Source of the DNA: an uncultured Candidatus Saccharibacteria bacterium
GTDB lineage: Bacteria > Patescibacteriota > Saccharimonadia > Saccharimonadales > JAUPVS01
Length of the DNA stretch: 64,000 nt
Assembly (NCBI GenBank): GCA_964410185.1
Contig: CAYPFM010000003.1
Location: forward strand, 150,119 to 214,118
Direction: 5' to 3'
Shown here piece after piece: positions 1 through 64,000 of the stretch (position 1 is the first letter of the stretch; each line of letters opens with the position of its first letter). A program made the translations under genes and the position numbers. The notes beneath the pieces were generated by a model. It saw nothing but the letters and a program-made list of their open reading frames with translations. It did not search any database and was not told where the DNA came from.

Positions 1-263
1 CCCAGTTCGTATTCCAACCGGCGAGCGATTGCCGCTTCATCAGTCTCCTTAGGCGCGGGGTGTCCGCAGCAACTATTGGTCCAGACCGTCGGCCAGACTT
101 TTTTGCTTGCCGCGCGTTGGGTTACCAAAATCCTGCCCTTTCTATCAAAGACATAGCAGGAAAAGGCACGATGAAGTGGCGTATGGGCATTGTGGGCCGG
201 CAACTTTTCGGCCGTACCGGTTGGGCGGCCCGACTCATCACATAGAACAATCAACTCGGTCAT
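1..263 (-). CDS. idi: isopentenyl-diphosphate delta-isomerase type 1 (N-terminal part; gene runs off the left edge)
   Basis: Not in ORF track (no stop inside window). Manual translation from ATG at 263-261: MTELIVLCDESGRPTGTAEKLPAHNAHTPLHRAFSCYVFDRKGRILVTQRAASKKVWPTVWTNSCCGHP..., which carries the LHRAFS and WTNSCCGHP signatures of Nudix-type IDI. Confidence 0.75.
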   Translation of the reverse strand, partial: MTELIVLCDESGRPTGTAEKLPAHNAHTPLHRAFSCYVFDRKGRILVTQRAASKKVWPTVWTNSCCGHPAPKETDEAAIARRLEYEL

Positions 264-267
264 ACTG

Positions 268-663
268 TTATTCGGCTTCTTGCAACACTGACAGGATGTT
301 GCCCGCTGGGTCTTTAAACCAGGCAATGTCGGGCCCTTGCTTGGCAGCCAAGCCACGCATCACGCCCTTTTCGTCAGTCTTGGCACCATTCCCAAAATCG
401 TATTGCTCAAAGCTCACCCCAGCAGCCGTCAAGTCATCAACAACGCTGTTAATATCCTTGACCGGAAAATTAAGGATGGTAAAGCCGGCAGCCTGATGAT
501 CGTCTTTGGCATAGATAAAAATACCCGTACCATTGCCCAGTTGCAAGCGAAGACCCATGGGGCTGTCTTCAACCTTTAAGCCAAGTGTTTGGCCATAAAA
601 ATCCTTCGCCGCAGCCAGGTCGGATACCGAAAAGCCGCTAAACGCATCTGAGTCCTGCAACAC
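268..663 (-). CDS. VOC/glyoxalase-family protein
   Basis: 131 aa; FSVSDLAAAKDFYGQTLGLKV and a C-terminal WFKDPAGNIL pattern typical of glyoxalase/bleomycin-resistance fold. Confidence 0.7.
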   Translation of the reverse strand: MLQDSDAFSGFSVSDLAAAKDFYGQTLGLKVEDSPMGLRLQLGNGTGIFIYAKDDHQAAGFTILNFPVKDINSVVDDLTAAGVSFEQYDFGNGAKTDEKGVMRGLAAKQGPDIAWFKDPAGNILSVLQEAE

Positions 664-691
664 AACCCCTCCTTTATTGATTAGTTACCAA

Positions 692-913
692 CTAGGCGGC
701 TGGTGACGCTGGTGGTGTCTGTGAGCGAGTACGATCATCAACCACATAGGCCAAGATGATAGCCAGTGGGAAGAAGAATAGGCTCAAGATAAAGAACAAG
801 AAGAAACTGTGACCCTTACGTCCAGCCACGCGTGCTGGCCAAAAAGCGATCATTAACCAAATAATTCCGATGAAGACCCAGTACATTGTTGATAAGACGT
901 TCATAGCTGCCAC
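692..913 (-). CDS. small integral membrane protein
   Basis: 73 aa, two hydrophobic helices; no family recognised. Confidence 0.4.
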   Translation of the reverse strand: MAAMNVLSTMYWVFIGIIWLMIAFWPARVAGRKGHSFFLFFILSLFFFPLAIILAYVVDDRTRSQTPPASPAA

Positions 914-963
914 TCCCTGTATTAATAGTATGCTTTTACTATCTCACGAAGCTCCGTTATTTT

Positions 964-1587
964 CTAGGTTTTGTGGATAAACGGAGCGCTTTTGTTAAGG
1001 TTTTTGGCAGACAGCTGCTCAACCATCGCTTTTGCTACTGCCGGCCGACTAATCGACTCCCACGGCAACGGAACATTGCTGTTCAGTTTATAGCTGGTGT
1101 AGGTGCCATTAGTCATCACGGGTGAGCGAAGAACCGTCCAGTCCAGACCACTGTCTTGTAGGATCCGCAGGTGTTCTTCGCTATCGACAATAATTTTGTG
1201 GGCAATCAGACCAAAGCTAAAATGACCTAGCTTGTCGAGCAATTTTGGTTTGTCGCCTGCAGCGTAGGCACCCGAACCCGTCAGTGTCACAATCCGCTGG
1301 ATGCCGGCTTCCTGCATGGCAGGCACGACGACGCGCATTGCCGACGAGAGAATATCTTTCGTTTTGGTACCCCAGCTTCCGAGTGCACTGACCACCGCTT
1401 GGCTACCCGCCAGAGCCTTGGCAATCGCCTGGGCATCGTGAATATCGCCCTTAACAAAGCGGAGCTTTGGTTGAGCTGGTAGCTCGGTTCTATGCACAAA
1501 AGCCACTACGCTGTGACCCTCATCCAAAAGACGCTGAGTTACCAAACGCCCGATTTTACCGGATGCGCCAAATACAGTTACTTGCAT
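964..1587 (-). CDS. NAD(P)H-binding SDR-like oxidoreductase
   Basis: Start moved to MQVTVFGASGKIGRLV (GxxGxxG Rossmann motif at the N-terminus). Confidence 0.7.
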   Translation of the reverse strand: MQVTVFGASGKIGRLVTQRLLDEGHSVVAFVHRTELPAQPKLRFVKGDIHDAQAIAKALAGSQAVVSALGSWGTKTKDILSSAMRVVVPAMQEAGIQRIVTLTGSGAYAAGDKPKLLDKLGHFSFGLIAHKIIVDSEEHLRILQDSGLDWTVLRSPVMTNGTYTSYKLNSNVPLPWESISRPAVAKAMVEQLSAKNLNKSAPFIHKT

Positions 1588-1648
1588 AACCTTATTGTAC
1601 ACCTGGGGGACTGATCCGGTGGCTATAAGCTGGTCTTGTTCCTAGCCC

Positions 1649-2116
1649 CTAGTGGGGTCGTACAAAGGTGAACCAGTAGGCAAACACGTAGGCGCCGCTA
1701 GCAAAAAAGACGCCCGCCACCATCCAGCGTTTATACATTTGCTTATTAAGGTCCAGCAGATAAACAGTGACCGTCGCGATTAGAACGCCAGGAAAGATTG
1801 GACAGAAGAATGCAAAGAGTCGCAGGCCGTGTTTGTTGATGAGAATCCGTGCCTTCAGAACGTGTTTGTTTTTATCACCTTCGTCAAAAACGGTAACCAC
1901 TTTTCGGCCGACACGGTGTTTGCTAACCTTCTGCTTGAAGCGGCGACTGCTAATGTGGTCGCCAATGTAAATAACTACTAACGCCGAGATAAGCGAACCA
2001 AGGGCATTACCAAGCCAGACAATAATTGGCGAGCTATTAACCGTAAAACTAATCGGAATGGAGGCGCTACCAATAACGATACAAAGGATAGCGATGTGGA
2101 TGATGTCTTTTAGCAT
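1649..2116 (-). CDS. polytopic membrane protein
   Basis: Start moved to MLKDIIHIA to avoid overlap with the divergent glycosylase gene; several TM segments. Confidence 0.4.
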   Translation of the reverse strand: MLKDIIHIAILCIVIGSASIPISFTVNSSPIIVWLGNALGSLISALVVIYIGDHISSRRFKQKVSKHRVGRKVVTVFDEGDKNKHVLKARILINKHGLRLFAFFCPIFPGVLIATVTVYLLDLNKQMYKRWMVAGVFFASGAYVFAYWFTFVRPH

Positions 2117-2204
2117 GTGATTGATTTTAAGTGTAGCCAGCCGCCACGCGAAACACAAGTCAACCGCGTTGTACACCTGTGAACATGGCACTATACTACT
2201 AGCT

Positions 2205-3116
2205 ATGAGCAAAGCCATACTAACAAAAACCATTAAGCCGCAGGGACCGTTTGATCTGCTCCATCAAAATCAGTTTTTTAATGGCTGGCCAACGCTGGCT
2301 GCCGACCCCAAAACTATCGTCCTGTGTTTTCCAGTCGAAGACTGGTCTGGAGTAGCCGCCGTAACTTTTACCCAGCCAGCCTCTGATCAACTGACAGTTG
2401 CCGTCTATGGGACGGCTGACCCGGCAGTGGCGCTGTCTCAGGCCTTGGCCTGTCTGTCGCTTGACGAAGACGGTGACGGCTGGCAGTCCGTCGGTAACAA
2501 AGATCCCTTTTTGAAGGACTTGCAAGCAAAGTATCAACTGATGCGACCAAGTCTGTTTCACAGCGCCTACGAAGCGGCCGCGGCCTTCATTATCGGCCAC
2601 CGTATCACCATTGCTCAGGGTCGAAAAATCCGGCAAAGTATCGCTCAAGCCTACGGTCAGCCGGTACTCGTCGGGGATGAAACGTTCTACGCCTTCCCCA
2701 CCCCAAGTGCCCTCCTCGATATCACCGCCGTTCAAGGCTTGAACGACACCAAGATAGCCCGCTTACATGCCGTCGCTCAAGCCGCCCTTGCAGGCAAACT
2801 CAGTCGAGACCACCTGCGCAGCCTTCCCGAACCGCAAGCCTTAGCAGAACTCGAAACGCTTCCTGGAATCGGGCCATTCTTTTCTCAGGGCATCCTCTAC
2901 CGTGGCGTTGGCATTAAAGATGGGTTTACCCAGGATGACATGACCTTTCACGCCATCAAAACTGCCTATAACTTGCCTGAAGATGCCAGCATGGACACAG
3001 TTGTAGCTATTGCCGACCAATGGCGACCATACCGGATGTGGGCTATTGTCTTATTACACGTGTGGCTGCGCGAGACCAATAATTTTCCCAAGCGCACTTT
3101 TAGCGGCAAGCGCTAA
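2205..3116 (+). CDS. HhH-GPD DNA glycosylase (AlkA / 3-methyladenine glycosylase II-like)
   Basis: Start moved to MSKAILTK (ATG 2205). Helix-hairpin-helix LETLPGIGPFFSQGILYRG; C-terminal WRPYRMWA motif. Confidence 0.65.
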   Translation: MSKAILTKTIKPQGPFDLLHQNQFFNGWPTLAADPKTIVLCFPVEDWSGVAAVTFTQPASDQLTVAVYGTADPAVALSQALACLSLDEDGDGWQSVGNKDPFLKDLQAKYQLMRPSLFHSAYEAAAAFIIGHRITIAQGRKIRQSIAQAYGQPVLVGDETFYAFPTPSALLDITAVQGLNDTKIARLHAVAQAALAGKLSRDHLRSLPEPQALAELETLPGIGPFFSQGILYRGVGIKDGFTQDDMTFHAIKTAYNLPEDASMDTVVAIADQWRPYRMWAIVLLHVWLRETNNFPKRTFSGKR

Positions 3117-3225
3117 CATCTTTTCTTCCATCTAAATATGGGTTATATTAATGCTACGCTTTTACGAAAGCGGACATGGGGAAGATTAGGGCAACCTAGT
3201 CTTCTCCACCAGATCGAAGCTACAG

Positions 3226-3246
3226 CCCTCCAGTCGGAGGGTTTTT
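3226..3246 (+). terminator. rho-independent terminator
   Basis: CCCTCC-AGTC-GGAGGG followed by TTTTTG. Confidence 0.5.
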
Positions 3247-3255
3247 GATTTACTC

Positions 3256-3870
3256 CTAGTTCGATGAGTGGACAGAAACGGTTACGAGCGTTTTATCAGT
3301 GGCTTCATTAGCTTGCTTGCTAACCGTAACGCTCGTGGTAGTGTCGCCCTTTTCAAAGGTTAAGATTGTGCCGTCGCCGTAGGAGCTTTCGTGCGTGCTA
3401 GTCCACCCTTGATTTACCAGCTGTGTTCGGTAATAGTCGACAACGGATTGGGTTGAACTACTGGTTTTGGCAGCCAGGCTAAAGCCCTTGTTATCGCTCT
3501 TGGTGGCATAGATGATAGTCGACGGCTTGTAGACAGGTACATCGCTTGGCCAGCCCTGTGGCAAGGTCGCACCCGTGCCATAGGTAGCCGACGTTTGACC
3601 ATCGCTGCTCTTAACTGTTACAGTGCTGCCATTTTTGCCAACCTTCACGTTCTCGGTTGCCTTGTGAAAAACCGCCGCAAAGAAGACCGTCATCAAAATT
3701 GCTCCGAGCACTCCCAAACCAAAAAGAACCCCAAGCACAATCAAAACAATCTTGAGCGTATTGTCCTTCTTGGGTGCCGCGGCGGCAGCTGCCGTAGCGG
3801 TTTTGGTGGTTTCTTTTGCGTCTTCCTTCTTATCTTCAGCCATAACGTCCTCCTTGCTTATACTTTCCAT
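3256..3870 (-). CDS. membrane-anchored extracytoplasmic protein, unknown function
   Basis: Lys/Ala-rich N-terminus, single TM (IVLIVLGVLFGLGVLGAILMTVFF), Ser/Thr-rich ectodomain. Confidence 0.45.
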   Translation of the reverse strand: MESISKEDVMAEDKKEDAKETTKTATAAAAAAPKKDNTLKIVLIVLGVLFGLGVLGAILMTVFFAAVFHKATENVKVGKNGSTVTVKSSDGQTSATYGTGATLPQGWPSDVPVYKPSTIIYATKSDNKGFSLAAKTSSSTQSVVDYYRTQLVNQGWTSTHESSYGDGTILTFEKGDTTTSVTVSKQANEATDKTLVTVSVHSSN

Positions 3871-3907
3871 TATCTACCGCTTACAGCCATTTGCAAGCGC
3901 AGGCTCA

Positions 3908-4339
3908 TTAGTCTCCCAGTTTTTGGTAGATAAGCTCCGTCAGCTTTTGGGCAAGCATCAAGCAGGCCACGATGAGCAGCAGCCCAAAAAAGCCACTAAT
4001 TTCTACTTCGTCGCCAAAGACAAGGCTAATTACTCCTAAAAAGATGAACTTGGAGAAGAACATGATCAGCCAGATGCTAAAGCCCAGACCAATTGTATGC
4101 TTGGTCTGACGTTCTTTTGGGAACAGGGATTTTACCCAATCCTTAAAGACAAGTGTGAGATAGGTTAGCAGCTGCATAACGACCGCCACCGCGAAGGTCA
4201 CCGAATAGGTGCCGGTATGTAGAATGGTGGTGTAGTCATTAAAAAAGCCAAGCACTACCGTGTAGAGCAGTATGCCAACAAACATATCCCGAAACAGCTG
4301 CTGTTTTTTGTTGATAGCGGGTACTTTTTTGGACGTCAT
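3908..4339 (-). CDS. integral membrane protein
   Basis: 143 aa, four predicted TM helices. Confidence 0.45.
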   Translation of the reverse strand: MTSKKVPAINKKQQLFRDMFVGILLYTVVLGFFNDYTTILHTGTYSVTFAVAVVMQLLTYLTLVFKDWVKSLFPKERQTKHTIGLGFSIWLIMFFSKFIFLGVISLVFGDEVEISGFFGLLLIVACLMLAQKLTELIYQKLGD

Positions 4340-4352
4340 CTGATGGCAAATT

Positions 4353-5567
4353 CTAGTCAGCTTGGGAGTCGGCTGCTTGTAAGGTCTGCAGTACTTGATC
4401 GATTATCACTTGCGCCTCGTAGGTCTTAATAACGTGCACACCAACGCGACTCGTTGGTGAAGAGATGCATTCGGCGTGTTCCTGGTTTTTGACCTCATCG
4501 ATTTCAACGCCTAAAAAGCCTAAGCCCTCGCAAATACGTGAACGAATCGGCACGGCATTTTCTCCAATGCCGCCAGAGAACACGATTGAATCGATGCCAC
4601 CCAGCGTGACTGACAACGAGCCAATTGCCTTCTTAACCTGATAGACAAAGAGTTGGATGGTTTGCGCCACGGCTTCGTTGTTGGCTTCGTTCTGGAGCAA
4701 AACCTCCATGTCGGCAGATAGTTCCGACATCCCGAGCAGTCCAGACTGGAAATTAACGATATTGTTATACTCTTCAATCCCCAGGCCATAGACAACCTGC
4801 ATATAGCGAGCAATGCCCGGATCAAGGTCACCCGAACGTGTGCTCATCATCAGGCCCGATGCTGGTGTAAAGCTCATTGTCGTATCGACTGGCTTGCCAT
4901 TGTGGAGCGCGGCCAGACTGGCACCAGTACCAAGATGTGCAAAGAGAACCCGCCCATTGGCGGCTGTCTCACCCGCAACACGGCGGAACTCACCAAGCAG
5001 ATACTCATATGACAAACCATGAAAACCATAGCGTCGCAGCCCTTCGGCCTGATACTTGTGCGGCACTGGCAATAATTGGGCGACTTTAGGCAGGTCATGG
5101 AAGAAGTTACTATCGTAGCAAGCGACCTGTGGCAATTCGGGCAGTTGTTCGCGCATCACCTGAATGAGTTCCAGAGCAATTAATAGGTGTTCGGGGTCAA
5201 AGTTGATGTAGCGACGGAAGTCTTCAACCAACTCATCGGTGATAAGTTCCGGCTGGGTGTGGTTGGGTCCACCCTGTACTATCCGATGACCAATACCAAT
5301 AATGCTGTGATGATCGGCTTTTTCGCGCATCCAGTTGGTCAAGGTACTAATTGCCGAAGAGCGGTCTGACTTCTCGAGGTTAAGGACCTCCTCGCCACCG
5401 TCACCGTGACGAGTGATAAATTGAGCGGCGTTTTGGCCAATGCCCGTAACGGTGGCATTTTGGTGATGTCGATCATCTTGGTTTTCGGCTCCCACCTTTA
5501 ATAGATCAAGCTTGATGCTTGATGATCCGGCGTTAACCGTTAGTACATAATCGCCCGCCCATTTCAT
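4353..5567 (-). CDS. ackA: acetate kinase
   Basis: 404 aa; VLTVNAGSSSIKLDL N-terminal motif, GIGHRIVQGG, FHGLSYEY. Confidence 0.9.
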   Translation of the reverse strand: MKWAGDYVLTVNAGSSSIKLDLLKVGAENQDDRHHQNATVTGIGQNAAQFITRHGDGGEEVLNLEKSDRSSAISTLTNWMREKADHHSIIGIGHRIVQGGPNHTQPELITDELVEDFRRYINFDPEHLLIALELIQVMREQLPELPQVACYDSNFFHDLPKVAQLLPVPHKYQAEGLRRYGFHGLSYEYLLGEFRRVAGETAANGRVLFAHLGTGASLAALHNGKPVDTTMSFTPASGLMMSTRSGDLDPGIARYMQVVYGLGIEEYNNIVNFQSGLLGMSELSADMEVLLQNEANNEAVAQTIQLFVYQVKKAIGSLSVTLGGIDSIVFSGGIGENAVPIRSRICEGLGFLGVEIDEVKNQEHAECISSPTSRVGVHVIKTYEAQVIIDQVLQTLQAADSQAD

Positions 5568-5653
5568 TACTTACATAGTAGCAGATTTAAGCGCAAGCGT
5601 TTAGCTAACTTTTAGCGTTTTTTAACGGTCTGTGGAATAGTGCAAGTATACTG

Positions 5654-6205
5654 ATGCGTATGAACCCGTACATAGTTCTTCTTCGCGGCATCAATGTTGG
5701 CGGCAAAAACCGTGTCCCCATGGCCGAGCTAAAGACTTGTTTGGAGGCAGCGGGCTTTTCAGATGTCTCCACCTATATTGCCAGCGGCAACGTTCTGCTC
5801 AGGTCTAACAAAACCGCAACAGAAATTAAGGCCCGGGTTGAAGCGATCCTTCCCAAGACTTTTTTGCTAGAGGGTGACAGCATCAAGGTCCTAGTCTTAT
5901 CGCGTAAAGAACTCCAGGCTGTCATTGCGAACAAGCCCCCGGGCTTTGGCGAGCAGCCGGACACCTATCACAGTGATGTCATCTTTTTAATAGACATTGA
6001 TCCGTCCCAAGCCATGACCGTCTTTGCTCCCCGCGAGGGAGTAGACGCCGTTTGGCCAGGACAAGGAGTCATCTACTCGCAACGGCTCAGCGCCCTGCGC
6101 ACCAAGAGCCGACTGAATAGAATGATGGGCACCCCCGCCTATAAGTCCATGACAATTCGAACCTGGGGCACCACTACAAAATTGTTGGATTTGCTGCAGG
6201 CTTAA
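5654..6205 (+). CDS. DUF1697 family protein
   Basis: YIVLLRGINVGGKNRVPMAELK N-terminus is characteristic of DUF1697. Confidence 0.7.
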   Translation: MRMNPYIVLLRGINVGGKNRVPMAELKTCLEAAGFSDVSTYIASGNVLLRSNKTATEIKARVEAILPKTFLLEGDSIKVLVLSRKELQAVIANKPPGFGEQPDTYHSDVIFLIDIDPSQAMTVFAPREGVDAVWPGQGVIYSQRLSALRTKSRLNRMMGTPAYKSMTIRTWGTTTKLLDLLQA

Positions 6206-6245
6206 TTGCGGCCCCTTGCGGGCATCTTTTCAGCTTTAGGAAGTT

Positions 6246-6632
6246 TTACTTAGTTTTTGACAGAGAAACAAAATACGCTGCAAAAGCAACCACAAATCCG
6301 ACTGCCATGGCCAGTGTGGCCCAGGCGTTGCCGCTGCGCATGGCAATGCTGCCGGTACCAAAGGCAACGATGATGGCGACGAGTCCGAGCCACGATTCGG
6401 GCACTAAGCGCTTTAGCCGTTGAGCTCGTGCTACGCGAAGGCTAGCGATAACAAGAATATAAACACCTAGGAAGATATGGGCACCAAGCACCGCCTTTTG
6501 CGTCATGGAAGTCGATTGGGGCTCGTATTCAATTACCGTGGTTAATGCGACGCCGAGCAAAAATTGCAAGCCCAGGGTGGCAATCAGTTCAGTTAGTTGT
6601 TTTTTGGTTTTGTCTACAGTGGTTGTTTTCAT
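6246..6632 (-). CDS. integral membrane protein (last gene of the operon)
   Basis: Start moved to MKTTTVDKTKK; four TM helices. Confidence 0.45.
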   Translation of the reverse strand: MKTTTVDKTKKQLTELIATLGLQFLLGVALTTVIEYEPQSTSMTQKAVLGAHIFLGVYILVIASLRVARAQRLKRLVPESWLGLVAIIVAFGTGSIAMRSGNAWATLAMAVGFVVAFAAYFVSLSKTK

Positions 6633-6654
6633 CTTACAAATATAACATAGCTGG

Positions 6655-8094
6655 CTAGATGCTTCCGAGATGACGCACAAAACTACGCAGCGCAATCGTT
6701 AGTGTTGTGCCCGGCACTTGGGATAGGATTCCTGGGATAACCGCAGCATTTGGGTTACGTCGGGTTGCCGCCACCGCGCCAACCGCAAAGGCGTTCGAGT
6801 TATAGCCGTGTGTTTTGGTGGCGATAGCACCATCGCAGGCGCGAATCTTTGGCTCGCGACCTTTCCGGTTAACCGACTGAATTGCATCAAATAGAGCTGG
6901 GTCACGTTCGTTGCCAATTAACACAAAAATACGCGCGTTGTTAATAACAGCTCTTCCCCGCTGGGTTCGTATTTGCAGACTATCATCATAGGTGATTTCT
7001 TTCACGTCGGTAATAACCCGATCGTTGTGTATCATTCGCATATAATTTATGCGATCTTTTAGTAGATCGCCGCTATAACCGGTTAAATAGTTGCTGCTTG
7101 GATCTCTAAAAACTGGTTTGATAGGCTTGCCGTAACGCGTATCCATGTTAGGCAACAATATCTCTTCCTCCGAACGGTCGGTTAGCACAAAGTATGGCAC
7201 CGTTGTTCCATGATCGTCTTCGTAACGATGAATCTGCTTTATCATCGCCGCCGTGCTGTTACCAAGCCCAACCAAAACAATTGGGCGCTTCGATCGGAGC
7301 TCCTTGTTAGTTAGTTTGCGTTGCTGACGCTCAACCCTCGGTCTCCAGCCATGATCATGTTCATCAAGATTGCTTGCAATGCGGCGGCCATCAAGTTTAC
7401 GCGGAATTGGGGTACCATTGGCCAAGACGACGTAGTCAGCCTCGTGCTGCTTGGTGCCAGCCGTAGCCAGCCAGGCGCCGTCGCCATCGCGCACCAAACC
7501 CGTAACTTCAGAACCGACAAACTTGGCCTTACGTAAGTAGTCATGCGCGATACCGGTCAGAAAATCACGCATGTTATTGCCTTGGCGGTCATTGATGCTC
7601 AGTTTGTGTGTAGCTGTAAATGCTAGAGGCGCCGGGTTATTAAAGCCACCCATACGGACGTTTTTGTCGCGCCAGATCCCACCGAATCGTTTGCTGGGAT
7701 CAAAGAATGTAATGTTTTCGGGGTCGGCTCCACGCAGCGTCAAATAGCTGGCTAAAATAATTGAACCGGCACCGGCACCAACCAAAGCGAATCGGTCGTC
7801 ACTAATATCTGGGTACTGCATGTAGCCCTCTTGGCTTCGTCGCACTGGCCATAGGGCGTCAATCTCAGGCACTGGTGAGCGGGGTTCATCTTCGAGTGGT
7901 AGCCCGGTACCAACGTCACGCATATCTTGCATCACAAAACGCCGGTCATCCATACGCGAGCCATAACCAACGATCGTACTCAGATCAACGTCAACCGCCG
8001 CTTCGTGCTCGGGGGTTAGGTACAAGGCGACCTTTGGGTCAGGCGCTACTTCATTTAGACGCCAGGCAACTGGGTGATTGGTCCTAGAACTCAT
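6655..8094 (-). CDS. two-dinucleotide-binding-domain flavoprotein (FAD/NAD(P)H oxidoreductase or monooxygenase)
   Basis: Two Rossmann motifs: LVGAGAGSIILASYL and IVLVGLGNSTAAMIKQI. Confidence 0.45.
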   Translation of the reverse strand: MSSRTNHPVAWRLNEVAPDPKVALYLTPEHEAAVDVDLSTIVGYGSRMDDRRFVMQDMRDVGTGLPLEDEPRSPVPEIDALWPVRRSQEGYMQYPDISDDRFALVGAGAGSIILASYLTLRGADPENITFFDPSKRFGGIWRDKNVRMGGFNNPAPLAFTATHKLSINDRQGNNMRDFLTGIAHDYLRKAKFVGSEVTGLVRDGDGAWLATAGTKQHEADYVVLANGTPIPRKLDGRRIASNLDEHDHGWRPRVERQQRKLTNKELRSKRPIVLVGLGNSTAAMIKQIHRYEDDHGTTVPYFVLTDRSEEEILLPNMDTRYGKPIKPVFRDPSSNYLTGYSGDLLKDRINYMRMIHNDRVITDVKEITYDDSLQIRTQRGRAVINNARIFVLIGNERDPALFDAIQSVNRKGREPKIRACDGAIATKTHGYNSNAFAVGAVAATRRNPNAAVIPGILSQVPGTTLTIALRSFVRHLGSI

Positions 8095-8147
8095 ACTAAT
8101 ACTATATAACGTTGTTGCTTTTTGAGCAATTTAGGTTGTTTTGCTAC

Positions 8148-8543
8148 TTATTGGGCGCGTTGATTTGTGCTTTGTTTAAAGGCATAGCGGATTCCTTTAC
8201 CCGCGAGAGGTTCGTTATCATAACGAGCTAAGATGTGCATGTGGGCATGTGCGACGTTCTGCCCTCCGGTCTCATAGATGTTCCAGCCAATATTGTAGCC
8301 CTGGGGTTTCTCTTTTGTATCTATCAATTCCTTAAACTTTGGGAGAAGCTGATGTAGTCGTAGCCACTCTTTTTCACTAATTTCAAATGGAGTTTCAATA
8401 TGCCGATTAGTAATAGCCATGCCCGCGTTATTAATGCTGCCTTCCTCCATTTCTGTAAAATACCAAAGGTCATCTTCATAAAGCACTTTTACTCGTAGTG
8501 CGTTATTGCTTCTGCAAAAAGGGCAAATTGTCTCTTTGGGCAT
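8148..8543 (-). CDS. HIT-family nucleotide hydrolase/transferase
   Basis: N-terminal CPFC and histidine triad HAHMHILAR. Confidence 0.7.
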   Translation of the reverse strand: MPKETICPFCRSNNALRVKVLYEDDLWYFTEMEEGSINNAGMAITNRHIETPFEISEKEWLRLHQLLPKFKELIDTKEKPQGYNIGWNIYETGGQNVAHAHMHILARYDNEPLAGKGIRYAFKQSTNQRAQ

Positions 8544-8584
8544 GTTCTTACTGTAACAAGTAAGTTTATGCTTAGCAAAATTGT

Positions 8585-9463
8585 TTAAAAGCGCCTTCCG
8601 GTCGACATCATTTTCCGATAAGTAGGTAGGGCCACTTCTTCGATGTGTTTTTGTAGAGCCTTAGGTAGGCGTTTAGTTTCTATCGCTACATCGTTAACTT
8701 TTTTGATACCACGGCTTGTCACAGCGTCTCCAGTCCATGCGTGACTGGCATCGTCAAGTGTTTCGCTGTAGCCGGTGTTTGCATTTACGAACGGCTCCCG
8801 CCACCCATTGGTCATCCTCGCTGTGTAATTAATTGCTAGTATCTTTGCTGCGTAGCGAAGCACTGCCTCAGGCATATTCGTTAGCTCCCATCCATCTACC
8901 ACCAAGCTTGGATTTGGTGCGGTGCCGCTATCAAAGTGTTCGCCAATACTTTGCCAGCTTGTTTTAGAAAAGTCTTTTGACTTGGGTCCATTTTGAAGGA
9001 AATCACTTGCCCTTCTTATCTGATCATCCGTCAAACCCCCTTGAGGGAGGACGTCCATGCCGGAGCCATAAGTTATGTCGTTTGCAATCCGTGTCAGAAG
9101 TGAGCCTATCTGATAGATAGGGTCTCTGATCGCCCAAACAACACGGTCAGAAACGTCGACCATTTTTTGGAAAATTGGCTGGGTCAGATTACGTGCCATA
9201 TTCTTAGTGATTACGGTAAGAGGTCCACCTACCTCCATATCGTTTAGTACTGGCAAAGCTGCATCTAATATCCTACCAGACGCCTCATCACTGTCATGAC
9301 GCATTCTATTAAAAGGTTCATTTACACATATACTCGGTGTATCAGATTCGTTTAGTGCCCTCGCAAGTGCTGTTGAAACGGAACGAGGAACAGCCTCTAT
9401 ATAAATGAGCCTCACCTGTTGATCCTCGACCAGTGCCGAAAGCTGTTCGTAGCTAGACATCAC
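8585..9463 (-). CDS. sulfotransferase-like P-loop protein
   Basis: RLIYIEAVPRSVSTALARAL resembles the 5'-PSB loop (PKSGTT/PRSGST) of sulfotransferases, with G to V. Confidence 0.35.
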   Translation of the reverse strand: MMSSYEQLSALVEDQQVRLIYIEAVPRSVSTALARALNESDTPSICVNEPFNRMRHDSDEASGRILDAALPVLNDMEVGGPLTVITKNMARNLTQPIFQKMVDVSDRVVWAIRDPIYQIGSLLTRIANDITYGSGMDVLPQGGLTDDQIRRASDFLQNGPKSKDFSKTSWQSIGEHFDSGTAPNPSLVVDGWELTNMPEAVLRYAAKILAINYTARMTNGWREPFVNANTGYSETLDDASHAWTGDAVTSRGIKKVNDVAIETKRLPKALQKHIEEVALPTYRKMMSTGRRF

Positions 9464-9968
9464 TTATATCGATCGGTTTTAGTTCAAGAGTCTCGATAAC
9501 CCGTTGCATATGTTTTTGCAGACGAGCTATACGCTGCTCGGTACTGATGTTTTCCTGAAGTAGCTTTGCTGAATCTTGTGCAGCAGTGGTTAGACCCCTA
9601 GCATTTAAGGCACATCCGAGATCGGCACAGCAAAGCCAACTATTGGCTCCACCCCCAGCGACTCTATTGAAAGTCACGAAAGCAATGCGTGATCCAGGTT
9701 GACGGGTAAAGCAAAAATCACAAATGACCGGCTTTATTCTACCCGAGGGGTCAGGCTTTAGCTTCGCCAACAAAAAGGGTCGCGCAAAGAGCCTACCCCC
9801 TATAGAGCAGAGAAGTATGCCGCGGCGCTGAAGTCTATCAAAAACAGGGCTCACTTCAAGGATTGTATTTTCCTCGTTAAAAGCCAAGATAAGCTCTTCC
9901 CTCGTTTGTTTAGTTTTAACCAGGCGCTTCGCTATATTATGAAACGAGTTAGTGCTTAGCTTTACCAT
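9453..9968 (-). CDS. FusB/FBP-family protein (EF-G-binding, C-terminal treble-clef zinc finger)
   Basis: CDFCFTRQPG...SWLCCADLGCALNAR cysteine pattern as in the FBP_C domain. Confidence 0.5.
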   Translation of the reverse strand: MVKLSTNSFHNIAKRLVKTKQTREELILAFNEENTILEVSPVFDRLQRRGILLCSIGGRLFARPFLLAKLKPDPSGRIKPVICDFCFTRQPGSRIAFVTFNRVAGGGANSWLCCADLGCALNARGLTTAAQDSAKLLQENISTEQRIARLQKHMQRVIETLELKPIDISDV

Positions 9969-11439
9969 TTTTCCCTAAGGTTATTGTGCCATCGGTAGCA
10001 TTTAGCGTAACAAAATCACCGTCCTTAAACTCCTTTGTGGCGTTCGAAACTCCAATTAGACATGGCTTATTTAGTTCACGACTTACCACTGATGCGTGAG
10101 ACAGTAAGCCTCCCTCCTCCGTGATTATGCCACCTGACATATTCATAATTTCAATGAGATCGAAGTCAGTACCAATTGCAACCATGATGTCCCCTGGCCT
10201 CATCTTTTCGGCATCATATTTAGAATGAATTACCTTAACGACTCCACTCGCCTTACCGGGAGATGCACAAACACCGCGAATATAATGATCACTACTCACT
10301 GCTTTGGCGGTCCGCTTAATCGTACTCTGTCCTATATTCATGTCTTCTGAACGCACGAAGCACACGCCGTCGTGCTGACGTGCTTGAATAACTTCCTTCT
10401 CGACCTTCTGTCCCGTGTCGATGAGCGTGCTGAGCTCGGCAACCAGGTAAAAGTCGATTGCAGTTCGAGACTCTTTTGTCCGTCGTGCAATTTCATCTAA
10501 GACCCGAAGCCGGCGAGTTACTGTTTCGCCAAGCTTGGCCTTATTCTGGTCTCTAAAGACGCCGATAGCTGCCATAAGCTGACACAATTCGGTCAGGGCA
10601 GGATCATTAAGATGTTTTAGAATTTTTTGACTCGATTCTCGTAGCTGTGCGATATTCTTTCGCGCTTCGGCTGCCGATAGCAAGGCCATAGATGGTTTGT
10701 ACATAGACTCGTATTTTTTAACGTAATCTTCCTCTGTGGGCGGCAGCTCACCATATGCACAATGTTTTGGTGCCCACTTGCGAATATGAGAGAGAAACTG
10801 CTCTTTTACGGCCTTATCCTTAAGTGGTGACTTTGCGCCGGCCTTACGGCCTTTCTTAACAACTTTTGCAAACGCAATTTCTTCTTCTTGAGCGACCGTC
10901 AGCTCTCCAGGAGCAATAATTTGAGCTAGCAAAAGATTACGATCATGCGCACTTGGTTCGTATTTTTTTAGTAGAGTATTCAGAGCGTAGTTCAGGCTAT
11001 ACTCGATTTGTACCACGTTTAATTTATAGATATCCCCCATCGGATAATCAAGAATGTCGATGAGTAGTAGTGCTAGCTCTTTGTCGGTAAGCTTAGGGAG
11101 ATCCGCGTTATCAACCTTGGCAATAATCTCATCAATAAGGTCGTACGTGGGATTTAGAATTGCAAATATTTCACGTACTAGAATAGGGTCGACTGCCAGA
11201 AACTTCTGCGACAGCCAATGTTGCAAATAGATCCACTCTTCAACTGGTGCGAACGACTCCACAATACCGTCTTTGAAATTCGTAATAGTGTGCCTAAACC
11301 GCAAAGAGTTAATGCGCGGCCAGTGACGATTATAGAGGTTATGCAAGCTTTCGGCTGCCACCAAGTGAGTAACCTTACGCATATTAATGCGTTGCCAGTG
11401 CTTGTCGTCTAGACGTGGCGCCTTTTGTGCAAACAACAT
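9949..11439 (-). CDS. PEP-utilising-enzyme mobile (swivel phosphohistidine) domain protein with a large helical N-terminal domain
   Basis: Start moved to MLFAQKAP (AAGGAG RBS). The C-terminus GVCASPGKASG...GGIITEEGGLLSHASVVSRELNKPCLIG is the PEP_mobile signature with the catalytic His. Confidence 0.7.
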   Translation of the reverse strand: MLFAQKAPRLDDKHWQRINMRKVTHLVAAESLHNLYNRHWPRINSLRFRHTITNFKDGIVESFAPVEEWIYLQHWLSQKFLAVDPILVREIFAILNPTYDLIDEIIAKVDNADLPKLTDKELALLLIDILDYPMGDIYKLNVVQIEYSLNYALNTLLKKYEPSAHDRNLLLAQIIAPGELTVAQEEEIAFAKVVKKGRKAGAKSPLKDKAVKEQFLSHIRKWAPKHCAYGELPPTEEDYVKKYESMYKPSMALLSAAEARKNIAQLRESSQKILKHLNDPALTELCQLMAAIGVFRDQNKAKLGETVTRRLRVLDEIARRTKESRTAIDFYLVAELSTLIDTGQKVEKEVIQARQHDGVCFVRSEDMNIGQSTIKRTAKAVSSDHYIRGVCASPGKASGVVKVIHSKYDAEKMRPGDIMVAIGTDFDLIEIMNMSGGIITEEGGLLSHASVVSRELNKPCLIGVSNATKEFKDGDFVTLNATDGTITLGKNGKAKH

Positions 11440-11440
11440 T

Positions 11441-12172
11441 TTACATTGCTCCTTTTTTAGCAGAATGCTCAACCATTGCCCGGTAAATCTCGGCATTATT
11501 GACATTAAAGGCCGGCTCATCAAGGGCATATGCCGCCAGTAGGCCGCCCTCTATCATCGTGTCATTAAACGGATCTTCTTTATGGGTATCGAGCGCGCGA
11601 ATACGCCTGAGCGCAATCTCATCAGGATCAACGATATAGGCACCGATATTGATGAGGTCCGTTGCACTTGTGCGTTCGACTCGCTCCCACGAGTCAACGT
11701 AACCATTATCGTCAACATTAAACCGTGCTCCGCCAAAAGTTGGCACACTTGGAGCAACCAATACTGACACCGGTCTGTCATGACCATCGTGAAAAGCGAG
11801 GAATTCGGACCATTTAAAATCTGCCCAAAAATCTCCTGCGGCCATCAGGGACTGGTCGCGGCTACGAAAGATATCTAGATATAGCGGCCCTAACGGCCCC
11901 GTTATATTACGATTTACCAGAAGCTGTATGTCTTGAGGAGTATCAGGGTGCTCACCAATTGGTCGAATCGTATCATAGTTAGCGTATAGCTCGACGTTTG
12001 CGATCTCCATAGCCTGACGAACGATTCTGCCAATCAGTGTCTCTCCAGCTCCCGTAGGAAGTAGTTGCTTTGGTGTGTCCTCGGGGAATCCAAGTTGCTC
12101 GATACTCGCGCGCATTCGCTCGCCTTTACCAGCAGCAGATACTGTAATTACTTTGGGGTTGCGTCTCGCCAT
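11441..12172 (-). CDS. nucleotidyltransferase (sugar-phosphate NTP-transferase fold)
   Basis: VITVSAAGKGERMR N-terminal GxGxR motif. Confidence 0.55.
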   Translation of the reverse strand: MARRNPKVITVSAAGKGERMRASIEQLGFPEDTPKQLLPTGAGETLIGRIVRQAMEIANVELYANYDTIRPIGEHPDTPQDIQLLVNRNITGPLGPLYLDIFRSRDQSLMAAGDFWADFKWSEFLAFHDGHDRPVSVLVAPSVPTFGGARFNVDDNGYVDSWERVERTSATDLINIGAYIVDPDEIALRRIRALDTHKEDPFNDTMIEGGLLAAYALDEPAFNVNNAEIYRAMVEHSAKKGAM

Positions 12173-12174
12173 TG

Positions 12175-12771
12175 TTATTGCACTCCCCCAGCCAAATTCA
12201 CTTGTGGAGTTTGAATGCGCGCTATCTGTTCTCGCAGCAGGACAACATTATCTTCAAATAGTTCGTTCACGTTCTGAAGAACAACTAAATCGCACTCGAT
12301 TTCGCTGGCTAGTTGTCCCATGAGGGAAAGTTTGGCAGCCTGTTCGTCCTCAATCTGCTTCGCGCTAAGCACTATGCTTTTCCGTTCGCCACTCTCATTT
12401 CTGCGAGCTACCCTCTCTTCGATTAGTTCTGGCGGGGCTGATACGAATACGTATGCCGTTGGGTTGAAAATATCTTCCATTTCTCGGTCATAAGCATAAC
12501 CAGTGCCTTGAACCGCATCACGAACTGCATGACACGTTACGATGACAGGCTGAACCTTCACGACATGCCTATAGGCACTAATCTGGGCGTGTCTTATGCG
12601 TTCCGGGGAAGCGGTCGTCATCATCGCATCGCGATCCATCGCCAGCGCCTCTCCGACAAGTGTTCCAAGGTTAAGTGTATTGACTGTTTTGTTAGGGTTT
12701 GCAGCGTTGACAAGGTAGTCTTTCCCGACACCAGTCAAGCCTGTTATGCCTAAAATATTGTTCTTGCTCAT
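12175..12771 (-). CDS. P-loop kinase (adenylate-kinase-like fold)
   Basis: ILGITGLTGVGKDYL Walker A; 198 aa. Confidence 0.45.
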   Translation of the reverse strand: MSKNNILGITGLTGVGKDYLVNAANPNKTVNTLNLGTLVGEALAMDRDAMMTTASPERIRHAQISAYRHVVKVQPVIVTCHAVRDAVQGTGYAYDREMEDIFNPTAYVFVSAPPELIEERVARRNESGERKSIVLSAKQIEDEQAAKLSLMGQLASEIECDLVVLQNVNELFEDNVVLLREQIARIQTPQVNLAGGVQ

Positions 12772-13538
12772 TTCTGCTCCTCTTTAAGTGTAGTGATGGG
12801 ACGGGCTTGTAAGAGATAGACATTTTTACCCTTAACCGCCCATTCTATGTCGATTGGTATTCCGTAATAATCTTCAATAGCTATCAGATGGGGTGCCAAC
12901 AAAGTCGCAACTTCATTCAGTACACTCTCTTCAATAGTCTGCTTGCCACGGCGCAACGTTCGAACCATACCGGTCAGCTTGTTTAGCCGTACCGCTGAAG
13001 GCGTCATCTTTCCCGATACCAGGCTTTCGCCATTGCCAGCCACTATTTCGATTAAAGCTATGCGCTCGTCCTTCTCAACTGGATCAACAGAAAAAGCTAC
13101 GCCTGCATAGTCGGGAGAAATCATTTCCTGCACGATCACAGCCATACTATCGACTGACGTAGAACGCTCATGATTATACATATCGCTACGGCTTGAATCT
13201 CTTGACTCGTATACCTTACCGATAGCCGCAGGGATACCGGCATAGGTCACATCAAGATACGTTTCAAAAATTCCTGCATACGAATTGTCGGTACCGTCTT
13301 CGCCAACACCGGATGACCGTACAGCGTATAGCCTGCCCGGCTTCACGAAGCTAAGCTTCTTTAGCTCGTCTGAAATTTCGCTCCTCGTGGCATTTTCAGC
13401 CCTTTTTGAGTTTTTCGCAGGAATAACCGCAACAGCAGGAACGGGCAAACCAGCTTTAATTAACTTCTGCAGGTTATACGCTTTTCCACCACCCTGATTG
13501 GCTAAAACTCTGCTGCTTTTTGTAAGCTCTACAAACAT
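12768..13538 (-). CDS. PEP/pyruvate-binding ATP-grasp domain protein (PPDK_N)
   Basis: Start moved to MFVELTKSS (the track start is a TTG). GGGKAYNLQKLIKAGLPVP and IDIEWAVKGKNVYLLQARPIT. Confidence 0.7.
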   Translation of the reverse strand: MFVELTKSSRVLANQGGGKAYNLQKLIKAGLPVPAVAVIPAKNSKRAENATRSEISDELKKLSFVKPGRLYAVRSSGVGEDGTDNSYAGIFETYLDVTYAGIPAAIGKVYESRDSSRSDMYNHERSTSVDSMAVIVQEMISPDYAGVAFSVDPVEKDERIALIEIVAGNGESLVSGKMTPSAVRLNKLTGMVRTLRRGKQTIEESVLNEVATLLAPHLIAIEDYYGIPIDIEWAVKGKNVYLLQARPITTLKEEQK

Positions 13539-14395
13539 TGCAACTCTCTTTCTAGGGGTAATGCCATGCAAGCAAGGCCGCCGCCCATTTTATGTATCTC
13601 TTCTATTTCTACAGTGTGGCATTTGACACCAGCGGCTTCAAGCCTTGCCTGTGTGTTTGGCCTATTTGCGGGCATCAAAACTTCTCGCGGGCCGAGCGTG
13701 ATGATATTAAGAGCAAAGCCGTTGGTAATTTCTGAGCCTTCGTCAAAATCCACCACTCTAAAGCCTCCTATACTGTCTTTGCAGTAAGTATAACGACGTA
13801 ATATCAAACCCTCATCAACAATATGCAATGCCCCTAAGAGGTGTTGGGGAATTCGAGTGATACTTGCCTTTATTGCTTTGATTGTAGTCTTGGGAAAGCT
13901 TTCTGCAAGGACCGTTTGCGTACCTTTGCTAGTTCTCAGCCCTGAGTATAGACATAATTGGCTTGTGCTTAGGACAAAGAGGTCAGCTCCCTCCATTGTG
14001 TTTTCTCGCAAATCGTCTCTTATGTGCTTAGCATAGCTACTGTCGTTGTTGCAAAGGAGTTTCGCTAATTTCTGTGGCTCAGCTTTTCGAATTTGATGCT
14101 TCATATTTGCAAGCATGATCGTCTGATTAAATACGAATGCTGTATCCCTAAGGAAAATCATATTTGATGTTTTTTCTGTCTCTGCACCCCTGTCTTCCAG
14201 TACAACAACCTCAACGCCAAGTGATTTAAGTTTTGAAACAATACCCGAAAACTCCTTTAGGACTTTAGTTGGATCAGGACTTAACTCATACATGTGGCTT
14301 TGAATATCTTTCACTGTAATTTCCGCCAGCCTAGGTCTGTACAGCGCAACCCGTTTTAGGCGGAGGTATTCGTTATCGTATTGAACTAATGCCAT
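13529..14395 (-). CDS. guanidino-group-modifying enzyme (amidinotransferase/DDAH fold)
   Basis: The C-terminal HKMGGGLACMALPL places the catalytic Cys as in the amidinotransferase/DDAH/ADI superfamily; 288 aa. Confidence 0.55.
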   Translation of the reverse strand: MALVQYDNEYLRLKRVALYRPRLAEITVKDIQSHMYELSPDPTKVLKEFSGIVSKLKSLGVEVVVLEDRGAETEKTSNMIFLRDTAFVFNQTIMLANMKHQIRKAEPQKLAKLLCNNDSSYAKHIRDDLRENTMEGADLFVLSTSQLCLYSGLRTSKGTQTVLAESFPKTTIKAIKASITRIPQHLLGALHIVDEGLILRRYTYCKDSIGGFRVVDFDEGSEITNGFALNIITLGPREVLMPANRPNTQARLEAAGVKCHTVEIEEIHKMGGGLACMALPLERELQCL

Positions 14396-15666
14396 GTTTC
14401 CTCCTCCATTGAATAACCAAGCTCTGACTGTAATTCGACCACTTCCTTGAGGAGTGCCCCGGGCAAGTTTTGTCCAAGATTCTTAAAAATTGTTCCACGT
14501 TTGAGCCAACGATAGGCGCTCGGCGTCTCGGTACTCATAACAGATCGCGACCAGTCATACTTTGTCGTGTCGACACCAGTTAGTTCTGTCAGTTCTTTAT
14601 AAAAACCATCTGGATCGGAGTAAAAGTGCTCGAATGTTAACTGCTGGGTTGGCGTAAATCGTTCAATTGCACTACGGTGAGCAGCAAGCCACTGTTGCGT
14701 GCAAACCTCAAGCAATGGACGATTAGTGAAGTCTTCCCAGTCCTTGAAGAGATCAAAGCACCAGTATGTTCGCGTCATGTCAGTGATAGAATAGTCTTCA
14801 ATCTGCAGAGGTTTTGTTATACCGACAGGATTAGAAATAAAATCAATCTCATTTTGTTGCCAGCCATCCATTAGTCCGTTTGTGGTTTGAACAAATCCAC
14901 GAGTAAGATGCACGTACGCAATTGATGCGTTCGGGAAAAGCTCTTCGTAAAAACCCGGCCTATACACATCGGAAGGCGATTTAAAAAGAAGCGTCTTTTC
15001 ACCAAGCTCCTGATCTGTCGCCAGTCTTGCCACAGGTATGGTAATGAGCGGAGGGTTTTCCAGAGGAATGCCAAAACTCCGATCTGGGAAGTCTTCAATT
15101 CGTGTTGGTTGCGGTTTTGGCACAACTTGGCTAATTTCGCTATTTACCTGAGCCCATTTAGCTGCGTCAAACTCGCCGGCCTTGGGTAGCAACGAGAGGG
15201 TTCTGTGGAAACCAGGATCGTCGTCCTGCCGCCTAATAACAAGTCTGTTCCATAACTGTTGACGTAATGCCTCACCGTTTGCTGCTGCATCACGTACAAG
15301 TAAATCGTTCCTAATCAGCCGCAGGAGTTGCTCTTTCTGATGGACAAACCCATTTGTGTCATCAGAGTCAATAAAAGGATACTTATTTTCTGTTAGCGAT
15401 AGCCATGCTTCATGCTCGCCTGCTGGTGCAGCTACCTCACCAGTGCTACTCAGAGCTTTGAAAATAAGACTAGAGCCTGAGCGTGAAGCGCAAAGTACTA
15501 CAATGACGTTTTCGACTGCCTCATTCCAACCCTCCGGCCCTTCGACTAGATCTAACCGGGAAAGTATGTCTGCATTAGCTTCTCTGTAGGCATCAACAAA
15601 AGTAGGGTCTTGGTGGACTTTGGGTTGCTCGGGTAATACGGGTTGTTCGCCTGGCATGGTAGTCAA
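14386..15666 (-). CDS. sulfotransferase-family protein (first gene of the operon)
   Basis: VIVVLCASRSGSSLIFKAL matches the 5'-phosphosulfate-binding loop. Confidence 0.45.
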   Translation of the reverse strand: MTTMPGEQPVLPEQPKVHQDPTFVDAYREANADILSRLDLVEGPEGWNEAVENVIVVLCASRSGSSLIFKALSSTGEVAAPAGEHEAWLSLTENKYPFIDSDDTNGFVHQKEQLLRLIRNDLLVRDAAANGEALRQQLWNRLVIRRQDDDPGFHRTLSLLPKAGEFDAAKWAQVNSEISQVVPKPQPTRIEDFPDRSFGIPLENPPLITIPVARLATDQELGEKTLLFKSPSDVYRPGFYEELFPNASIAYVHLTRGFVQTTNGLMDGWQQNEIDFISNPVGITKPLQIEDYSITDMTRTYWCFDLFKDWEDFTNRPLLEVCTQQWLAAHRSAIERFTPTQQLTFEHFYSDPDGFYKELTELTGVDTTKYDWSRSVMSTETPSAYRWLKRGTIFKNLGQNLPGALLKEVVELQSELGYSMEEETWH

Positions 15667-15685
15667 ACTCCTGAGAGTTGAGTAA

Positions 15686-15714
15686 TTTATACCATTAAAT
15701 TATAAATACTGCAA
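15686..15714 (-). promoter_or_regulatory. sigma70-like promoter of the 11-gene operon
   Basis: Minus strand TTGCAG-N17-TGGTATAAA, then CAGGAG RBS and ATG at 15666. Confidence 0.45.
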
Positions 15715-15788
15715 TGGTAATTATTGGGGTGGTGCATCTTTGTTATAGCTTCCGACTCGAAGCAGGCCACTGCATAAACTTTTACTAC

Positions 15789-16652
15789 CTAGCAGCGACT
15801 TATAAAATTACTAAAGCCGGATGACACGACCAGCCCGTTGTCGATGGCTTTGGGATAGGCCGAAGCGAGCCAGTCAGTATAGGCACTAAGCTCTTCTGCG
15901 CTCATAGACTCCGTGGCGCACTGAAAAGGCAGAACGAGGTCGGTGTAGGTGCGATCTAGCTCCAAGAGCAATCGCATGGCTTCAACCGTTTCGTCGTTCA
16001 TGCCAAGGCTTACAAGCTCATCGTGACTCAGCGTACTATCGGTACCAAAAAATTGGGCCATCTTTCGGTTCAGAGACTTTGGCAATTCCAAGGCTCGTTG
16101 AAAAGCCGAAAGTACCTTGTCGGTTTCGGCGTATTGGCTGGGCGCCTTGGCAAAACCAGCGTGTTTATAAGTTGTGTAGTTTAGAACAACGCCGCGCAAA
16201 ATGCCCTTCTCGTAGGAGGATTCGGCAACTTGCTGGATGGTCGGGTCAGTTTCGCCTACCGCCCAATCGGGATTGGCTATGCTAGCTGCCAGGTGTCGGC
16301 TAAACAAAAGGTCGTACATCCGCTCTTTGCGGGCGGCGACATGCTCGTCGGCTGGCCATACATTGGCCTCGATTTTGACGTGCGTCTCAGTGCCAATATC
16401 GTCGAGTACCGCATTAATCTTCCGAACTACCACCGGCTCTTCGGCCGGCATTTCGAGCGTATAGGTCACCAAGACGTCCAGGTCACTGCGGACATTAAAC
16501 CTGCCGTCCGGGACCGAGCCATGAACGACCGTCAGCCGCGTTTCGTCGAGTTCACCAACCAGGCTCATAACCGCTTCGGCCGCCCTTAGATGCCCATCTG
16601 TGTCTGGTAGGTGGCCGTGTGCCAGTTCGGCACCTGAATATACAACTCCCAT
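15789..16652 (-). CDS. pol-beta-superfamily nucleotidyltransferase with a helical C-terminal domain (antibiotic-NTase-like architecture)
   Basis: VVHGSVPDGRFNVRSDLDVLVTY = GS-X10-DxD minimal NTase motif. Confidence 0.55.
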   Translation of the reverse strand: MGVVYSGAELAHGHLPDTDGHLRAAEAVMSLVGELDETRLTVVHGSVPDGRFNVRSDLDVLVTYTLEMPAEEPVVVRKINAVLDDIGTETHVKIEANVWPADEHVAARKERMYDLLFSRHLAASIANPDWAVGETDPTIQQVAESSYEKGILRGVVLNYTTYKHAGFAKAPSQYAETDKVLSAFQRALELPKSLNRKMAQFFGTDSTLSHDELVSLGMNDETVEAMRLLLELDRTYTDLVLPFQCATESMSAEELSAYTDWLASAYPKAIDNGLVVSSGFSNFISRC

Positions 16653-16685
16653 AAGTAATATTGACTATACAATGATTGTCAGCAA

Positions 16686-17390
16686 TTACAAACTGCTTAT
16701 CAATAAAACCAGTGCTAATGGGATAATAAACGGCAGTCCTACAATTGCTACGTAGACGTATTGGCCAGCGCTGTCATCTGCTTTCGCAAAGTCTGGACCA
16801 AGTAATCGGGCGGTAAAATCGTGCGAGCGACTCAGGTAATTTGTTTGGGTCACTACATAACTCATTATGTACTGGAGCTGCACGGCCACTACCAAGAGTA
16901 CGCCACCAAACCGGGTGGTACTGCCATAGTAACCAAGAATGGCAACGAACAGCATGACGATTGAATAGAAAGATAGAACAACACCGCTTATCTGCTGTTT
17001 AAGATCCAGTTGTTTACCGCGAAAAAATAGACGAGTCAGCAAGAATGGCACCGTCCCAAGTAGCACCAGTGGCCAATTCATCGGTGGCGGTGTGACCGAT
17101 GGGCCGTGCAACGAGCTCGACAGCATTGACATCACCGTCATGGCCGCCAGGCACCAGAGCGCTGCCAAGGGAACGAGGCCTAGGATCTTTACAATCAACC
17201 ATGTTTTGGAACCAAACAGGTACTTCGCTAATCCAAATAGCTGCCACGTAATGAGTACTCCCAAGGCAATCGCAAGCGTCATAAAAGCTTCGTAGCCACT
17301 ATGCCCAAACAGATAGGCCGTCGTGGTACTAAACGCTGCTGCGCATACAAGATAGATGAGTGGTGTTGTTCGCTTGTTTATCACGCTCAA
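16686..17390 (-). CDS. polytopic membrane protein
   Basis: 234 aa, about 7 TM helices. Confidence 0.45.
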   Translation of the reverse strand: MSVINKRTTPLIYLVCAAAFSTTTAYLFGHSGYEAFMTLAIALGVLITWQLFGLAKYLFGSKTWLIVKILGLVPLAALWCLAAMTVMSMLSSSLHGPSVTPPPMNWPLVLLGTVPFLLTRLFFRGKQLDLKQQISGVVLSFYSIVMLFVAILGYYGSTTRFGGVLLVVAVQLQYIMSYVVTQTNYLSRSHDFTARLLGPDFAKADDSAGQYVYVAIVGLPFIIPLALVLLISSL

Positions 17391-17440
17391 AGTATAGCAA
17401 ACATCGAAGTTAAGTCATTTAGGCATTAAGCAGGCGCGAA

Positions 17441-17647
17441 TCACCCGAGGGTAAAAACTTCTTCTACAGGCACGCCGAACACATCAGCAATAGCCAACGC
17501 CAACGCCACTGAGGGAGCATAATCACCACCCTCGATAACGTTAATCGTTTTGCGCGCAACACCTACTTTTTTGGCAAGCTCATCTTGGGTGAGCGACTGT
17601 GCTGCCCGTAATAGCTTTAGATTATTGCGCAATTCCCGATTAGGCAT
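17441..17647 (-). CDS. XRE-family HTH transcriptional regulator
   Basis: 68 aa; SLTQDELAKKVGVARKTINVIEGG. Confidence 0.8.
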   Translation of the reverse strand: MPNRELRNNLKLLRAAQSLTQDELAKKVGVARKTINVIEGGDYAPSVALALAIADVFGVPVEEVFTLG

Positions 17648-18083
17648 CGAGCTGACCGCCCTTGCGGACCATGATAATCCACGAGATACCTAGTGTCATT
17701 GCCAGAAAGCCAAGTACACCCTGGTAGTTGTTGCTTCCTAAAAATACCGCCAACAAAACCCCGGTACTTAAAAAGTCGAAGGCTCGAGCCTTAGCACGAT
17801 CAGCGATAAGCTCTTGGTATTCATCTTTGGAGTTACGAATCAGCCTCATGATGACCGGTCGCGTGTACAGTGCCACAAACACCAACACCCACACGCAGGT
17901 GCCGATCCAGTTAAACCAGCTGGGAATCTGACTTATATGTTTGGTTGACTGCAAAATAGCCAACACAATATTTATAACACCAATCAGTATAAATAAAACG
18001 CCGGCAGTGAGCAGCTTAACGCTCTGGCGTTGCATAAGTTTTTCTACGTCTTGGTGCTTTTTTGCAGTACTATGGGCGCTCAT
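17640..18083 (-). CDS. membrane protein co-transcribed with the XRE regulator
   Basis: 147 aa, four TM helices; 8-nt overlap with the downstream XRE gene. Confidence 0.5.
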   Translation of the reverse strand: MSAHSTAKKHQDVEKLMQRQSVKLLTAGVLFILIGVINIVLAILQSTKHISQIPSWFNWIGTCVWVLVFVALYTRPVIMRLIRNSKDEYQELIADRAKARAFDFLSTGVLLAVFLGSNNYQGVLGFLAMTLGISWIIMVRKGGQLDA

Positions 18084-18094
18084 GTGAATCCTTT

Positions 18095-18150
18095 TGTTAC
18101 GTTTACGTTACATAAAGTAACAAATAGGTTACTTTCTTGTCAATAGCTTC
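18095..18150 (-). promoter_or_regulatory. promoter with GTAAC repeat operator candidates
   Basis: Minus strand TTGACA followed by AGTAAC-N6-GTTACT dyad and GTAACGTAAACGTAAC direct repeat just upstream of ATG 18083. Confidence 0.35.
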
Positions 18151-18161
18151 TTTTGAGTCAT

Positions 18162-18276
18162 GAACCCCGCTGCCGGTGGTTGGTTAATTTGCTTTGGCAG
18201 GTTGAGGCATGAACGCTGCGCTTCCGCTTGCTGCACGTGCTCGGTGCCAACACCTGCGTGAGCTCCTTGACGTCGA
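18162..18276. repeat. repeat copy A (GC-rich hairpin module plus 73-nt core)
   Basis: Core 18204-18276 aligns without gaps to 19698-19770 at 57/73 identity. Confidence 0.6.
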
Positions 18277-18295
18277 CGAGGATAGAACTTTGTAT

Positions 18296-18661
18296 CTACA
18301 AAATACTGTGCACTAAAAGCGCTGCTAAAGGAAAATATATAGCTTCGGATATAATGCCAGCTATGGCTTCTTTTTTAGAGTAATCTGTTAGGTATACTTG
18401 GCCAATTTCAGTAATTGCGAACATTGCGAACCAGATAAAACCGTATAATAGCCACTTGTCGTCAAATGTTCCATTTGCTAATAAAAACAGCGTAATAAAC
18501 CCAAAAACGGTTGCCAACTTTTGAATAGTTATGCCAACAAAAAACACGAGCTTCTTTTCGGGCTCTTTTAGACCAAAAAACTTTGTGAATATACCGTAAA
18601 CCAATATGGGGACGATAAAAATAACTAGAAAAGCCAGAATCGATACAACGGTAGTTTTCAT
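18296..18661 (-). CDS. integral membrane protein
   Basis: 121 aa, four TM helices; downstream of czcD. Confidence 0.5.
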   Translation of the reverse strand: MKTTVVSILAFLVIFIVPILVYGIFTKFFGLKEPEKKLVFFVGITIQKLATVFGFITLFLLANGTFDDKWLLYGFIWFAMFAITEIGQVYLTDYSKKEAIAGIISEAIYFPLAALLVHSIL

Positions 18662-18704
18662 AACTTAATTATAGCCCCGAAACTGAGCTCAACCGCAGGA
18701 AAGG

Positions 18705-19550
18705 TCAGGTTACCTCAATAATTACTTTAGCAAAGCCCTTTTCTTGAAGCTCTTGCTTTAGAGTATCGGTGGTCGTCTGTAATTGTTTATAGTCTGTTAC
18801 TTTAAGTACAACCGTAAAGCATAGTACATATTCATTACTAGAAATAGCCCATACATATAGGTCTTTTACTAACTTTACATTCTTATTGAGTAATATATGT
18901 TTGGTAATTTCATCCAGATCTACACCATTAGGTACACCTTCCAAAAAAATATTTGTGGCTTGGCGCAAAATCCCAAATGCGGCATAGAGCAGCCCTATCA
19001 CAACACCAATACTAATTGCGGGGTCTATCCATGTGTAACCGGTCAGTAGGATAAGCAAGCCTGCAATCAATGATGCAACTGAAAAAAGGGCGTCAAAGGC
19101 CATATTGGTGTAGGCAGCTTTGACATTTATATCCTCTCTATTTTTTCGGAAAAGAGCCGCCACACTTCCATTAGCGACGATACCTATTGCTGCAACCACA
19201 GCAATTACCCCACCCTCCAACGGTACGGGGTGATGAAAGCGTTGGTAAGCTTCGATTAAGATAAACCCAGCAATCCCAACGAGTATGGAGCTATTAATAA
19301 AAGCAGTCAGAACACTGACACGACCATGCCCAAGCGTGTGGCTTTTATCGGCCGGTTTCTTCGCAACACGATCCCCCAACCAGGAAACAGCCAAAGTGAC
19401 GGAGTCTGTAAGATTATGCGTCGCATCAGCGACAAGAATTAAGCTGCCGGTGGTTAACCCAGCAACAAACTCAAAAATCATGAAGGTTGTGTTGATTGCA
19501 AACCCAAGCTTGAAGCGATTACTTAAACTCAACGCCATACGTCTAAGCAT
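18705..19550 (-). CDS. czcD: cation diffusion facilitator transporter
   Basis: 281 aa; ADATHNLTDSV and HTLGHGR motifs, six TM helices plus a cytoplasmic C-terminal domain. Confidence 0.85.
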   Translation of the reverse strand: MLRRMALSLSNRFKLGFAINTTFMIFEFVAGLTTGSLILVADATHNLTDSVTLAVSWLGDRVAKKPADKSHTLGHGRVSVLTAFINSSILVGIAGFILIEAYQRFHHPVPLEGGVIAVVAAIGIVANGSVAALFRKNREDINVKAAYTNMAFDALFSVASLIAGLLILLTGYTWIDPAISIGVVIGLLYAAFGILRQATNIFLEGVPNGVDLDEITKHILLNKNVKLVKDLYVWAISSNEYVLCFTVVLKVTDYKQLQTTTDTLKQELQEKGFAKVIIEVT

Positions 19551-19697
19551 ATCAAACAGCTCTATAAAAGTAACCGAGGTTCTAGTCTACTTTTTTGATT
19601 TGTGCATGACCATTGACCCAACACCCACGCAAAGGCCTACTATGAATCCAATAATCCACTGTTCCTAGCGTTAAGTGCACATAAGTCTGACGGGGAT

Positions 19698-19794
19698 GAG
19701 GTATGAACGCTGCGCTACCGCCCGCGTCGCTTACTCGAAGCAAGCTTCTGCGTGAGCTCCTTGTCGTCGAACCCCGGCTGCGCCGTATGGGTTC
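19698..19794. repeat. repeat copy B (73-nt core plus GC-rich hairpin module)
   Basis: Core 19698-19770; hairpin GAACCC-CGGCTGCGCCGTAT-GGGTTC at 19769-19794. Confidence 0.6.
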
Positions 19795-19820
19795 ACTCCC
19801 CTTCTTCCCGAAACAAAGAA

Positions 19821-19847
19821 AAAAGACCATACTGTGCATGGTCTTTT
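19821..19847. terminator. bidirectional rho-independent terminator
   Basis: AAAAGACCAT-ACTGTGC-ATGGTCTTTT with an A-run before and a T-run after. Confidence 0.6.
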
Positions 19848-19981
19848 TTCTTTGGCTGGGCGAAAGGTTGATATTCCAAACTTTTGAGGAATTAGATTCA
19901 ATCCCCGATAAGGAAACTGAACTCAAGGAAATTCGCGACCTATTAGATGATAACACCACTCCTCATAAGGAGGAGATGTAA

Positions 19982-20530
19982 ATGCGTAGGCGCGGTAAAT
20001 CTAGTTCAAATGGTGGCATGATGGCCACTATACTCTTCGCAATATCTTGCTATGGCCTCCTAAGTAACCCTGTCTTTGTAGCTAAAGTAGAAGAAATCGC
20101 CAGATATGCCGTGGCAGTTGTTGCTTCGATCATTGTAGCCACATTCACGGTACGATTAGCAAGGAAAATTAACAGTCGAGGAATAAAAGCAGTAGATACC
20201 ATGTCAGGAGTAGAATTTGAACATTATGTGGCCAAACTCTTAGCAAAACAGGGCTACAGCCATATTTCATTCACCGAGCGATATGACTACGGTATAGATA
20301 TTGTCGCTGACAAGGATGGTATCAAGTGGGGTATCCAAGTAAAGCGCCATAAAGGTCCAGTAAAAGCCCTTGCTGTACGCCAAGCCGTTACTGCCTTGAA
20401 GAAGTACTGCTGCGACAGAGCCATGGTGGTGTCTAATAGCCAGTTTAGCCGAGTTGCTGTGGAGCTTGCCAGAACCAATGACTGCACTTTAATAGATAGG
20501 AATAAGTTAGTGAGTTGGATAACGGCTTAA
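19982..20530 (+). CDS. membrane-anchored restriction-endonuclease-fold (Mrr_cat-like) protein
   Basis: Two N-terminal TM helices, then GVEFEHYVAKLLAKQGY...DYGIDIVADKDGIKWGIQVKRH (D...QxK core). Confidence 0.7.
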   Translation: MRRRGKSSSNGGMMATILFAISCYGLLSNPVFVAKVEEIARYAVAVVASIIVATFTVRLARKINSRGIKAVDTMSGVEFEHYVAKLLAKQGYSHISFTERYDYGIDIVADKDGIKWGIQVKRHKGPVKALAVRQAVTALKKYCCDRAMVVSNSQFSRVAVELARTNDCTLIDRNKLVSWITA

Positions 20531-20739
20531 AATGGGAAGATGTCTGAGGACTTCACCCCAAGAGCTTTGATTATCTTTTCAAGTATTTCTACTGATGGAT
20601 TAATCTCGCTACGTTCAATCTTTGCATAGTAATTGGAGTTAATGCCTGCTTTTTCGGCTAAGCCAGCCTGACTCAAACCTTTTTGGAGTCGAACTTGCTT
20701 CAATTTCTGAGCAATTTTCTTGCTTGTCTTATCTGTCAT
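20527..20739 (-). CDS. XRE-family HTH transcriptional regulator
   Basis: 70 aa; GLSQAGLAEKAGINSNYYAKIERSE. Confidence 0.8.
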   Translation of the reverse strand: MTDKTSKKIAQKLKQVRLQKGLSQAGLAEKAGINSNYYAKIERSEINPSVEILEKIIKALGVKSSDIFPF

Positions 20740-20780
20740 TTCAGCTCTACAGTACTGTATTACAGAATGGGAGTAAAGGC

Positions 20781-20978
20781 TTATTCACCTTTGAGAACAT
20801 CTAACAGGCGATGCAGCCATTCTTCTGCGCCGATCTCCTGAATTAGTTTGGCGTTAGCCTTTACCCAGTCTTCTTCGGCTATGAGTGGTTCGTGATCTTC
20901 GCTCAGGTTCTTTGCAATTACAATAGCATAGTAGGGGTTGGCGAGCATCTTCTTCAGGTTGTTCTCATCATTGGTCAT
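20781..20978 (-). CDS. small acidic hypothetical protein downstream of the RT
   Basis: 65 aa ORF 44 nt after the RT stop, same strand; no family recognised. Confidence 0.4.
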   Translation of the reverse strand: MTNDENNLKKMLANPYYAIVIAKNLSEDHEPLIAEEDWVKANAKLIQEIGAEEWLHRLLDVLKGE

Positions 20979-21021
20979 CTATGCAAGATTATACCACGCA
21001 CAAAGATGTCCTCTCGATGCA

Positions 21022-22335
21022 TCACAGCTTACTCTTGGCAGTTCTGCGTATTTTATTAAGTTGGCGGCCAACTCTAGCAGAATTCGTTTTCTTGTACGCG
21101 CCCCGCAGGTAGTCTGCTTTTCGGTTCCCACGTAGATGTTTGCTTAGGGTTGATGATCGGAAGCCAATTTTCTCACCATTGAAATGAAAGCCCAAGTATT
21201 GAGTTTCTTCTCGTTTGTTATTGCCAGCCGGTTCTAGCTCTTGCGTGACATTCTTCAGTAGCTTAGAATCCGGCTCCATTCTAAACGCCTCTGTCTTGTG
21301 TAAGCCTAATACAAGTTTATCATTGCTCAGCGCTTGCTTAAGTTGATCATAGATTTCAATCGCCTTTCCGAGCGGGCAGATTATAAATATATCGTCGCTG
21401 TAGCGCTGGTATACACCCCCGTACTTTTCAACTACGACATCTCTCATAGTTTGGTCAAAATCTAGAAGGTACAAGTTAGCAAGCACGCCGCTAATAGGGC
21501 TGCCTTGAGGAATTCCTTTGCCGCTTCGGTTCGTCCTGACTGACTGTTTTAGATAGTGGTTGTAATCACTCTGCCTACACAGCTTCAGGCAACCTTGTTC
21601 TTTGATCAGATATGACCGTCTTTTCGTACGCAGGGTCTGGATTGCTTCACTAAAAATTATGTAGCGATACTTCGTTATTCGGTTATAAATTATTTCATGA
21701 TCCTGGCTGGCTGCAAAGCCTCCGCGGATTAGATCAGACCATCTTTTCTTAAGCAGAATGTGGTCAATTGTATCAAAAAAGCTTTTTACATCCACCATCA
21801 TGCAATCATATTCATCACGAGACTGCATTTCGGTGAATGCTTCTTTGGCAAAGTCTACATTGTTTTTACCAGAAATTGAACGGTAAGCAATGACATTGTT
21901 GCCAAGGTTACTTTCTGCCAATCGATTCTCGTAAAGCAGCTGCAATGTATAGGAATAGTACGAAAAGATACAGGCATCGCGATGTGATGCGTACATGATA
22001 GGCCGGGATTTAATGTGGCTAAATTTCTTCTGATCACGTTCTCCGCGAAGCGACGAGTAGCTGTAGTCGTATGGTGGCTGCCTGAATTTTCGTTGACGTT
22101 GGTCTTTACGAATGAATGGCAAAAAACCGTGTTGAGCAAGTTTAGACTCCTGTTCAACTACCTCCTTTAACCAGGCTGCTTGTTCGGCGGGACGACCAAG
22201 TTTTGGAAAGTGAAGTTTACCGTCTAGATGAGGATAGCCACGTTCTCCAATAAAGTTCTTTTTGAAGGCTCTTTGGCCTTTTGTTTTGCTTTCTTGGGCT
22301 TCTAGCCATTCTTCGTAAAGGGGTTTTTGGTTCAT
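21022..22335 (-). CDS. reverse transcriptase (stand-alone; Abi/UG-like rather than retron or group II by motifs)
   Basis: RT motifs RPIMYASHRDACIF (1), AYRSISGKN (2), VDVKSFFDTIDH (3), GIPQGSPISGVLANLYL (4), YQRYSDDIFII (5, YSDD), YLGFHF (7). Confidence 0.9.
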   Translation of the reverse strand: MNQKPLYEEWLEAQESKTKGQRAFKKNFIGERGYPHLDGKLHFPKLGRPAEQAAWLKEVVEQESKLAQHGFLPFIRKDQRQRKFRQPPYDYSYSSLRGERDQKKFSHIKSRPIMYASHRDACIFSYYSYTLQLLYENRLAESNLGNNVIAYRSISGKNNVDFAKEAFTEMQSRDEYDCMMVDVKSFFDTIDHILLKKRWSDLIRGGFAASQDHEIIYNRITKYRYIIFSEAIQTLRTKRRSYLIKEQGCLKLCRQSDYNHYLKQSVRTNRSGKGIPQGSPISGVLANLYLLDFDQTMRDVVVEKYGGVYQRYSDDIFIICPLGKAIEIYDQLKQALSNDKLVLGLHKTEAFRMEPDSKLLKNVTQELEPAGNNKREETQYLGFHFNGEKIGFRSSTLSKHLRGNRKADYLRGAYKKTNSARVGRQLNKIRRTAKSKL

Positions 22336-22736
22336 AGTAAATCCTGAAACTTGGCTCCCCGGTGCGGCGTAGCACTGTTACCCTAGGGTGAGGAGCCAAG
22401 GCAGTCGGCAGAGCGTTTGCGAAACGAGTACAGACTAGAACGGGGATAATGAGAGGTACTTTTCTCGAGTAGTTACGCCAAAGTCAATTCATTTGCGAAG
22501 AACTACAATGGTATCATGGCTATTGCTATCACAACACTATTTGTAACTCAGCAAGCGAGTAAGGGTATGCTACTATTGAAATTCAAGAGTAGTTTGGCCT
22601 TACGGCTAACCGCCTCCGTCAGCATTATCTGCCAGCTCGGGCTTGACCTCTGTCCTGTCTCACCTGCCGATGGTGCAGATCCCGTTCTCGTCCACACTAT
22701 TGTTGGCCACGGCAGTGGGTTGTTACCCTAAACAGT
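22336..22736 (-). ncRNA. structured ~400-nt leader/ncRNA of the RT gene
   Basis: No sense ORF of 60 aa or more; starts about 7 nt after an extended -10; multiple hairpins including a 9-bp stem at 22350-22400. Confidence 0.5.
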
Positions 22737-22742
22737 GGCTAT

Positions 22743-22751
22743 ATTATACCA
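22743..22751 (-). promoter_or_regulatory. extended -10 promoter (TGGTATAAT) for the RT leader
   Basis: Minus strand AAATTTGGTATAATAT. Confidence 0.5.
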
Positions 22752-22825
22752 AATTTGTATATATTACGCTACTGCTTTGCGACAAAATAGCACTAATGTC
22801 AAAGCGTTTATGCTATAAAAAGTAT

Positions 22826-22854
22826 TTGCATTATTAGCAAATGTCGTGTTATAA
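22826..22854 (+). promoter_or_regulatory. promoter of the T4SS operon
   Basis: TTGCAT-N17-TTATAA, then AAGGAG RBS and ATG 22876. Confidence 0.45.
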
Positions 22855-22875
22855 AGGTGGCCATAAGGAGTTGGT

Positions 22876-23217
22876 ATGAAAAATCGCAACAAACTTACAC
22901 TGCTAGTCACTTACGTGTCTATCGGGTTGCCATTCATCCTCACCCAACCAGTCTTTGCCGCTACGGGGGATGTAGGGAGTGTTGAAAGCTTTCTTCGAAG
23001 TATTATTCAGGTAGTCGCAGGACTAGCCGGTCTCATAGCGACCGGCTTTTTTGTAATCGGTGGCTTTAGTTATATCACCAGCTCAGGTAACCCAGAGCAT
23101 CTGGATAAGGCCAAGCGTACGCTGATGTATTCAGCGATAGGATTGGCTATCACGATCGGAGCGTTCGTCCTCAGTAATATTGTGGGCGATCTCGCCCACC
23201 GGGCGTTCGGAGGATAA
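22876..23217 (+). CDS. VirB2/TrbC-like T4SS pilin
   Basis: Signal peptide ending VFAATG; two TM helices flanking GGFSYITSSGNPEHLDKAKR. Confidence 0.6.
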   Translation: MKNRNKLTLLVTYVSIGLPFILTQPVFAATGDVGSVESFLRSIIQVVAGLAGLIATGFFVIGGFSYITSSGNPEHLDKAKRTLMYSAIGLAITIGAFVLSNIVGDLAHRAFGG

Positions 23218-23221
23218 CCGA

Positions 23222-24466
23222 ATGCTTGGACGATCAGCCATCATCCTTAACAGAATGGCTGACGCGTCCGCGGCCAGCCAGTCTATTAAGAGTTATCTGG
23301 CACCAGTTCTTTTAACTCTGGGTGGACTAGCTGTTATTGTTTGTACCTTCTTCCTCGTGGTTGGCGGTATCGGCTACATGACCAGTGCTGGTAAGCCAGA
23401 TAAGTTAGAGCATGCCAAGAAAGTGATTCGCAATGCCCTCATAGGGTTAGTGATCGTGATTGCCGCCGGTACTCTGACGTCAATACTGGTTCACGCCTAT
23501 GCTGGCTCCACCGGTACGGCGGTACAGCAGTTGCCGGATCTTGGTTCAGTCAATCCGGCTAGTAACTCACCAGGTCTTATTGACGTGCTCATCAAAGCAA
23601 TCACAGGTTTGTTCCAGTACATTGTGGAATCAGCAGCCAAACCGTTTATTGCTGGCCTAGATTTCTTTACGAAAGGTACACCACTAATGGCCGCCAACGC
23701 AGCCGTCTTTAACTTGTGGCTTGCCACTGTGGCCATTGCTGACGCCCTGTTTGTACTAGTCGTGGCACTACTCGGTTTCCATATTATGAGCTTTGCTGCA
23801 TTAGGGTTAGACGAAATTGAGTTTAAGCATCTATTGCCACAATTAGCAGCTGCTTTCTTACTAATTAACACCTCGATCTTCTGGATAGATATGGTGATTG
23901 GATTATCTAATGCCCTGATTGATGCTATCAACGCGGCGTTTCCGGGTGATTCTGTCTGGAAGGCTCTGTCTGGTGTAGTCGAGCATTCCACTGGTCTTGG
24001 GCTCGTGGCACTACTGGTCATGGTGGCTTTCATGATTCTGGCGGTAATTCTGATGATCTACTATATTACCCGTATCGTAACCCTCTATCTTGGTGCGGTG
24101 CTCGCCCCATTAGTGGTGCTGCTGTGGTTACTTCCAGGCTTTAAAGATTTTGCTGTGACCGCTATTAAAACCTACGTCGTTACTATTTTTGTATTGTTCG
24201 TGCACGTAATTATTCTATTGTTGGCAGCGTCATTACTTGCCAGTGTAGTGGCGACAGGGGGTAGTACACTAAACTCCTTTATGGCCATGTTGGTCGGTTG
24301 CGCAACGCTGATTGCGCTCTTAAAAACCCAGGGTCTCATGAATCAACTCGCCTACGTCAGTATGGGGCCAAAAGCACTCCGAAAACTTGGCTCTCAGTTT
24401 ATGACGGGCGTAAGTTACATGACCACTAAGGGTAAAGCAGTTGCCAAGGCAGGAGCTGCAGAATGA
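23222..24466 (+). CDS. VirB6/TrbL-like polytopic T4SS protein with an N-terminal pilin-like module
   Basis: Start moved to MLGRSA (GGAGGA RBS). The N-terminal GGIGYMTSAGKPDKLEHAKK is paralogous to the preceding pilin; at least 6 further TM helices. Confidence 0.6.
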   Translation: MLGRSAIILNRMADASAASQSIKSYLAPVLLTLGGLAVIVCTFFLVVGGIGYMTSAGKPDKLEHAKKVIRNALIGLVIVIAAGTLTSILVHAYAGSTGTAVQQLPDLGSVNPASNSPGLIDVLIKAITGLFQYIVESAAKPFIAGLDFFTKGTPLMAANAAVFNLWLATVAIADALFVLVVALLGFHIMSFAALGLDEIEFKHLLPQLAAAFLLINTSIFWIDMVIGLSNALIDAINAAFPGDSVWKALSGVVEHSTGLGLVALLVMVAFMILAVILMIYYITRIVTLYLGAVLAPLVVLLWLLPGFKDFAVTAIKTYVVTIFVLFVHVIILLLAASLLASVVATGGSTLNSFMAMLVGCATLIALLKTQGLMNQLAYVSMGPKALRKLGSQFMTGVSYMTTKGKAVAKAGAAE

Positions 24467-24981
24467 AATCAACGACCGTACCCGCTCAAGTTACCACCGT
24501 TGAGGATAAAATTGCTGGTAACTTAAACCTCGCGCAGTTGTTGCTACTGGCTGCATCTGTGTTCGGTGGTTTTGCCTTGTATATCGTCGTACCGCCAATG
24601 ATGCACTTCTCGCTCATAAAGGTGATGCTGTGTCTGGTAATCATGCTGGTCTTTGCCTCATTAGCAATTCGGGTGCGGGGTCGAATCTTAGCGCTTTGGG
24701 TTGGCACGATTCTCCGTTATAACTTGCGACCACGCTACTACCTGTACGACAAGAACGATACCTACTTACGGGTGAGTGAGCAAGAAGCACCCAAGGAAGT
24801 AGCCGAAACCAATACAATCGAGGTTACAGATACGGATAAGCATTCAGCCTTAGATATTCCGATGAACAAACGTATCCAACTTGAAACAGTCATGGCTGAT
24901 CCAACTGCTCAGCTCGCCTTTGAAACCAATAAGAAAGGAGGTCTCCATGTTCGTATTACAGAAGTCAAACAAGAAAGTTAG
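24463..24981 (+). CDS. PrgI/VirB3-like small T4SS membrane protein
   Basis: VPAQVTTVEDKIAGNLNLAQLLLL N-terminus and two TM helices; ATGA overlap with the upstream gene. Confidence 0.45.
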   Translation: MKSTTVPAQVTTVEDKIAGNLNLAQLLLLAASVFGGFALYIVVPPMMHFSLIKVMLCLVIMLVFASLAIRVRGRILALWVGTILRYNLRPRYYLYDKNDTYLRVSEQEAPKEVAETNTIEVTDTDKHSALDIPMNKRIQLETVMADPTAQLAFETNKKGGLHVRITEVKQES

Positions 24982-25555
24982 CACCAGAAGACAAATTAAT
25001 ATTAAAGGTGTCCGTGACAATGTCCTATTGCTACCTAACCACCAGTACCGTTTAGTGTTAGATATTTCCTCGGTGAACTTTGAGCTCAAGAGTGAAGCTG
25101 AACAAGACGCATTGATTGATACCTATCAAAGTTTCTTAAATTCTCTCGGCTGTGATGTACAGATCATGGTACGTATTCGTGAGCTGGATATGGATAAATA
25201 CATTGCTGAGTTCACGTCCCGCATGAGAAATGAGGAAGAAACCATTTACAAAGAGCAACTCAAAAACTACACCTCTTTCGTCCGCGGCTTAATCCAGACA
25301 AACAAGATCTTAGCACGTCAGTTCTATATTGTGATTCCCACTTCTGGGAAGGATGAGTTTGACTTGATAAAAGAGCAGCTTCACCTGAATGCCGACATTA
25401 TCGCTAAAGGTTTGGCTCGCATGGGTATGCATAGTCGCCAACTAACCAGCCTCGAGCTTCTTGACCTGTTCTACAGCTTCTATAACCCCGGACAAGCTAA
25501 GCGCCAACCAATTACGAATCAAACCCTTGAGCTACTTAACAGGAGTTACCTATGA
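24947..25555 (+). CDS. VirB4-family ATPase, N-terminal domain encoded as a separate ORF
   Basis: Start moved to MFVLQKS (AAAGGAGG RBS). INIKGVRDNVLLLPNHQYRLVLDISSVNFELKSEAEQDALI is typical of Gram-positive VirB4/TraE N-termini. Confidence 0.6.
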   Translation: MFVLQKSNKKVSTRRQINIKGVRDNVLLLPNHQYRLVLDISSVNFELKSEAEQDALIDTYQSFLNSLGCDVQIMVRIRELDMDKYIAEFTSRMRNEEETIYKEQLKNYTSFVRGLIQTNKILARQFYIVIPTSGKDEFDLIKEQLHLNADIIAKGLARMGMHSRQLTSLELLDLFYSFYNPGQAKRQPITNQTLELLNRSYL

Positions 25556-27312
25556 AAATGCCAGATGTGACCAAGTTTGTAGACAAGAATAGTGCGATTG
25601 CGCAGTGGCAAAAGAAACGATCAGAGAAGCCCAAAGAACTTCGACTATTACTCGGTGAGCAAGATGCCATGGATGTACTTTCCTACGCAGGGCTGGAAGA
25701 GCAAGCTGATCACTTTGTAATTGATGGCCGGTATATGCGTGTTCTGTTTGTTTCGGGCTACCCATTCGTTGCTAGCTCCGGTTGGTTGAATAGCCTCGTG
25801 AACTTCAATCACAATGCGGATATTTCCTACCACATTGCCAGCGTTGATGCTACGCAAGCACTACCAAAATTACATCGCAAGATCACTGAACTGGAATCCA
25901 CTAAGCGTGCCTACATGCGTGTCGGTAAAATTATCGGGCCCGAAATCACTGATCCACTGGAATCAGCCACGCATTTACGAGATAAGATTCAGCGTGGTCA
26001 GGAAAAACTGTTTCAGGTCTCAATTTACGTGACATTGTCTGCCGATTCGATAACGGAACTCGATAAGACAACTAAATTACTGGAAACGGTTTTGTCAGCT
26101 CGCTTGTTCTATATTAAAACCGCACGCTACCAACAACTTGAGGCGTTGCAGTCTATTCTGCCCCGGGCTCAAGACATCCTGAATCAGAAACGTAACTTGG
26201 ATAGCTCATCTGCGGCGCTAACGTTTCCGTTTATGAGCTCCGAACTTGTGCAAGAATCGGGCATTTTGTATGGGGTAAACAAATCCAATAACTCATTGGT
26301 CATCTTAGATCGTTTCAGCCTCAATAACGCGAATAGCATCGTCTTTGCGCAGTCTGGGAGTGGAAAAAGCTACGCTACCAAAGTAGAAATCCTGAGACAG
26401 CTGATGCAAGGCACTAAGGTTATCGTGATTGACCCCGAACGAGAGTACAAAAGGTTAAGTGAATCAGTTAACGGAACGTATATTAAGTTATCGGCCAAAT
26501 CAAAGGAAAAGATTAATCCGTTTGACCTCTCTGCCACCTTCCACACTCGCAAAGATCTGTCTGAACATACTCAAGATTTAATTGAAGTGGTCTCGCTGAT
26601 GGCTGAAGGCTTAAGTCCTCGTGAAAAGGCGGCTGTCGATAAAGCCATTCTTAGGATCTATAGGACTGCGAAGAAGAAAACTCCATTACTGGAAGACCTG
26701 TACAAAGAACTCCATGTACTTGGACAAATTAAGCTCTGTGATCGCTTGGAGAAGTATATTAGCGGCTCATTGGCGGATGTCTTTAACGCACAGACAAATA
26801 TTAAGTTAGAAAACCGACTAGTAATCTTCGATATCAAGGACTTGCCGGAGTCTTTGCGGCAAATTATGATGATGATCATTTCCAACTTTGTAGCCAATCA
26901 GGTCAAAGCCAAGCCCGAAAAGCGCCTGTTGGTTATTGATGAAGGCTGGCTACTACTGGAGCACGAGGAATCGGCACGGTTTGTATCGGGCTTAGTCCGG
27001 CGTGCGCGCAAGTACTACCTCGGAGTCTCGATTATCTCCCAGCAAGCTAACGACTTTCTTAAGAACGACTACGGTCGCGCCATTGCCTCACAAAGTTCTT
27101 TACGTATTCTCATGCGCCAGGACACCACAACTATTAAGAATGTGGTCTCAGAGTTTCACTTGAGTGAATACGAGGAAAACTTTCTGCTGACGTGTGATAA
27201 GGGTGAAGCCTTAATTATTGCCGACCAGCACCATGTGGCCGTTAAAGTGGTCGCTTCAGGTAAAGAGCATCCTCTGATTACCACTAACCCCGCGGAGCTG
27301 TACCACCTATGA
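25552..27312 (+). CDS. virB4: VirB4-family T4SS ATPase (central and ATPase domains)
   Basis: Walker A FAQSGSGKSYATK, Walker B LLVIDEGW; ATGA overlap with the N-terminal-domain ORF. Confidence 0.85.
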   Translation: MKMPDVTKFVDKNSAIAQWQKKRSEKPKELRLLLGEQDAMDVLSYAGLEEQADHFVIDGRYMRVLFVSGYPFVASSGWLNSLVNFNHNADISYHIASVDATQALPKLHRKITELESTKRAYMRVGKIIGPEITDPLESATHLRDKIQRGQEKLFQVSIYVTLSADSITELDKTTKLLETVLSARLFYIKTARYQQLEALQSILPRAQDILNQKRNLDSSSAALTFPFMSSELVQESGILYGVNKSNNSLVILDRFSLNNANSIVFAQSGSGKSYATKVEILRQLMQGTKVIVIDPEREYKRLSESVNGTYIKLSAKSKEKINPFDLSATFHTRKDLSEHTQDLIEVVSLMAEGLSPREKAAVDKAILRIYRTAKKKTPLLEDLYKELHVLGQIKLCDRLEKYISGSLADVFNAQTNIKLENRLVIFDIKDLPESLRQIMMMIISNFVANQVKAKPEKRLLVIDEGWLLLEHEESARFVSGLVRRARKYYLGVSIISQQANDFLKNDYGRAIASQSSLRILMRQDTTTIKNVVSEFHLSEYEENFLLTCDKGEALIIADQHHVAVKVVASGKEHPLITTNPAELYHL

Positions 27313-27794
27313 ACTTAGTCGGCTACGTCTTTAAGAAATCGAAGTACGAACTGATGATTGTTTTAGCAGTCATCATTGTGTTGTTTTCAATGCCGGTCAT
27401 AGTACTGGCGGCTGTTTCTGATCTTGGGGCAATCGACACACATCCGCTCTATACCGAACCAGCTGACGGTCGTGATTTATATGACTACGGTAACTGTACC
27501 TATTGGGCAGCCTTGCGACGTATCCAGATTGGGCACCAAATACCCAACACCTGGGGCAATGCTAATACCTGGGCGGAGCGGGCAGCCCTTGACGGCTACC
27601 AGGTCGACCATAACCCCGCCGTAAACTCGATCATGCAAACCAGTGCCGGTTTCTACGGGCACGTTGCGTTCGTCGAAGCAGTAGATGAGCAGGGCAACTG
27701 GACAATCTCTGAGATGAACGTTATTGGCTATGATCAACTTGATACCAAGACGCTATCGCCAGCCATGGCCAAGTGGTTCTACTTTATTCACTAA
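27309..27794 (+). CDS. CHAP-domain peptidoglycan hydrolase (VirB1 analogue)
   Basis: TM anchor, catalytic Cys in GNCTYWAA and His in GHVAFVEAV. Confidence 0.75.
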   Translation: MNLVGYVFKKSKYELMIVLAVIIVLFSMPVIVLAAVSDLGAIDTHPLYTEPADGRDLYDYGNCTYWAALRRIQIGHQIPNTWGNANTWAERAALDGYQVDHNPAVNSIMQTSAGFYGHVAFVEAVDEQGNWTISEMNVIGYDQLDTKTLSPAMAKWFYFIH

Positions 27795-27804
27795 AGGAGG
27801 AGCT

Positions 27805-30411
27805 ATGCATATAATCGATCCGGTCTTCAATTTTTTGCACTCGGTAGCCTCGCTACTACCGATAATTGGTGTTTGTTTATTCTTGGCGGTTTTGGCGGCA
27901 ACAATTATATGGCTTTTGAGACGAGTGATTGCAGTTATTCATAACTTAAAAGTTGAAACAATCTATCTGGAGGTTACGCCACCTTCACAGACAGATAGGG
28001 CACCAATAGCCACCAACCAGCTATTCTCGGCTCTGCATGGGCTTGGCTTATCGCAAATCGGGTATAAACGGCTACTTGGTATAAAAAGTAGTTTTGCATT
28101 GGAGATTGTATCTAGCCGTAAAGATGGCATTCGATTTGTGTTTTGCGTGCCAGCCAACAAAGCCAAGACGGTGGAGCGCTCAATTATCTCCTATGTCCCG
28201 GATGTAAAAGTTAAAGCCATATCAGACTATTTGCCAGTGTTTTCACGGGCAAAAGTAGTCTCCTTTGTTCAGGCTAAACACTTCGCCTTCCCGCTTGCCG
28301 AGCATGAGACCCTAGACAGCCACGATCCAGTTGGTTATCTCACGAATGCCATGACAAAGCTCAGCGACAAGGAGCTCATGTCCTTCCAGCTTGTTTTAAC
28401 CCCGATGCGTAACCGCCAAGCCGAACGACTGCGTAACAAAATTCTGCATAACGAAGATTTGCTCTCAGCACTCGATAAAAAGCCGACACCATTGTCACCG
28501 CTTACTACGGCTCTAAATACCGTTCTTTTCAGCATGCTCGATACGGCATCCAGTGCATACCACGGGCCTTCAAGAACCGCACAAATGTCCGCCAGTCGTG
28601 ACCTTGAGTATAAGAAGCAGGTTGCTAAGAATATTAAACCGGTCCGTACCCTTAGTTACTTTGAGCACGAACTGGTGGAGTCAATTCACCGCAAACTCAG
28701 TCAGCCACTGTTCCATGCTGAAATACGTGTTGTGATTGCTTCAGACAGTAAAGAGGAAGTACGCCAACGCCGCAGCAATATTGTCTCTGCCCTCAATCTA
28801 CTCAATGTGCCCAAGTACCAAGCTCTGAAAGCTCGGCGTAATCACTTTGGCGTTATCCAGCGACTCAAACAGTATGTGTTTGTCAAAAGGTTGCCAGGGG
28901 TGTTTCGTTCTACTAATGTATTGTCCGCCTCCGAACTTTCAAGTCTATACCACTTCCCAAATAGCAAGTCAGCTAAGACGGAAAATGTTGTAAAGTCCCT
29001 AAGTAAAACATTACCCGCACCGATATCAATGAAGAATGGCAGCAAACTCGATATTATACTCGGAAGCAATGAACATCACGGCTCAGAGACACCAATTGGC
29101 CTTACTGAAGCGGAACGGCAAAGGCATCTTTATGTTATTGGTGGCACGGGCAATGGAAAAACTACTATGCTGCAGTATGCTATTGTTCAAGATATAAAGA
29201 ACGGCAAAGGCATAGCCGTGATAGATCCACATGGTGACCTCGTAGAAACAGTCCTACGTCACATCCCCAAAGAACGTATCAATGATGTCATCTACCTAAA
29301 CCCCGATGACCTAGACCGCCCGATCGGTATTAATCTATTGGAACTCGACCGAGATCTAGCTGGCGAGGAACTGCTGCGCGAAAAAGATCTTATCACTGAG
29401 TCCACGATTTCAGTTCTGCGAAAAATATTCTCTGAAGACGATAGCGGTGGCCACCGGATTGAATATATCCTACGCAACACCATCCAAACGGCTTTATCGT
29501 TGGAAGGAGCGACACTGTTTACTATTTTCCGTCTATTAAATGATGCCAAGTACCGACGTGGCGTTGTTAAAGGGCTCGACAATCAAGATCTCAAAGACTT
29601 CTGGAATAATGAGCTTGGTAAGGCTGGAGAGTTCCAACGTGTCAAGATGATCAGTGGTATTACCGCCAAAGTCGGACGATTCTTATTCTCTGCAAGTGCA
29701 AAGCGCATACTAGAACAAGAGAAGTCCAGTATAGATTTCAACGATATACTTGATTCAAAGAAAATACTGATTTGTAATTTCTCGAAGGGGTTGCTCGGAG
29801 AGGATACCTCGACACTATTCGGGACGACTGTACTTGCAAAACTTCAAGTTGCGTCGCTCCGTAGGGCTCGCCTACAACAAGCCAACCGTACGCCTTTTTA
29901 CCTTTACGTTGATGAGTTCCAGAACTTTGCCACAATGAGTTTTGTACAAATGCTGTCTGAAGCTCGAAAGTATAAATTGTTTCTAACGATGGCAGAGCAG
30001 TCTACTAGTCAGCAGGAACAACAACGCTTAGTAGACATCATCTTAGCTAATGTCGGTACGGTAGTCTGCTTCCGCTCCGGGAGCCCAGCAGATGAACGAC
30101 TGATATTGCCTCTCTTTTCTCCTTTTATTGAGCAGGGAGAAATTGCCAACCTCCCAGCCTACACCTTTTATGCTCGGGTTGCTGCCGTGCAAGCGCAGGA
30201 GCCAATGTCTGGTACCACTTTGCTACTCCAAGATGCTGATAATGAGGAGCTGGCTCAAAGAGCAATCAATTACTCTAGAAAAAACTACGGCAAGAAGGCA
30301 GCGGACGGTAAACCAAAGGCTGAAGAATCTTCTAGCTCGAAGGTGCAAATAAAAGAATCGGGAAAGTCAGCTACAATATCGCAGCCCGGTACCGCAGATG
30401 ATTTCATATAG
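27805..30411 (+). CDS. virD4: type IV coupling protein (VirD4/TraG/TraD family)
   Basis: Start moved to MHIIDPVF (AAAGGAGG RBS). N-terminal TM helices, Walker A VIGGTGNGKTT, Walker B FYLYVDEFQNF. Confidence 0.8.
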   Translation: MHIIDPVFNFLHSVASLLPIIGVCLFLAVLAATIIWLLRRVIAVIHNLKVETIYLEVTPPSQTDRAPIATNQLFSALHGLGLSQIGYKRLLGIKSSFALEIVSSRKDGIRFVFCVPANKAKTVERSIISYVPDVKVKAISDYLPVFSRAKVVSFVQAKHFAFPLAEHETLDSHDPVGYLTNAMTKLSDKELMSFQLVLTPMRNRQAERLRNKILHNEDLLSALDKKPTPLSPLTTALNTVLFSMLDTASSAYHGPSRTAQMSASRDLEYKKQVAKNIKPVRTLSYFEHELVESIHRKLSQPLFHAEIRVVIASDSKEEVRQRRSNIVSALNLLNVPKYQALKARRNHFGVIQRLKQYVFVKRLPGVFRSTNVLSASELSSLYHFPNSKSAKTENVVKSLSKTLPAPISMKNGSKLDIILGSNEHHGSETPIGLTEAERQRHLYVIGGTGNGKTTMLQYAIVQDIKNGKGIAVIDPHGDLVETVLRHIPKERINDVIYLNPDDLDRPIGINLLELDRDLAGEELLREKDLITESTISVLRKIFSEDDSGGHRIEYILRNTIQTALSLEGATLFTIFRLLNDAKYRRGVVKGLDNQDLKDFWNNELGKAGEFQRVKMISGITAKVGRFLFSASAKRILEQEKSSIDFNDILDSKKILICNFSKGLLGEDTSTLFGTTVLAKLQVASLRRARLQQANRTPFYLYVDEFQNFATMSFVQMLSEARKYKLFLTMAEQSTSQQEQQRLVDIILANVGTVVCFRSGSPADERLILPLFSPFIEQGEIANLPAYTFYARVAAVQAQEPMSGTTLLLQDADNEELAQRAINYSRKNYGKKAADGKPKAEESSSSKVQIKESGKSATISQPGTADDFI

Positions 30412-30757
30412 ATGGTTCTATCAAAGCAATCGCACCCAGCCCAGAATTTGGGGGTTGTACCCTTGGCTCGCGCACGAAGCTCGGCCCACCATCCTCTCCG
30501 TCCTCATCCTCAATCATAATCTCGATCAGATCCAAAGAATCAGGGCTTAAGTCAGCTAGGGAAACGACAAGATCATTTAGAGTCGTATCATCAAGGTCGT
30601 CAAAACTACCAATAATGTTTCGTTCCTCACGAAATGCATTTATTCGATTTTTCAATTCCTGAAAGCATTCTTCTTCGTCAAAGCTTCGTTGTTCGTCGGG
30701 TGTTTCATGAGAGCCTGCATCAAATTGCTCTTTTGCCATGCTTAAAGTATACGACAT
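30404..30757 (-). CDS. highly acidic small protein
   Basis: 117 aa, roughly 29% Asp+Glu (DDLDDTT..., IEIMIEDEDGEDGG); 8-nt convergent overlap with virD4. Confidence 0.45.
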   Translation of the reverse strand: MSYTLSMAKEQFDAGSHETPDEQRSFDEEECFQELKNRINAFREERNIIGSFDDLDDTTLNDLVVSLADLSPDSLDLIEIMIEDEDGEDGGPSFVREPRVQPPNSGLGAIALIEPSI

Positions 30758-30805
30758 TTGAATCTGCCTAGAAATGGCTAGAGATATCCGTTAACACTGT
30801 GAAAA

Positions 30806-30814
30806 TGGTATAAT
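30806..30814 (+). promoter_or_regulatory. extended -10 promoter, leaderless geometry
   Basis: TGGTATAAT-ATAGCT-ATG(30821). Confidence 0.45.
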
Positions 30815-30820
30815 ATAGCT

Positions 30821-31330
30821 ATGAGCGGCGAAATACGCAACAATGATGCATCTGAATACAAAAATCTTCGAGAGGAACCTCCCGAGAAGGTTGCGGAATT
30901 AGATAGTGTTCTGGGAGGGTTACTCAATAGCATACCTTATGAAATCCGCGTCAATCGAGAGACCTTCAATAACCCAAACAAGGTGAAGGTCTACGGTGCT
31001 CGTGTCGTTCGTCGTGAGGAAACACCGCCCGGAAGCCAGACAACCACCGGTATTATTCTACAAGAGAACGTTGACGCGGTTAAGATACGCTCGCATATGT
31101 TCCGACGGTTTCCACCCATCGAATGGTCTCGGCCAAGATATGTACTCGAATACTTTGAAGATAGGTCGGAACAAATGTCGATCGCTCGTGATAGCGTTAC
31201 GTTCTACTATGATCCTGGCTTTAGTATCATCGCTGGGGGTGACCCGCTCATTTACGAGCAGCTTGGCCTTGATCAAAAGGATCCGCTGGACGCCATGATT
31301 GAACTAGCACGAACTCTAGGCCCGCAATAG
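30821..31330 (+). CDS. hypothetical protein
   Basis: 169-aa ORF directly behind an extended -10 promoter. Confidence 0.5.
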   Translation: MSGEIRNNDASEYKNLREEPPEKVAELDSVLGGLLNSIPYEIRVNRETFNNPNKVKVYGARVVRREETPPGSQTTTGIILQENVDAVKIRSHMFRRFPPIEWSRPRYVLEYFEDRSEQMSIARDSVTFYYDPGFSIIAGGDPLIYEQLGLDQKDPLDAMIELARTLGPQ

Positions 31331-31356
31331 GTTTTATATTTGCAAGCTTGAGCAAC

Positions 31357-31953
31357 TTAGTCAGTTTGAGGTGTTTTGAGATAGGAAGAAATTGACCAAC
31401 TTTTCAGCGATGTGAGTTGTGCTGCACTCGCTGTACTAAACCGAAGTATTTTTTCTACATCTTCACGCTCTTCCTTACTATTGAAGATCAATAGTTCAGA
31501 CTTATGCGTGGTACGGTGGACTCTCCTCGTTGGCAGCACCTCAACAATTGTACTTAACACACCACCCCATTTACCGGTCATGTTTTGGAAGGCCTCATTC
31601 AGCGCAGCGTCTGACTCCGAAACATCGTTGCTGGCGGATGATTCAGATCGGACCTGTTCGGTAGCTAACATGCCAACAAGTGCAGCTTTTTTACGAAAGG
31701 CGTCTCCCAAGTGCCACGGTTATTCGATGCTAGCTCGGAGTGTATGGTTATCTCCATCAAGTGGCACGACAAATGGATTTTCAAGTCCTGTTACGTCCGG
31801 AACGGATATCCCGGGCATAGCGACGTAATCTAAGGTCAGGTGCGACCCGGCTAATCTATCACTTGGATGTTGGTCTTGTGCGGCGGCCTGTTCACCGAAC
31901 ACCAACACCTGCTGACGGGCTGCTTCATTCAGTTCAACGCGGTAGCTTAACAT
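31357..31953 (-). pseudogene. paralogue of 32000-32602 interrupted by one in-frame TAA
   Basis: ORFs 31720-31953 and 31357-31710 are in the same frame, separated by TAA at 31722-31720. Both halves align to the N- and C-terminal halves of the neighbouring 200-aa protein. Confidence 0.5.
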
Positions 31954-31999
31954 AGCTAAAGTCTCTCACTCCGCAATAGTATGCGCAAGCATATGCAAC

Positions 32000-32602
32000 T
32001 TAGTCTGTTTGAGACGATAAGCGGATTCCAAGATCTGGTAGGCGTACACTTGCAACAATTTCGGCAGGAGTCGCAACACCGCTTTCAAGTAACTGACTTA
32101 TTTGTTCGTACTCAGCTTCGCCTTCAAAAAGATAGAATTCCGCTATTCCCTCAGTATTCATATAATCACCGACAGGAACCAATCGAGCAACCGCCCTCAG
32201 AAAACCACCAGTGTCCAAAAATTCGTTAATAACTTCATTTAGTTCGACGGGTTGTCCCTCAAATAGTTCTTCGTCCTCGGTGGGTGCGTTATACCAGAAT
32301 GATTCGGCCGGTATTGTTCCGACAAATGATATCTGCTTCCAGTACGGCGCGTCACGCTTCTGCGGACAATCTACATGAACTACACTAACGCCAAACGACT
32401 CATCGTCCCCAATAAGTGGTACCCAAAAAGGTTTTTCAAGTCCTGACACATCAGGAACAGAAATGCCGGGTATATACATTTGATCAAGCGGCATGTAAAA
32501 GCTTCCCAGGACTGGGTCGCTGCCAAGTTCTCCAGCTTGCTCTCCAAGCAGCACTAAGCGCTCAAGACCAGTTTGATCAATTTCTGCAGGATGGTGAATC
32601 AT
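32000..32602 (-). CDS. hypothetical protein (intact paralogue)
   Basis: 200 aa; shares PGISVPDV(S/T)GLE.PF.VPL and the C-terminal ...QTD with the interrupted copy. Confidence 0.55.
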   Translation of the reverse strand: MIHHPAEIDQTGLERLVLLGEQAGELGSDPVLGSFYMPLDQMYIPGISVPDVSGLEKPFWVPLIGDDESFGVSVVHVDCPQKRDAPYWKQISFVGTIPAESFWYNAPTEDEELFEGQPVELNEVINEFLDTGGFLRAVARLVPVGDYMNTEGIAEFYLFEGEAEYEQISQLLESGVATPAEIVASVRLPDLGIRLSSQTD

Positions 32603-32690
32603 GTGTGTAGCCTCTCACTCTATTCTTTCGCAAGCAAACATGAGTTGTTTGTTGAGTACTGATAAAAGTACACATCGCTAAACTTTCGAA

Positions 32691-33065
32691 CTATTCCGTT
32701 TCAAAAACAGGATGCAATTCGTACCTTTTAAATTCTGAAAAGGCAACAGCCACACCTCTATCGTCACAGTCGGCTAGGTTGCAAACGGCTTTTACTTGGC
32801 CATCATACAAAGTATTTTGTTCAACTAAGCTAACACCCGAGCACTTGAGTCCACATTTGCCAGCCCCGCTACAGGCATTACGACCAATCCACTCAGCAGT
32901 GAGTGTAATATTTTTGACCGCATGAGGAGCCTCAGCTTCATAACTGTCTGCTGCGGTGTATCTTTGCTCAACATTTTTCTCGACTGCTGCAACCATTTCG
33001 TCATGCGTATATACTAATCCGGCGCTTGATGTGCGCACTATGTTCGGCTCGATTTCGTGACCCAT
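32691..33065 (-). CDS. hypothetical Cys-rich small protein
   Basis: 124 aa; TTGCAA-N17-GAATAT promoter and AAGGAG RBS upstream. Confidence 0.5.
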   Translation of the reverse strand: MGHEIEPNIVRTSSAGLVYTHDEMVAAVEKNVEQRYTAADSYEAEAPHAVKNITLTAEWIGRNACSGAGKCGLKCSGVSLVEQNTLYDGQVKAVCNLADCDDRGVAVAFSEFKRYELHPVFETE

Positions 33066-33180
33066 AATGTCTCCTTCTAATGCCTATATTCGCCTAATTC
33101 GCAAAAATTTGCAAGCATGAGCAATTTGTTGAACAGTATGCAAAGTACAAACCACTAAGTCTGGTTTTAAAACTTCGAAA

Positions 33181-33534
33181 CTACCCTATTTCAACAAGAG
33201 GACTTAGTACGTATATTCCAACCCGCATCCCCATGTCCGAGGCCTCAGCATCAGTGCTTATTTGTCCGTTTTCTTTCATAGCATTGCCGATGATTACATC
33301 TGCCGCGGGGATAACTCCAGTTGGCAACACGACACTTCCGTCTTCCGCAATCATTTCTTCCAATGATGCAACGAGTTTTCGGGTTCGAGCATCCGGTATA
33401 GCATGGCGGGCTATATCAATATGGTAATATGCTCCGTAAACACCGCTTGAGTTTACAAGATGCTCCCAGCCGTATTTCTGGGCTTCACCAGAGGCCCAAG
33501 TTTCAGGGGTTGGTCGTACGTCATGAAAAACCAT
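33181..33534 (-). CDS. hypothetical protein
   Basis: 117 aa; own promoter (next feature). Confidence 0.5.
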   Translation of the reverse strand: MVFHDVRPTPETWASGEAQKYGWEHLVNSSGVYGAYYHIDIARHAIPDARTRKLVASLEEMIAEDGSVVLPTGVIPAADVIIGNAMKENGQISTDAEASDMGMRVGIYVLSPLVEIG

Positions 33535-33541
33535 AGATACA

Positions 33542-33570
33542 ATTATCTAGCAGTCGAACTTTCGAAGCAA
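33542..33570 (-). promoter_or_regulatory. promoter, leaderless geometry
   Basis: Minus strand TTGCTT-N17-GATAAT-N7-ATG(33534). Confidence 0.45.
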
Positions 33571-33599
33571 GCATAAGCAGCAGCTAAACTGCTAAAGAG

Positions 33600-33968
33600 T
33601 TAGTCTATGCTTGGTTGAGTAGGTGGTGTGTCAATTGCTCGATGCAATGCAGCCAAATCGTTAAGATGACTGTACTCCTCGTTTTCATTCTCTGCAGACG
33701 CATCTGCAAGTTGCGCACGGGAACCGAGTGCACGTGCCATCGAATCTTTTGCGGCATCGGTTGCGATGAGACCGTCAGTTAAAACGTCCTTGAGCAGTCC
33801 TTTGGGTGTCAGTACCGATTTAAGGAAGTCTGCATCAAAAGATATTTCTATTCTGACAGTTGCATCAACAACACTTCTGGCAAGTGCAGTATAGACGTCT
33901 ACAGGCGTCATTTTTTGACCCTCTTCTTGTCCAAATAATTCAATGGCGATATCACGCTCTCTCGACAT
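33600..33968 (-). CDS. hypothetical acidic protein
   Basis: 122 aa ORF; TACTAT -10-like hexamer 6 nt upstream of the ATG. Confidence 0.5.
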   Translation of the reverse strand: MSRERDIAIELFGQEEGQKMTPVDVYTALARSVVDATVRIEISFDADFLKSVLTPKGLLKDVLTDGLIATDAAKDSMARALGSRAQLADASAENENEEYSHLNDLAALHRAIDTPPTQPSID

Positions 33969-34094
33969 GAACCTATAGTAACAAATAAGCCGCGTTTCAA
34001 AAGTGCTTATGGATAACCTCTATTAATGCTCGATTCAATTTCGTGAAGTATGCGATGCATGAATGCGCCAAGACGGCTAGGTTTTTGCTTAAGC

Positions 34095-34122
34095 TTGCAA
34101 ATTATGTTGAATAGTTTAAAAT
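34095..34122 (+). promoter_or_regulatory. promoter
   Basis: AAGCTTGCAA-N16-TAAAAT, then an AGGAG RBS before ATG 34143. Confidence 0.45.
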
Positions 34123-34142
34123 CCAGTGAAATAGGAGATTCT

Positions 34143-34784
34143 ATGGCTAGTGAATTTGAAACCCGGATACACGAACGAAAAAACACACTCATTGTAGCCA
34201 AGGCAACTGCGGGTATTTTGAAGCTGTCAGGTTGTGAGCCACAGATCTTTAGTAATTCTGGTACCCGACCAATATTTGAAGCAAGAGCCAGAGGAATTCT
34301 TCGTATTCGTGAAGCAGTTGAGGTGGGTCAAGAATCGTTCGAAGACGTTGTTTCGAGCGGTTGGATGCTTACCAAACACATAACGAGCAACAACGAACAT
34401 GCTTCGACAGAAGAAATGGTTGTCTTAGAACACGACGGTGATTTAGCGGTAGTTGGACGTACTTCCTCATTTGTCGTTGGAAATGGGTACTTCCGAACTG
34501 GTGCTATTGGTATGCCAGGCGAAGAGGTAGATTACCCCGATTACGAGATTTCGAGAGATGGCCGCCGTCGTACGCGCGTATTGATTACAGAGTCCGAGAT
34601 ACAACAGAAATTAGCTCGATTAGTGGTGCAAGATGACTTACATATAGGTACGCCTTTTGAGCAGGCTCTTGCTGAATTAGATCAAGGCTATAGCGTCGTT
34701 GAACCGGTTGTCGGGGGTGACGACCCGCTAGAGGTTGTAAGGACTATCCCTATGCCCCTACCACCACTCTCTCCGCGCTCCTGA
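34143..34784 (+). CDS. hypothetical protein
   Basis: Start moved to MASEFETR behind the RBS; 213 aa. The 3' end carries repeat R1. Confidence 0.5.
   Translation: MASEFETRIHERKNTLIVAKATAGILKLSGCEPQIFSNSGTRPIFEARARGILRIREAVEVGQESFEDVVSSGWMLTKHITSNNEHASTEEMVVLEHDGDLAVVGRTSSFVVGNGYFRTGAIGMPGEEVDYPDYEISRDGRRRTRVLITESEIQQKLARLVVQDDLHIGTPFEQALAELDQGYSVVEPVVGGDDPLEVVRTIPMPLPPLSPRS
34671..34768 (+). repeat. 98-nt direct repeat R1 (inside the 3' end of the CDS)
   Basis: About 90% identical to 35243-35340. Confidence 0.8.
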
Positions 34785-34867
34785 TTTAGCCAACCTCGAT
34801 ATAAGTAAGACACTTCGAGCATAGTCGTTATGAAATACCCGTCCATGGATTTGTATTTTGCTTGTGC

Positions 34868-34896
34868 TTGCAAATAGTAAACTCGAGCTAGATAAT
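34868..34896 (+). promoter_or_regulatory. promoter, leaderless geometry
   Basis: GTGCTTGCAA-N17-GATAAT-N7-ATG(34904). Confidence 0.45.
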
Positions 34897-34903
34897 GCGC
34901 CTT

Positions 34904-35188
34904 ATGAACGAGGATATATTGTCCAGCTACGAGCAAGAATATAAAGCAACTCAAGAAGAGATCCATCATACCATAATTACTAAAAAACTTGGGTATCTTG
35001 GGATAGTATTTGGTGTAATAGGAGAGATCGGCGGGTTCCTGCTTGATAATCCCGGAATGATGTACATTAATGGCATAGCGTTAACTGTAGCCGCAGGTGC
35101 AGTACACCTATCAAACAAACGGATTAATACTCACGAACAAATCATCGACGATATGCGTGTTCTCTCTCAGCTTGAACAGGAATTTTGA
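34904..35188 (+). CDS. small two-TM membrane protein
   Basis: The ORF-track start 34895 overlaps the -10, so ATG 34904 is preferred. LGYLGIVFGVIGEIGGFLL and INGIALTVAAGAVHL helices. Confidence 0.45.
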   Translation: MNEDILSSYEQEYKATQEEIHHTIITKKLGYLGIVFGVIGEIGGFLLDNPGMMYINGIALTVAAGAVHLSNKRINTHEQIIDDMRVLSQLEQEF

Positions 35189-35242
35189 AGCATTTCTTTC
35201 GTGTTTGTAAATACCTCAATTTGTAAAAGAACAGGTCTTAAT

Positions 35243-35340
35243 GCTGGATTAGATCAAGGCTATAGCGTCGTTGAACCAGTTGTCAGGGGTGACGACCCCC
35301 TAAAAGTTATACGGACTATCCCTACGCCCCTACCACCACT
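35243..35340 (+). repeat. 98-nt direct repeat R2 (non-coding 3' gene remnant)
   Basis: Would translate to AGLDQGYSVVEPVVRGDDPLKVIRTIPTPLPPL but has no start codon upstream. Confidence 0.8.
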
Positions 35341-35366
35341 TCAGCACGGCTAACCAAGACGTCAAC

Positions 35367-35395
35367 TTGTAATAATATCATATTCGTGATATTAT
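35367..35395 (+). promoter_or_regulatory. promoter, leaderless geometry
   Basis: TTGTAA-N17-TATTAT-N7-ATG(35403). Confidence 0.45.
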
Positions 35396-35402
35396 ATATT
35401 TT

Positions 35403-35906
35403 ATGTCAGATATACTTTCGCGAGTAATTGAAACGAAGGAAGCCCGATATCGCTTTTTAGATAAAGAAGCAGCCGAACTTTTTCAAGCTGAAAAAAATAG
35501 AGCTCTCGGGCTATTCAAAAGTATCATTCGTGGCCGAGAGTACACGGAAGCAACAGTTATCAGTGGCACAGGAGGGTTGTCGCGACAGTACCAGTCAATA
35601 GCTTTTGGCACTCAAACCGTTCGGGGTAAAGAACAAAATGTTTTTATAGAGCCGTCTATACTGCAGAGGGATCTTGCGGCAGAGTTTCCTACTCATATTT
35701 CTCTCACAGCTCTCGTAGCAGAGTCTGCGGGAGTACTCTATCCTCGTAGTCAACACGGATATCATATGCCCGCTACCGGTTATGAAGTCGCGAACTTTGT
35801 ACTCACAGATAAAATGGGTCAATTCGGGCTTACACAAGCTGAGATGGACGCTGTAAACGACTTCAATGGCACTGCCCAAGCAATTGCTGAAATCATACAA
35901 GTATAA
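35403..35906 (+). CDS. hypothetical protein
   Basis: 167-aa ORF. Confidence 0.5.
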   Translation: MSDILSRVIETKEARYRFLDKEAAELFQAEKNRALGLFKSIIRGREYTEATVISGTGGLSRQYQSIAFGTQTVRGKEQNVFIEPSILQRDLAAEFPTHISLTALVAESAGVLYPRSQHGYHMPATGYEVANFVLTDKMGQFGLTQAEMDAVNDFNGTAQAIAEIIQV

Positions 35907-36015
35907 CGAGTGGATGGATTCGTACTGCCTATAAAGCATTACGTGTCGGCCTCAATCACACCACACCTTAGCGTAGGACTAGCAAAAAAGTTAGGTACCT
36001 TCGAGATGCTTTTGC

Positions 36016-36044
36016 TTGCAACCAAATACGGATAGTATCATAAT
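36016..36044 (+). promoter_or_regulatory. promoter
   Basis: TTGCTTGCAA-N17-CATAAT; about 50-nt leader with a GAAGGAG RBS. Confidence 0.45.
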
Positions 36045-36096
36045 TTGTTTTATAAAACCGAGATCCGTAAAGGTTATTATAGAAGGAGTTTTTGTT

Positions 36097-36381
36097 ATGT
36101 CCGAACAAAATAGAGCTGGTGAAGGCTTTATGTCACGCGATGATATAAGTGATGATGCCAAAGCACATTTATTTGGCACAATTGAGGTAGATTACGACAA
36201 TAAGTGCGGCGTATTTGAGGTAGATGCGAACAAAGACCCAGATGCCGTTATAGTAACAGTCGGTCCTAATACAGATCTTTCAGACCCAGACAAATTGGTT
36301 ACAGAAATCGATGGGCGCCCTGTCATGTATGATCGTGCAGAAGACATGCCAGAACTGCTCGTATTTCCTGAGGGAGAATAG
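36097..36381 (+). CDS. small acidic hypothetical protein
   Basis: Start moved to MSEQNRAGEG behind the RBS; 94 aa. Confidence 0.5.
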   Translation: MSEQNRAGEGFMSRDDISDDAKAHLFGTIEVDYDNKCGVFEVDANKDPDAVIVTVGPNTDLSDPDKLVTEIDGRPVMYDRAEDMPELLVFPEGE

Positions 36382-36388
36382 TGCTTCT

Positions 36389-36736
36389 ATGCCCGGTGCC
36401 ATAACTATAGACCCACAGGCAAGTGAATTGCTCGCTAGTATAGCATCATCAGTTCCGTTACCTTTTGGCGAACACGACATAAGCGCACGAACCCTGGAAT
36501 ATGAGTCCATTGCCAAAGCTATTGGCGAACGCCTTGCTTCAGGTGTAGTTTTTGATGGTCAAGATCAAGCTGCAACACCAAATGATCTACTGGAAGCGAT
36601 TACTGTTACCGCAGGTTCCATGCTGACGATAGATAACCCAAATTTATCTCGCTTTATAAACGATGAAGCGGCCGTAGCTTATGCCGGAATGGTGTATCAA
36701 ACTTGCGTTGGTGCGTTTGCTTTGGGGCAAGCATAA
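36389..36736 (+). CDS. hypothetical protein
   Basis: Start moved to MPGAITIDPQ; 115 aa, 7 nt after the upstream stop. Confidence 0.45.
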   Translation: MPGAITIDPQASELLASIASSVPLPFGEHDISARTLEYESIAKAIGERLASGVVFDGQDQAATPNDLLEAITVTAGSMLTIDNPNLSRFINDEAAVAYAGMVYQTCVGAFALGQA

Positions 36737-36755
36737 ACACAAACGAACATTTCTA

Positions 36756-37613
36756 TTAACTTCGTTCTGTAGCGGCTTCGATTTCTAGAGCTACTGGGTC
36801 TTTTTCGTCAATCAGCTGATCGTAGGGGTCTGTCGGTAGCTTACTTTCGTAGGACTCTAATAATTTAGCGAATAGGTCGGTCACACCAAATATGGTTGTC
36901 AGACGGTTAAGGTGATGTGCCACATCAAATCGGGCAAATTCAGCATTGGAAATACCATCTACATAAGGCATCGCAAAATCGCTTTTGATTGACGAAACGC
37001 CACTATACATACGTGACAGCACGTTGCCGCCCAAAAAACCGACACTTGTGCTTGTGCTATTCTTGGAGTCGACGATCAAAGAACCAGATTTTTTATCAAA
37101 CAACTCTGTAATTTCGTCATCAGTGTATGAACTGTGTAAGCGTTCAGCTAAACGTTGATCAATGCTTGGCAGATCTTTAGTCTTGACGGTTACACTTTGT
37201 ACACGATTATCAAGGCCGGTTGCCGTTGGTGGCTGCAGAAGTAGATCGGTCTTGCTTTCGGATTGTTGGGCACGTCCAACGATGAAGAACGGACGAGCAC
37301 GTCCGTAATGGGTTAGATTATACCAAAGTACTGATGATTGAAGCGCCTGGGCAGTGTAAACATCTTCTACGGAAAATACTTGTGTATACCCACTGCCAAC
37401 TTCATCCGTATGTGGAAGCAAATCAATGGTGTCGCGCACAAGAGCCGCATTGGCATAGGCATGTTCGGCTTCATACTTTAGGGCCTCCAATGTCCGGGCG
37501 GGCTTAGACAGCTCACCAGCTAAAAGCTCACGAACTTGTTCGTAGTGAGGTGACATCTCCCCTGCATATACATCGAGGCCTTGGCGCGCTAATTCAATAC
37601 TTGGTTGATTCAT
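36756..37613 (-). CDS. hypothetical protein
   Basis: Start moved to MNQPSIELAR, consistent with the promoter geometry; 285 aa. Confidence 0.5.
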   Translation of the reverse strand: MNQPSIELARQGLDVYAGEMSPHYEQVRELLAGELSKPARTLEALKYEAEHAYANAALVRDTIDLLPHTDEVGSGYTQVFSVEDVYTAQALQSSVLWYNLTHYGRARPFFIVGRAQQSESKTDLLLQPPTATGLDNRVQSVTVKTKDLPSIDQRLAERLHSSYTDDEITELFDKKSGSLIVDSKNSTSTSVGFLGGNVLSRMYSGVSSIKSDFAMPYVDGISNAEFARFDVAHHLNRLTTIFGVTDLFAKLLESYESKLPTDPYDQLIDEKDPVALEIEAATERS

Positions 37614-37617
37614 CACT

Positions 37618-37646
37618 ATAATAGCATAAGCGTGTACTATTGTCAA
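37618..37646 (-). promoter_or_regulatory. consensus promoter, leaderless geometry
   Basis: Minus strand TTGACA-N17-TATTAT-AGTG-ATG(37613). Confidence 0.5.
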
Positions 37647-37700
37647 TATCTGTCGTTCTGTTCTCTATGTTTAAATCAAGAACGAGCTGACAGGTTGATT

Positions 37701-37970
37701 TTAGCTGCGATCGGGTGGAATTATCTCATCAAAGGAGTCGAGTGCAGCCTGAAACCTTTGAATATAGTCATCAGTCGGCTCACTGTCTAAACTCTGACTA
37801 GACGCATCATCAATTGAAACAAGTGCGGCTTGGAATCGTTTCTCCTCATCTTCAGACGATTTGCCGTCCAGGCTAGGCCAGCCTCCTCTTGGACCATCAA
37901 GTATCCAAGCACCAATTTGGTATCTTGGCTCCGAGGTATGGAATTCTGGTTGGAGTCTTTTCTCACTCAT
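37701..37970 (-). CDS. small acidic protein with an internal repeat
   Basis: 89 aa; KRFQAALVSIDD and QRFQAALDSFDE repeat. Confidence 0.45.
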   Translation of the reverse strand: MSEKRLQPEFHTSEPRYQIGAWILDGPRGGWPSLDGKSSEDEEKRFQAALVSIDDASSQSLDSEPTDDYIQRFQAALDSFDEIIPPDRS

Positions 37971-37972
37971 AA

Positions 37973-38446
37973 TTAGGCATCCTTATCAATTTTGGAAATT
38001 GCTTGGTCGATATCGGTCTCCTCCCGAGCTAAATTTCCATCTCTATATATTGTTTTACGCTTATATGACTCTCTTAGCAATTCTACACCATTTGCTTTGA
38101 TTATCTTTCGCAGTCCGGGTGAGCACATAAAGCCCGAGGCGTCACTTGTATTTTTAGGATAGCCGTAAGCTGGCATAATTTGTCGAACCTCTGGGTCAGT
38201 TAGTGTGTAACCTCGCCTCATGATCTCTGCTATAACACGTCCTAATCGTAACCGTCCTGGGTTTGCCGAATGATGGTCAGGGCCACTTTGGGTCAAAGGC
38301 TCTTCGCTTTGTATCCCACCTAAGTGATGTACCGTGGTTGTATCCACCTCAGTATGAGGAATGTCTGCATTGCCGGGGTTAGCCAATGCTAAATTATCAT
38401 CTACATTACGCATTGACAAAGGCTGGTCTGATTCAGCTGAGATCAT
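37973..38446 (-). CDS. hypothetical protein
   Basis: ATG 38446 (MISAESDQ) preferred over the TTG at 38455; the stop lies 2 nt from the next start. Confidence 0.45.
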   Translation of the reverse strand: MISAESDQPLSMRNVDDNLALANPGNADIPHTEVDTTTVHHLGGIQSEEPLTQSGPDHHSANPGRLRLGRVIAEIMRRGYTLTDPEVRQIMPAYGYPKNTSDASGFMCSPGLRKIIKANGVELLRESYKRKTIYRDGNLAREETDIDQAISKIDKDA

Positions 38447-38555
38447 AGAATACAAAGTATCACACCCCTGGTGTTTAATAAATCAGTTATGGTTGAAGCA
38501 AGTAAAACTGCACTTTAGTACTTAGATGAAGACATTTGGGTGCCATTAGGGCAGT

Positions 38556-39047
38556 CTAATTATTTGAACCGTGTCGGGCGGCAAAACATTCGGTAAGATT
38601 ATCGAGCATCCACGCAGCCACATAGTTCATTCCACCAAACTCATCAATCCCTGCCAGATCGTCTTTCTTAGCTAGACTTAACCAAGTAATCTCGTCACTC
38701 GGACCCTTCGTGTTACCAACGTTTTCAGTGATACGGCCACTCTGAAAAATATTCATTTTTACAGCACCCCAACCGCCTTCGGCGTGATATGCGGATACTA
38801 TCTCTATAACCGGTTCGTCTGGCGATCGTTCGTTATACAGATCGATGGAACGACGCATAGTAGGATCTTCCGGGACAGGCACTTCAATACCTCGCTGGAT
38901 GACCCTACCATGGCGATCGGTCACAATATCAACATCCTCATGGGTTAGTACTTCTTGAGATATTAGAGAAATTAAAGCAGTCGCTAAGACTTTTTGTCTT
39001 TCGAGCCCGAACAGGCCTTCTATTGGATTTGGTTCACCAAGAGACAT
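38556..39047 (-). CDS. hypothetical protein
   Basis: Start moved to MSLGEPNPIE because the track start falls inside the -35 hexamer; 163 aa. Confidence 0.5.
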   Translation of the reverse strand: MSLGEPNPIEGLFGLERQKVLATALISLISQEVLTHEDVDIVTDRHGRVIQRGIEVPVPEDPTMRRSIDLYNERSPDEPVIEIVSAYHAEGGWGAVKMNIFQSGRITENVGNTKGPSDEITWLSLAKKDDLAGIDEFGGMNYVAAWMLDNLTECFAARHGSNN

Positions 39048-39054
39048 TAACAAT

Positions 39055-39083
39055 ATAGTAAAACCATTCCAAGTAACTGTCAA
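39055..39083 (-). promoter_or_regulatory. consensus promoter, leaderless geometry
   Basis: Minus strand TTGACA-N17-TACTAT-N7-ATG(39047). Confidence 0.5.
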
Positions 39084-39361
39084 TTATACAGTACGGTAAT
39101 TATCCCTTCGAACCATAATACTTAAATTGTGGCCACTTTTCGGTATACCGGTATGTATGAAACCAAAAAAGCCTTCTAAATCGACCAACGAAGATAATGC
39201 CTGGCAAGAAAAGATAGAGAAACAAGTTAACGCCGAAAAGGTACAAATAGATCACCCACGGGGTAAAGAGCGATTCGATCGAGTTATCGGTAACTCTCTA
39301 AAGAAAAAACTAAAAGAAGACTAGAGCGAAGATCCAAGTGGGGTGCAGGAGGCGTAGGTAG

Positions 39362-39391
39362 AAAAAACCGGAGACCATTTCTGGTCTCCGG
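39362..39391 (-). terminator. rho-independent terminator
   Basis: Perfect 10-bp stem CCGGAGACCA-TTTC-TGGTCTCCGG followed on the minus strand by TTTTTT. Confidence 0.7.
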
Positions 39392-39423
39392 CACCTCTTA
39401 GTGCTACTTCACATCACGTATCT

Positions 39424-39672
39424 TTACTGATTATCAGGTACTTCGGGAGCACCCGTTGTATCATGTTGATCTCCTTCCTGGACATTGTCGTTATCCGCTT
39501 TACCTTTATCGTTTGCTTCGCTTTGACTAGATTCGTTCTTAACCGTGGGCTGTGGTTGCGATTGAACTGGGTTTGACGGCGGAGTCTGTGCATGTACCTG
39601 TGACATAGCGACCGCTCCGCTTCCACCTAAAATTGCTAGTGTTGCAGCGAATGCAAGTAATCGTTTCTTCAT
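39424..39672 (-). CDS. small secreted Pro/Gln-rich protein
   Basis: Signal peptide MKKRLLAFAATLAILGGSGAVAMSQVHAQ. Confidence 0.55.
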   Translation of the reverse strand: MKKRLLAFAATLAILGGSGAVAMSQVHAQTPPSNPVQSQPQPTVKNESSQSEANDKGKADNDNVQEGDQHDTTGAPEVPDNQ

Positions 39673-39820
39673 GATTGCATCCTTTGTGTTAAATACTAAT
39701 GATGTTTTTACTTATATTGCTACTCCTTTCTGGTATCAATGAGGTCGATACCTATAACTAGCCTAACTGAGTAACATGGGACTGCCATGAGAAAGAGTCG
39801 TACCATAGATAAATCATGTT

Positions 39821-41488
39821 CTACATTTCATGATTCATGACCTTATTTAAAGCGTACATAATGCGGCTAAAGCCCCGAACTCCTCCTTTATACGCAATGT
39901 AACGACTACGCCAAGTTGGCTCGTACTTCGACTTAAATCGGCGCAGACCATTAAAAGAATAGAAGCGATCACCATTTGAATAGACGAATGCCATCACAGA
40001 ATTTATAACTGACTTTTCGTCTGACTGCTTGACTAATCCTGATAAAGGACACAGGCCTAGGTTTACGGCTCGAAAACCTTGTTGCTGTGCAGTTTGAAAA
40101 AATGCCATAAGAAGATAGTCATTAACGTTACCGAGAGATTTACTTGTGTGGCGTAGTAAGTCATAGTTAGACTCCTTGGATTGGTATGTAGGAACTTGGT
40201 TAATAAACGCCTGAATCATTCCCGCCGAATCTCTGGCTACCAACAGGTTACATTGTTGCAAGTAGTCCTCACTAAAATATCCCATAACAAATCCTCGTTC
40301 CTGACGACCCGGCAAAGTGAGCCAATCACTAGAGACTTCACGAAGACGCCCGATAGTCGTAATTTGGTGTGGTGGAGTTAGCAGTTCCCAGCTATATCCT
40401 TGTCTATCAAACTTATTTTTAATCTGTCTGAAGTACTTGTTACGCGACGTAGTCTTGCAAAATTCAGTAACGTCAACAACTGCTTCTTCGCCTATTTTTT
40501 GTGTGGCGAAATTCTGTTGACGATATAATTCTAACGAACTTTTAGGTAGATGTATGAAGGCTGGCAGCCAGTCGTTCAGACGGCTGAAGTCGACAAAATC
40601 TATGACAAGCTGTTCACGATAATTTTTTTTACCAATCGGATCACCGACAACCAAAGCAACTCCTCGCTGAACACGATATGCTATGGTTGCCTGGTGGTTT
40701 TCACGCTCCCCGCTAAAGTAGCTTTTATCGGTAGGCCATATTTTAAAGAAGTCCTCACTGTCGTTAGAGCCTTGCCCGAGTAGCTTCAGGGCACTATCTC
40801 TATTATGAGTTAAGCTCGAAAACTTGAAGCGGACAGGCTGAAACAAAGAAATAATTACGTATACGAGCGCTGTAGCACTTAAAATATTGAGGCTATCTAC
40901 AAACGTAGCTGCACGACGAGTATACGGCACAAGCTCTTCGTGAGTCGTAATGCCGAATTGGTCTACGGTATGATGTAAACTGCTAGCAAGACTGATCTCT
41001 TGATGAAAATCATGAGTATCGAGTAATCCATACCCAACGCACCCGTACGTTAGAATAATAACTAACAGAATACCTATTACTTTAAGTGAGACGTCGAAGC
41101 TCTGAATAGCACTTTTGACCCTATAGAAACGGTGAAAACAAATCAATAATACAACCATTGTCAATGGTAACAGCATCTTTTGAGTGAATACCAAGGGATG
41201 ATGGAGTGGATTGTGACCATAGTAATATACGCTGTTAATGACAAGCAAGAAGATGTAGAGAAGCACTGCCGCGATCCAAGCAGTTCGTTTTTGCCTGTGC
41301 AAGAGTGCACCTAGATAGACTAAGCTTAGGCCACTAACTAAGCGGAGGGTGATAATATCATCTGTAATGCTTCGCAAACGTAGCTGAGCTATCAATGTGC
41401 TCGAGATGATAACTAATCCGTTACCGATAACACCGATCGCAATAATCTTCAGGATAAACTTTTGATTCGAATAATACTTTCGTATCAT
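39821..41488 (-). CDS. MprF-like phosphatidylglycerol aminoacyl-transferase (TM domain plus DUF2156/LPG-synthase C-domain)
   Basis: Start moved to MIRKYYS (ATGA overlap with the upstream stop). ATIAYRVQRGVALVVGDPIG, NLGLCPLSGL, LRRFKSKYEPTW. Confidence 0.7.
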   Translation of the reverse strand: MIRKYYSNQKFILKIIAIGVIGNGLVIISSTLIAQLRLRSITDDIITLRLVSGLSLVYLGALLHRQKRTAWIAAVLLYIFLLVINSVYYYGHNPLHHPLVFTQKMLLPLTMVVLLICFHRFYRVKSAIQSFDVSLKVIGILLVIILTYGCVGYGLLDTHDFHQEISLASSLHHTVDQFGITTHEELVPYTRRAATFVDSLNILSATALVYVIISLFQPVRFKFSSLTHNRDSALKLLGQGSNDSEDFFKIWPTDKSYFSGERENHQATIAYRVQRGVALVVGDPIGKKNYREQLVIDFVDFSRLNDWLPAFIHLPKSSLELYRQQNFATQKIGEEAVVDVTEFCKTTSRNKYFRQIKNKFDRQGYSWELLTPPHQITTIGRLREVSSDWLTLPGRQERGFVMGYFSEDYLQQCNLLVARDSAGMIQAFINQVPTYQSKESNYDLLRHTSKSLGNVNDYLLMAFFQTAQQQGFRAVNLGLCPLSGLVKQSDEKSVINSVMAFVYSNGDRFYSFNGLRRFKSKYEPTWRSRYIAYKGGVRGFSRIMYALNKVMNHEM

Positions 41489-42774
41489 AGCTGTGATGTT
41501 AGGCCGAGATTCTGGGATAACCACGGTAAAGAGTCATGATAAACTTGTGACCAAACATAGAAGGAGTGCGTACCTTTTATAGCCTCAATACTAACGTCCA
41601 TGCCACTTGCTTTGCTTAAGTCATAGAGATCTTTTGCGTCCTTCTGAATTGCTTTCGTATCATCTCGACCGTATCCGTACCAACCGTGTATCCCACTAAA
41701 TTTATGTGTTCGGAGAATTGTAGCAGGATCGTGCTTAAGATAGTTTTCTTCTGAACCGCCAAATAGTGTCGTAATAGTTGCGGCCCGCGAGCCAACTTGG
41801 AGTCGAGCTTCACCGCTAAAATCAACGAAATTCGTGTATACATTCGGATGTCGTAGAGCTAACATAACGCCACAAGTGCCACCATTGCTGAGACCTCCGA
41901 TTGCCCACGACTCAGGTTGTTCAATCACATTGTAGTGAGTCTTGAGGTATGAAGGCACATCGATTGTAAGATACGTCTCAACTTTACCGCGCGAGCTGTC
42001 AACGCATTCCGTGTCACCTGTCTGGCTGCCGTTTTGATCCACCAACACCACCAATGGGGCTAATCCTTTGTGCTTTGCAGCAAAGTCATTAGTGGTCTTT
42101 TCTAGATTTCCACCATTCAACCAATCAATAGGGCCACCAGGGGTGCCTGCCATAAGTATAACAACTGGCAACTTTAGCTCTGATACCGTGAGTCCCGCCG
42201 GGGGCATATATATAAATGCATTACGAGCTTTAAATCCAGACTTATCACCCGGGATTGTAACGTCAAACACCTTACCCTGGCTCGGCATACTAGATAAGGC
42301 TGTAAATGATTTTTCGATACTATGGTCTAGCTTGTTTTTCCCAGTGACGCTATTTGAACGTAGTATGGTTACTTGATCCTGATCCTTGCTCGATTGAGAG
42401 TGCGACACCAGGCTTGCTAAGGTTGGGTAATAGCCATACGACTTATTTGCTAGCACCGCGATAAATAAAACTGACAAAATAAAGCAGAGGGACGAAAGCC
42501 CTACGTATTTTGTATCTTTTCGGATATTAAATAGCGTCAGACATAGGCACACAACTAACGGTAGCGGAGCGAGCCAGAGATCGTCCGGGAATAAGTCACC
42601 TCGAAATAATGTATGAATAGCTGTGATATCTATCAGGACAACGCCAATAAACGCTCCAAAAATACCTAAAAAGAAGGAGCGTTTTGACAGCTTTGATTGC
42701 GCCAGTAAATACACCTCAGTCCCAACAATAAGAGACGTTACAATGATTAAGATATTTAAACTAAGTAAATTCAA
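41485..42774 (-). CDS. membrane-anchored alpha/beta-hydrolase esterase
   Basis: N-terminal TM helices; nucleophile elbow WAIGGLSNGG. Confidence 0.65.
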   Translation of the reverse strand: MNLLSLNILIIVTSLIVGTEVYLLAQSKLSKRSFFLGIFGAFIGVVLIDITAIHTLFRGDLFPDDLWLAPLPLVVCLCLTLFNIRKDTKYVGLSSLCFILSVLFIAVLANKSYGYYPTLASLVSHSQSSKDQDQVTILRSNSVTGKNKLDHSIEKSFTALSSMPSQGKVFDVTIPGDKSGFKARNAFIYMPPAGLTVSELKLPVVILMAGTPGGPIDWLNGGNLEKTTNDFAAKHKGLAPLVVLVDQNGSQTGDTECVDSSRGKVETYLTIDVPSYLKTHYNVIEQPESWAIGGLSNGGTCGVMLALRHPNVYTNFVDFSGEARLQVGSRAATITTLFGGSEENYLKHDPATILRTHKFSGIHGWYGYGRDDTKAIQKDAKDLYDLSKASGMDVSIEAIKGTHSFYVWSQVYHDSLPWLSQNLGLTSQL

Positions 42775-42798
42775 GAATAATAAATACCCATCTTAAGA

Positions 42799-43362
42799 CT
42801 AACCGGCCGTTTCACCCGTTCCGACAGATTTCTTAGCAGCACCAGTTGCTGGCTTAAAACCAGGGGCACTGACTTGGATCGTGAAGTCTACTTCGTTCTT
42901 AGAACTACGATATAAGCTGTATTTGTTCTCTGGATAGTGACCAGCACCACTTTCATTATCAAAGTAGATGGTCTTAGACTCATTTGGGGATAGTTGTAGA
43001 CCCGTTAGTACCTGATGGTATGCCTCAGTCTGGCCAGTTGTTGCATCCTTCATCTGGTAGTAGATCTCCATGTTTGACATGGCCTGTGTGCTCGTATTGT
43101 GCAAGGTAATTTGTAGTCGGTCAGAGATTGCCTGCTTGGTTACAGGATCTGCATTGTCTTCAACGGCCGCGGCAGTAATTGCAAGCCCGGCCTGAGTACT
43201 GGCATTTTGAATAGGGTTGGCACTGACGGGCAGAACCTGTGAACTCCCACTATTCTTAGATGGTGTTACTTTCTTGGCTTTGGTAAGTTGCCAGGCGCTT
43301 ACTCCGCTGACTACAACAATCACAACAACTATAATTGGTATTATTTTCCTCATGTTAAACAT
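42799..43362 (-). CDS. membrane-anchored extracytoplasmic protein
   Basis: Single N-terminal TM helix; 187 aa. Confidence 0.45.
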   Translation of the reverse strand: MFNMRKIIPIIVVVIVVVSGVSAWQLTKAKKVTPSKNSGSSQVLPVSANPIQNASTQAGLAITAAAVEDNADPVTKQAISDRLQITLHNTSTQAMSNMEIYYQMKDATTGQTEAYHQVLTGLQLSPNESKTIYFDNESGAGHYPENKYSLYRSSKNEVDFTIQVSAPGFKPATGAAKKSVGTGETAG

Positions 43363-44332
43363 CCTTCCTTAATAACTTTTGCTTAGTACTAACCCATACT
43401 GCAAAACAAACCGATAGGCTCGTTCCAATAAATAGCCAGAGTGCGTTTGGCCATAGCCCTATGGTGACAAATCCGACCGATTTCTGGTTGTAGGTGTCAT
43501 TTACCCCAAGGTAGCCGAAGACTGGTCTTTCGTACTGCTTGGTGATAGACGTAACCTCAACGTAGTTACGAGTTGTTTCGTAGCCAGTAAAGTGAGCGAT
43601 CACTGCCTGCTCATGAGCTTTATCTACCTGTAAACTCTTGAATAGCCCACCCGGGACCTGGTTATCTGGATCCATGGTGTCACCAATCTGGGGCATAATA
43701 AGGACAATTACCAGCCATATAACTAGGGCAATGACGAGCGCCGTACTGAGCTTTCTTGAGATTGATGCAATTCCCATTGCCAGGCAACTCCAAAAAAGCA
43801 GGTATACCCAGGACAAACATGTGACAAGTAGCAGTCGTAGAAAATCGACACCATGCAGTGGAGCGTTGCCAATAATAATTAGTGAGCCTACTATAACGAT
43901 AAAGATACCGGCTACTGCCACTAACCACATAATAGCAAGCGCTAATACTTTCCCAGTTGCCATTGAATATTTACCGAGCGGACGACTGAACAACAACTGC
44001 AGTGTACCTCGCTGTTTTTCCTTGGCAATCATGCCGTAGCCAATAATGATGGCGAATAGTGCGCCAATAAGCTCTAGATACTCAATACTGCCCCGAAGAA
44101 GTTGCAAGGCAAACAGTTGGGGCTGTGGTAACACGGCATCTCCAGCGGCTTTGAGCGTCGCAATGTACAAGTTATAGTCGGCTATCTTAGATCGGAAGTC
44201 TGCAGCCGAGACAGCTACCGATAAGACCATGATAACCGCAAGGAACAAGAATAGAACGACAAACAATCGGGTACGCCTAAAGTCGTTCAGCTCCTTCTTG
44301 CATATTACTACTATGCTACTCATACAACTCAT
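43355..44332 (-). CDS. ABC-2-type transporter permease
   Basis: Start moved to MSCMSS; polytopic; follows the ATPase and first permease. Confidence 0.55.
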   Translation of the reverse strand: MSCMSSIVVICKKELNDFRRTRLFVVLFLFLAVIMVLSVAVSAADFRSKIADYNLYIATLKAAGDAVLPQPQLFALQLLRGSIEYLELIGALFAIIIGYGMIAKEKQRGTLQLLFSRPLGKYSMATGKVLALAIMWLVAVAGIFIVIVGSLIIIGNAPLHGVDFLRLLLVTCLSWVYLLFWSCLAMGIASISRKLSTALVIALVIWLVIVLIMPQIGDTMDPDNQVPGGLFKSLQVDKAHEQAVIAHFTGYETTRNYVEVTSITKQYERPVFGYLGVNDTYNQKSVGFVTIGLWPNALWLFIGTSLSVCFAVWVSTKQKLLRKDV

Positions 44333-45218
44333 TTCTGATTCGTGATCGTTTGGTCGCGAGAAGTGCGGTAACGCTAACGACAGCAAAACTAGCAACAACT
44401 ACTTGGCTCTTGGCGGAGTTTCCACTGGCCTGATCATCTTTTAGTATGGCTCCGCTGACCTGTTTGAAGTGCTCTGTGAGTGATAATGGCCCGAAAAGTG
44501 TTCGGTTGATATCAAAGAAGAAACCCTTTGAAACAATTTGTGCTGGCACTGGATTGAGCAGCGATACGGGATGTTCGGCTGTTCCGAGTTGGGGCAGAAC
44601 GAACGTCAACAAACTCCAGATAACAATCGGAATAAGTAGCGCACTGGTTTCGCGCCGCGCATATAAGCCACTGATGAGCCCTAAACAGATGAACGGTATT
44701 AAGAAAAGCCAGGCAACACCGTAGAACGCTACGAGCCGAATACTGTCGGAGGCCGACAGTATGTGACCAATAACTAAACTAATGCTGAGCCAGTTTATGA
44801 CTGCTGATGCTACCAGAACACCAATGAGCCATATACCGAGACCAGCTAGCTTTGCAGCTAAGTACAACGACGTACTAACGGGACGACTTAGCAAGAGATC
44901 AGTTACACGAGCCTTACGGTCACGGAGCGTGGATTGCACGCCCAGTACAATTGCCAACAATGCCCCAATCAGCACAATATATATAACAGTATTGCGAGCA
45001 TAATAGAGTGGTGATACGCCAGCAAATGGATTAGGGGCACTTGTAATACCTTGTTTCAGGGCTTCGTTGTATACGTTGGTTACTGTGTGATTAGTTGCCC
45101 AACCAATAAAGCAAGACACACCTACCATCGCCAAGAACACCACCAGCAAGATTTGGGGCAGTCGTTCACGCTTGGCACACAACAGCTCTTGTCTTACTGT
45201 CGCCATAAACTGTTTCAT
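44316..45218 (-). CDS. ABC-2-type transporter permease
   Basis: 300 aa polytopic protein; 1-nt TAATG overlap with the ATPase gene. Confidence 0.55.
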   Translation of the reverse strand: MKQFMATVRQELLCAKRERLPQILLVVFLAMVGVSCFIGWATNHTVTNVYNEALKQGITSAPNPFAGVSPLYYARNTVIYIVLIGALLAIVLGVQSTLRDRKARVTDLLLSRPVSTSLYLAAKLAGLGIWLIGVLVASAVINWLSISLVIGHILSASDSIRLVAFYGVAWLFLIPFICLGLISGLYARRETSALLIPIVIWSLLTFVLPQLGTAEHPVSLLNPVPAQIVSKGFFFDINRTLFGPLSLTEHFKQVSGAILKDDQASGNSAKSQVVVASFAVVSVTALLATKRSRIRNELYE

Positions 45219-45952
45219 TAGGCTGTCTTTGCTTCAATTTGCAGGTATATGTCTTCGAGAGACGCTTGATCTGGGAATGACTTGAGTGTATGAGCCAAGG
45301 AATCTTGGTATATCAGTTCACCATTTCTGAGAACGCCTATACTGGTGCAAGTTTTAGTCACTTCAGACAGTAAGTGTGTATTCATGAATATTGTCATTCC
45401 TAGTTCATGATTAAGCTTTACGATGATATCGCGCAGATTCTTAACACCCTGTGGATCTAGTCCGGAGGTTGGTTCATCCAGAAATAACACTTTTGGTTCA
45501 TGGAGAATGGCTTGAGCAATGCCAACGCGTTGTCGCATGCCCTTACTAAACGTGGCTAAGCGCTCACCTTCATGGCCAGTAAAGTCCAAAAACTTGAGTA
45601 CTTTATGAATACGCTTATCTGGCCTCGCAATTCCAGACAAACGGGCAAAAAACTGTAAATTTTCAAGCAGCGTAAGGTTATCGTAGAACTGAACGTTTTC
45701 GGGCAGATAGCCAATGGCTTGGCGCACTTCATTAGCATTCTCCGTAATGTCATAACCTGCTACTCGGGCGCTGCCACTGGTAGGTTCCAGTAAGGTCGTG
45801 AGAATCGTGACGATTGTTGTCTTACCGGCACCGTTGTGCCCAAGCAAACCAAATATCTCACCGCTCCTAACAATCATGTCCAACTGCTTCACGGCTCGTT
45901 TTGCGCCATAGGCTTTTGTAATACTTTTGGTTTGGATGGCTATATCTGTCAT
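45218..45952 (-). CDS. ABC transporter ATP-binding protein
   Basis: Walker A GHNGAGKTT, signature FSKGMRQR, Walker B LFLDEPTSGLD. Confidence 0.9.
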   Translation of the reverse strand: MTDIAIQTKSITKAYGAKRAVKQLDMIVRSGEIFGLLGHNGAGKTTIVTILTTLLEPTSGSARVAGYDITENANEVRQAIGYLPENVQFYDNLTLLENLQFFARLSGIARPDKRIHKVLKFLDFTGHEGERLATFSKGMRQRVGIAQAILHEPKVLFLDEPTSGLDPQGVKNLRDIIVKLNHELGMTIFMNTHLLSEVTKTCTSIGVLRNGELIYQDSLAHTLKSFPDQASLEDIYLQIEAKTA

Positions 45953-45998
45953 TACTTAAGAGTGTAGCGATTGTTTATGGGAATATCATGGGAGGCGT

Positions 45999-46634
45999 TT
46001 ACGACTTTCGCTCACGGTATGTGCCATATAGGTGCAGGGCAAGTACGATCGTAATGATACCGCCAATGATTACTACCGTAAGGACCGTTGAATGCCGTAA
46101 CAACTGTTGTAAGTTTGCGCCATAGTGTTTACCAATCAATAAGTAGAACCATATCCACGCCAACATAGAGACTAACGTACTCAAGACAAACGTCCGATAA
46201 CGGACACCAGAAACTGCTGCGAACACGGTTATCGGTATGCGCATACCGGGGATGTGGCGACCAATAATTATTGTCCATATGCCGTACTTGTTAAATAACC
46301 GTTCGGCTCTTTGTATGTGCCGTTCTTTCAAGAATATAAACTTTCCGAGTCTGGCAATGAATTGTTGGCCGTAACGCCGGGAAATAAAAAACAGAATACT
46401 TGAACCGGCAACGACTGCGAGTACGGCCGCAGCAAATGCTATCCATATTGAGGAGTGTTGGCTGACCTGAACACTGTAGCCAGTGTAGGCCAGTATACCG
46501 TCTCCCGGGACTAGGATAGGTACCCCAGCCTCCTCAACAAACAGCAATAACAGTGGCGCCAGAACGCTTTGGTGTTGAATGAAGTTTTCTATCAGTTCCG
46601 TATAGCTATCGAGCAACCGTACAAGTGCCTCCAA
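45999..46634 (-). CDS. DedA-family membrane protein
   Basis: LLLLFVEEAGVPILVPGD and the downstream TM pattern. Confidence 0.75.
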   Translation of the reverse strand: MEALVRLLDSYTELIENFIQHQSVLAPLLLLFVEEAGVPILVPGDGILAYTGYSVQVSQHSSIWIAFAAAVLAVVAGSSILFFISRRYGQQFIARLGKFIFLKERHIQRAERLFNKYGIWTIIIGRHIPGMRIPITVFAAVSGVRYRTFVLSTLVSMLAWIWFYLLIGKHYGANLQQLLRHSTVLTVVIIGGIITIVLALHLYGTYRERKS

Positions 46635-46637
46635 CTA

Positions 46638-47648
46638 TTATCCTTTCGGAAGAGTTACGGTAACAGTCGTACCCTTATGGGGTTCAGACTTTAGGCCAAT
46701 TGCCCCGTGATGCTGGTCTGTAATAGCCTTGCTGATGGCGAGGCCTAGGCCGAAACCTTTTGTTGTTCGAGATGTTTCTGCTCGATAAAAACGTCCGAAT
46801 ACTTTGCCGGTCTGGGCTTTCGTCATACCCATGCCGCTATCTTCGACAGATATCATAATATTCTTGCCAGCCAGTTTAGCTGACACACTGACATGACCAT
46901 GTTCCGGCGTAAACTTAATAGCATTATCGACGAGATTCGTGAAGAGCTGATCAATAGTTGCTGGGAAGCCCTTAGTAGTAAGCCGCTGATTTGGTGGGTC
47001 GAACGTAAGCAAGATGTGCTTAGCTTCTGCTGGTCTAGAAAAACGACTGACAACTTCTGTTAGTACATCAACAATATCAACAGAGTGGTTCATAGAAATT
47101 GAACGCTCTTGATCGCCACGGGCTACCAACAGTAATCCTTCAGTAAGTTGATGTAGCCTATCGAGCTCTTCACGCGTGCTTTTAATGGTTGACTGATACT
47201 CTCTCGGGGTTCGTGACTGCTTGAGGGCAACATCGAGCTCGCCCTGCATGATGGTGAGTGGTGTCCTGAGTTCGTGAGAGGCATCGGAAACAAACTGTTT
47301 CTGTTTATCATATGTCTCTTCGATCGGCCGGAGAGTTCGTCCGGTGAGGATCCATGCCAGACCTGGTACCACGAGGAGCATAGTGCCGTTTAGTATGATG
47401 AGTACTCTTTTCAACTGTCCGAGAGCGACATCCCCGGCCACTGTTACGGTTTCAACCGTTTTATCATCAAACGCAACATCGCCAGTTTGCTCAACTTGCT
47501 GATTCTTGACCTTGCTTATGTAGCCCTCGCCAAACGACCGATCCATCCATACGTATAGCCCAGCGCTAAACAGCCAAAACACACTAAAGAATATCAGACA
47601 GTACACAAATGTGAGCTTTAACCGCGCGGACTTAAACATGCTTCTCAA
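46638..47648 (-). CDS. sensor histidine kinase
   Basis: H-box SHELRTPLT, N-box LVDNAIKFT, G-boxes DSGMGM and GFGLGLAI. Confidence 0.85.
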   Translation of the reverse strand: MRSMFKSARLKLTFVYCLIFFSVFWLFSAGLYVWMDRSFGEGYISKVKNQQVEQTGDVAFDDKTVETVTVAGDVALGQLKRVLIILNGTMLLVVPGLAWILTGRTLRPIEETYDKQKQFVSDASHELRTPLTIMQGELDVALKQSRTPREYQSTIKSTREELDRLHQLTEGLLLVARGDQERSISMNHSVDIVDVLTEVVSRFSRPAEAKHILLTFDPPNQRLTTKGFPATIDQLFTNLVDNAIKFTPEHGHVSVSAKLAGKNIMISVEDSGMGMTKAQTGKVFGRFYRAETSRTTKGFGLGLAISKAITDQHHGAIGLKSEPHKGTTVTVTLPKG

Positions 47649-48315
47649 CCTTCATAACATAACCAAAGCCCCGAACTGTATGTATAAGCGGCACGCTACC
47701 GGCTGATATTTGCAGTTTCTTACGAAGGTACTTGATGTACGTCTCAACAATATTCGATAAACCGTCATAGTTATAGTCCCACACATGTTCCAGAATCTGG
47801 GGTTTGGAGAGTGACATGCCTTGGTTACGTAGTAAGTACTCGAGCAACGCGTACTCACGTGCCGTACAAGTAATATCAGTGTCGCCGCGTTTTACTTCTC
47901 TCGTAGCAGGATTAAGCGTCAGGTTGTCGATAGCAAGGATACTCGGATCGGCATTACCGCCGCGCCTGAGTAAAGCACGAATGCGGGCTGTTAGCTCACC
48001 AAATGCAAAGGGCTTAGTGAGGTAGTCATCGGCTCCACTATCGAGACCAGCAATCTTATCCTCAAGCTCACCCTTAGCAGTTAACATGATAATTGGTACG
48101 TTTGTGTCTTGTGCACGAATAGCCCGGCAAACTTCCAGACCATCTTGCTTAGGAAGCAGACGATCGAGGATAATTAGATCGTACGAATTAATCTCAAACT
48201 TATAGACGGCTGCCTCGCCGTCTGTGGCAATGTCTACCGCGTAGTGTTCTTCAAGAAGGCCACGTCGCAACACATTGGCAATTTTAGGCTCATCTTCAAC
48301 AACCAAAATCTGCAT
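47632..48315 (-). CDS. OmpR-family response regulator
   Basis: Receiver domain (DLIILDRLLP, MLTAK) plus a winged-helix C-terminus. Confidence 0.9.
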   Translation of the reverse strand: MQILVVEDEPKIANVLRRGLLEEHYAVDIATDGEAAVYKFEINSYDLIILDRLLPKQDGLEVCRAIRAQDTNVPIIMLTAKGELEDKIAGLDSGADDYLTKPFAFGELTARIRALLRRGGNADPSILAIDNLTLNPATREVKRGDTDITCTAREYALLEYLLRNQGMSLSKPQILEHVWDYNYDGLSNIVETYIKYLRKKLQISAGSVPLIHTVRGFGYVMKVEKHV

Positions 48316-48355
48316 GCTCTAATCATACCGCGCAATTATGAGAAAAGGATGGGAA

Positions 48356-48841
48356 TCAGCTTGGCTCGGGGTCGTGCTTGGCCAATCGCTCTAAAACCAC
48401 GTACACGATCAGTGTCGATACTACGGCAATGACGATTGCTCCAATAATGTCGATAAGGTGATGTACGCCAACATACACCCGCGAAAGTCCAACCAATAGT
48501 GTCAGGCCGAAGAGAACCGAACCGACCACACGATTATAACGCCAGACAATTGCTGAAACTACGGCACTCAAAAGGGTATGATCAGACGGAAAGCCATTAT
48601 CAAAACCATGAGCTACTAAGGGCGTGAAATGACCAACCACAAAGGGTCGAGGGTTCATATAAAGTTTGGCAGCTATGAGCGACAGCAAAAATGTTAAAAG
48701 GACGCTCGGAACAGCAAAGATGAAAACTTCTTTGCGCTTTGCCCTGGGTACTTGCAGCAGAAACCAGATTGCAGCAAGAGTCAGAAGAAAGAAGATGACA
48801 TATTTGGCACCAAATATCGCAAGCTTTTGTGTTAGGGTCAT
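48356..48841 (-). CDS. PAP2-family phosphatase (BcrC/undecaprenyl-diphosphatase-like)
   Basis: PSDHT and SRVYVGVHHLIDI motifs. Confidence 0.7.
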   Translation of the reverse strand: MTLTQKLAIFGAKYVIFFLLTLAAIWFLLQVPRAKRKEVFIFAVPSVLLTFLLSLIAAKLYMNPRPFVVGHFTPLVAHGFDNGFPSDHTLLSAVVSAIVWRYNRVVGSVLFGLTLLVGLSRVYVGVHHLIDIIGAIVIAVVSTLIVYVVLERLAKHDPEPS

Positions 48842-48941
48842 GAAACGTTAGTATACATGGGGATTATGAGAAACTCATGAGAAGTCTTTGGGTGTGTATA
48901 GTTTGTTGGGCTATCTAATTGGCTATGCCAACTAGAGCTGG

Positions 48942-49442
48942 CTACAGCTCAATAGTCACGATCTCACCGAACCCAGGTAGTTTCTGGCCAGTAAGTTCGT
49001 AGTATGGAGTGCCTGCTTCATGGCATGCACCAATAATGGTCAGAGCATGGGAGACGCAAGCGCGGTTAGCCGGTGGATTGTCAAGTAGCGCTGCTCCTGC
49101 TCGTCGAGACTCAATCGGTACTTTGCCGCGAACAACCTCGCGCATAATGGCGGTCTTGCCTCGTTGCACACTGACTTCATTCAGCAAAGCATTGACGACC
49201 ATATCCTCTGCTTGCCATCCAGCACCCAGTGCGGTCTGATGGGAACGAAGTAACTTAGAAACCTCGACTCTCTCCGAGATAGGGTTAATACCAACCTCAC
49301 GGTAGCGTTGACCCAGCAACACAGCCTGATTCCAGCCTTTTTCAGTTAGTGGCGATTCCCACTCGTCAATTGCAGCGTCATTATGCCCCTTGTTGACTTC
49401 GGCTTGACCATGGCGTGCAAGGTATAGTTTCACAAAGGTCAT
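48942..49442 (-). CDS. histidine phosphatase family protein
   Basis: LYLARHGQ catalytic RHG motif at the N-terminus. Confidence 0.6.
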   Translation of the reverse strand: MTFVKLYLARHGQAEVNKGHNDAAIDEWESPLTEKGWNQAVLLGQRYREVGINPISERVEVSKLLRSHQTALGAGWQAEDMVVNALLNEVSVQRGKTAIMREVVRGKVPIESRRAGAALLDNPPANRACVSHALTIIGACHEAGTPYYELTGQKLPGFGEIVTIEL

Positions 49443-49501
49443 TATTGGTAACTATCCTGACAATTGCAAGGATCAGCGTATTGAAAAACCGAGGGTAACC
49501 T

Positions 49502-49549
49502 AAATAAAAAGAAGGGCTTTCGCCCTCTCGCAAGGAACACAAGCCCTTC
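49502..49549 (-). terminator. rho-independent terminator
   Basis: Minus strand GAAGGGCUU-21 nt-AAGCCCUUC followed by UUUUUAUUU. Confidence 0.55.
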
Positions 49550-49644
49550 TCAATTACATAATAGCAAATAAACATTAGCTGCAAACTTACTTTTCCTCAA
49601 GAAAAGCAAGGAGCCTCTAAAGCTTGCGCTTTAGCGCCTACAAA

Positions 49645-50430
49645 CTAACTCAGGGCTATAAGTTTTTCAGGCTCTAGTACATCTGTCCATATAGCAGGAT
49701 TAGCTCCTTGTGATGCCTTAATACTCGTCGTAACTATCGTTACTTCATCCTCCATACCCGAACTGTCTAGTACTTGCTTGGCATAGCCTTGAAAGTTCTG
49801 TTCAGCCCTACCGTCAGCTAATACAAAGCAAACAGTCGGGTACTTCTCTTCCTGCCAGTCCTCATCGTAGTTTTGTAAAAGACTCTCTAATCGTTTCCGG
49901 GCAAGAAACGGGGCTACATCATGGGATAGTTCAATAAAGTACTGGATTGAGCTTTGAGCCGCTTCTGTAGGCTTAAGCCATAGGTCGGAACGTGGGCTTG
50001 GGAAGGAGTCGAAGCGAGCCTGTTCGTTACGAGTGTGGACGTAGAACTGGTCAGGATAGTTTTGCTTAAGATGCAGGAAGGCCTGCTCTGTGTCTATATG
50101 GTGGTCAATGAAGTGTTCGGTGACTGATTTGTTCTTGTACATGGCATGCAGAACGGCTTCATTCAAGCTGAAGTTATCTTTGAGGTACTTAATACCTTTG
50201 GCCGTCAGGTAGTAACGGGCAGCTTTGCCGAGTAGTTTGTAGTTCTTACTATAATGCCGATCTACTAATTCTCGTTTTACTAGTATTGCCATTGTTTGAT
50301 TGCATGCTGAACGACTAATACCTTTATATTGAGCGAGAAAGGAAGCAGTAATGAACCGGAATTTATAGAGCAATCTGAGCACATAGATTTGTTGCGCATT
50401 GAGAACGTATTCTTTACGTTGATTAACCAT
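49645..50430 (-). CDS. replication-relaxation family protein
   Basis: The N-terminal LNAQQIYVLRLLYKFRFITASFLAQY winged-helix pattern resembles plasmid replication-relaxation proteins. Confidence 0.45.
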   Translation of the reverse strand: MVNQRKEYVLNAQQIYVLRLLYKFRFITASFLAQYKGISRSACNQTMAILVKRELVDRHYSKNYKLLGKAARYYLTAKGIKYLKDNFSLNEAVLHAMYKNKSVTEHFIDHHIDTEQAFLHLKQNYPDQFYVHTRNEQARFDSFPSPRSDLWLKPTEAAQSSIQYFIELSHDVAPFLARKRLESLLQNYDEDWQEEKYPTVCFVLADGRAEQNFQGYAKQVLDSSGMEDEVTIVTTSIKASQGANPAIWTDVLEPEKLIALS

Positions 50431-50647
50431 AGACTATTCTTGAACCACCGCTACTCTTATCTTTTTGTCTCTCTATAGTATATAGAAATAGAAGGAGAGT
50501 AAATAGAGTTCTTTTAAACTGTTAATTAAGTTAATACGACTTGCAACCGATGACAAGCATTATTGTGGATAACTCTATGTAGAAAAGACTTGTAACTAAC
50601 CAGATAAGGATAGTACAATATAACCATATAAGGTTAGGAAAACAACT

Positions 50648-50818
50648 ATGGCCGAGGGTAAAAATCAGACAGCTACTTCCAAAGCAATTGAGTCGCTTCA
50701 ATGTATCCTCAAGCAACAACTCTCGCGGGATGTGGCTTACGATGAAGCCCAGGAAGTGGGTGAATCTCTAATCAACTTCTACGAATTACTTGCCTTAGAG
50801 GATGAGTGCGATGAGTAA
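50648..50818 (+). CDS. small acidic ORF overlapping the recombinase start
   Basis: 56 aa (below the track cutoff): MAEGKNQTATSKAIESLQ...LALEDECDE. AGGAAA RBS; TACAAT -10 upstream. Confidence 0.3.
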   Translation: MAEGKNQTATSKAIESLQCILKQQLSRDVAYDEAQEVGESLINFYELLALEDECDE

Positions 50819-52298
50819 ACAAAACGCTGTCATCATGGCGCGTGTCTCCAGCAAGCGCCAAGGAGATGAAGGTTATTCGCTTCCCGCTCAGAAACGGTTA
50901 CTTAAGAGCTATGCCGTTGGGCAGGGCTTATTTCCGCTACAAACTTATGAGATTGCCGAGTCAGCCTCAAAAGCTGTACAGCGCAAAATCTTTAAGGAGG
51001 CCATGAAGTTCATTGAGCAAAACAACATTAAACACCTTATTGTCGAAAAAGTTGATCGCCACGTTAGGAATCTACAAGATGCAGTTGATACGCATGACTG
51101 GCTGCTGGCCGATGAAGAAAAACGAGTTCACTTTGTAAAAGACTCGCTTATTATGCATAAGAATTCACGCTCCCAAGAGTGGTTGAATTGGGGCATCCGT
51201 GTCGTTATGGCCAAGAACTACATTGATAATCTTCGTGAAGAAGCTATGAAAGGCTGGGCTGAAAAACTTGCCCAAGGCTGGCTACCCGCGCCACCGCCCC
51301 TTGGCTACATGAATGCTGTGCAAAATGGTAAAAAGATCCACGTACCCGATCCTGAGACAAAAAAACTTGTAGTAGATGTTTTCAAGAAATACATAGAGCC
51401 GGATGAAAATTTAGACACCACGACTGCATATATGGCTAAACTCGGTTTGCGTACTCGTACCGGGCACCCATATGTTAGAGGTAGAGTGCAGAAACTGCTC
51501 ACGAACACCTATTACATCGGCATCAACCATTTCGATGGCAAAGATTACCCCGGATCTCAAGAGTTGTTCTTACCGAAACAGTTATTTGAGCAAGTACAGT
51601 TAAAGCTTCACAGGCGAAGGCCGCATCGTTATAGCAAACACAATTCGCCACTCAAAGGTCTTATCCGTTGTGAGGACTGTGGGTCAATTGTGACGTGGCA
51701 ACAGCAGAAGGGTAAATACTACGGAGTCTGTCGGCGACTAACGGAGGCTTGTAAACAAAACAAAATGCTTCGAGAAGATAAGATCGAAGAGATCATTATA
51801 GCTGAGCTTAAGAGATTGGTCTGTCCGTCACCCGAGATCATTGACTGGGTTGTTGATGAAATGCAGAATCGGCAGCACGAACGGGTTGAGGAGTATGAGC
51901 AACAGCTCGAGACACTCCAAGCCCAGTTGAAGCGGCTAAGAAGGATGGAGGAAACCCTATACGACGACAAACTATCAGGAGAGATAACTAAAGAAAGGTA
52001 TGAGGTAAAGCATGCAGAAATTCTAAAGAATCAGGAAGATGCTGAGGATCAGATCAACAAGCTAGATAGCACGCTTGGCGAGCGCCTAGAGCTTCGCTTG
52101 GCAATTCTTGAACTGTCTCAAAAAGCAGCCAGCATCTACACGAACAAGTCACCAGAACAGAAACGCCTGCTCATTTCCAAACTATTCGCCAAGCTAAGTT
52201 TGCAGGGAGGTTCTCTATCTGTTAAATACTCAAAATTCGTAGAATTGATCGCAGAAAAAGTTCAAAAAACAACTAATTTAGCGGAGGGACAAATATGA
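50802..52298 (+). CDS. large serine recombinase
   Basis: Resolvase domain with AVIMARVSSKRQ (catalytic Ser), recombinase domain, zinc ribbon CEDCGS...YYGVC, C-terminal coiled coil. Confidence 0.85.
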   Translation: MSAMSKQNAVIMARVSSKRQGDEGYSLPAQKRLLKSYAVGQGLFPLQTYEIAESASKAVQRKIFKEAMKFIEQNNIKHLIVEKVDRHVRNLQDAVDTHDWLLADEEKRVHFVKDSLIMHKNSRSQEWLNWGIRVVMAKNYIDNLREEAMKGWAEKLAQGWLPAPPPLGYMNAVQNGKKIHVPDPETKKLVVDVFKKYIEPDENLDTTTAYMAKLGLRTRTGHPYVRGRVQKLLTNTYYIGINHFDGKDYPGSQELFLPKQLFEQVQLKLHRRRPHRYSKHNSPLKGLIRCEDCGSIVTWQQQKGKYYGVCRRLTEACKQNKMLREDKIEEIIIAELKRLVCPSPEIIDWVVDEMQNRQHERVEEYEQQLETLQAQLKRLRRMEETLYDDKLSGEITKERYEVKHAEILKNQEDAEDQINKLDSTLGERLELRLAILELSQKAASIYTNKSPEQKRLLISKLFAKLSLQGGSLSVKYSKFVELIAEKVQKTTNLAEGQI

Positions 52299-52341
52299 CA
52301 TTCCAAACTTTTAAAAAAGACGATGATAACAGAGACGAAAA

Positions 52342-52357
52342 TAGCCCCGAAGGGCTA
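52342..52357 (-). terminator. terminator hairpin downstream of tRNA-Gln
   Basis: Minus strand UAGCCC-UUCG-GGGCUA followed by UUUUCG. Confidence 0.45.
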
Positions 52358-52378
52358 AAATACAAAGTTTGTCTCTTA

Positions 52379-52452
52379 TGGCTGGGGATGAGGGATTCGA
52401 ACCCCCGATCGCGGAACCAGAATCCGCTGCCTTACCACTTGGCCAATCCCCA
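52379..52452 (-). tRNA. tRNA-Gln (anticodon CUG), CCA encoded
   Basis: Manual fold of 74 nt: acceptor UGGGGAU/AUCCCCA, anticodon stem GCGGA/UCCGC with loop UUCUGGU, T-arm GGGGG-UUCGAAU-CCCUC, discriminator G plus CCA. Confidence 0.9.
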
Positions 52453-52511
52453 TTATTGCCGGTTTAACAGGCTATATTGTACCTGATTTTGATAATTTTT
52501 CCAGGGGTACT

Positions 52512-54440
52512 CTACTTAATGGTGACCGGCAGATACTCAACACTCAGGCGGGCGTCGTCGCCAAGGCCAAAATATTCGTATGATGGCGTGGTGTTGCGGA
52601 AGATAAAGGCGTATAGCCACACGCGCATTCGATGGATATTACTAGCGCCTTCGGTATCTTGCAGGATACGTTCGCGGCCGGCGTAGATCAGCCAATCTTT
52701 CATGTCGTCATTCGGCGTTAGCTCATCGTTGTGGGCAATATCTTTAATTACCTGCTCAACATTTGGTTCTTCCATAAAGCCAAACTGGGCATGAATACTG
52801 ATGACGGAGCTGTCGGTTTTGCTGTCGTTTTCGAAGATAGAAAAGGTGTAGCGGTCGGTTTCGTCAACATACGGGTGGCGGCCCTGCGCAACTGTCAAAA
52901 CAATAAAGTGTTTGGGCACAGCGTTGAAGCGCTGCACAAACAGTTTGGCCAAGGGCGGTAACGGCGACGAGAGTTCGGTTGGATTATGAATCGTCATCAC
53001 CAGGACACTCCGCTCCAGCCGTGGTTTACTGTGGGCTACCTGGAGCAAGTCACGCATACTCATGGTAGAGTGGCCCAAAAAGGCGGTGTGGACGTGCTTT
53101 TTACCCCATTGCCAGGTGCGCATAATGACAAATAGGACGATACCGATGGCCACGGGAACAAAGCCACCCTTGAAGAACTTCAACATATTGGCAGTTAGGA
53201 ACATGGCATCAACCAGAGCGAAAGCCCCAAACACACCGTAGGCTGCTAACTTGGACCATTTCCAGACATAGATTGCCACTTGTGTCGCCGACACGGCCGT
53301 CACCAGCATTACGGCCGAAACAGCTAAGCCATAGGCGGCAGCCAGGTTGCTACTATTCTGAAAGGCCAGCACTAAGCTGACGCAGCCAGCAAACAATACC
53401 CAGTTAATCGTACCGAGATAAATTTGGCCGGAGTGCCCTTCGTGCGTTTGTTTAATCTTGAGCCGCGGTAGCAAACCCAAAGCCATACCCTGCGCGGTCA
53501 GCGAGAAACAGCCCGAAATCAGTGCCTGACTGGCGATCACTGTAGCCGCAGTCGCTAACAACACCATCGGCAACAACACCACGCGTGGCACCAAGCTAAA
53601 GAATAGGTTGTCGCCAACAATTTCTTGGCCGCTTAACAAGAAGGCTCCCTGCCCTAAGTAGCTCAACAACAAACAGGGCATAACCACGCTAAACCAACTC
53701 AAGCGAATTGGGCTGCGACCAAAATGCCCCATATCGGCGTACAAGGCTTCGCCACCGGTGACCACCAGCATAACGGAGCCGAGCGCCAAGAGGAGTGTGT
53801 ACGGCTTGGTCTGAACAATAAACCGAATTGCATGCACCGGGTTGAGAGCCTGCAGAATTGCTGGTGTCAGAATAATCTGTCGTAACCCAAGGGCAGCAAT
53901 GGCCACAAACCAAATCAGGATTATCGGCCCAAACACCTTACCGATCTTGGCAGTACCGTTTTTTTGGATGTAGAACAGGGTGGCCAGAATCGTGATAGTC
54001 AACGGGGTCACAAATTCCGTCAGCGACGGCGTGACAACCTTCAAGCCTTCTACGGCCGACAGCACACTAATAGCCGGCGTGATAACTCCGTCACCAAACA
54101 ACAGCCCGGCCGCAAAGGTCAGCAAAACGACCAGCCCGAGCGTGGTTTTGGTGCGATGTTCTTTGAGCAGTGATAGGAGCGCAAAAACACCTCCCTCACC
54201 CTCGTTATCAGCTCGCAAAATTAAAATCACGTACTTGAGCGCCACAATTAAAATTAGTGCCCAGACGACCACCGAGATGAGCCCAATGATGGCACTGGGT
54301 GAGATGTTTAGGTGGGCTTTGCCAAAAAAGACCTCGTTAATGGCGTACAGCGGTGAAGTTCCGATATCGCCATAAACAATCCCTAAAGCAGCCAGGGACA
54401 AACCAGCAAGCGCACCTCTTCTTCTGTGTGTTGTTTTCAT
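52512..54440 (-). CDS. kup: KUP-family potassium transporter
   Basis: GIVYGDIGTSPLYA N-terminal signature; 642 aa polytopic. Confidence 0.9.
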   Translation of the reverse strand: MKTTHRRRGALAGLSLAALGIVYGDIGTSPLYAINEVFFGKAHLNISPSAIIGLISVVVWALILIVALKYVILILRADNEGEGGVFALLSLLKEHRTKTTLGLVVLLTFAAGLLFGDGVITPAISVLSAVEGLKVVTPSLTEFVTPLTITILATLFYIQKNGTAKIGKVFGPIILIWFVAIAALGLRQIILTPAILQALNPVHAIRFIVQTKPYTLLLALGSVMLVVTGGEALYADMGHFGRSPIRLSWFSVVMPCLLLSYLGQGAFLLSGQEIVGDNLFFSLVPRVVLLPMVLLATAATVIASQALISGCFSLTAQGMALGLLPRLKIKQTHEGHSGQIYLGTINWVLFAGCVSLVLAFQNSSNLAAAYGLAVSAVMLVTAVSATQVAIYVWKWSKLAAYGVFGAFALVDAMFLTANMLKFFKGGFVPVAIGIVLFVIMRTWQWGKKHVHTAFLGHSTMSMRDLLQVAHSKPRLERSVLVMTIHNPTELSSPLPPLAKLFVQRFNAVPKHFIVLTVAQGRHPYVDETDRYTFSIFENDSKTDSSVISIHAQFGFMEEPNVEQVIKDIAHNDELTPNDDMKDWLIYAGRERILQDTEGASNIHRMRVWLYAFIFRNTTPSYEYFGLGDDARLSVEYLPVTIK

Positions 54441-54529
54441 TCTTTGTAGTTTTTTGAACTGATTACTCCCAAAGATACCATGTCCGCGCCCCTGGGGTCA
54501 ACAGAGACAAATACGAATTATGTAGTACC

Positions 54530-55435
54530 ATGGTAGGAGTGAAAAATAATCTTTGGAGAATTATTGGACTCATCGGCACCATCGGGTGCGTACTCCTGTT
54601 TGTGCGTCAGCCCAGTTGGCCGACACCAGATAAAATCATCGTCTTTTTGACCTTTGTTTTTATGATGTTCGCCCAAGCCAAAGAGATGCTCAAGCACCTG
54701 CTGCCGTTTGTGGCGCTCCTCTTGGTTTATGAATCATTCCGCGGTCTCGTCCCTCACTTAAATACCCACGTTAACTATATGTGGATGGTTGGCGCCGATA
54801 AGTTCCTGTTTGGTGGTACTTTGCCGACCGTAACGCTACAGCAATGGTGGTGGCACGGCACTGTCGTCTGGTTTGATTTTGTGTTTTACCTCGCCTACAT
54901 GCTGCATTTTATTTTGCCGATCGGCCTCGCGCTATTGATCTGGAAGTACCGTGAAAAGGCCTACTGGCAATACATCAGCACCTATTTACTGGTTTCGTTT
55001 ATGGGTTTTGTGACGTTCTTGCTCTTCCCGGCCGCCCCACCTTGGTTGGCTTCGGATAAACAACTGCTCCCCCACATTAGTCGTGTCTCAACCAGTATTT
55101 TCCAAGCCCTGGGCGTTCAGGACTTCCCGTCGGTCTACAACAAAATATCCCCCAACCCAGTGGCGGCTGTTCCATCGTTGCATGCCGCCTACGCCACACT
55201 GTTAGTGCTCTTTACCTATAAGTTATTTGGCAAGAAGTGGGCACTGGTCGCCTGTATCTATCCATTCCTCATCTTTGTCGGCACCGTCTACATGGGCGAG
55301 CACTATGCCATTGACGAGATTCTCGGTTTTGCCTACGCGGTTGTTGCCTTCTTTCTGGTGGCCACCATATTCCACAACACCAGATTGCACAATTTGGTCC
55401 GTGGCTACTGGCAAGCTCAACGTCAACTCTGGTAA
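54530..55435 (+). CDS. PAP2_C-type membrane phosphatase/phosphotransferase
   Basis: VPSLHAAYA and GEHYAIDEILG motifs. Confidence 0.6.
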   Translation: MVGVKNNLWRIIGLIGTIGCVLLFVRQPSWPTPDKIIVFLTFVFMMFAQAKEMLKHLLPFVALLLVYESFRGLVPHLNTHVNYMWMVGADKFLFGGTLPTVTLQQWWWHGTVVWFDFVFYLAYMLHFILPIGLALLIWKYREKAYWQYISTYLLVSFMGFVTFLLFPAAPPWLASDKQLLPHISRVSTSIFQALGVQDFPSVYNKISPNPVAAVPSLHAAYATLLVLFTYKLFGKKWALVACIYPFLIFVGTVYMGEHYAIDEILGFAYAVVAFFLVATIFHNTRLHNLVRGYWQAQRQLW

Positions 55436-55447
55436 ACTATCTGTATT

Positions 55448-56350
55448 ATGCCAGTGCCAGCCGTTAGTTTTGACCACGTCAGTAAAAAGTATGGTTCAAG
55501 CCGTGGGGTACAAGAACTAAACTTTGATGTGGCTCAGGGTCAAATCTTTGGCTTCTTGGGACCCAATGGTGCCGGCAAAACCACGACCATCCGCATGATG
55601 CTGGACTTCATCCATGTGAGTAGCGGAAGCATTAAGGTGCTGGGGCTCGATAGCAAAAAGGATGCGGTCTCGATTCACAAGCGCGTCGGTTACCTGAGTG
55701 GTGACATGGAAATGGACCGCCGTCTGACTGGGCGCCAATACCTCGAATACGTCGCGCACTTGCGTGGCAATGTACCCTGGAGCACCATCCAAAAATTGAT
55801 TGAACGGTTAGACTGCCAGACCGACAAAAAGATTGCCTATCTATCACGTGGCAATAAGCAAAAGATTGGCCTGGTAGCTGCGCTGATGCATAATCCCGAC
55901 TTACTGATCCTTGATGAACCAACGAGCGGCCTCGATCCGTTAATCCAAGCTGAATTCCAGAATATTATCAAAGAGCATCGGGCCCAGGGTAAAACCGCCT
56001 TTATCTCTTCTCACGTACTCAGCGAGATTGAGCAAATCTGTGATCACATCGGCTTTATTCGTGAAGGCTTACTCGTTGATGTCCAGCCATTAAAAGTGTT
56101 GCAACAAAAGGCCTTACGCAAAGTTCGCGTAGCGTTGACGAAAGCACAGCCGTCGGCTCTTAAGGATGTTAAGGGATTGCACAACCTACGCGTCAGCGGC
56201 AAACACGTCAGTTGTGATGTTACCGAAAACTTCACCGGCCTTCTGAAGGCGCTGGCCAAACTACCGGTCAAAGACATTGTTATCGAAGAGGCAAGCCTCG
56301 ATGACATGTTCATGCACTATTATCAGAGTACGGAGCAAACCGATGCTTAG
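55448..56350 (+). CDS. ABC transporter ATP-binding protein
   Basis: Walker A GPNGAGKTT, signature LSRGNKQK, Walker B LILDEPTSGLD. Confidence 0.9.
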   Translation: MPVPAVSFDHVSKKYGSSRGVQELNFDVAQGQIFGFLGPNGAGKTTTIRMMLDFIHVSSGSIKVLGLDSKKDAVSIHKRVGYLSGDMEMDRRLTGRQYLEYVAHLRGNVPWSTIQKLIERLDCQTDKKIAYLSRGNKQKIGLVAALMHNPDLLILDEPTSGLDPLIQAEFQNIIKEHRAQGKTAFISSHVLSEIEQICDHIGFIREGLLVDVQPLKVLQQKALRKVRVALTKAQPSALKDVKGLHNLRVSGKHVSCDVTENFTGLLKALAKLPVKDIVIEEASLDDMFMHYYQSTEQTDA

Positions 56351-57140
56351 TAGCATTTTTGGTAAAACCTTCTACGAAAAGCGCTGGACCATCGCCGCCT
56401 GGGCCTTGGGCTTATTTGCGATGACCTTCTTTACGATGATTTTCTACCCCTATCTAAAGAACAGTGGTTTTGAAGAAGTCGTTGCCAACGCGCCAAAATC
56501 GCTACAAAACCTGCTTGGCAATGCGGCTAACTACAAGACCGTGGTTGGCTATGTTGACCAGCAGATTTTCGCCCTACGGCTGCCGATGATGGGTATGATT
56601 ATGGCTATCACGATTTTTGTGGGTATTGGCGTTGGTGACGAAGATCGGGGTACCTTGGAAACATTACTTGCCCTGCCAGTTTCGCGCACCAAGGCCTTTT
56701 GGCAGAAGTTTGCGGCTGGTGCCGCACTAACCGCTGCGGCTTCGGTTGGTATTTTTATCGGCGTGGCGGCCAGCTTTCCGGTCATTCACGGCTCCATGAA
56801 CTACTGGAATCTCGCCCAGGCGACGTTTGGTTGTTGGTTGATTAGTTTGGCGTTTGGCACGCTGGCTTATGCACTTGGCGCCGCCACCGGCAAACGTGGT
56901 CTGACCATCGGCATCACCAGTGGCGTGGCTTTCATTAGCTACATGGTCAGCTCATTAGCACCGGCCGTCGACAAACTCAGTGTCGCCCAAAAGTTCACAC
57001 CGTTCTACTACTACAATATTCCCGCCATTGCCCAGCACGGACTCAAGGCCACCAACTTACTGGTACTGGGCGGTAGCATCGCGCTCATGTTGCTACTAAG
57101 CCTACTCTTCTTCCGCAACCGCGACCTCGTCCGCGACTAG
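56343..57140 (+). CDS. ABC-2-type permease
   Basis: Start moved to MLSSIFGKTF (8-nt overlap with the ATPase gene); six TM helices. Confidence 0.6.
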   Translation: MLSSIFGKTFYEKRWTIAAWALGLFAMTFFTMIFYPYLKNSGFEEVVANAPKSLQNLLGNAANYKTVVGYVDQQIFALRLPMMGMIMAITIFVGIGVGDEDRGTLETLLALPVSRTKAFWQKFAAGAALTAAASVGIFIGVAASFPVIHGSMNYWNLAQATFGCWLISLAFGTLAYALGAATGKRGLTIGITSGVAFISYMVSSLAPAVDKLSVAQKFTPFYYYNIPAIAQHGLKATNLLVLGGSIALMLLLSLLFFRNRDLVRD

Positions 57141-57784
57141 TTCTGCGTGTTACGAGCCTGCCACTTGGCAATTTCGCCATGATGGCCACTCAACAAAACA
57201 TCAGGCACTTTTTTACCCCGAAACTCTTCGGGTCGCGTGTACTGCGGATGTTCAATCGATTGGTCATCGGCCTGGAATGATTCTTTCTCGGCCGACAGCT
57301 CACCGCCCAAAACGCCCGGCAGCAGCCGGACAACACTGTCGGCAATAATCATAGCGGGCAGCTCACCACCTGTTAAGACGTAGTTGCCGACGCAAAACTG
57401 TTGGTCGATGTAGTCGACAATACGCTCGTCATAGCCCTCATAGCGCGAGCAGACAAAGATCAAATCCTGGTTTTTAGCTGCCAGTGCCTTGGCGTGAGAC
57501 TGCTTATAGATCTCCCCCCGTGGGGTTGGCAAAATTACCAGCGCCTCTGGACAAACCGATTTGGCGTGCTCGATAGCAGCCACCAGTGGCTCTGGCTTCA
57601 GGACCATACCATCGCCGCCGCCGTACGGCGTATCATCAACCTGTTTACGGGGGCCAAGACCAAAATCACGTAGGTTGATGTAACTAAATTCAACCGCGCC
57701 AATATCCTGGGCTTTGTGCAACATGCTGGCGTTCAGTGCCCCAGGAAACATCTCTGGAAACAGGCTAATAATTTGGATTTTCAT
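57137..57784 (-). CDS. trmD: tRNA (guanine37-N1)-methyltransferase
   Basis: MKIQIISLFPEMFPG; YGGGDGMVL; GNYVLTGGELPA. Confidence 0.9.
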   Translation of the reverse strand: MKIQIISLFPEMFPGALNASMLHKAQDIGAVEFSYINLRDFGLGPRKQVDDTPYGGGDGMVLKPEPLVAAIEHAKSVCPEALVILPTPRGEIYKQSHAKALAAKNQDLIFVCSRYEGYDERIVDYIDQQFCVGNYVLTGGELPAMIIADSVVRLLPGVLGGELSAEKESFQADDQSIEHPQYTRPEEFRGKKVPDVLLSGHHGEIAKWQARNTQN

Positions 57785-57793
57785 AACGAGGGG

Positions 57794-58228
57794 CTAGAGG
57801 TCTAGGTCGTCAAGGTCAGCCAACTCTTTACGAGTCTTGCTCAAATTGCTGCTTTCTTCTGGTTCATCCGCTTCAACAGCTGGCTCTTCTTCGGTAGCAA
57901 CTTCGGTCTTGCGACGATCTTCGCGGTCTTGACGAGGTTTCTCATCAGCATCTGATTCACTGCGCTCTGGCTTGCCAACACCGTTATCGACAATCTTTAG
58001 GTTATAGCGCGCGTCATTCTTGGTGCCAAGAGCACGCAACAGCGTGCGCAGACTCTGCGCGGTAGCGCCACGCTTACCAATAACACGGCCGAGGTCTTCT
58101 GGATCAACGGTAAGCTCCAAGAGCACGCCCTTCTCGTCAACACTACGGTCGACTTTAACGGCGTCTGGGTTGCTGACCAGCGACTTTACGATGTAATCAA
58201 TGAATTGTTCGTCGATGCTGCTACTCAT
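57794..58228 (-). CDS. KH-domain RNA-binding protein with an acidic C-terminal tail
   Basis: DLGRVIGKRGATAQSLRTLL (KH GxxG); about 65-aa Asp/Glu-rich extension. Confidence 0.8.
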   Translation of the reverse strand: MSSSIDEQFIDYIVKSLVSNPDAVKVDRSVDEKGVLLELTVDPEDLGRVIGKRGATAQSLRTLLRALGTKNDARYNLKIVDNGVGKPERSESDADEKPRQDREDRRKTEVATEEEPAVEADEPEESSNLSKTRKELADLDDLDL

Positions 58229-58296
58229 GTATAGAAAGCCTCCATTACGTGACCTATATAGTATACCGCACTAAGCAAGCCGAGTATCGCGAGATA

Positions 58297-58704
58297 TTAC
58301 GCTTCTTCAGCAACCGGTTCAGCAGCTGCTTCTTCGGCAGGAGCCTCAGCTGGTTCTTCAGCCCTAGGCTCTTCAACAGGAGTTTCTTCTTTTGGTTGGT
58401 TCTTGCGTAGCTTTTCGGCGTTACGCAAAGCACCCTTTTTGTTTGATTCCAAAACTACCCAGCTTGGTAGTTTGACGCCTTCGTTCTTGAGAAGACGAGC
58501 CACGCGGTCCGATGGACGAGCGCCATTTTTTAAGTATAGCTCAGCTTTTTCCTTATCAACGGTAAGGGTTTTGCTGTGCGGGTCATAGCTACCGAGTTGG
58601 GCGACAAAGCGTCCACTGGTAGGGGTCCGCCGCGAGTCCTGGACAACCATCCGGAACATCGCATGGCCTTTGCGGCCAGTTCGTTGCAAACGAATTGCTA
58701 ACAT
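58297..58704 (-). CDS. rpsP: 30S ribosomal protein S16 with an Ala/Glu/Pro-rich C-terminal extension
   Basis: MLAIRLQRTGRKGHAMFRMVVQDSRR...GSYDP. Confidence 0.9.
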   Translation of the reverse strand: MLAIRLQRTGRKGHAMFRMVVQDSRRTPTSGRFVAQLGSYDPHSKTLTVDKEKAELYLKNGARPSDRVARLLKNEGVKLPSWVVLESNKKGALRNAEKLRKNQPKEETPVEEPRAEEPAEAPAEEAAAEPVAEEA

Positions 58705-58815
58705 AAATGTTATCTCTTTCTACTTAATTACTATCAACTGCCTATTTTACAGATAACGACCTCTGTTGTCAAATATAGTTTTTACCGTTCGGCTCGTCAC
58801 CTACATGTCGTTGGC

Positions 58816-58947
58816 CCTGCTATGGTTTTTGGAGCATGACTTAACGAGTTTTTAAGAATTCAGATTAACTAAGTTAAGAACATTCTGAAGTTATTTAATC
58901 TGAATTCTTACCTTTTGGTTAAGTGGTGCTCCAAAAACCATAGCAGG
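58816..58947. repeat. 132-nt near-perfect long inverted repeat (43 bp paired)
   Basis: Arms CCTGCTATGGTTTTTGGAGCA (21 bp), ACTTAAC (7 bp), AAGAATTCAGATTAA (15 bp) and their exact complements. Confidence 0.85.
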
Positions 58948-58982
58948 CAAAAACAAACGAGTAGAGGCCGATAGCCACCAGC

Positions 58983-59681
58983 CTACTGCTGGTAGGCTTC
59001 GAGAGCCTTGGTGGCGGCCGCTTGCTGGCCAGCTTGCTTCGATGGGCCAGTACCTGTTCCACGTAGTGTGCCGCCGATGTAGACACCAACCGTAAAGACC
59101 TTGTCGTGGTCGGGGCCTTCTTCGCTAATAACCTTGTAAACGGGTGTTTTGCTTTCGCGGCTTTGAGCCTGCTCTTGTAGGCTCGATTTGGGATCCATCC
59201 AGGAGCCGGTCTTCAGAATCTCTTCGAAGGTAATTAATAGGCTGTTCTCGATGAATTTCTTAGCCACGTCGTAGCCTTGGTCAAGATAGATGGCGCCTAA
59301 CACCGCTTCGTAGCTGTTGGCCAAAATCTGGTCACGGGCGCGTTCGGTGCCACGTTTTTCACCACGGCTCAGACGCAGCATTGGCTCAAAGCCAGAGCGC
59401 TTGGCAGCAGCACCGATGCTTTCGGTGCGAACCAGGGCGCTACGCCAGTTGGTCAAGATGCCTTCCGGCTCACTGAAGTGACTGTACAAGAATTGAGTTA
59501 CCACCAGTTCAAGGACGGCGTCGCCAAGAAATTCCATGCGTTCGTTGTGCGCTTGGGCGGTTTTTTTGTGCTCGTTCACATAGGAACGGTGCGTGAAAGC
59601 GGTCATCAACAACTCGATGTCGTTAAAGGTCACACCGAGCGTCTCTTGAGCAAATTTTTGGTATGAGTTAGAGTCCTGCAT
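58983..59681 (-). CDS. rnc: ribonuclease III
   Basis: NERMEFLGDAVLELVV signature plus a C-terminal dsRBD. Confidence 0.9.
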   Translation of the reverse strand: MQDSNSYQKFAQETLGVTFNDIELLMTAFTHRSYVNEHKKTAQAHNERMEFLGDAVLELVVTQFLYSHFSEPEGILTNWRSALVRTESIGAAAKRSGFEPMLRLSRGEKRGTERARDQILANSYEAVLGAIYLDQGYDVAKKFIENSLLITFEEILKTGSWMDPKSSLQEQAQSRESKTPVYKVISEEGPDHDKVFTVGVYIGGTLRGTGTGPSKQAGQQAAATKALEAYQQ

Positions 59682-60168
59682 CTCGTATCTTCTTTAGGGC
59701 GATTAGTATGATTTTACCGATGTCTTCGTACTCGATTTTATCAAGGGCTTCGTTGGTTGAGAACCACTTAATGCCATTCATCCAGTCTTCGGGCACGATT
59801 TTATTTGTGTCGCCAAGGGCCTGGACGAGGAAGATTTCGGTGGTCATCAGCACCAGGCTCTGCTGGCGACGATAGCGGAAGTTGATCTTGCCGAGCCAGT
59901 TCAGAACTTTGACGTCCATCAGGCCGGTTTCTTCGCCAATTTCGCGCTGGGCGCAGTCTTTGGCGGTCTCACCTTCTTCGATGTGACCCTTGGGGATGGT
60001 CCAGCGATCTTTGGCGTCTTGAATCAGCAGGATTTCGAGCTGCTTTTGGGGATTGCGGCGAAAGACAATGCCACCAGCGGTTGGTTCGCGGACGACTTCT
60101 TTGATTGTCGGCCGATGCTGGCTGACAAATTGCTTAAAGCCTTTAATTGGTTTTGGTCGATTGGCCAT
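59668..60168 (-). CDS. NUDIX hydrolase
   Basis: Nudix box GHIEEGETAKDCAQREIGEETGL. Confidence 0.8.
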   Translation of the reverse strand: MANRPKPIKGFKQFVSQHRPTIKEVVREPTAGGIVFRRNPQKQLEILLIQDAKDRWTIPKGHIEEGETAKDCAQREIGEETGLMDVKVLNWLGKINFRYRRQQSLVLMTTEIFLVQALGDTNKIVPEDWMNGIKWFSTNEALDKIEYEDIGKIILIALKKIRDAGL

Positions 60169-60170
60169 AA

Positions 60171-60608
60171 TTATTGTGCCTTTTCTTCTTGGTTGCGCAG
60201 CACTGTGCCGAGGACGCCATTCACAAATTTCGAGGAGTTCTCGCCACCAAAGGCTTTCGCCAGCTCAACGGCTTCGTTGATAACAACCTTGGGGGGTACG
60301 GACGGTTCGTGGAGGAGTTCGTAGAGACCAAGTCGTAGAACAAGGCGGTCCATGCGGGCAATCTGGTCGATTGGCCATTCAGGAGCGACTGGTTGGAGAG
60401 CGGCATCAAGATCGGATTGCTCCTGGATAACACCTTTGACCAGCTTGGTAATAAAGTCCTGGTCATCAATATTATCCTTGTAACGGTGGATGTTCCGTTC
60501 CAGAATCTCATCAACATCTAGGTTGGTGTCGTTGCAAGACAAACGGAACTCATACTCGTAGAGCGTTTGCAGTGCGACGATTCGACCTAGGTGACGATTT
60601 GATGCCAT
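60171..60608 (-). CDS. nusB: transcription antitermination factor NusB
   Basis: 145 aa; RIVALQTLYEYEF and VVINEAVELAKAFGG patterns. Confidence 0.85.
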   Translation of the reverse strand: MASNRHLGRIVALQTLYEYEFRLSCNDTNLDVDEILERNIHRYKDNIDDQDFITKLVKGVIQEQSDLDAALQPVAPEWPIDQIARMDRLVLRLGLYELLHEPSVPPKVVINEAVELAKAFGGENSSKFVNGVLGTVLRNQEEKAQ

Positions 60609-60681
60609 ATTGTTAAGTTCCTCTTAGTCGGATATTGCCAGGAAACTGGCTTTATTATAACCGATTATTGCGCTGATGCGC

Positions 60682-60825
60682 TTACGCTTTTTTGCCGAAC
60701 TCTTTGCGAGTTGTGAACGCCTTGACTGGCGATTTGGCATTTACCTTACGAGCGAGCTTAACCACCAAGTGGCTGCGGCGGGTGCCGGTTCGGCGGGGGC
60801 TGGTTCGTTTTTTGGGCTTACCCAT
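60682..60825 (-). CDS. rpmF: 50S ribosomal protein L32
   Basis: Start moved to MGKPKKRTSPRRTGTRRSH behind an AAAGGAG RBS; 47 aa. Confidence 0.75.
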   Translation of the reverse strand: MGKPKKRTSPRRTGTRRSHLVVKLARKVNAKSPVKAFTTRKEFGKKA

Positions 60826-60950
60826 AAGAAAGACTACTCCTTTTAACTGAATGTTATCTGATAAACTTGAGGCTATTATAGCGCAAAAACACCTTGAACA
60901 CAACCGTACTTATTGACAATTTGCTATTTTAGTTATATAATGTCGCTACT

Positions 60951-61358
60951 ATGGCCTTCGAGCACTCCCCACTGGTGACGTATGCCCTCGAAAACGGAAT
61001 GAACCCCGGGGCTACTGCAATGACCGAAGAAATCAACGCCCAAGCCGACCGCGTTAACCAAGTCATGAGTCAACTAGAGGATGGCAGCTACCAGTATCCC
61101 GAAACGTTTAGCCCAAACTTTAAGCGTGTAGCTGTTGCCGTTGCCGCAGGGATGATAACGGTTGGCAGCTTTACTGGGGTCTACAAGCTGGCTACCTACG
61201 ATGCCGTTCGCCCAGCGACCGGTCCGTACTGCCCGGCTGAAGCCTACGGTCAAACGCCGCCGGTTACCCAGGCAATGGACAAGTCCCAGGCCTACCAGGC
61301 ATACATTAGTGGCATGACGTCACGCAACGCCGCAGCCAACATCATTATTACCTGCTAG
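60951..61358 (+). CDS. hypothetical protein with one TM segment
   Basis: 135-aa ORF; VAVAVAAGMITVGSFTGVY helix. Confidence 0.4.
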   Translation: MAFEHSPLVTYALENGMNPGATAMTEEINAQADRVNQVMSQLEDGSYQYPETFSPNFKRVAVAVAAGMITVGSFTGVYKLATYDAVRPATGPYCPAEAYGQTPPVTQAMDKSQAYQAYISGMTSRNAAANIIITC

Positions 61359-64000
61359 ATAACGAAGCTAACCAGTTTACCTGGTACGAAGATAGTCTTA
61401 CGGATGGATTTGCCATCCAGGTAGGCTGCGACCTTGCTGTCAGCCTTGGCCGCGCCGACTATGTCCGCTTCGCTGCTGTCGGTCGAGACACTGATTTGCG
61501 AGCGTACTTTGCCATTAATTTGCACCACGATTGTAACCGAATCGGCTACCAAATATTGTTCGTCCCATTCTGGCCATTGGCTGGTGTGGATGCTATCCTG
61601 GTGGCCAAGTTCTTGCCATAACTCTTCGGTCATGTGTGGCGCGTACGGGGCCAGTAGTTGCAATAGAGTTTCGATGCTCACCTTCCAGCTAGCACCAGCC
61701 ACAAAACCATCGGCCGCTTTAATTTTATAGAGTTCGTTCACAAACTCCATTAACGCCGCGATTGAGGTGTTAAAGCCGAAGTCGTGCATATCTTGACTGA
61801 CCTTCTTGATGGCTTTGTGTGTCGCACTGGTCAGTGCCTTGTTTTCGCCAGTGTCGGTGTTTGCCTCCAGATACTCCTGCACCAAAGTCCAAACTCGCTG
61901 CAAGAAGCGGAAGCAGCCGCCCATGCCCTCAACGCTCCAGGCCGCCGACTGGTTCCAGGGACCAATAAATAGTTCCATCAAACGGATGGCATCGGCGCCA
62001 TAGCCTTGCTCAATAATTTCATCGGGCGCGATAACGTTGCCCCAACTTTTGCTCATCTTACGGCCATCGGGGGCAAGAATCATGCCATGGTTACGCAGGG
62101 TCTTAAATGGCTCGTTGAAGTCGATCAGGCCGTCGTCGAACATAACTTTGGTCCACATCCGCGCGTACAGCAGGTGCATAACAGCGTGTTCGGCGCCACC
62201 GATATAGTCATCAACCGGCAGCCAGAACTTTACCTTCTCGGCGTCAAAGGCGGCTTGTTTGTTGTCAGGATCGGCGAAACGCAAGAAGTACCAGCTGGAA
62301 CAGGCGAAGCCGTCCATCGTGTCGGTCTCGCGCCAACCTTCAACCCAGCCATCCTGTGGCTGACCATCCTTGAATGGCTTGGTCTCGCCGGTTTCGGTGT
62401 TGAGCCAGACGTGCACCCAGTCTTCGGCCCGAGCCAACGGGCCCTTGCCGGTGCCATCAGGTTTGAAAGAATCAACTTCGGGTAGCACCACTGGTAACTG
62501 GGCAGCGACAACAGGTACAGCGACTAGTTCTTTGTCATTTTCGACTTTGGTTTGGTCTTGCTTCAGTGCATCGGTAATAAAGTCTGCTTTGGCACCAGCC
62601 ACGGCAGCTTTTTCAACCCAAATAATCGGAATCGGCGCGCCCCAATAGCGCTGACGACTAATCAGCCAGTCACGAATCTTGTAGTTAATCTTTTCCTGGC
62701 CATGTTTTTGCTTCGCCAACTCGGCCACGATTTTTTCGCGGGCTTCACTTGATGGTATGCCATCGTATTTACCAGAATTGGTCATGATTCCTTCGCCAGC
62801 ATAGGCGGTTGACCCGGTCAAAGCTTCTTCAAATTTAAGCTTGGTACCAATGCCGTGAACCTTTTCGACAACCTCGGCCTTGGTGAACCAAACTGGTTTA
62901 TTAATCTTCGCCTCTTCGGGTGCGACTTCGATGGTCTCCAGGTCAGTCAGTTCGGTGTAGGCCGTGTAAAACTTAACACGACGATTAAGCTTTTTATACT
63001 CGTGATAGAACTCGGTGTAATATGGATCACCAACCAGTCGAACGGGGCCGTGGTTGATGTAGCCTGCTTCTTCTTTCAGTTCACGATCAGCCGCTTCTTC
63101 TGGTGTTTCACCTGCCTCTATCCCGCCGGTGACATAGCTATAGGACTTGGTCTCCCAGGCAATCCGATCCAGCAACAAGTACTTGTCTTCGCTAGGGTGC
63201 TTAACAATACAGCCAACGGCATTCCGTTCAACGGTTTTAACACCTGGTCGAGGCGGAATCACCGTATCCTCATATTCAGGCAAAATCACTGACTTAATCG
63301 GCAGCTCGAACTTCTGGGCGAACTCGTAATCGCGCTCGTCGTGGGCCGGGACAGCCATGATGGCGCCAGTGCCGTAGCCGGTGAGCACGTAATCGGCAAT
63401 CCAAACTGGAATCTTTTCGTCGTTAACTGGGTTTACGACGTAGGCACCGGTAAAGACGCCAGTTTTCTCGCGGTCGGTTTCTTGGCGTTCGATGTCGGTC
63501 TTGGCGTGCGTCTGCTCAATATAAGCCTGGACGACGGCTTTTTGCTCAGGCGCAGTAATACTGTCGACCAGTGGGTGTTCGGGAGCCAAAACGACAAAGG
63601 TGGCGCCAAAAAGCGTGTCGGGGCGTGTTGTGTAGACACGCACTTTTTGTTTGGAATCAACGACTGCAAAATCAACTTCGGCACCCTTACTTTTGCCAAT
63701 CCAGTTACGCTGCATCGACTTGATTGAGTCAGACCAATCTAGATCTTCCAGGTCTTCCACCAAACGGTCGGCGTAATCAGTAATCTTAAAGAACCATTGA
63801 GCTAGCGGGATTTTTTCAACTTTGGCGCCGCTGCGGTCGGCGATGCCATTGACCACCTGCTCGTTTGCCAACACGGTTTTATCGACTGGGTCCCAGTTAA
63901 CAATTGATTCCTTGCGATAAGCCAGACCCCTCTTAAATAGAAGCGTAAAGAACCATTGGGTCCAGCGGTAGTAGTCGGGGTCGGACGAATCGATTTCGCG
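61355..64000 (-). CDS. leuS: leucyl-tRNA synthetase (N-terminus beyond the right edge) carrying an inserted Nudix domain
   Basis: The frame stays open to 64000 (..YYRWTQWFF..VNWDPVDKTVLANEQV). TTRPDTLFGATF editing domain, GTGAIMAVPAHD, KMSKS; insertion at about 62825-63262. Confidence 0.9.
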   Translation of the reverse strand, partial: REIDSSDPDYYRWTQWFFTLLFKRGLAYRKESIVNWDPVDKTVLANEQVVNGIADRSGAKVEKIPLAQWFFKITDYADRLVEDLEDLDWSDSIKSMQRNWIGKSKGAEVDFAVVDSKQKVRVYTTRPDTLFGATFVVLAPEHPLVDSITAPEQKAVVQAYIEQTHAKTDIERQETDREKTGVFTGAYVVNPVNDEKIPVWIADYVLTGYGTGAIMAVPAHDERDYEFAQKFELPIKSVILPEYEDTVIPPRPGVKTVERNAVGCIVKHPSEDKYLLLDRIAWETKSYSYVTGGIEAGETPEEAADRELKEEAGYINHGPVRLVGDPYYTEFYHEYKKLNRRVKFYTAYTELTDLETIEVAPEEAKINKPVWFTKAEVVEKVHGIGTKLKFEEALTGSTAYAGEGIMTNSGKYDGIPSSEAREKIVAELAKQKHGQEKINYKIRDWLISRQRYWGAPIPIIWVEKAAVAGAKADFITDALKQDQTKVENDKELVAVPVVAAQLPVVLPEVDSFKPDGTGKGPLARAEDWVHVWLNTETGETKPFKDGQPQDGWVEGWRETDTMDGFACSSWYFLRFADPDNKQAAFDAEKVKFWLPVDDYIGGAEHAVMHLLYARMWTKVMFDDGLIDFNEPFKTLRNHGMILAPDGRKMSKSWGNVIAPDEIIEQGYGADAIRLMELFIGPWNQSAAWSVEGMGGCFRFLQRVWTLVQEYLEANTDTGENKALTSATHKAIKKVSQDMHDFGFNTSIAALMEFVNELYKIKAADGFVAGASWKVSIETLLQLLAPYAPHMTEELWQELGHQDSIHTSQWPEWDEQYLVADSVTIVVQINGKVRSQISVSTDSSEADIVGAAKADSKVAAYLDGKSIRKTIFVPGKLVSFVI

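Follow-up and report, generated by a model that had tools for sequence, protein, structure and literature searches.

The window, which is the whole 64-kb stretch of DNA that was analysed, carries a type IV secretion system (T4SS) locus of a Saccharibacterium (TM7) whose T4SS genes were identified by Pfam. The features of this locus are listed in Table 1. The variable region begins behind a coupling protein (T4CP) gene, and the virD4 call made for this gene in the initial annotation was borne out by its Pfam domains, the NCBIfam matches to TraD and CD1115 being all under their cut-offs. Relatives of this T4CP that are 52-68% identical are found in Saccharibacteria MAGs. Further downstream lies a gene of the Replic_Relax family, which has been assigned to MOBC (PMC5357655), and homologues of it are found downstream of the T4CP in nine relatives. 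The order T4CP, Replic_Relax (-), recombinase (+) and tRNA is shared by L001, L002, L010 and L013, and Replic_Relax also follows the T4CP in L004, L008, L012 and L034, with a gap from T4CP to relaxase that ranges among the loci from about 2.3 to 19.2 kb. Recombinases at the matching relative position in L001, L010, L034 and L008 share 48-62% identity with the integrase, and in L001 and L010 the integrase is likewise followed by tRNA-Gln, which is the probable integration site of the element.

Table 1. Features of the T4SS locus and of the island behind the T4CP.
Feature	Position	Strand	Description
T4CP (VirD4/TraD-like)	27724-30411	+	Left anchor of variable region; Pfam T4SS-DNA_transf, TrwB_AAD_bind, TraG-D_C
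g30404	30404-30757	-	117 aa, pI 4.1, 25% Asp+Glu; no box
g30821	30821-31330	+	169 aa; canonical TGnTATAAT promoter, leaderless
Box GTTGCTCAAGCTTGCAAAT	31338-31356	-	27.5 bits; faces 3' end of g30821
g31720 and g31357	31357-31953	-	77 aa and 117 aa
Box GTTGCATATGCTTGCGCAT	31981-31999	-	17 bp to TGnGAGACT; ATG 6 nt on, leaderless
g32000	32000-32602	-	200 aa, pI 4.1
Degenerate box CTCATGTTTGCTTGCGAAA	32626-32644	-	Upstream of g32000; 13.5 bits; spacer to GAGGCT 4 nt shorter
g32691	32691-33065	-	124 aa, Cys-rich, acidic; dN/dS 0.36 vs L046
Consensus box ATTGCTCATGCTTGCAAAT	33107-33125	-	0 mismatches, 27.0 bits; 17 bp to GAATAT; Shine-Dalgarno leader
g33181	33181-33534	-	117 aa; dN/dS 0.13 vs L048
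Box GCTGCTTATGCTTGCTTCG	33563-33581	-	17 bp to GATAAT; ATG 7 nt on, leaderless; conserved in L048
g33600	33600-33968	-	122 aa, acidic; no box
Box TTTGCTTAAGCTTGCAAAT	34084-34102	+	16 bp to TAAAAT; Shine-Dalgarno leader
g34143	34143-34784	+	213 aa
99-nt direct repeats	34670-34768, 35242-35340	+	Feature 34670-35340; 91% identical; bracket box and g34904
Box TTTGCTTGTGCTTGCAAAT	34857-34875	+	17 bp to GATAAT; ATG at 34904 7 nt on, leaderless
g34904	34904-35188	+	94 aa; hydrophobic (TM hairpin-like) segment, unique among island proteins
g35403	35403-35906	+	167 aa; leaderless canonical TTGTAA-17-TATTAT promoter, no box; dN/dS 0.44
Box GATGCTTTTGCTTGCAACC	36005-36023	+	17 bp to CATAAT; 75-nt leader
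g36097 and g36389	36097-36736	+	Bicistronic pair; 94 aa (26% Asp+Glu) and 115 aa; dN/dS 0.11-0.36
g36756	36756-37613	-	285 aa; canonical TTGACA-17-TATTAT promoter
g37701, g37973, g38556	37701-39083	-	Acidic orphans, 89, 160 and about 162-175 aa; no box
Extra ORF	39424-39672		82 aa; just outside island; signal-peptide-like N-terminus
Histidine kinase and OmpR-family response regulator	46638-48315	-	Same cargo stretch; Pfam
Replic_Relax (PF13814, MOBC-type relaxase family)	49645-50430	-	N-terminal MarR-like wHTH; Pfam E 1.5e-9, 38.7 bits (cut-off 25.3)
Large serine recombinase (integrase)	50802-52298	+	Right end of ICE-like locus; Pfam Resolvase, Recombinase, Zn_ribbon_recom
tRNA-Gln	52379-52452	-	Directly after integrase; ARAGORN and Rfam

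Small acidic genes of the island

The island at 30404-39083, described in the initial annotation as about 16 small, mostly acidic orphan ORFs on both strands, holds 17 ORFs of 77-285 aa. When these were taken together with the extra ORF just outside, 17 of the 18 had a pI below 6 compared to 15 of 59 in the rest of the window, the median length was 120 aa compared to 232 aa, and GC3 was 0.38 compared to 0.50. In g30404, g36097 and g37701, Asp and Glu make up 21-26% of the residues. As had been claimed, no family could be recognised: the island ORFs gave no match in Pfam, PADLOC or NCBIfam, a single marginal match (0.008) in PHROGs, and none by tblastn against 22 relatives, and no common domain or C-terminal signal was found among the proteins. 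Inspection of the translations showed a Sec signal peptide in none of the 17 products. Across 10 comparisons of island ORFs with strain variants dN/dS was 0.11-0.44, including 0.13 for the g30404 homologue in strain contig L048, which lies in a different gene neighbourhood. Together with the confidently predicted fold and the 26 members of the g32000 family, this shows that the island ORFs are real genes. Their products are cytoplasmic, acidic, lineage-restricted and under purifying selection.

The g32000 family is uncharacterised, its 26 members having been found among 1.84e9 representatives (alignment A3). Structure prediction, which the initial annotation had proposed for these ORFs, was successful in part. 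For g32000 the AF2 model was confident (pLDDT 87.8, pTM 0.85) but matched no known fold, the best E value in Foldseek searches of PDB and BFVD being only 0.09, and for g36756, an orphan whose sole known relative is an 86% strain variant, no usable model was obtained (pLDDT 30.8). The g31720 product is a paralogue of the g32000 N-terminus (blastp 38% identity, E 2e-16) and the 3' end of g31357 resembles that of g32000 at the DNA level (repeats D2 and D3), which makes this pair a likely split or diverged paralogue of g32000.

A 19-nt promoter box

All eight motif cores listed in the initial annotation are present, in position and in strand, and its placing of them near promoters was also correct: TTGCAA or TTGCTT forms a -35 separated by 16-17 bp from a -10-like hexamer, and the ATG lies either 6-9 nt past the -10 or behind a Shine-Dalgarno leader. 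The true element, however, is a 19-nt box with sharp limits, nTTGCTyATGCTTGCAAAT, in which the last hexamer, TTGCAA, is the -35. The box is followed after 17 bp by a GAnAAT-type -10, the mRNA being often leaderless. The box promoters keep a fixed spacing to the -10 and to the ATG. With the -10 hexamers assigned by eye, 9 of 17 box promoters have G at position -12 and one has T, unlike the untagged island and housekeeping promoters, in which the -10 begins with T. In 3 of the 8 window sites the -10 hexamer is poor or a downstream gene is lacking. One of these, the box at 31338-31356 (core 31340), lies where two genes converge, has no gene behind it and is a relic promoter; repeat D3 shows that it is paralogous to the junction at 31981-31999.

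A search of the 64-kb window with a 16-mer and at most 3 mismatches gave 6 matches where 0.88 were expected, and 5 of the 6 lie in the island. Six of the 15 island promoters have the extended box, compared with none of the 26 others (Fisher p = 0.0011). For GCTTGCAA 12 copies were counted where 4.0 were expected, 5 of these within 31340-36021. The box is real and specific to these island promoters within the window, the scan having covered this 64-kb part of the genome and additional fragments.

The short motif behaves differently. The view that it marks a regulon, or at least a distinct promoter class, was supported for the extended box, whereas the GCTTGC core by itself is unremarkable and for the most part the generic -35 of the genome, because TTGCnn is a common -35 here and GCTTGC occurs 42 times within genes outside the island. 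Nor is it missing from the other promoters of the window, as had been claimed, since GCTTGC is present in the ackA promoter (acGCTTGCGC) and upstream of 3256-3870 and 57794-58228, though with neither A nor T in front of it at any of the three sites. The block aaactttcgaa, reported at three sites, is exact only at 32680-32690, has one mismatch at 33556-33566 and reads aaaacttcgaa, one t short, at 33169-33179; the frequency of this 11-mer is not above chance. Only two features of the motif are significant: the extended 19-nt box, and the crowding of the core into intergenic DNA of the island, where 8 of 10 GCTTGC copies fall in 1.7 kb of spacer.

These observations bring up the question whether there is any regulon at all. 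The motif could be the ordinary TTGCnn -35 of the organism together with leftovers of promoter-and-gene duplications, and its apparent enrichment would then arise because the island is rich in monocistronic genes. Consistent with this, a TTGCnn -35 is found at 7 or more non-island promoters and GCTTGC at three, WGCTTGC shows no enrichment over the window as a whole (32 copies, 25.7 expected), and the sites 31340/31983 and 32628/33109 are paralogous and lie in repeats D3 and D4, which explains part of the similarity on the minus strand. Against it, none of the 26 non-island promoters contains the upstream half, TTGCTyAT, and at non-paralogous sites similarity stops sharply at the box edges: sites 33109, 34085, 34858 and 36006 are alike exactly up to these edges and their downstream genes are unrelated. 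Comparison with other genomes also speaks against this reading, and we consider it quite unlikely.

Cassette differences among strains

At a dS of about 0.7 the box is retained, in contrast to the diverged spacer on its flanks, and in strain contigs L046, L048 and L051 it stands in front of other cassettes. In L046 the box at 31981-31999 is kept as GTTGCTTGTGCTTGCACAT and the orthologue of the degenerate site at 32626-32644 is a regular box with a 17-bp spacer; in L051 the promoter homologous to that at 36005-36023 drives an additional 125-aa gene. The closest relative, L003, has two box matches scoring 19 bits or more in the 900 nt behind its T4CP, where 0.4 are expected per 641 kb. In 44 more distant Saccharibacteria T4SS loci there was no enrichment (5 matches against 4.9 expected), from which it follows that the box is lineage-restricted. 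In L045 and L047, whose proteins are 46% and 26% identical to g32000, box matches of 16.3 and 15.3 bits lie directly upstream of the gene among housekeeping neighbours.

Homology to L048 continues through the box and then diverges, and homology to L046 begins about 30 nt upstream of the box. The 99-nt direct repeats around the box and g34904 look like the scar of an insertion or replacement, and the relic box at 31338-31356 is a further sign of shuffling. At the level of sequence, strains and a relative have kept the box ahead of unrelated genes, the box goes with one cassette family (g32000) even in distant genomes, and the order and content of cassettes vary between strains with homology breakpoints at or beside the box.

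The explanation that we favour, and hold as a whole to be moderately probable, is that the island is variable cargo of a chromosomal, ICE-like, tRNA-flanked T4SS locus, which the initial annotation had not proposed, and that about half of its cassettes use one dedicated promoter class with the 19-bp box. The locus would run from pilins, VirB4, a CHAP hydrolase and the T4CP through the hypervariable cargo to the MOBC-type relaxase, the serine integrase and tRNA-Gln, and the cargo on the T4CP side would have been assembled from self-contained cassettes, each with a promoter, one or two small genes and a weak hairpin. The box would be read by one trans-acting factor, either an activator or alternative sigma factor that contacts the extended -35 or a repressor bound to the TGC-N8-GCA dyad, and because the factor is a single one the tagged cassettes would be switched together. 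No such factor was identified; the only DNA-binding regulator found near the island is that of the OmpR family, whose own promoter is without the box. The repeated box and inter-cassette element may also supply homology for cassette exchange.

Possible roles of the cassette products

The weakest step of this explanation is that the products may act in the interaction between epibiont and host, as T4SS cargo or in protection. Their position directly behind the T4CP makes it possible that they are effectors recruited by it and delivered into the host bacterium by the T4SS. The T4SS is essential for epibiotic growth of a cultivated Saccharibacterium, for which no substrates were described (PMC10633639), and the lack of visible Sec signal peptides and the diversity between strains, which fits host-interaction genes, agree with such a role. 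We nevertheless consider it rather unlikely, as the proteins have no domain or C-terminal motif in common and carry no sequence sign of translocation, the promoter of the T4SS operon is without the box, and members of the cassette family in other genomes are unlinked to T4SS and lie in housekeeping contexts.

By analogy with the acquired interbacterial defence (rAID) clusters on mobile elements, which also have repeated intergenic sequences, the island could encode a series of orphan immunity proteins that counter toxins of the host or of competitors. This would suit proteins that are small, acidic, cytoplasmic and mutually unrelated and that turn over rapidly yet are under purifying selection, and also a shuffled cassette array with a repeated inter-cassette element, carried by an element that has a recombinase. 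However, no match to a Pfam immunity family and no toxin genes or fragments nearby were found, and the recombinase is the serine integrase of the element, 12 kb away, and not a cassette recombinase; we regard this reading as improbable. It is very unlikely that the island is an anti-defence set of the leading-region type, that is, small acidic DNA mimics or anti-restriction proteins expressed early after transfer, a likeness drawn in the initial annotation: the T4SS, T4CP, MOBC-family relaxase gene and integrase of the locus, the very acidic proteins and the strain-variable gene content would fit, but the genes lie on both strands, the relaxase gene is 10.5-19 kb away with housekeeping-like cargo (MprF, an ABC transporter and the two-component system) between, there is no match to ArdA, Ocr, SSB, PsiB or others in Pfam and PHROGs, the promoters are of the ordinary double-stranded -35/-10 type, and relatives of g32000 are in non-mobile contexts.

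Under the explanation that we favour, these strain-variable small acidic genes, about half of them sharing one promoter box, are testable candidates for host-interaction proteins.

The island and its ORFs

The island of small ORFs directly behind the coupling protein gene (T4CP) is a real and partly new feature, namely a shuffling cassette array tagged by a promoter box. It is part of the cargo of a T4SS locus that is ICE-like, where cargo means the variable genes between T4CP and the Replic_Relax relaxase gene. The island has 17 ORFs, 77-285 aa in length and located on both strands, and an 18th ORF follows it. When these 18 ORFs were compared with the other 59 ORFs of the window, a pI below 6 was found in 17 of the 18 vs 15 of the 59, the median length was 120 aa vs 232 aa, and GC3 was 0.38 vs 0.50. 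The description in the initial annotation of small, mostly acidic ORFs on both strands is borne out, and so is its statement that none belongs to a recognised family, since no island protein matched Pfam, PHROGs, PADLOC or NCBIfam. The island DNA had no blastn match in plasmid and phage collections, tblastn of the island proteins in 22 related T4SS loci gave no match, and in a collection of 15 billion proteins their clusters at 90% identity had one or two members each; the sole known relative of g36756 (ORFs are named by their start) is an 86% strain variant. In ten comparisons with strain variants from short public contigs dN/dS was 0.11-0.44, which indicates that the ORFs are genes, and, as coding DNA does, they have GC1 above GC2 throughout. 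Internal paralogy in all-against-all blastp was limited to g31720 and the N-terminus of g32000 (38% identity), and the final 99 nt of g34143 occur a second time behind g34904. When the translations of the 17 island ORFs were inspected, none had a Sec-type N-terminus and only g34904 had a hydrophobic segment. The 82-aa ORF just past the island has a clear signal-peptide-like N-terminus (MKKRLLAFAATLAILGGSGAVAMSQVHA) and a low-complexity acidic tail, and it is the sole apparently secreted product of this stretch.

A profile search of 1.84 billion representatives gave 26 relatives of g32000, most of them 190-217 aa long, in which the motifs PGISVP...PF.VP..GD and GGFL are conserved. The genomic context is known for two of them and both lie amid housekeeping genes, away from any T4SS. 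The best match of the family profile to PDB sequences had an E of 0.72. Structure prediction, which had been proposed as a way to recognise the folds of the ORFs, gave g32000 a confidently predicted fold, for which Foldseek found no match in either PDB or BFVD (the best E was 0.09, and TM did not exceed 0.23). The segment with the first motif (residues ~29-72) matches 15 DUF5978 repeats of P0030, a 1721-aa Gram-positive surface protein with LPXTG (E 5.9e-15 summed), and g32000 itself had no DUF5978 match in Pfam.

The 19-nt promoter box

All eight motif cores of the initial annotation are present where it placed them. The short pattern around GCTTGC, which it suggested may mark a regulon, is unremarkable in itself: WGCTTGC occurs 32 times in the window vs 25.7 expected, 42 copies of GCTTGC lie inside genes outside the island, and TTGCnn is a frequent -35 of ordinary promoters (TTGCAA at 3256 and 48942, TTGCGC at ackA, and further TTGCTC, TTGCTA, TTGCAG and TTGCAT in the window). 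What stands out is the 19-nt box that contains it, nTTGCTyATGCTTGCAAAT. As a 16-mer with at most 3 mismatches the box gave 6 matches vs 0.88 expected, five of them within 31340-36021, and it was found at 6/15 island upstream regions vs 0/26 others (Fisher p = 0.0011). At sites 33107, 34084, 34857 and 36005, which have unrelated genes downstream, the likeness ends exactly at the box edges, and this argues for constraint and against recent duplication. Sites 31338 and 31981, and part of 32626 and 33107, are inside the paralogous repeats D3 and D4. Three of the window sites are weak: the first is a relic directed at a convergent gene's 3' end, the second depends on TGnGAGACT and in the third the spacer is shortened. 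Within the ~64 kb of this genome that was scanned, the box is specific to a subset of genes, and across genomes it is conserved independently of its flanks, as in a regulon or dedicated promoter class. The 11-mer aaactttcgaa, noted earlier as a longer shared block, is at chance level alone though it is part of D4, a longer inter-cassette repeat. The one strong box-like match outside the island (ACGATCATGCTTGCAAAT, 18.2 bits) is within gene 13529-14395, about 540 nt upstream of a PPDK_N-domain gene, and may be a chance match or an internal promoter.

When 17 sites were aligned on the box and -10 hexamers were assigned by eye, the hexamer 17 bp past TTGCAA had A at its second position (-11) in 15/17 and T at its sixth (-7) in 12/17, and 5 of the 8 window boxes had a good -10 at 16-17 bp. 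The TTGCAA of the box can be read as the -35 of a predicted sigma-70-type promoter, a type defined by -35 and -10 hexamers 16-18 bp apart before a start codon. At the first -10 position 9/17 sites have G and 1/17 has T, whereas the -10 of the housekeeping promoters and of the untagged island promoters (g30821, TATAAT; g35403, TATTAT; g36756, TTGACA-17-TATTAT; g38556, TTGACA-17-TACTAT) begins with T; with the hexamers assigned by eye, this hints at a separate promoter class. In eight sites the ATG is 6-9 nt after the predicted -10, which implies a leaderless mRNA, and in the others a leader with AGGAG precedes the ATG.

A PWM made from the window sites alone and scanned over 44 Saccharibacteria T4SS loci (641 kb) gave 5 matches vs 4.9 expected; there is no general enrichment, and a box general to Saccharibacteria T4SS loci is rejected. 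In L003, the closest relative with downstream sequence (VirB4 92%, T4CP 68% identity), two matches of at least 19 bits, of which 0.4 are expected in all 641 kb, are 50 and 884 nt past T4CP and stand before a 123-aa acidic ORF and a 1032-aa ResIII-type helicase. In strain contigs the box stands before the same and other cassettes (an 82-aa gene in L048, a 125-aa gene in L051, three sites in L046). Directly upstream of the g32000 homologues in L045 (46% identity) and L047 (26%) there are matches of 16.3 and 15.3 bits, and ~5e-4 such matches are expected per 100 nt. This conservation beyond the locus suggests that it is a regulatory system of the cell, and not the T4SS locus as such, of which the box is part, and on these comparative grounds the idea of a regulon is supported. 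In the cargo of another related locus, L001, a ~70-nt repeated element (…ACTTTCTTATnCCTyTTAAGTGTACGTCTAGAACCTGrGCTrGCAAGGTAGTACA…) is found in two spacers (4090-4160 and 4835-4900) and adjoins a box-like site at 4177-4189(-).

Candidates for the factor that would read the box are an activator, an alternative sigma and a repressor. The box has a TGC-N8-GCA dyad as well as a TTGC-N6-TTGC direct repeat. The only regulators near the island are an OmpR-type response regulator (47632-48315), at whose own promoter the box is absent, and the MarR-like N-terminus of the relaxase-family protein, and none of the window ORFs scanned proved to be a sigma factor. Downstream of T4CP in L003 a 744-aa sigma-70-family protein (17713-19947, minus strand) has regions 1.2, 2 and 4 and a long acidic N-terminal extension. 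Neither the window nor any of the other loci has a homologue, and the protein may be either the primary sigma or one encoded by the cargo.

The ICE-like frame and cassette exchange

Features of the locus in window coordinates
Feature	Position	Strand	Evidence or remark
Outside box-like match	14107-14122	-	one strong match outside the island
77-nt direct repeat	18200-18276 and 19694-19770		78% identity
Mrr-type nuclease	19982-20530		
Drt2-like antiviral reverse transcriptase	21022-22335	-	NCBIfam NF041746, E 1.1e-89, 301.6 bits, under curated cut-off 390
Non-coding gap	22336-22875		540 nt, upstream of the reverse transcriptase
VirB4, first ORF	24881-25555		TraC_F_IV N-terminal match
VirB4, second ORF	25552-27312		P-loop part
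T4CP	27724-30411		Pfam T4SS-DNA_transf 30.4 bits (cut-off 20.1), TrwB_AAD_bind, TraG-D_C
Island	30404-39083		
Weak box, first	31338-31356		
Weak box, second	31981-31999		
Weak box, third	32626-32644		
82-aa ORF	39424-39672	-	
Replic_Relax protein	49645-50430	-	PF13814, MOBC relaxase family; Pfam 38.7 bits, cut-off 25.3
Large serine recombinase	50802-52298	+	Pfam
tRNA-Gln	52379-52452	-	ARAGORN and Rfam

The relatives of T4CP (52-68% identity) are nearly all from Saccharibacteria/Patescibacteria MAGs, and 5' of T4CP there are two VirB2-type pilins, PrgI, VirB4 and a CHAP hydrolase, which together identify the window as Saccharibacterium DNA with its monoderm-type T4SS. VirB4 is strongly conserved (77-92% identity among relatives); it consists here of two overlapping ORFs, either a natural split or else a frameshift. 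Directly left of the pilin genes the Mrr-type nuclease and the neighbouring Drt2-like reverse transcriptase make up a small defence cluster (19982-22875); the non-coding gap, which had no Rfam match at gathering threshold, could be the site of the ncRNA of the reverse transcriptase. One copy of the 77-nt repeat is intergenic and the other is within a doubtful 125-aa ORF of pI 11.5, and a drop in GC3 near the repeat may be the left element edge.

As in an ICE/IME backbone, the locus has a VirD4/TraD-type coupling protein recognised by Pfam, a predicted relaxase gene of PF13814, which is the MOBC relaxase family (PMC5357655), and an integrase at the end beside its probable integration target, the serine recombinase being followed by tRNA-Gln. 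This last order is repeated in two related loci, L001 and L010. The order T4CP, variable genes, Replic_Relax(-), recombinase(+) and tRNA is also found in L001, L002, L010 and L013, and part of it in L004, L008, L012 and L034, with T4CP-to-relaxase distances of 2.3-19.2 kb across loci. The search for att repeats around the tRNA gave only one 13-nt match (near 19883 and 52299), no more than chance would produce; serine integrases work without long repeats. MOBC relaxases near t4cp have been counted in Patescibacteria before, with which the present locus is consistent, and the same survey concluded that a relaxase is absent from most patescibacterial T4SS clusters (PMC12102498). Judged by its gene content, this Saccharibacteria clade appears to have the complete ICE-like frame of T4SS, T4CP, MOBC-family relaxase gene, serine recombinase and tRNA. 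The island is the T4CP-proximal portion of the cargo, the rest of which encodes MprF-C, an esterase, an ABC-2 transporter, a two-component system, PAP2 and a histidine phosphatase. MprF as a conserved right anchor of the island was rejected, since the flanks of the relatives have no homologues; the 498-aa basic proteins encountered are serine recombinases.

Alignment with L046 shows homology from about 30 nt before the g32691 box onward, with another gene as the upstream neighbour; what L048 shares is the spacer and box together with the 3' end of g33181, after which another gene follows. The homologue of g30404 in L048 is at another location in opposite orientation, and L051 has an extra gene driven by a promoter homologous to that at 36005. 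A 3' element, TAG-TT(T)CGAA(A)GT, and the inter-cassette repeat D4 of ~50-75 nt recur. A probable explanation is that cassettes would be exchanged by recombination at the inter-cassette and 3' repeats.

Possible role and comparison with known systems

The T4SS is essential to epibiotic growth of a cultivated Saccharibacterium, in the report of which neither substrates nor regulators are described (PMC10633639). The island is of moderate interest, mainly for providing testable candidates and a cis element in this group. It offers a short list of co-promoted, strain-variable cytoplasmic proteins beside the coupling protein that are candidates for translocation or a protective role; a defined cis element, usable to find its regulator and more regulon members in other genomes; and a clade that keeps the full ICE frame, which bears on whether these T4SS still move DNA. 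If the proteins are ordinary cargo with a common promoter, this would be a modest note on Saccharibacteria genome plasticity.

An effector or host-interaction role is only weakly the likeliest, over immunity and anti-defence. A known system close to it is the Bartonella virB/virD4/bep locus, where a cluster of effector genes lies right behind virD4 under the joint control of a two-component system, and where the Beps are large, with BID/FIC domains and a charged C-terminal signal in common. The likeness to it is in the lineage-specific genes right behind the coupling protein gene, the individual promoters, the common regulatory signal and some paralogy; the difference is that the island cassettes are small and mutually unrelated, have no common domain, and their box is absent from the T4SS promoter. 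No translocation signal or domain was common to the island proteins, in which the C-termini are dissimilar and blastp joined only one paralogue pair, and the pilin/T4SS operon promoter (22876) had no box of at least 12 bits, so that neither the common signal of an effector repertoire nor co-regulation with the T4SS was found. It would be a long shot that the box marks the first recognisable regulon of T4SS-delivered or host-contact-induced Saccharibacteria proteins, with effector cassettes co-switched and diversified by recombination at the common box and the g32000 family as a conserved core member.

The reading of the island as a leading-region gene set, which had also been suggested, fails on orientation, distance and content. 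Like the leading-region islands of plasmids and ICEs, it has small acidic orphan genes on a conjugative-type element; unlike them, its genes are neither co-oriented nor relaxase-adjacent, being on both strands and 10.5-19 kb from the relaxase gene, and neither known anti-defence genes nor features of ssDNA promoters were seen in it. Pfam and PHROGs gave no match in the island to anti-restriction, SSB or PsiB-type genes. An integron cassette array, which it resembles in its small, unrelated, fast-exchanged genes with a short recurring sequence between them and breakpoints at that sequence, does not fit, as the only recombinase is a serine recombinase, there is no IntI tyrosine recombinase, attC-like imperfect palindromes are lacking, and the cassettes are on both strands, each with its own promoter, which is itself the recurring sequence and is at the 5' end.

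For the frame as a whole, the comparison is with the streptococcal IME class 8 and ICE backbone, in which a VirD4 coupling protein, a PF13814 (MOBC) relaxase and a serine integrase are found (Coluzzi et al. 2017, PMC5357655). The present locus has these three signature genes arranged identically, with genes that are not conserved in between and a tRNA beside the locus, and it differs in that the module directly adjoins a T4SS that is complete and highly conserved and that the cargo is 19 kb.
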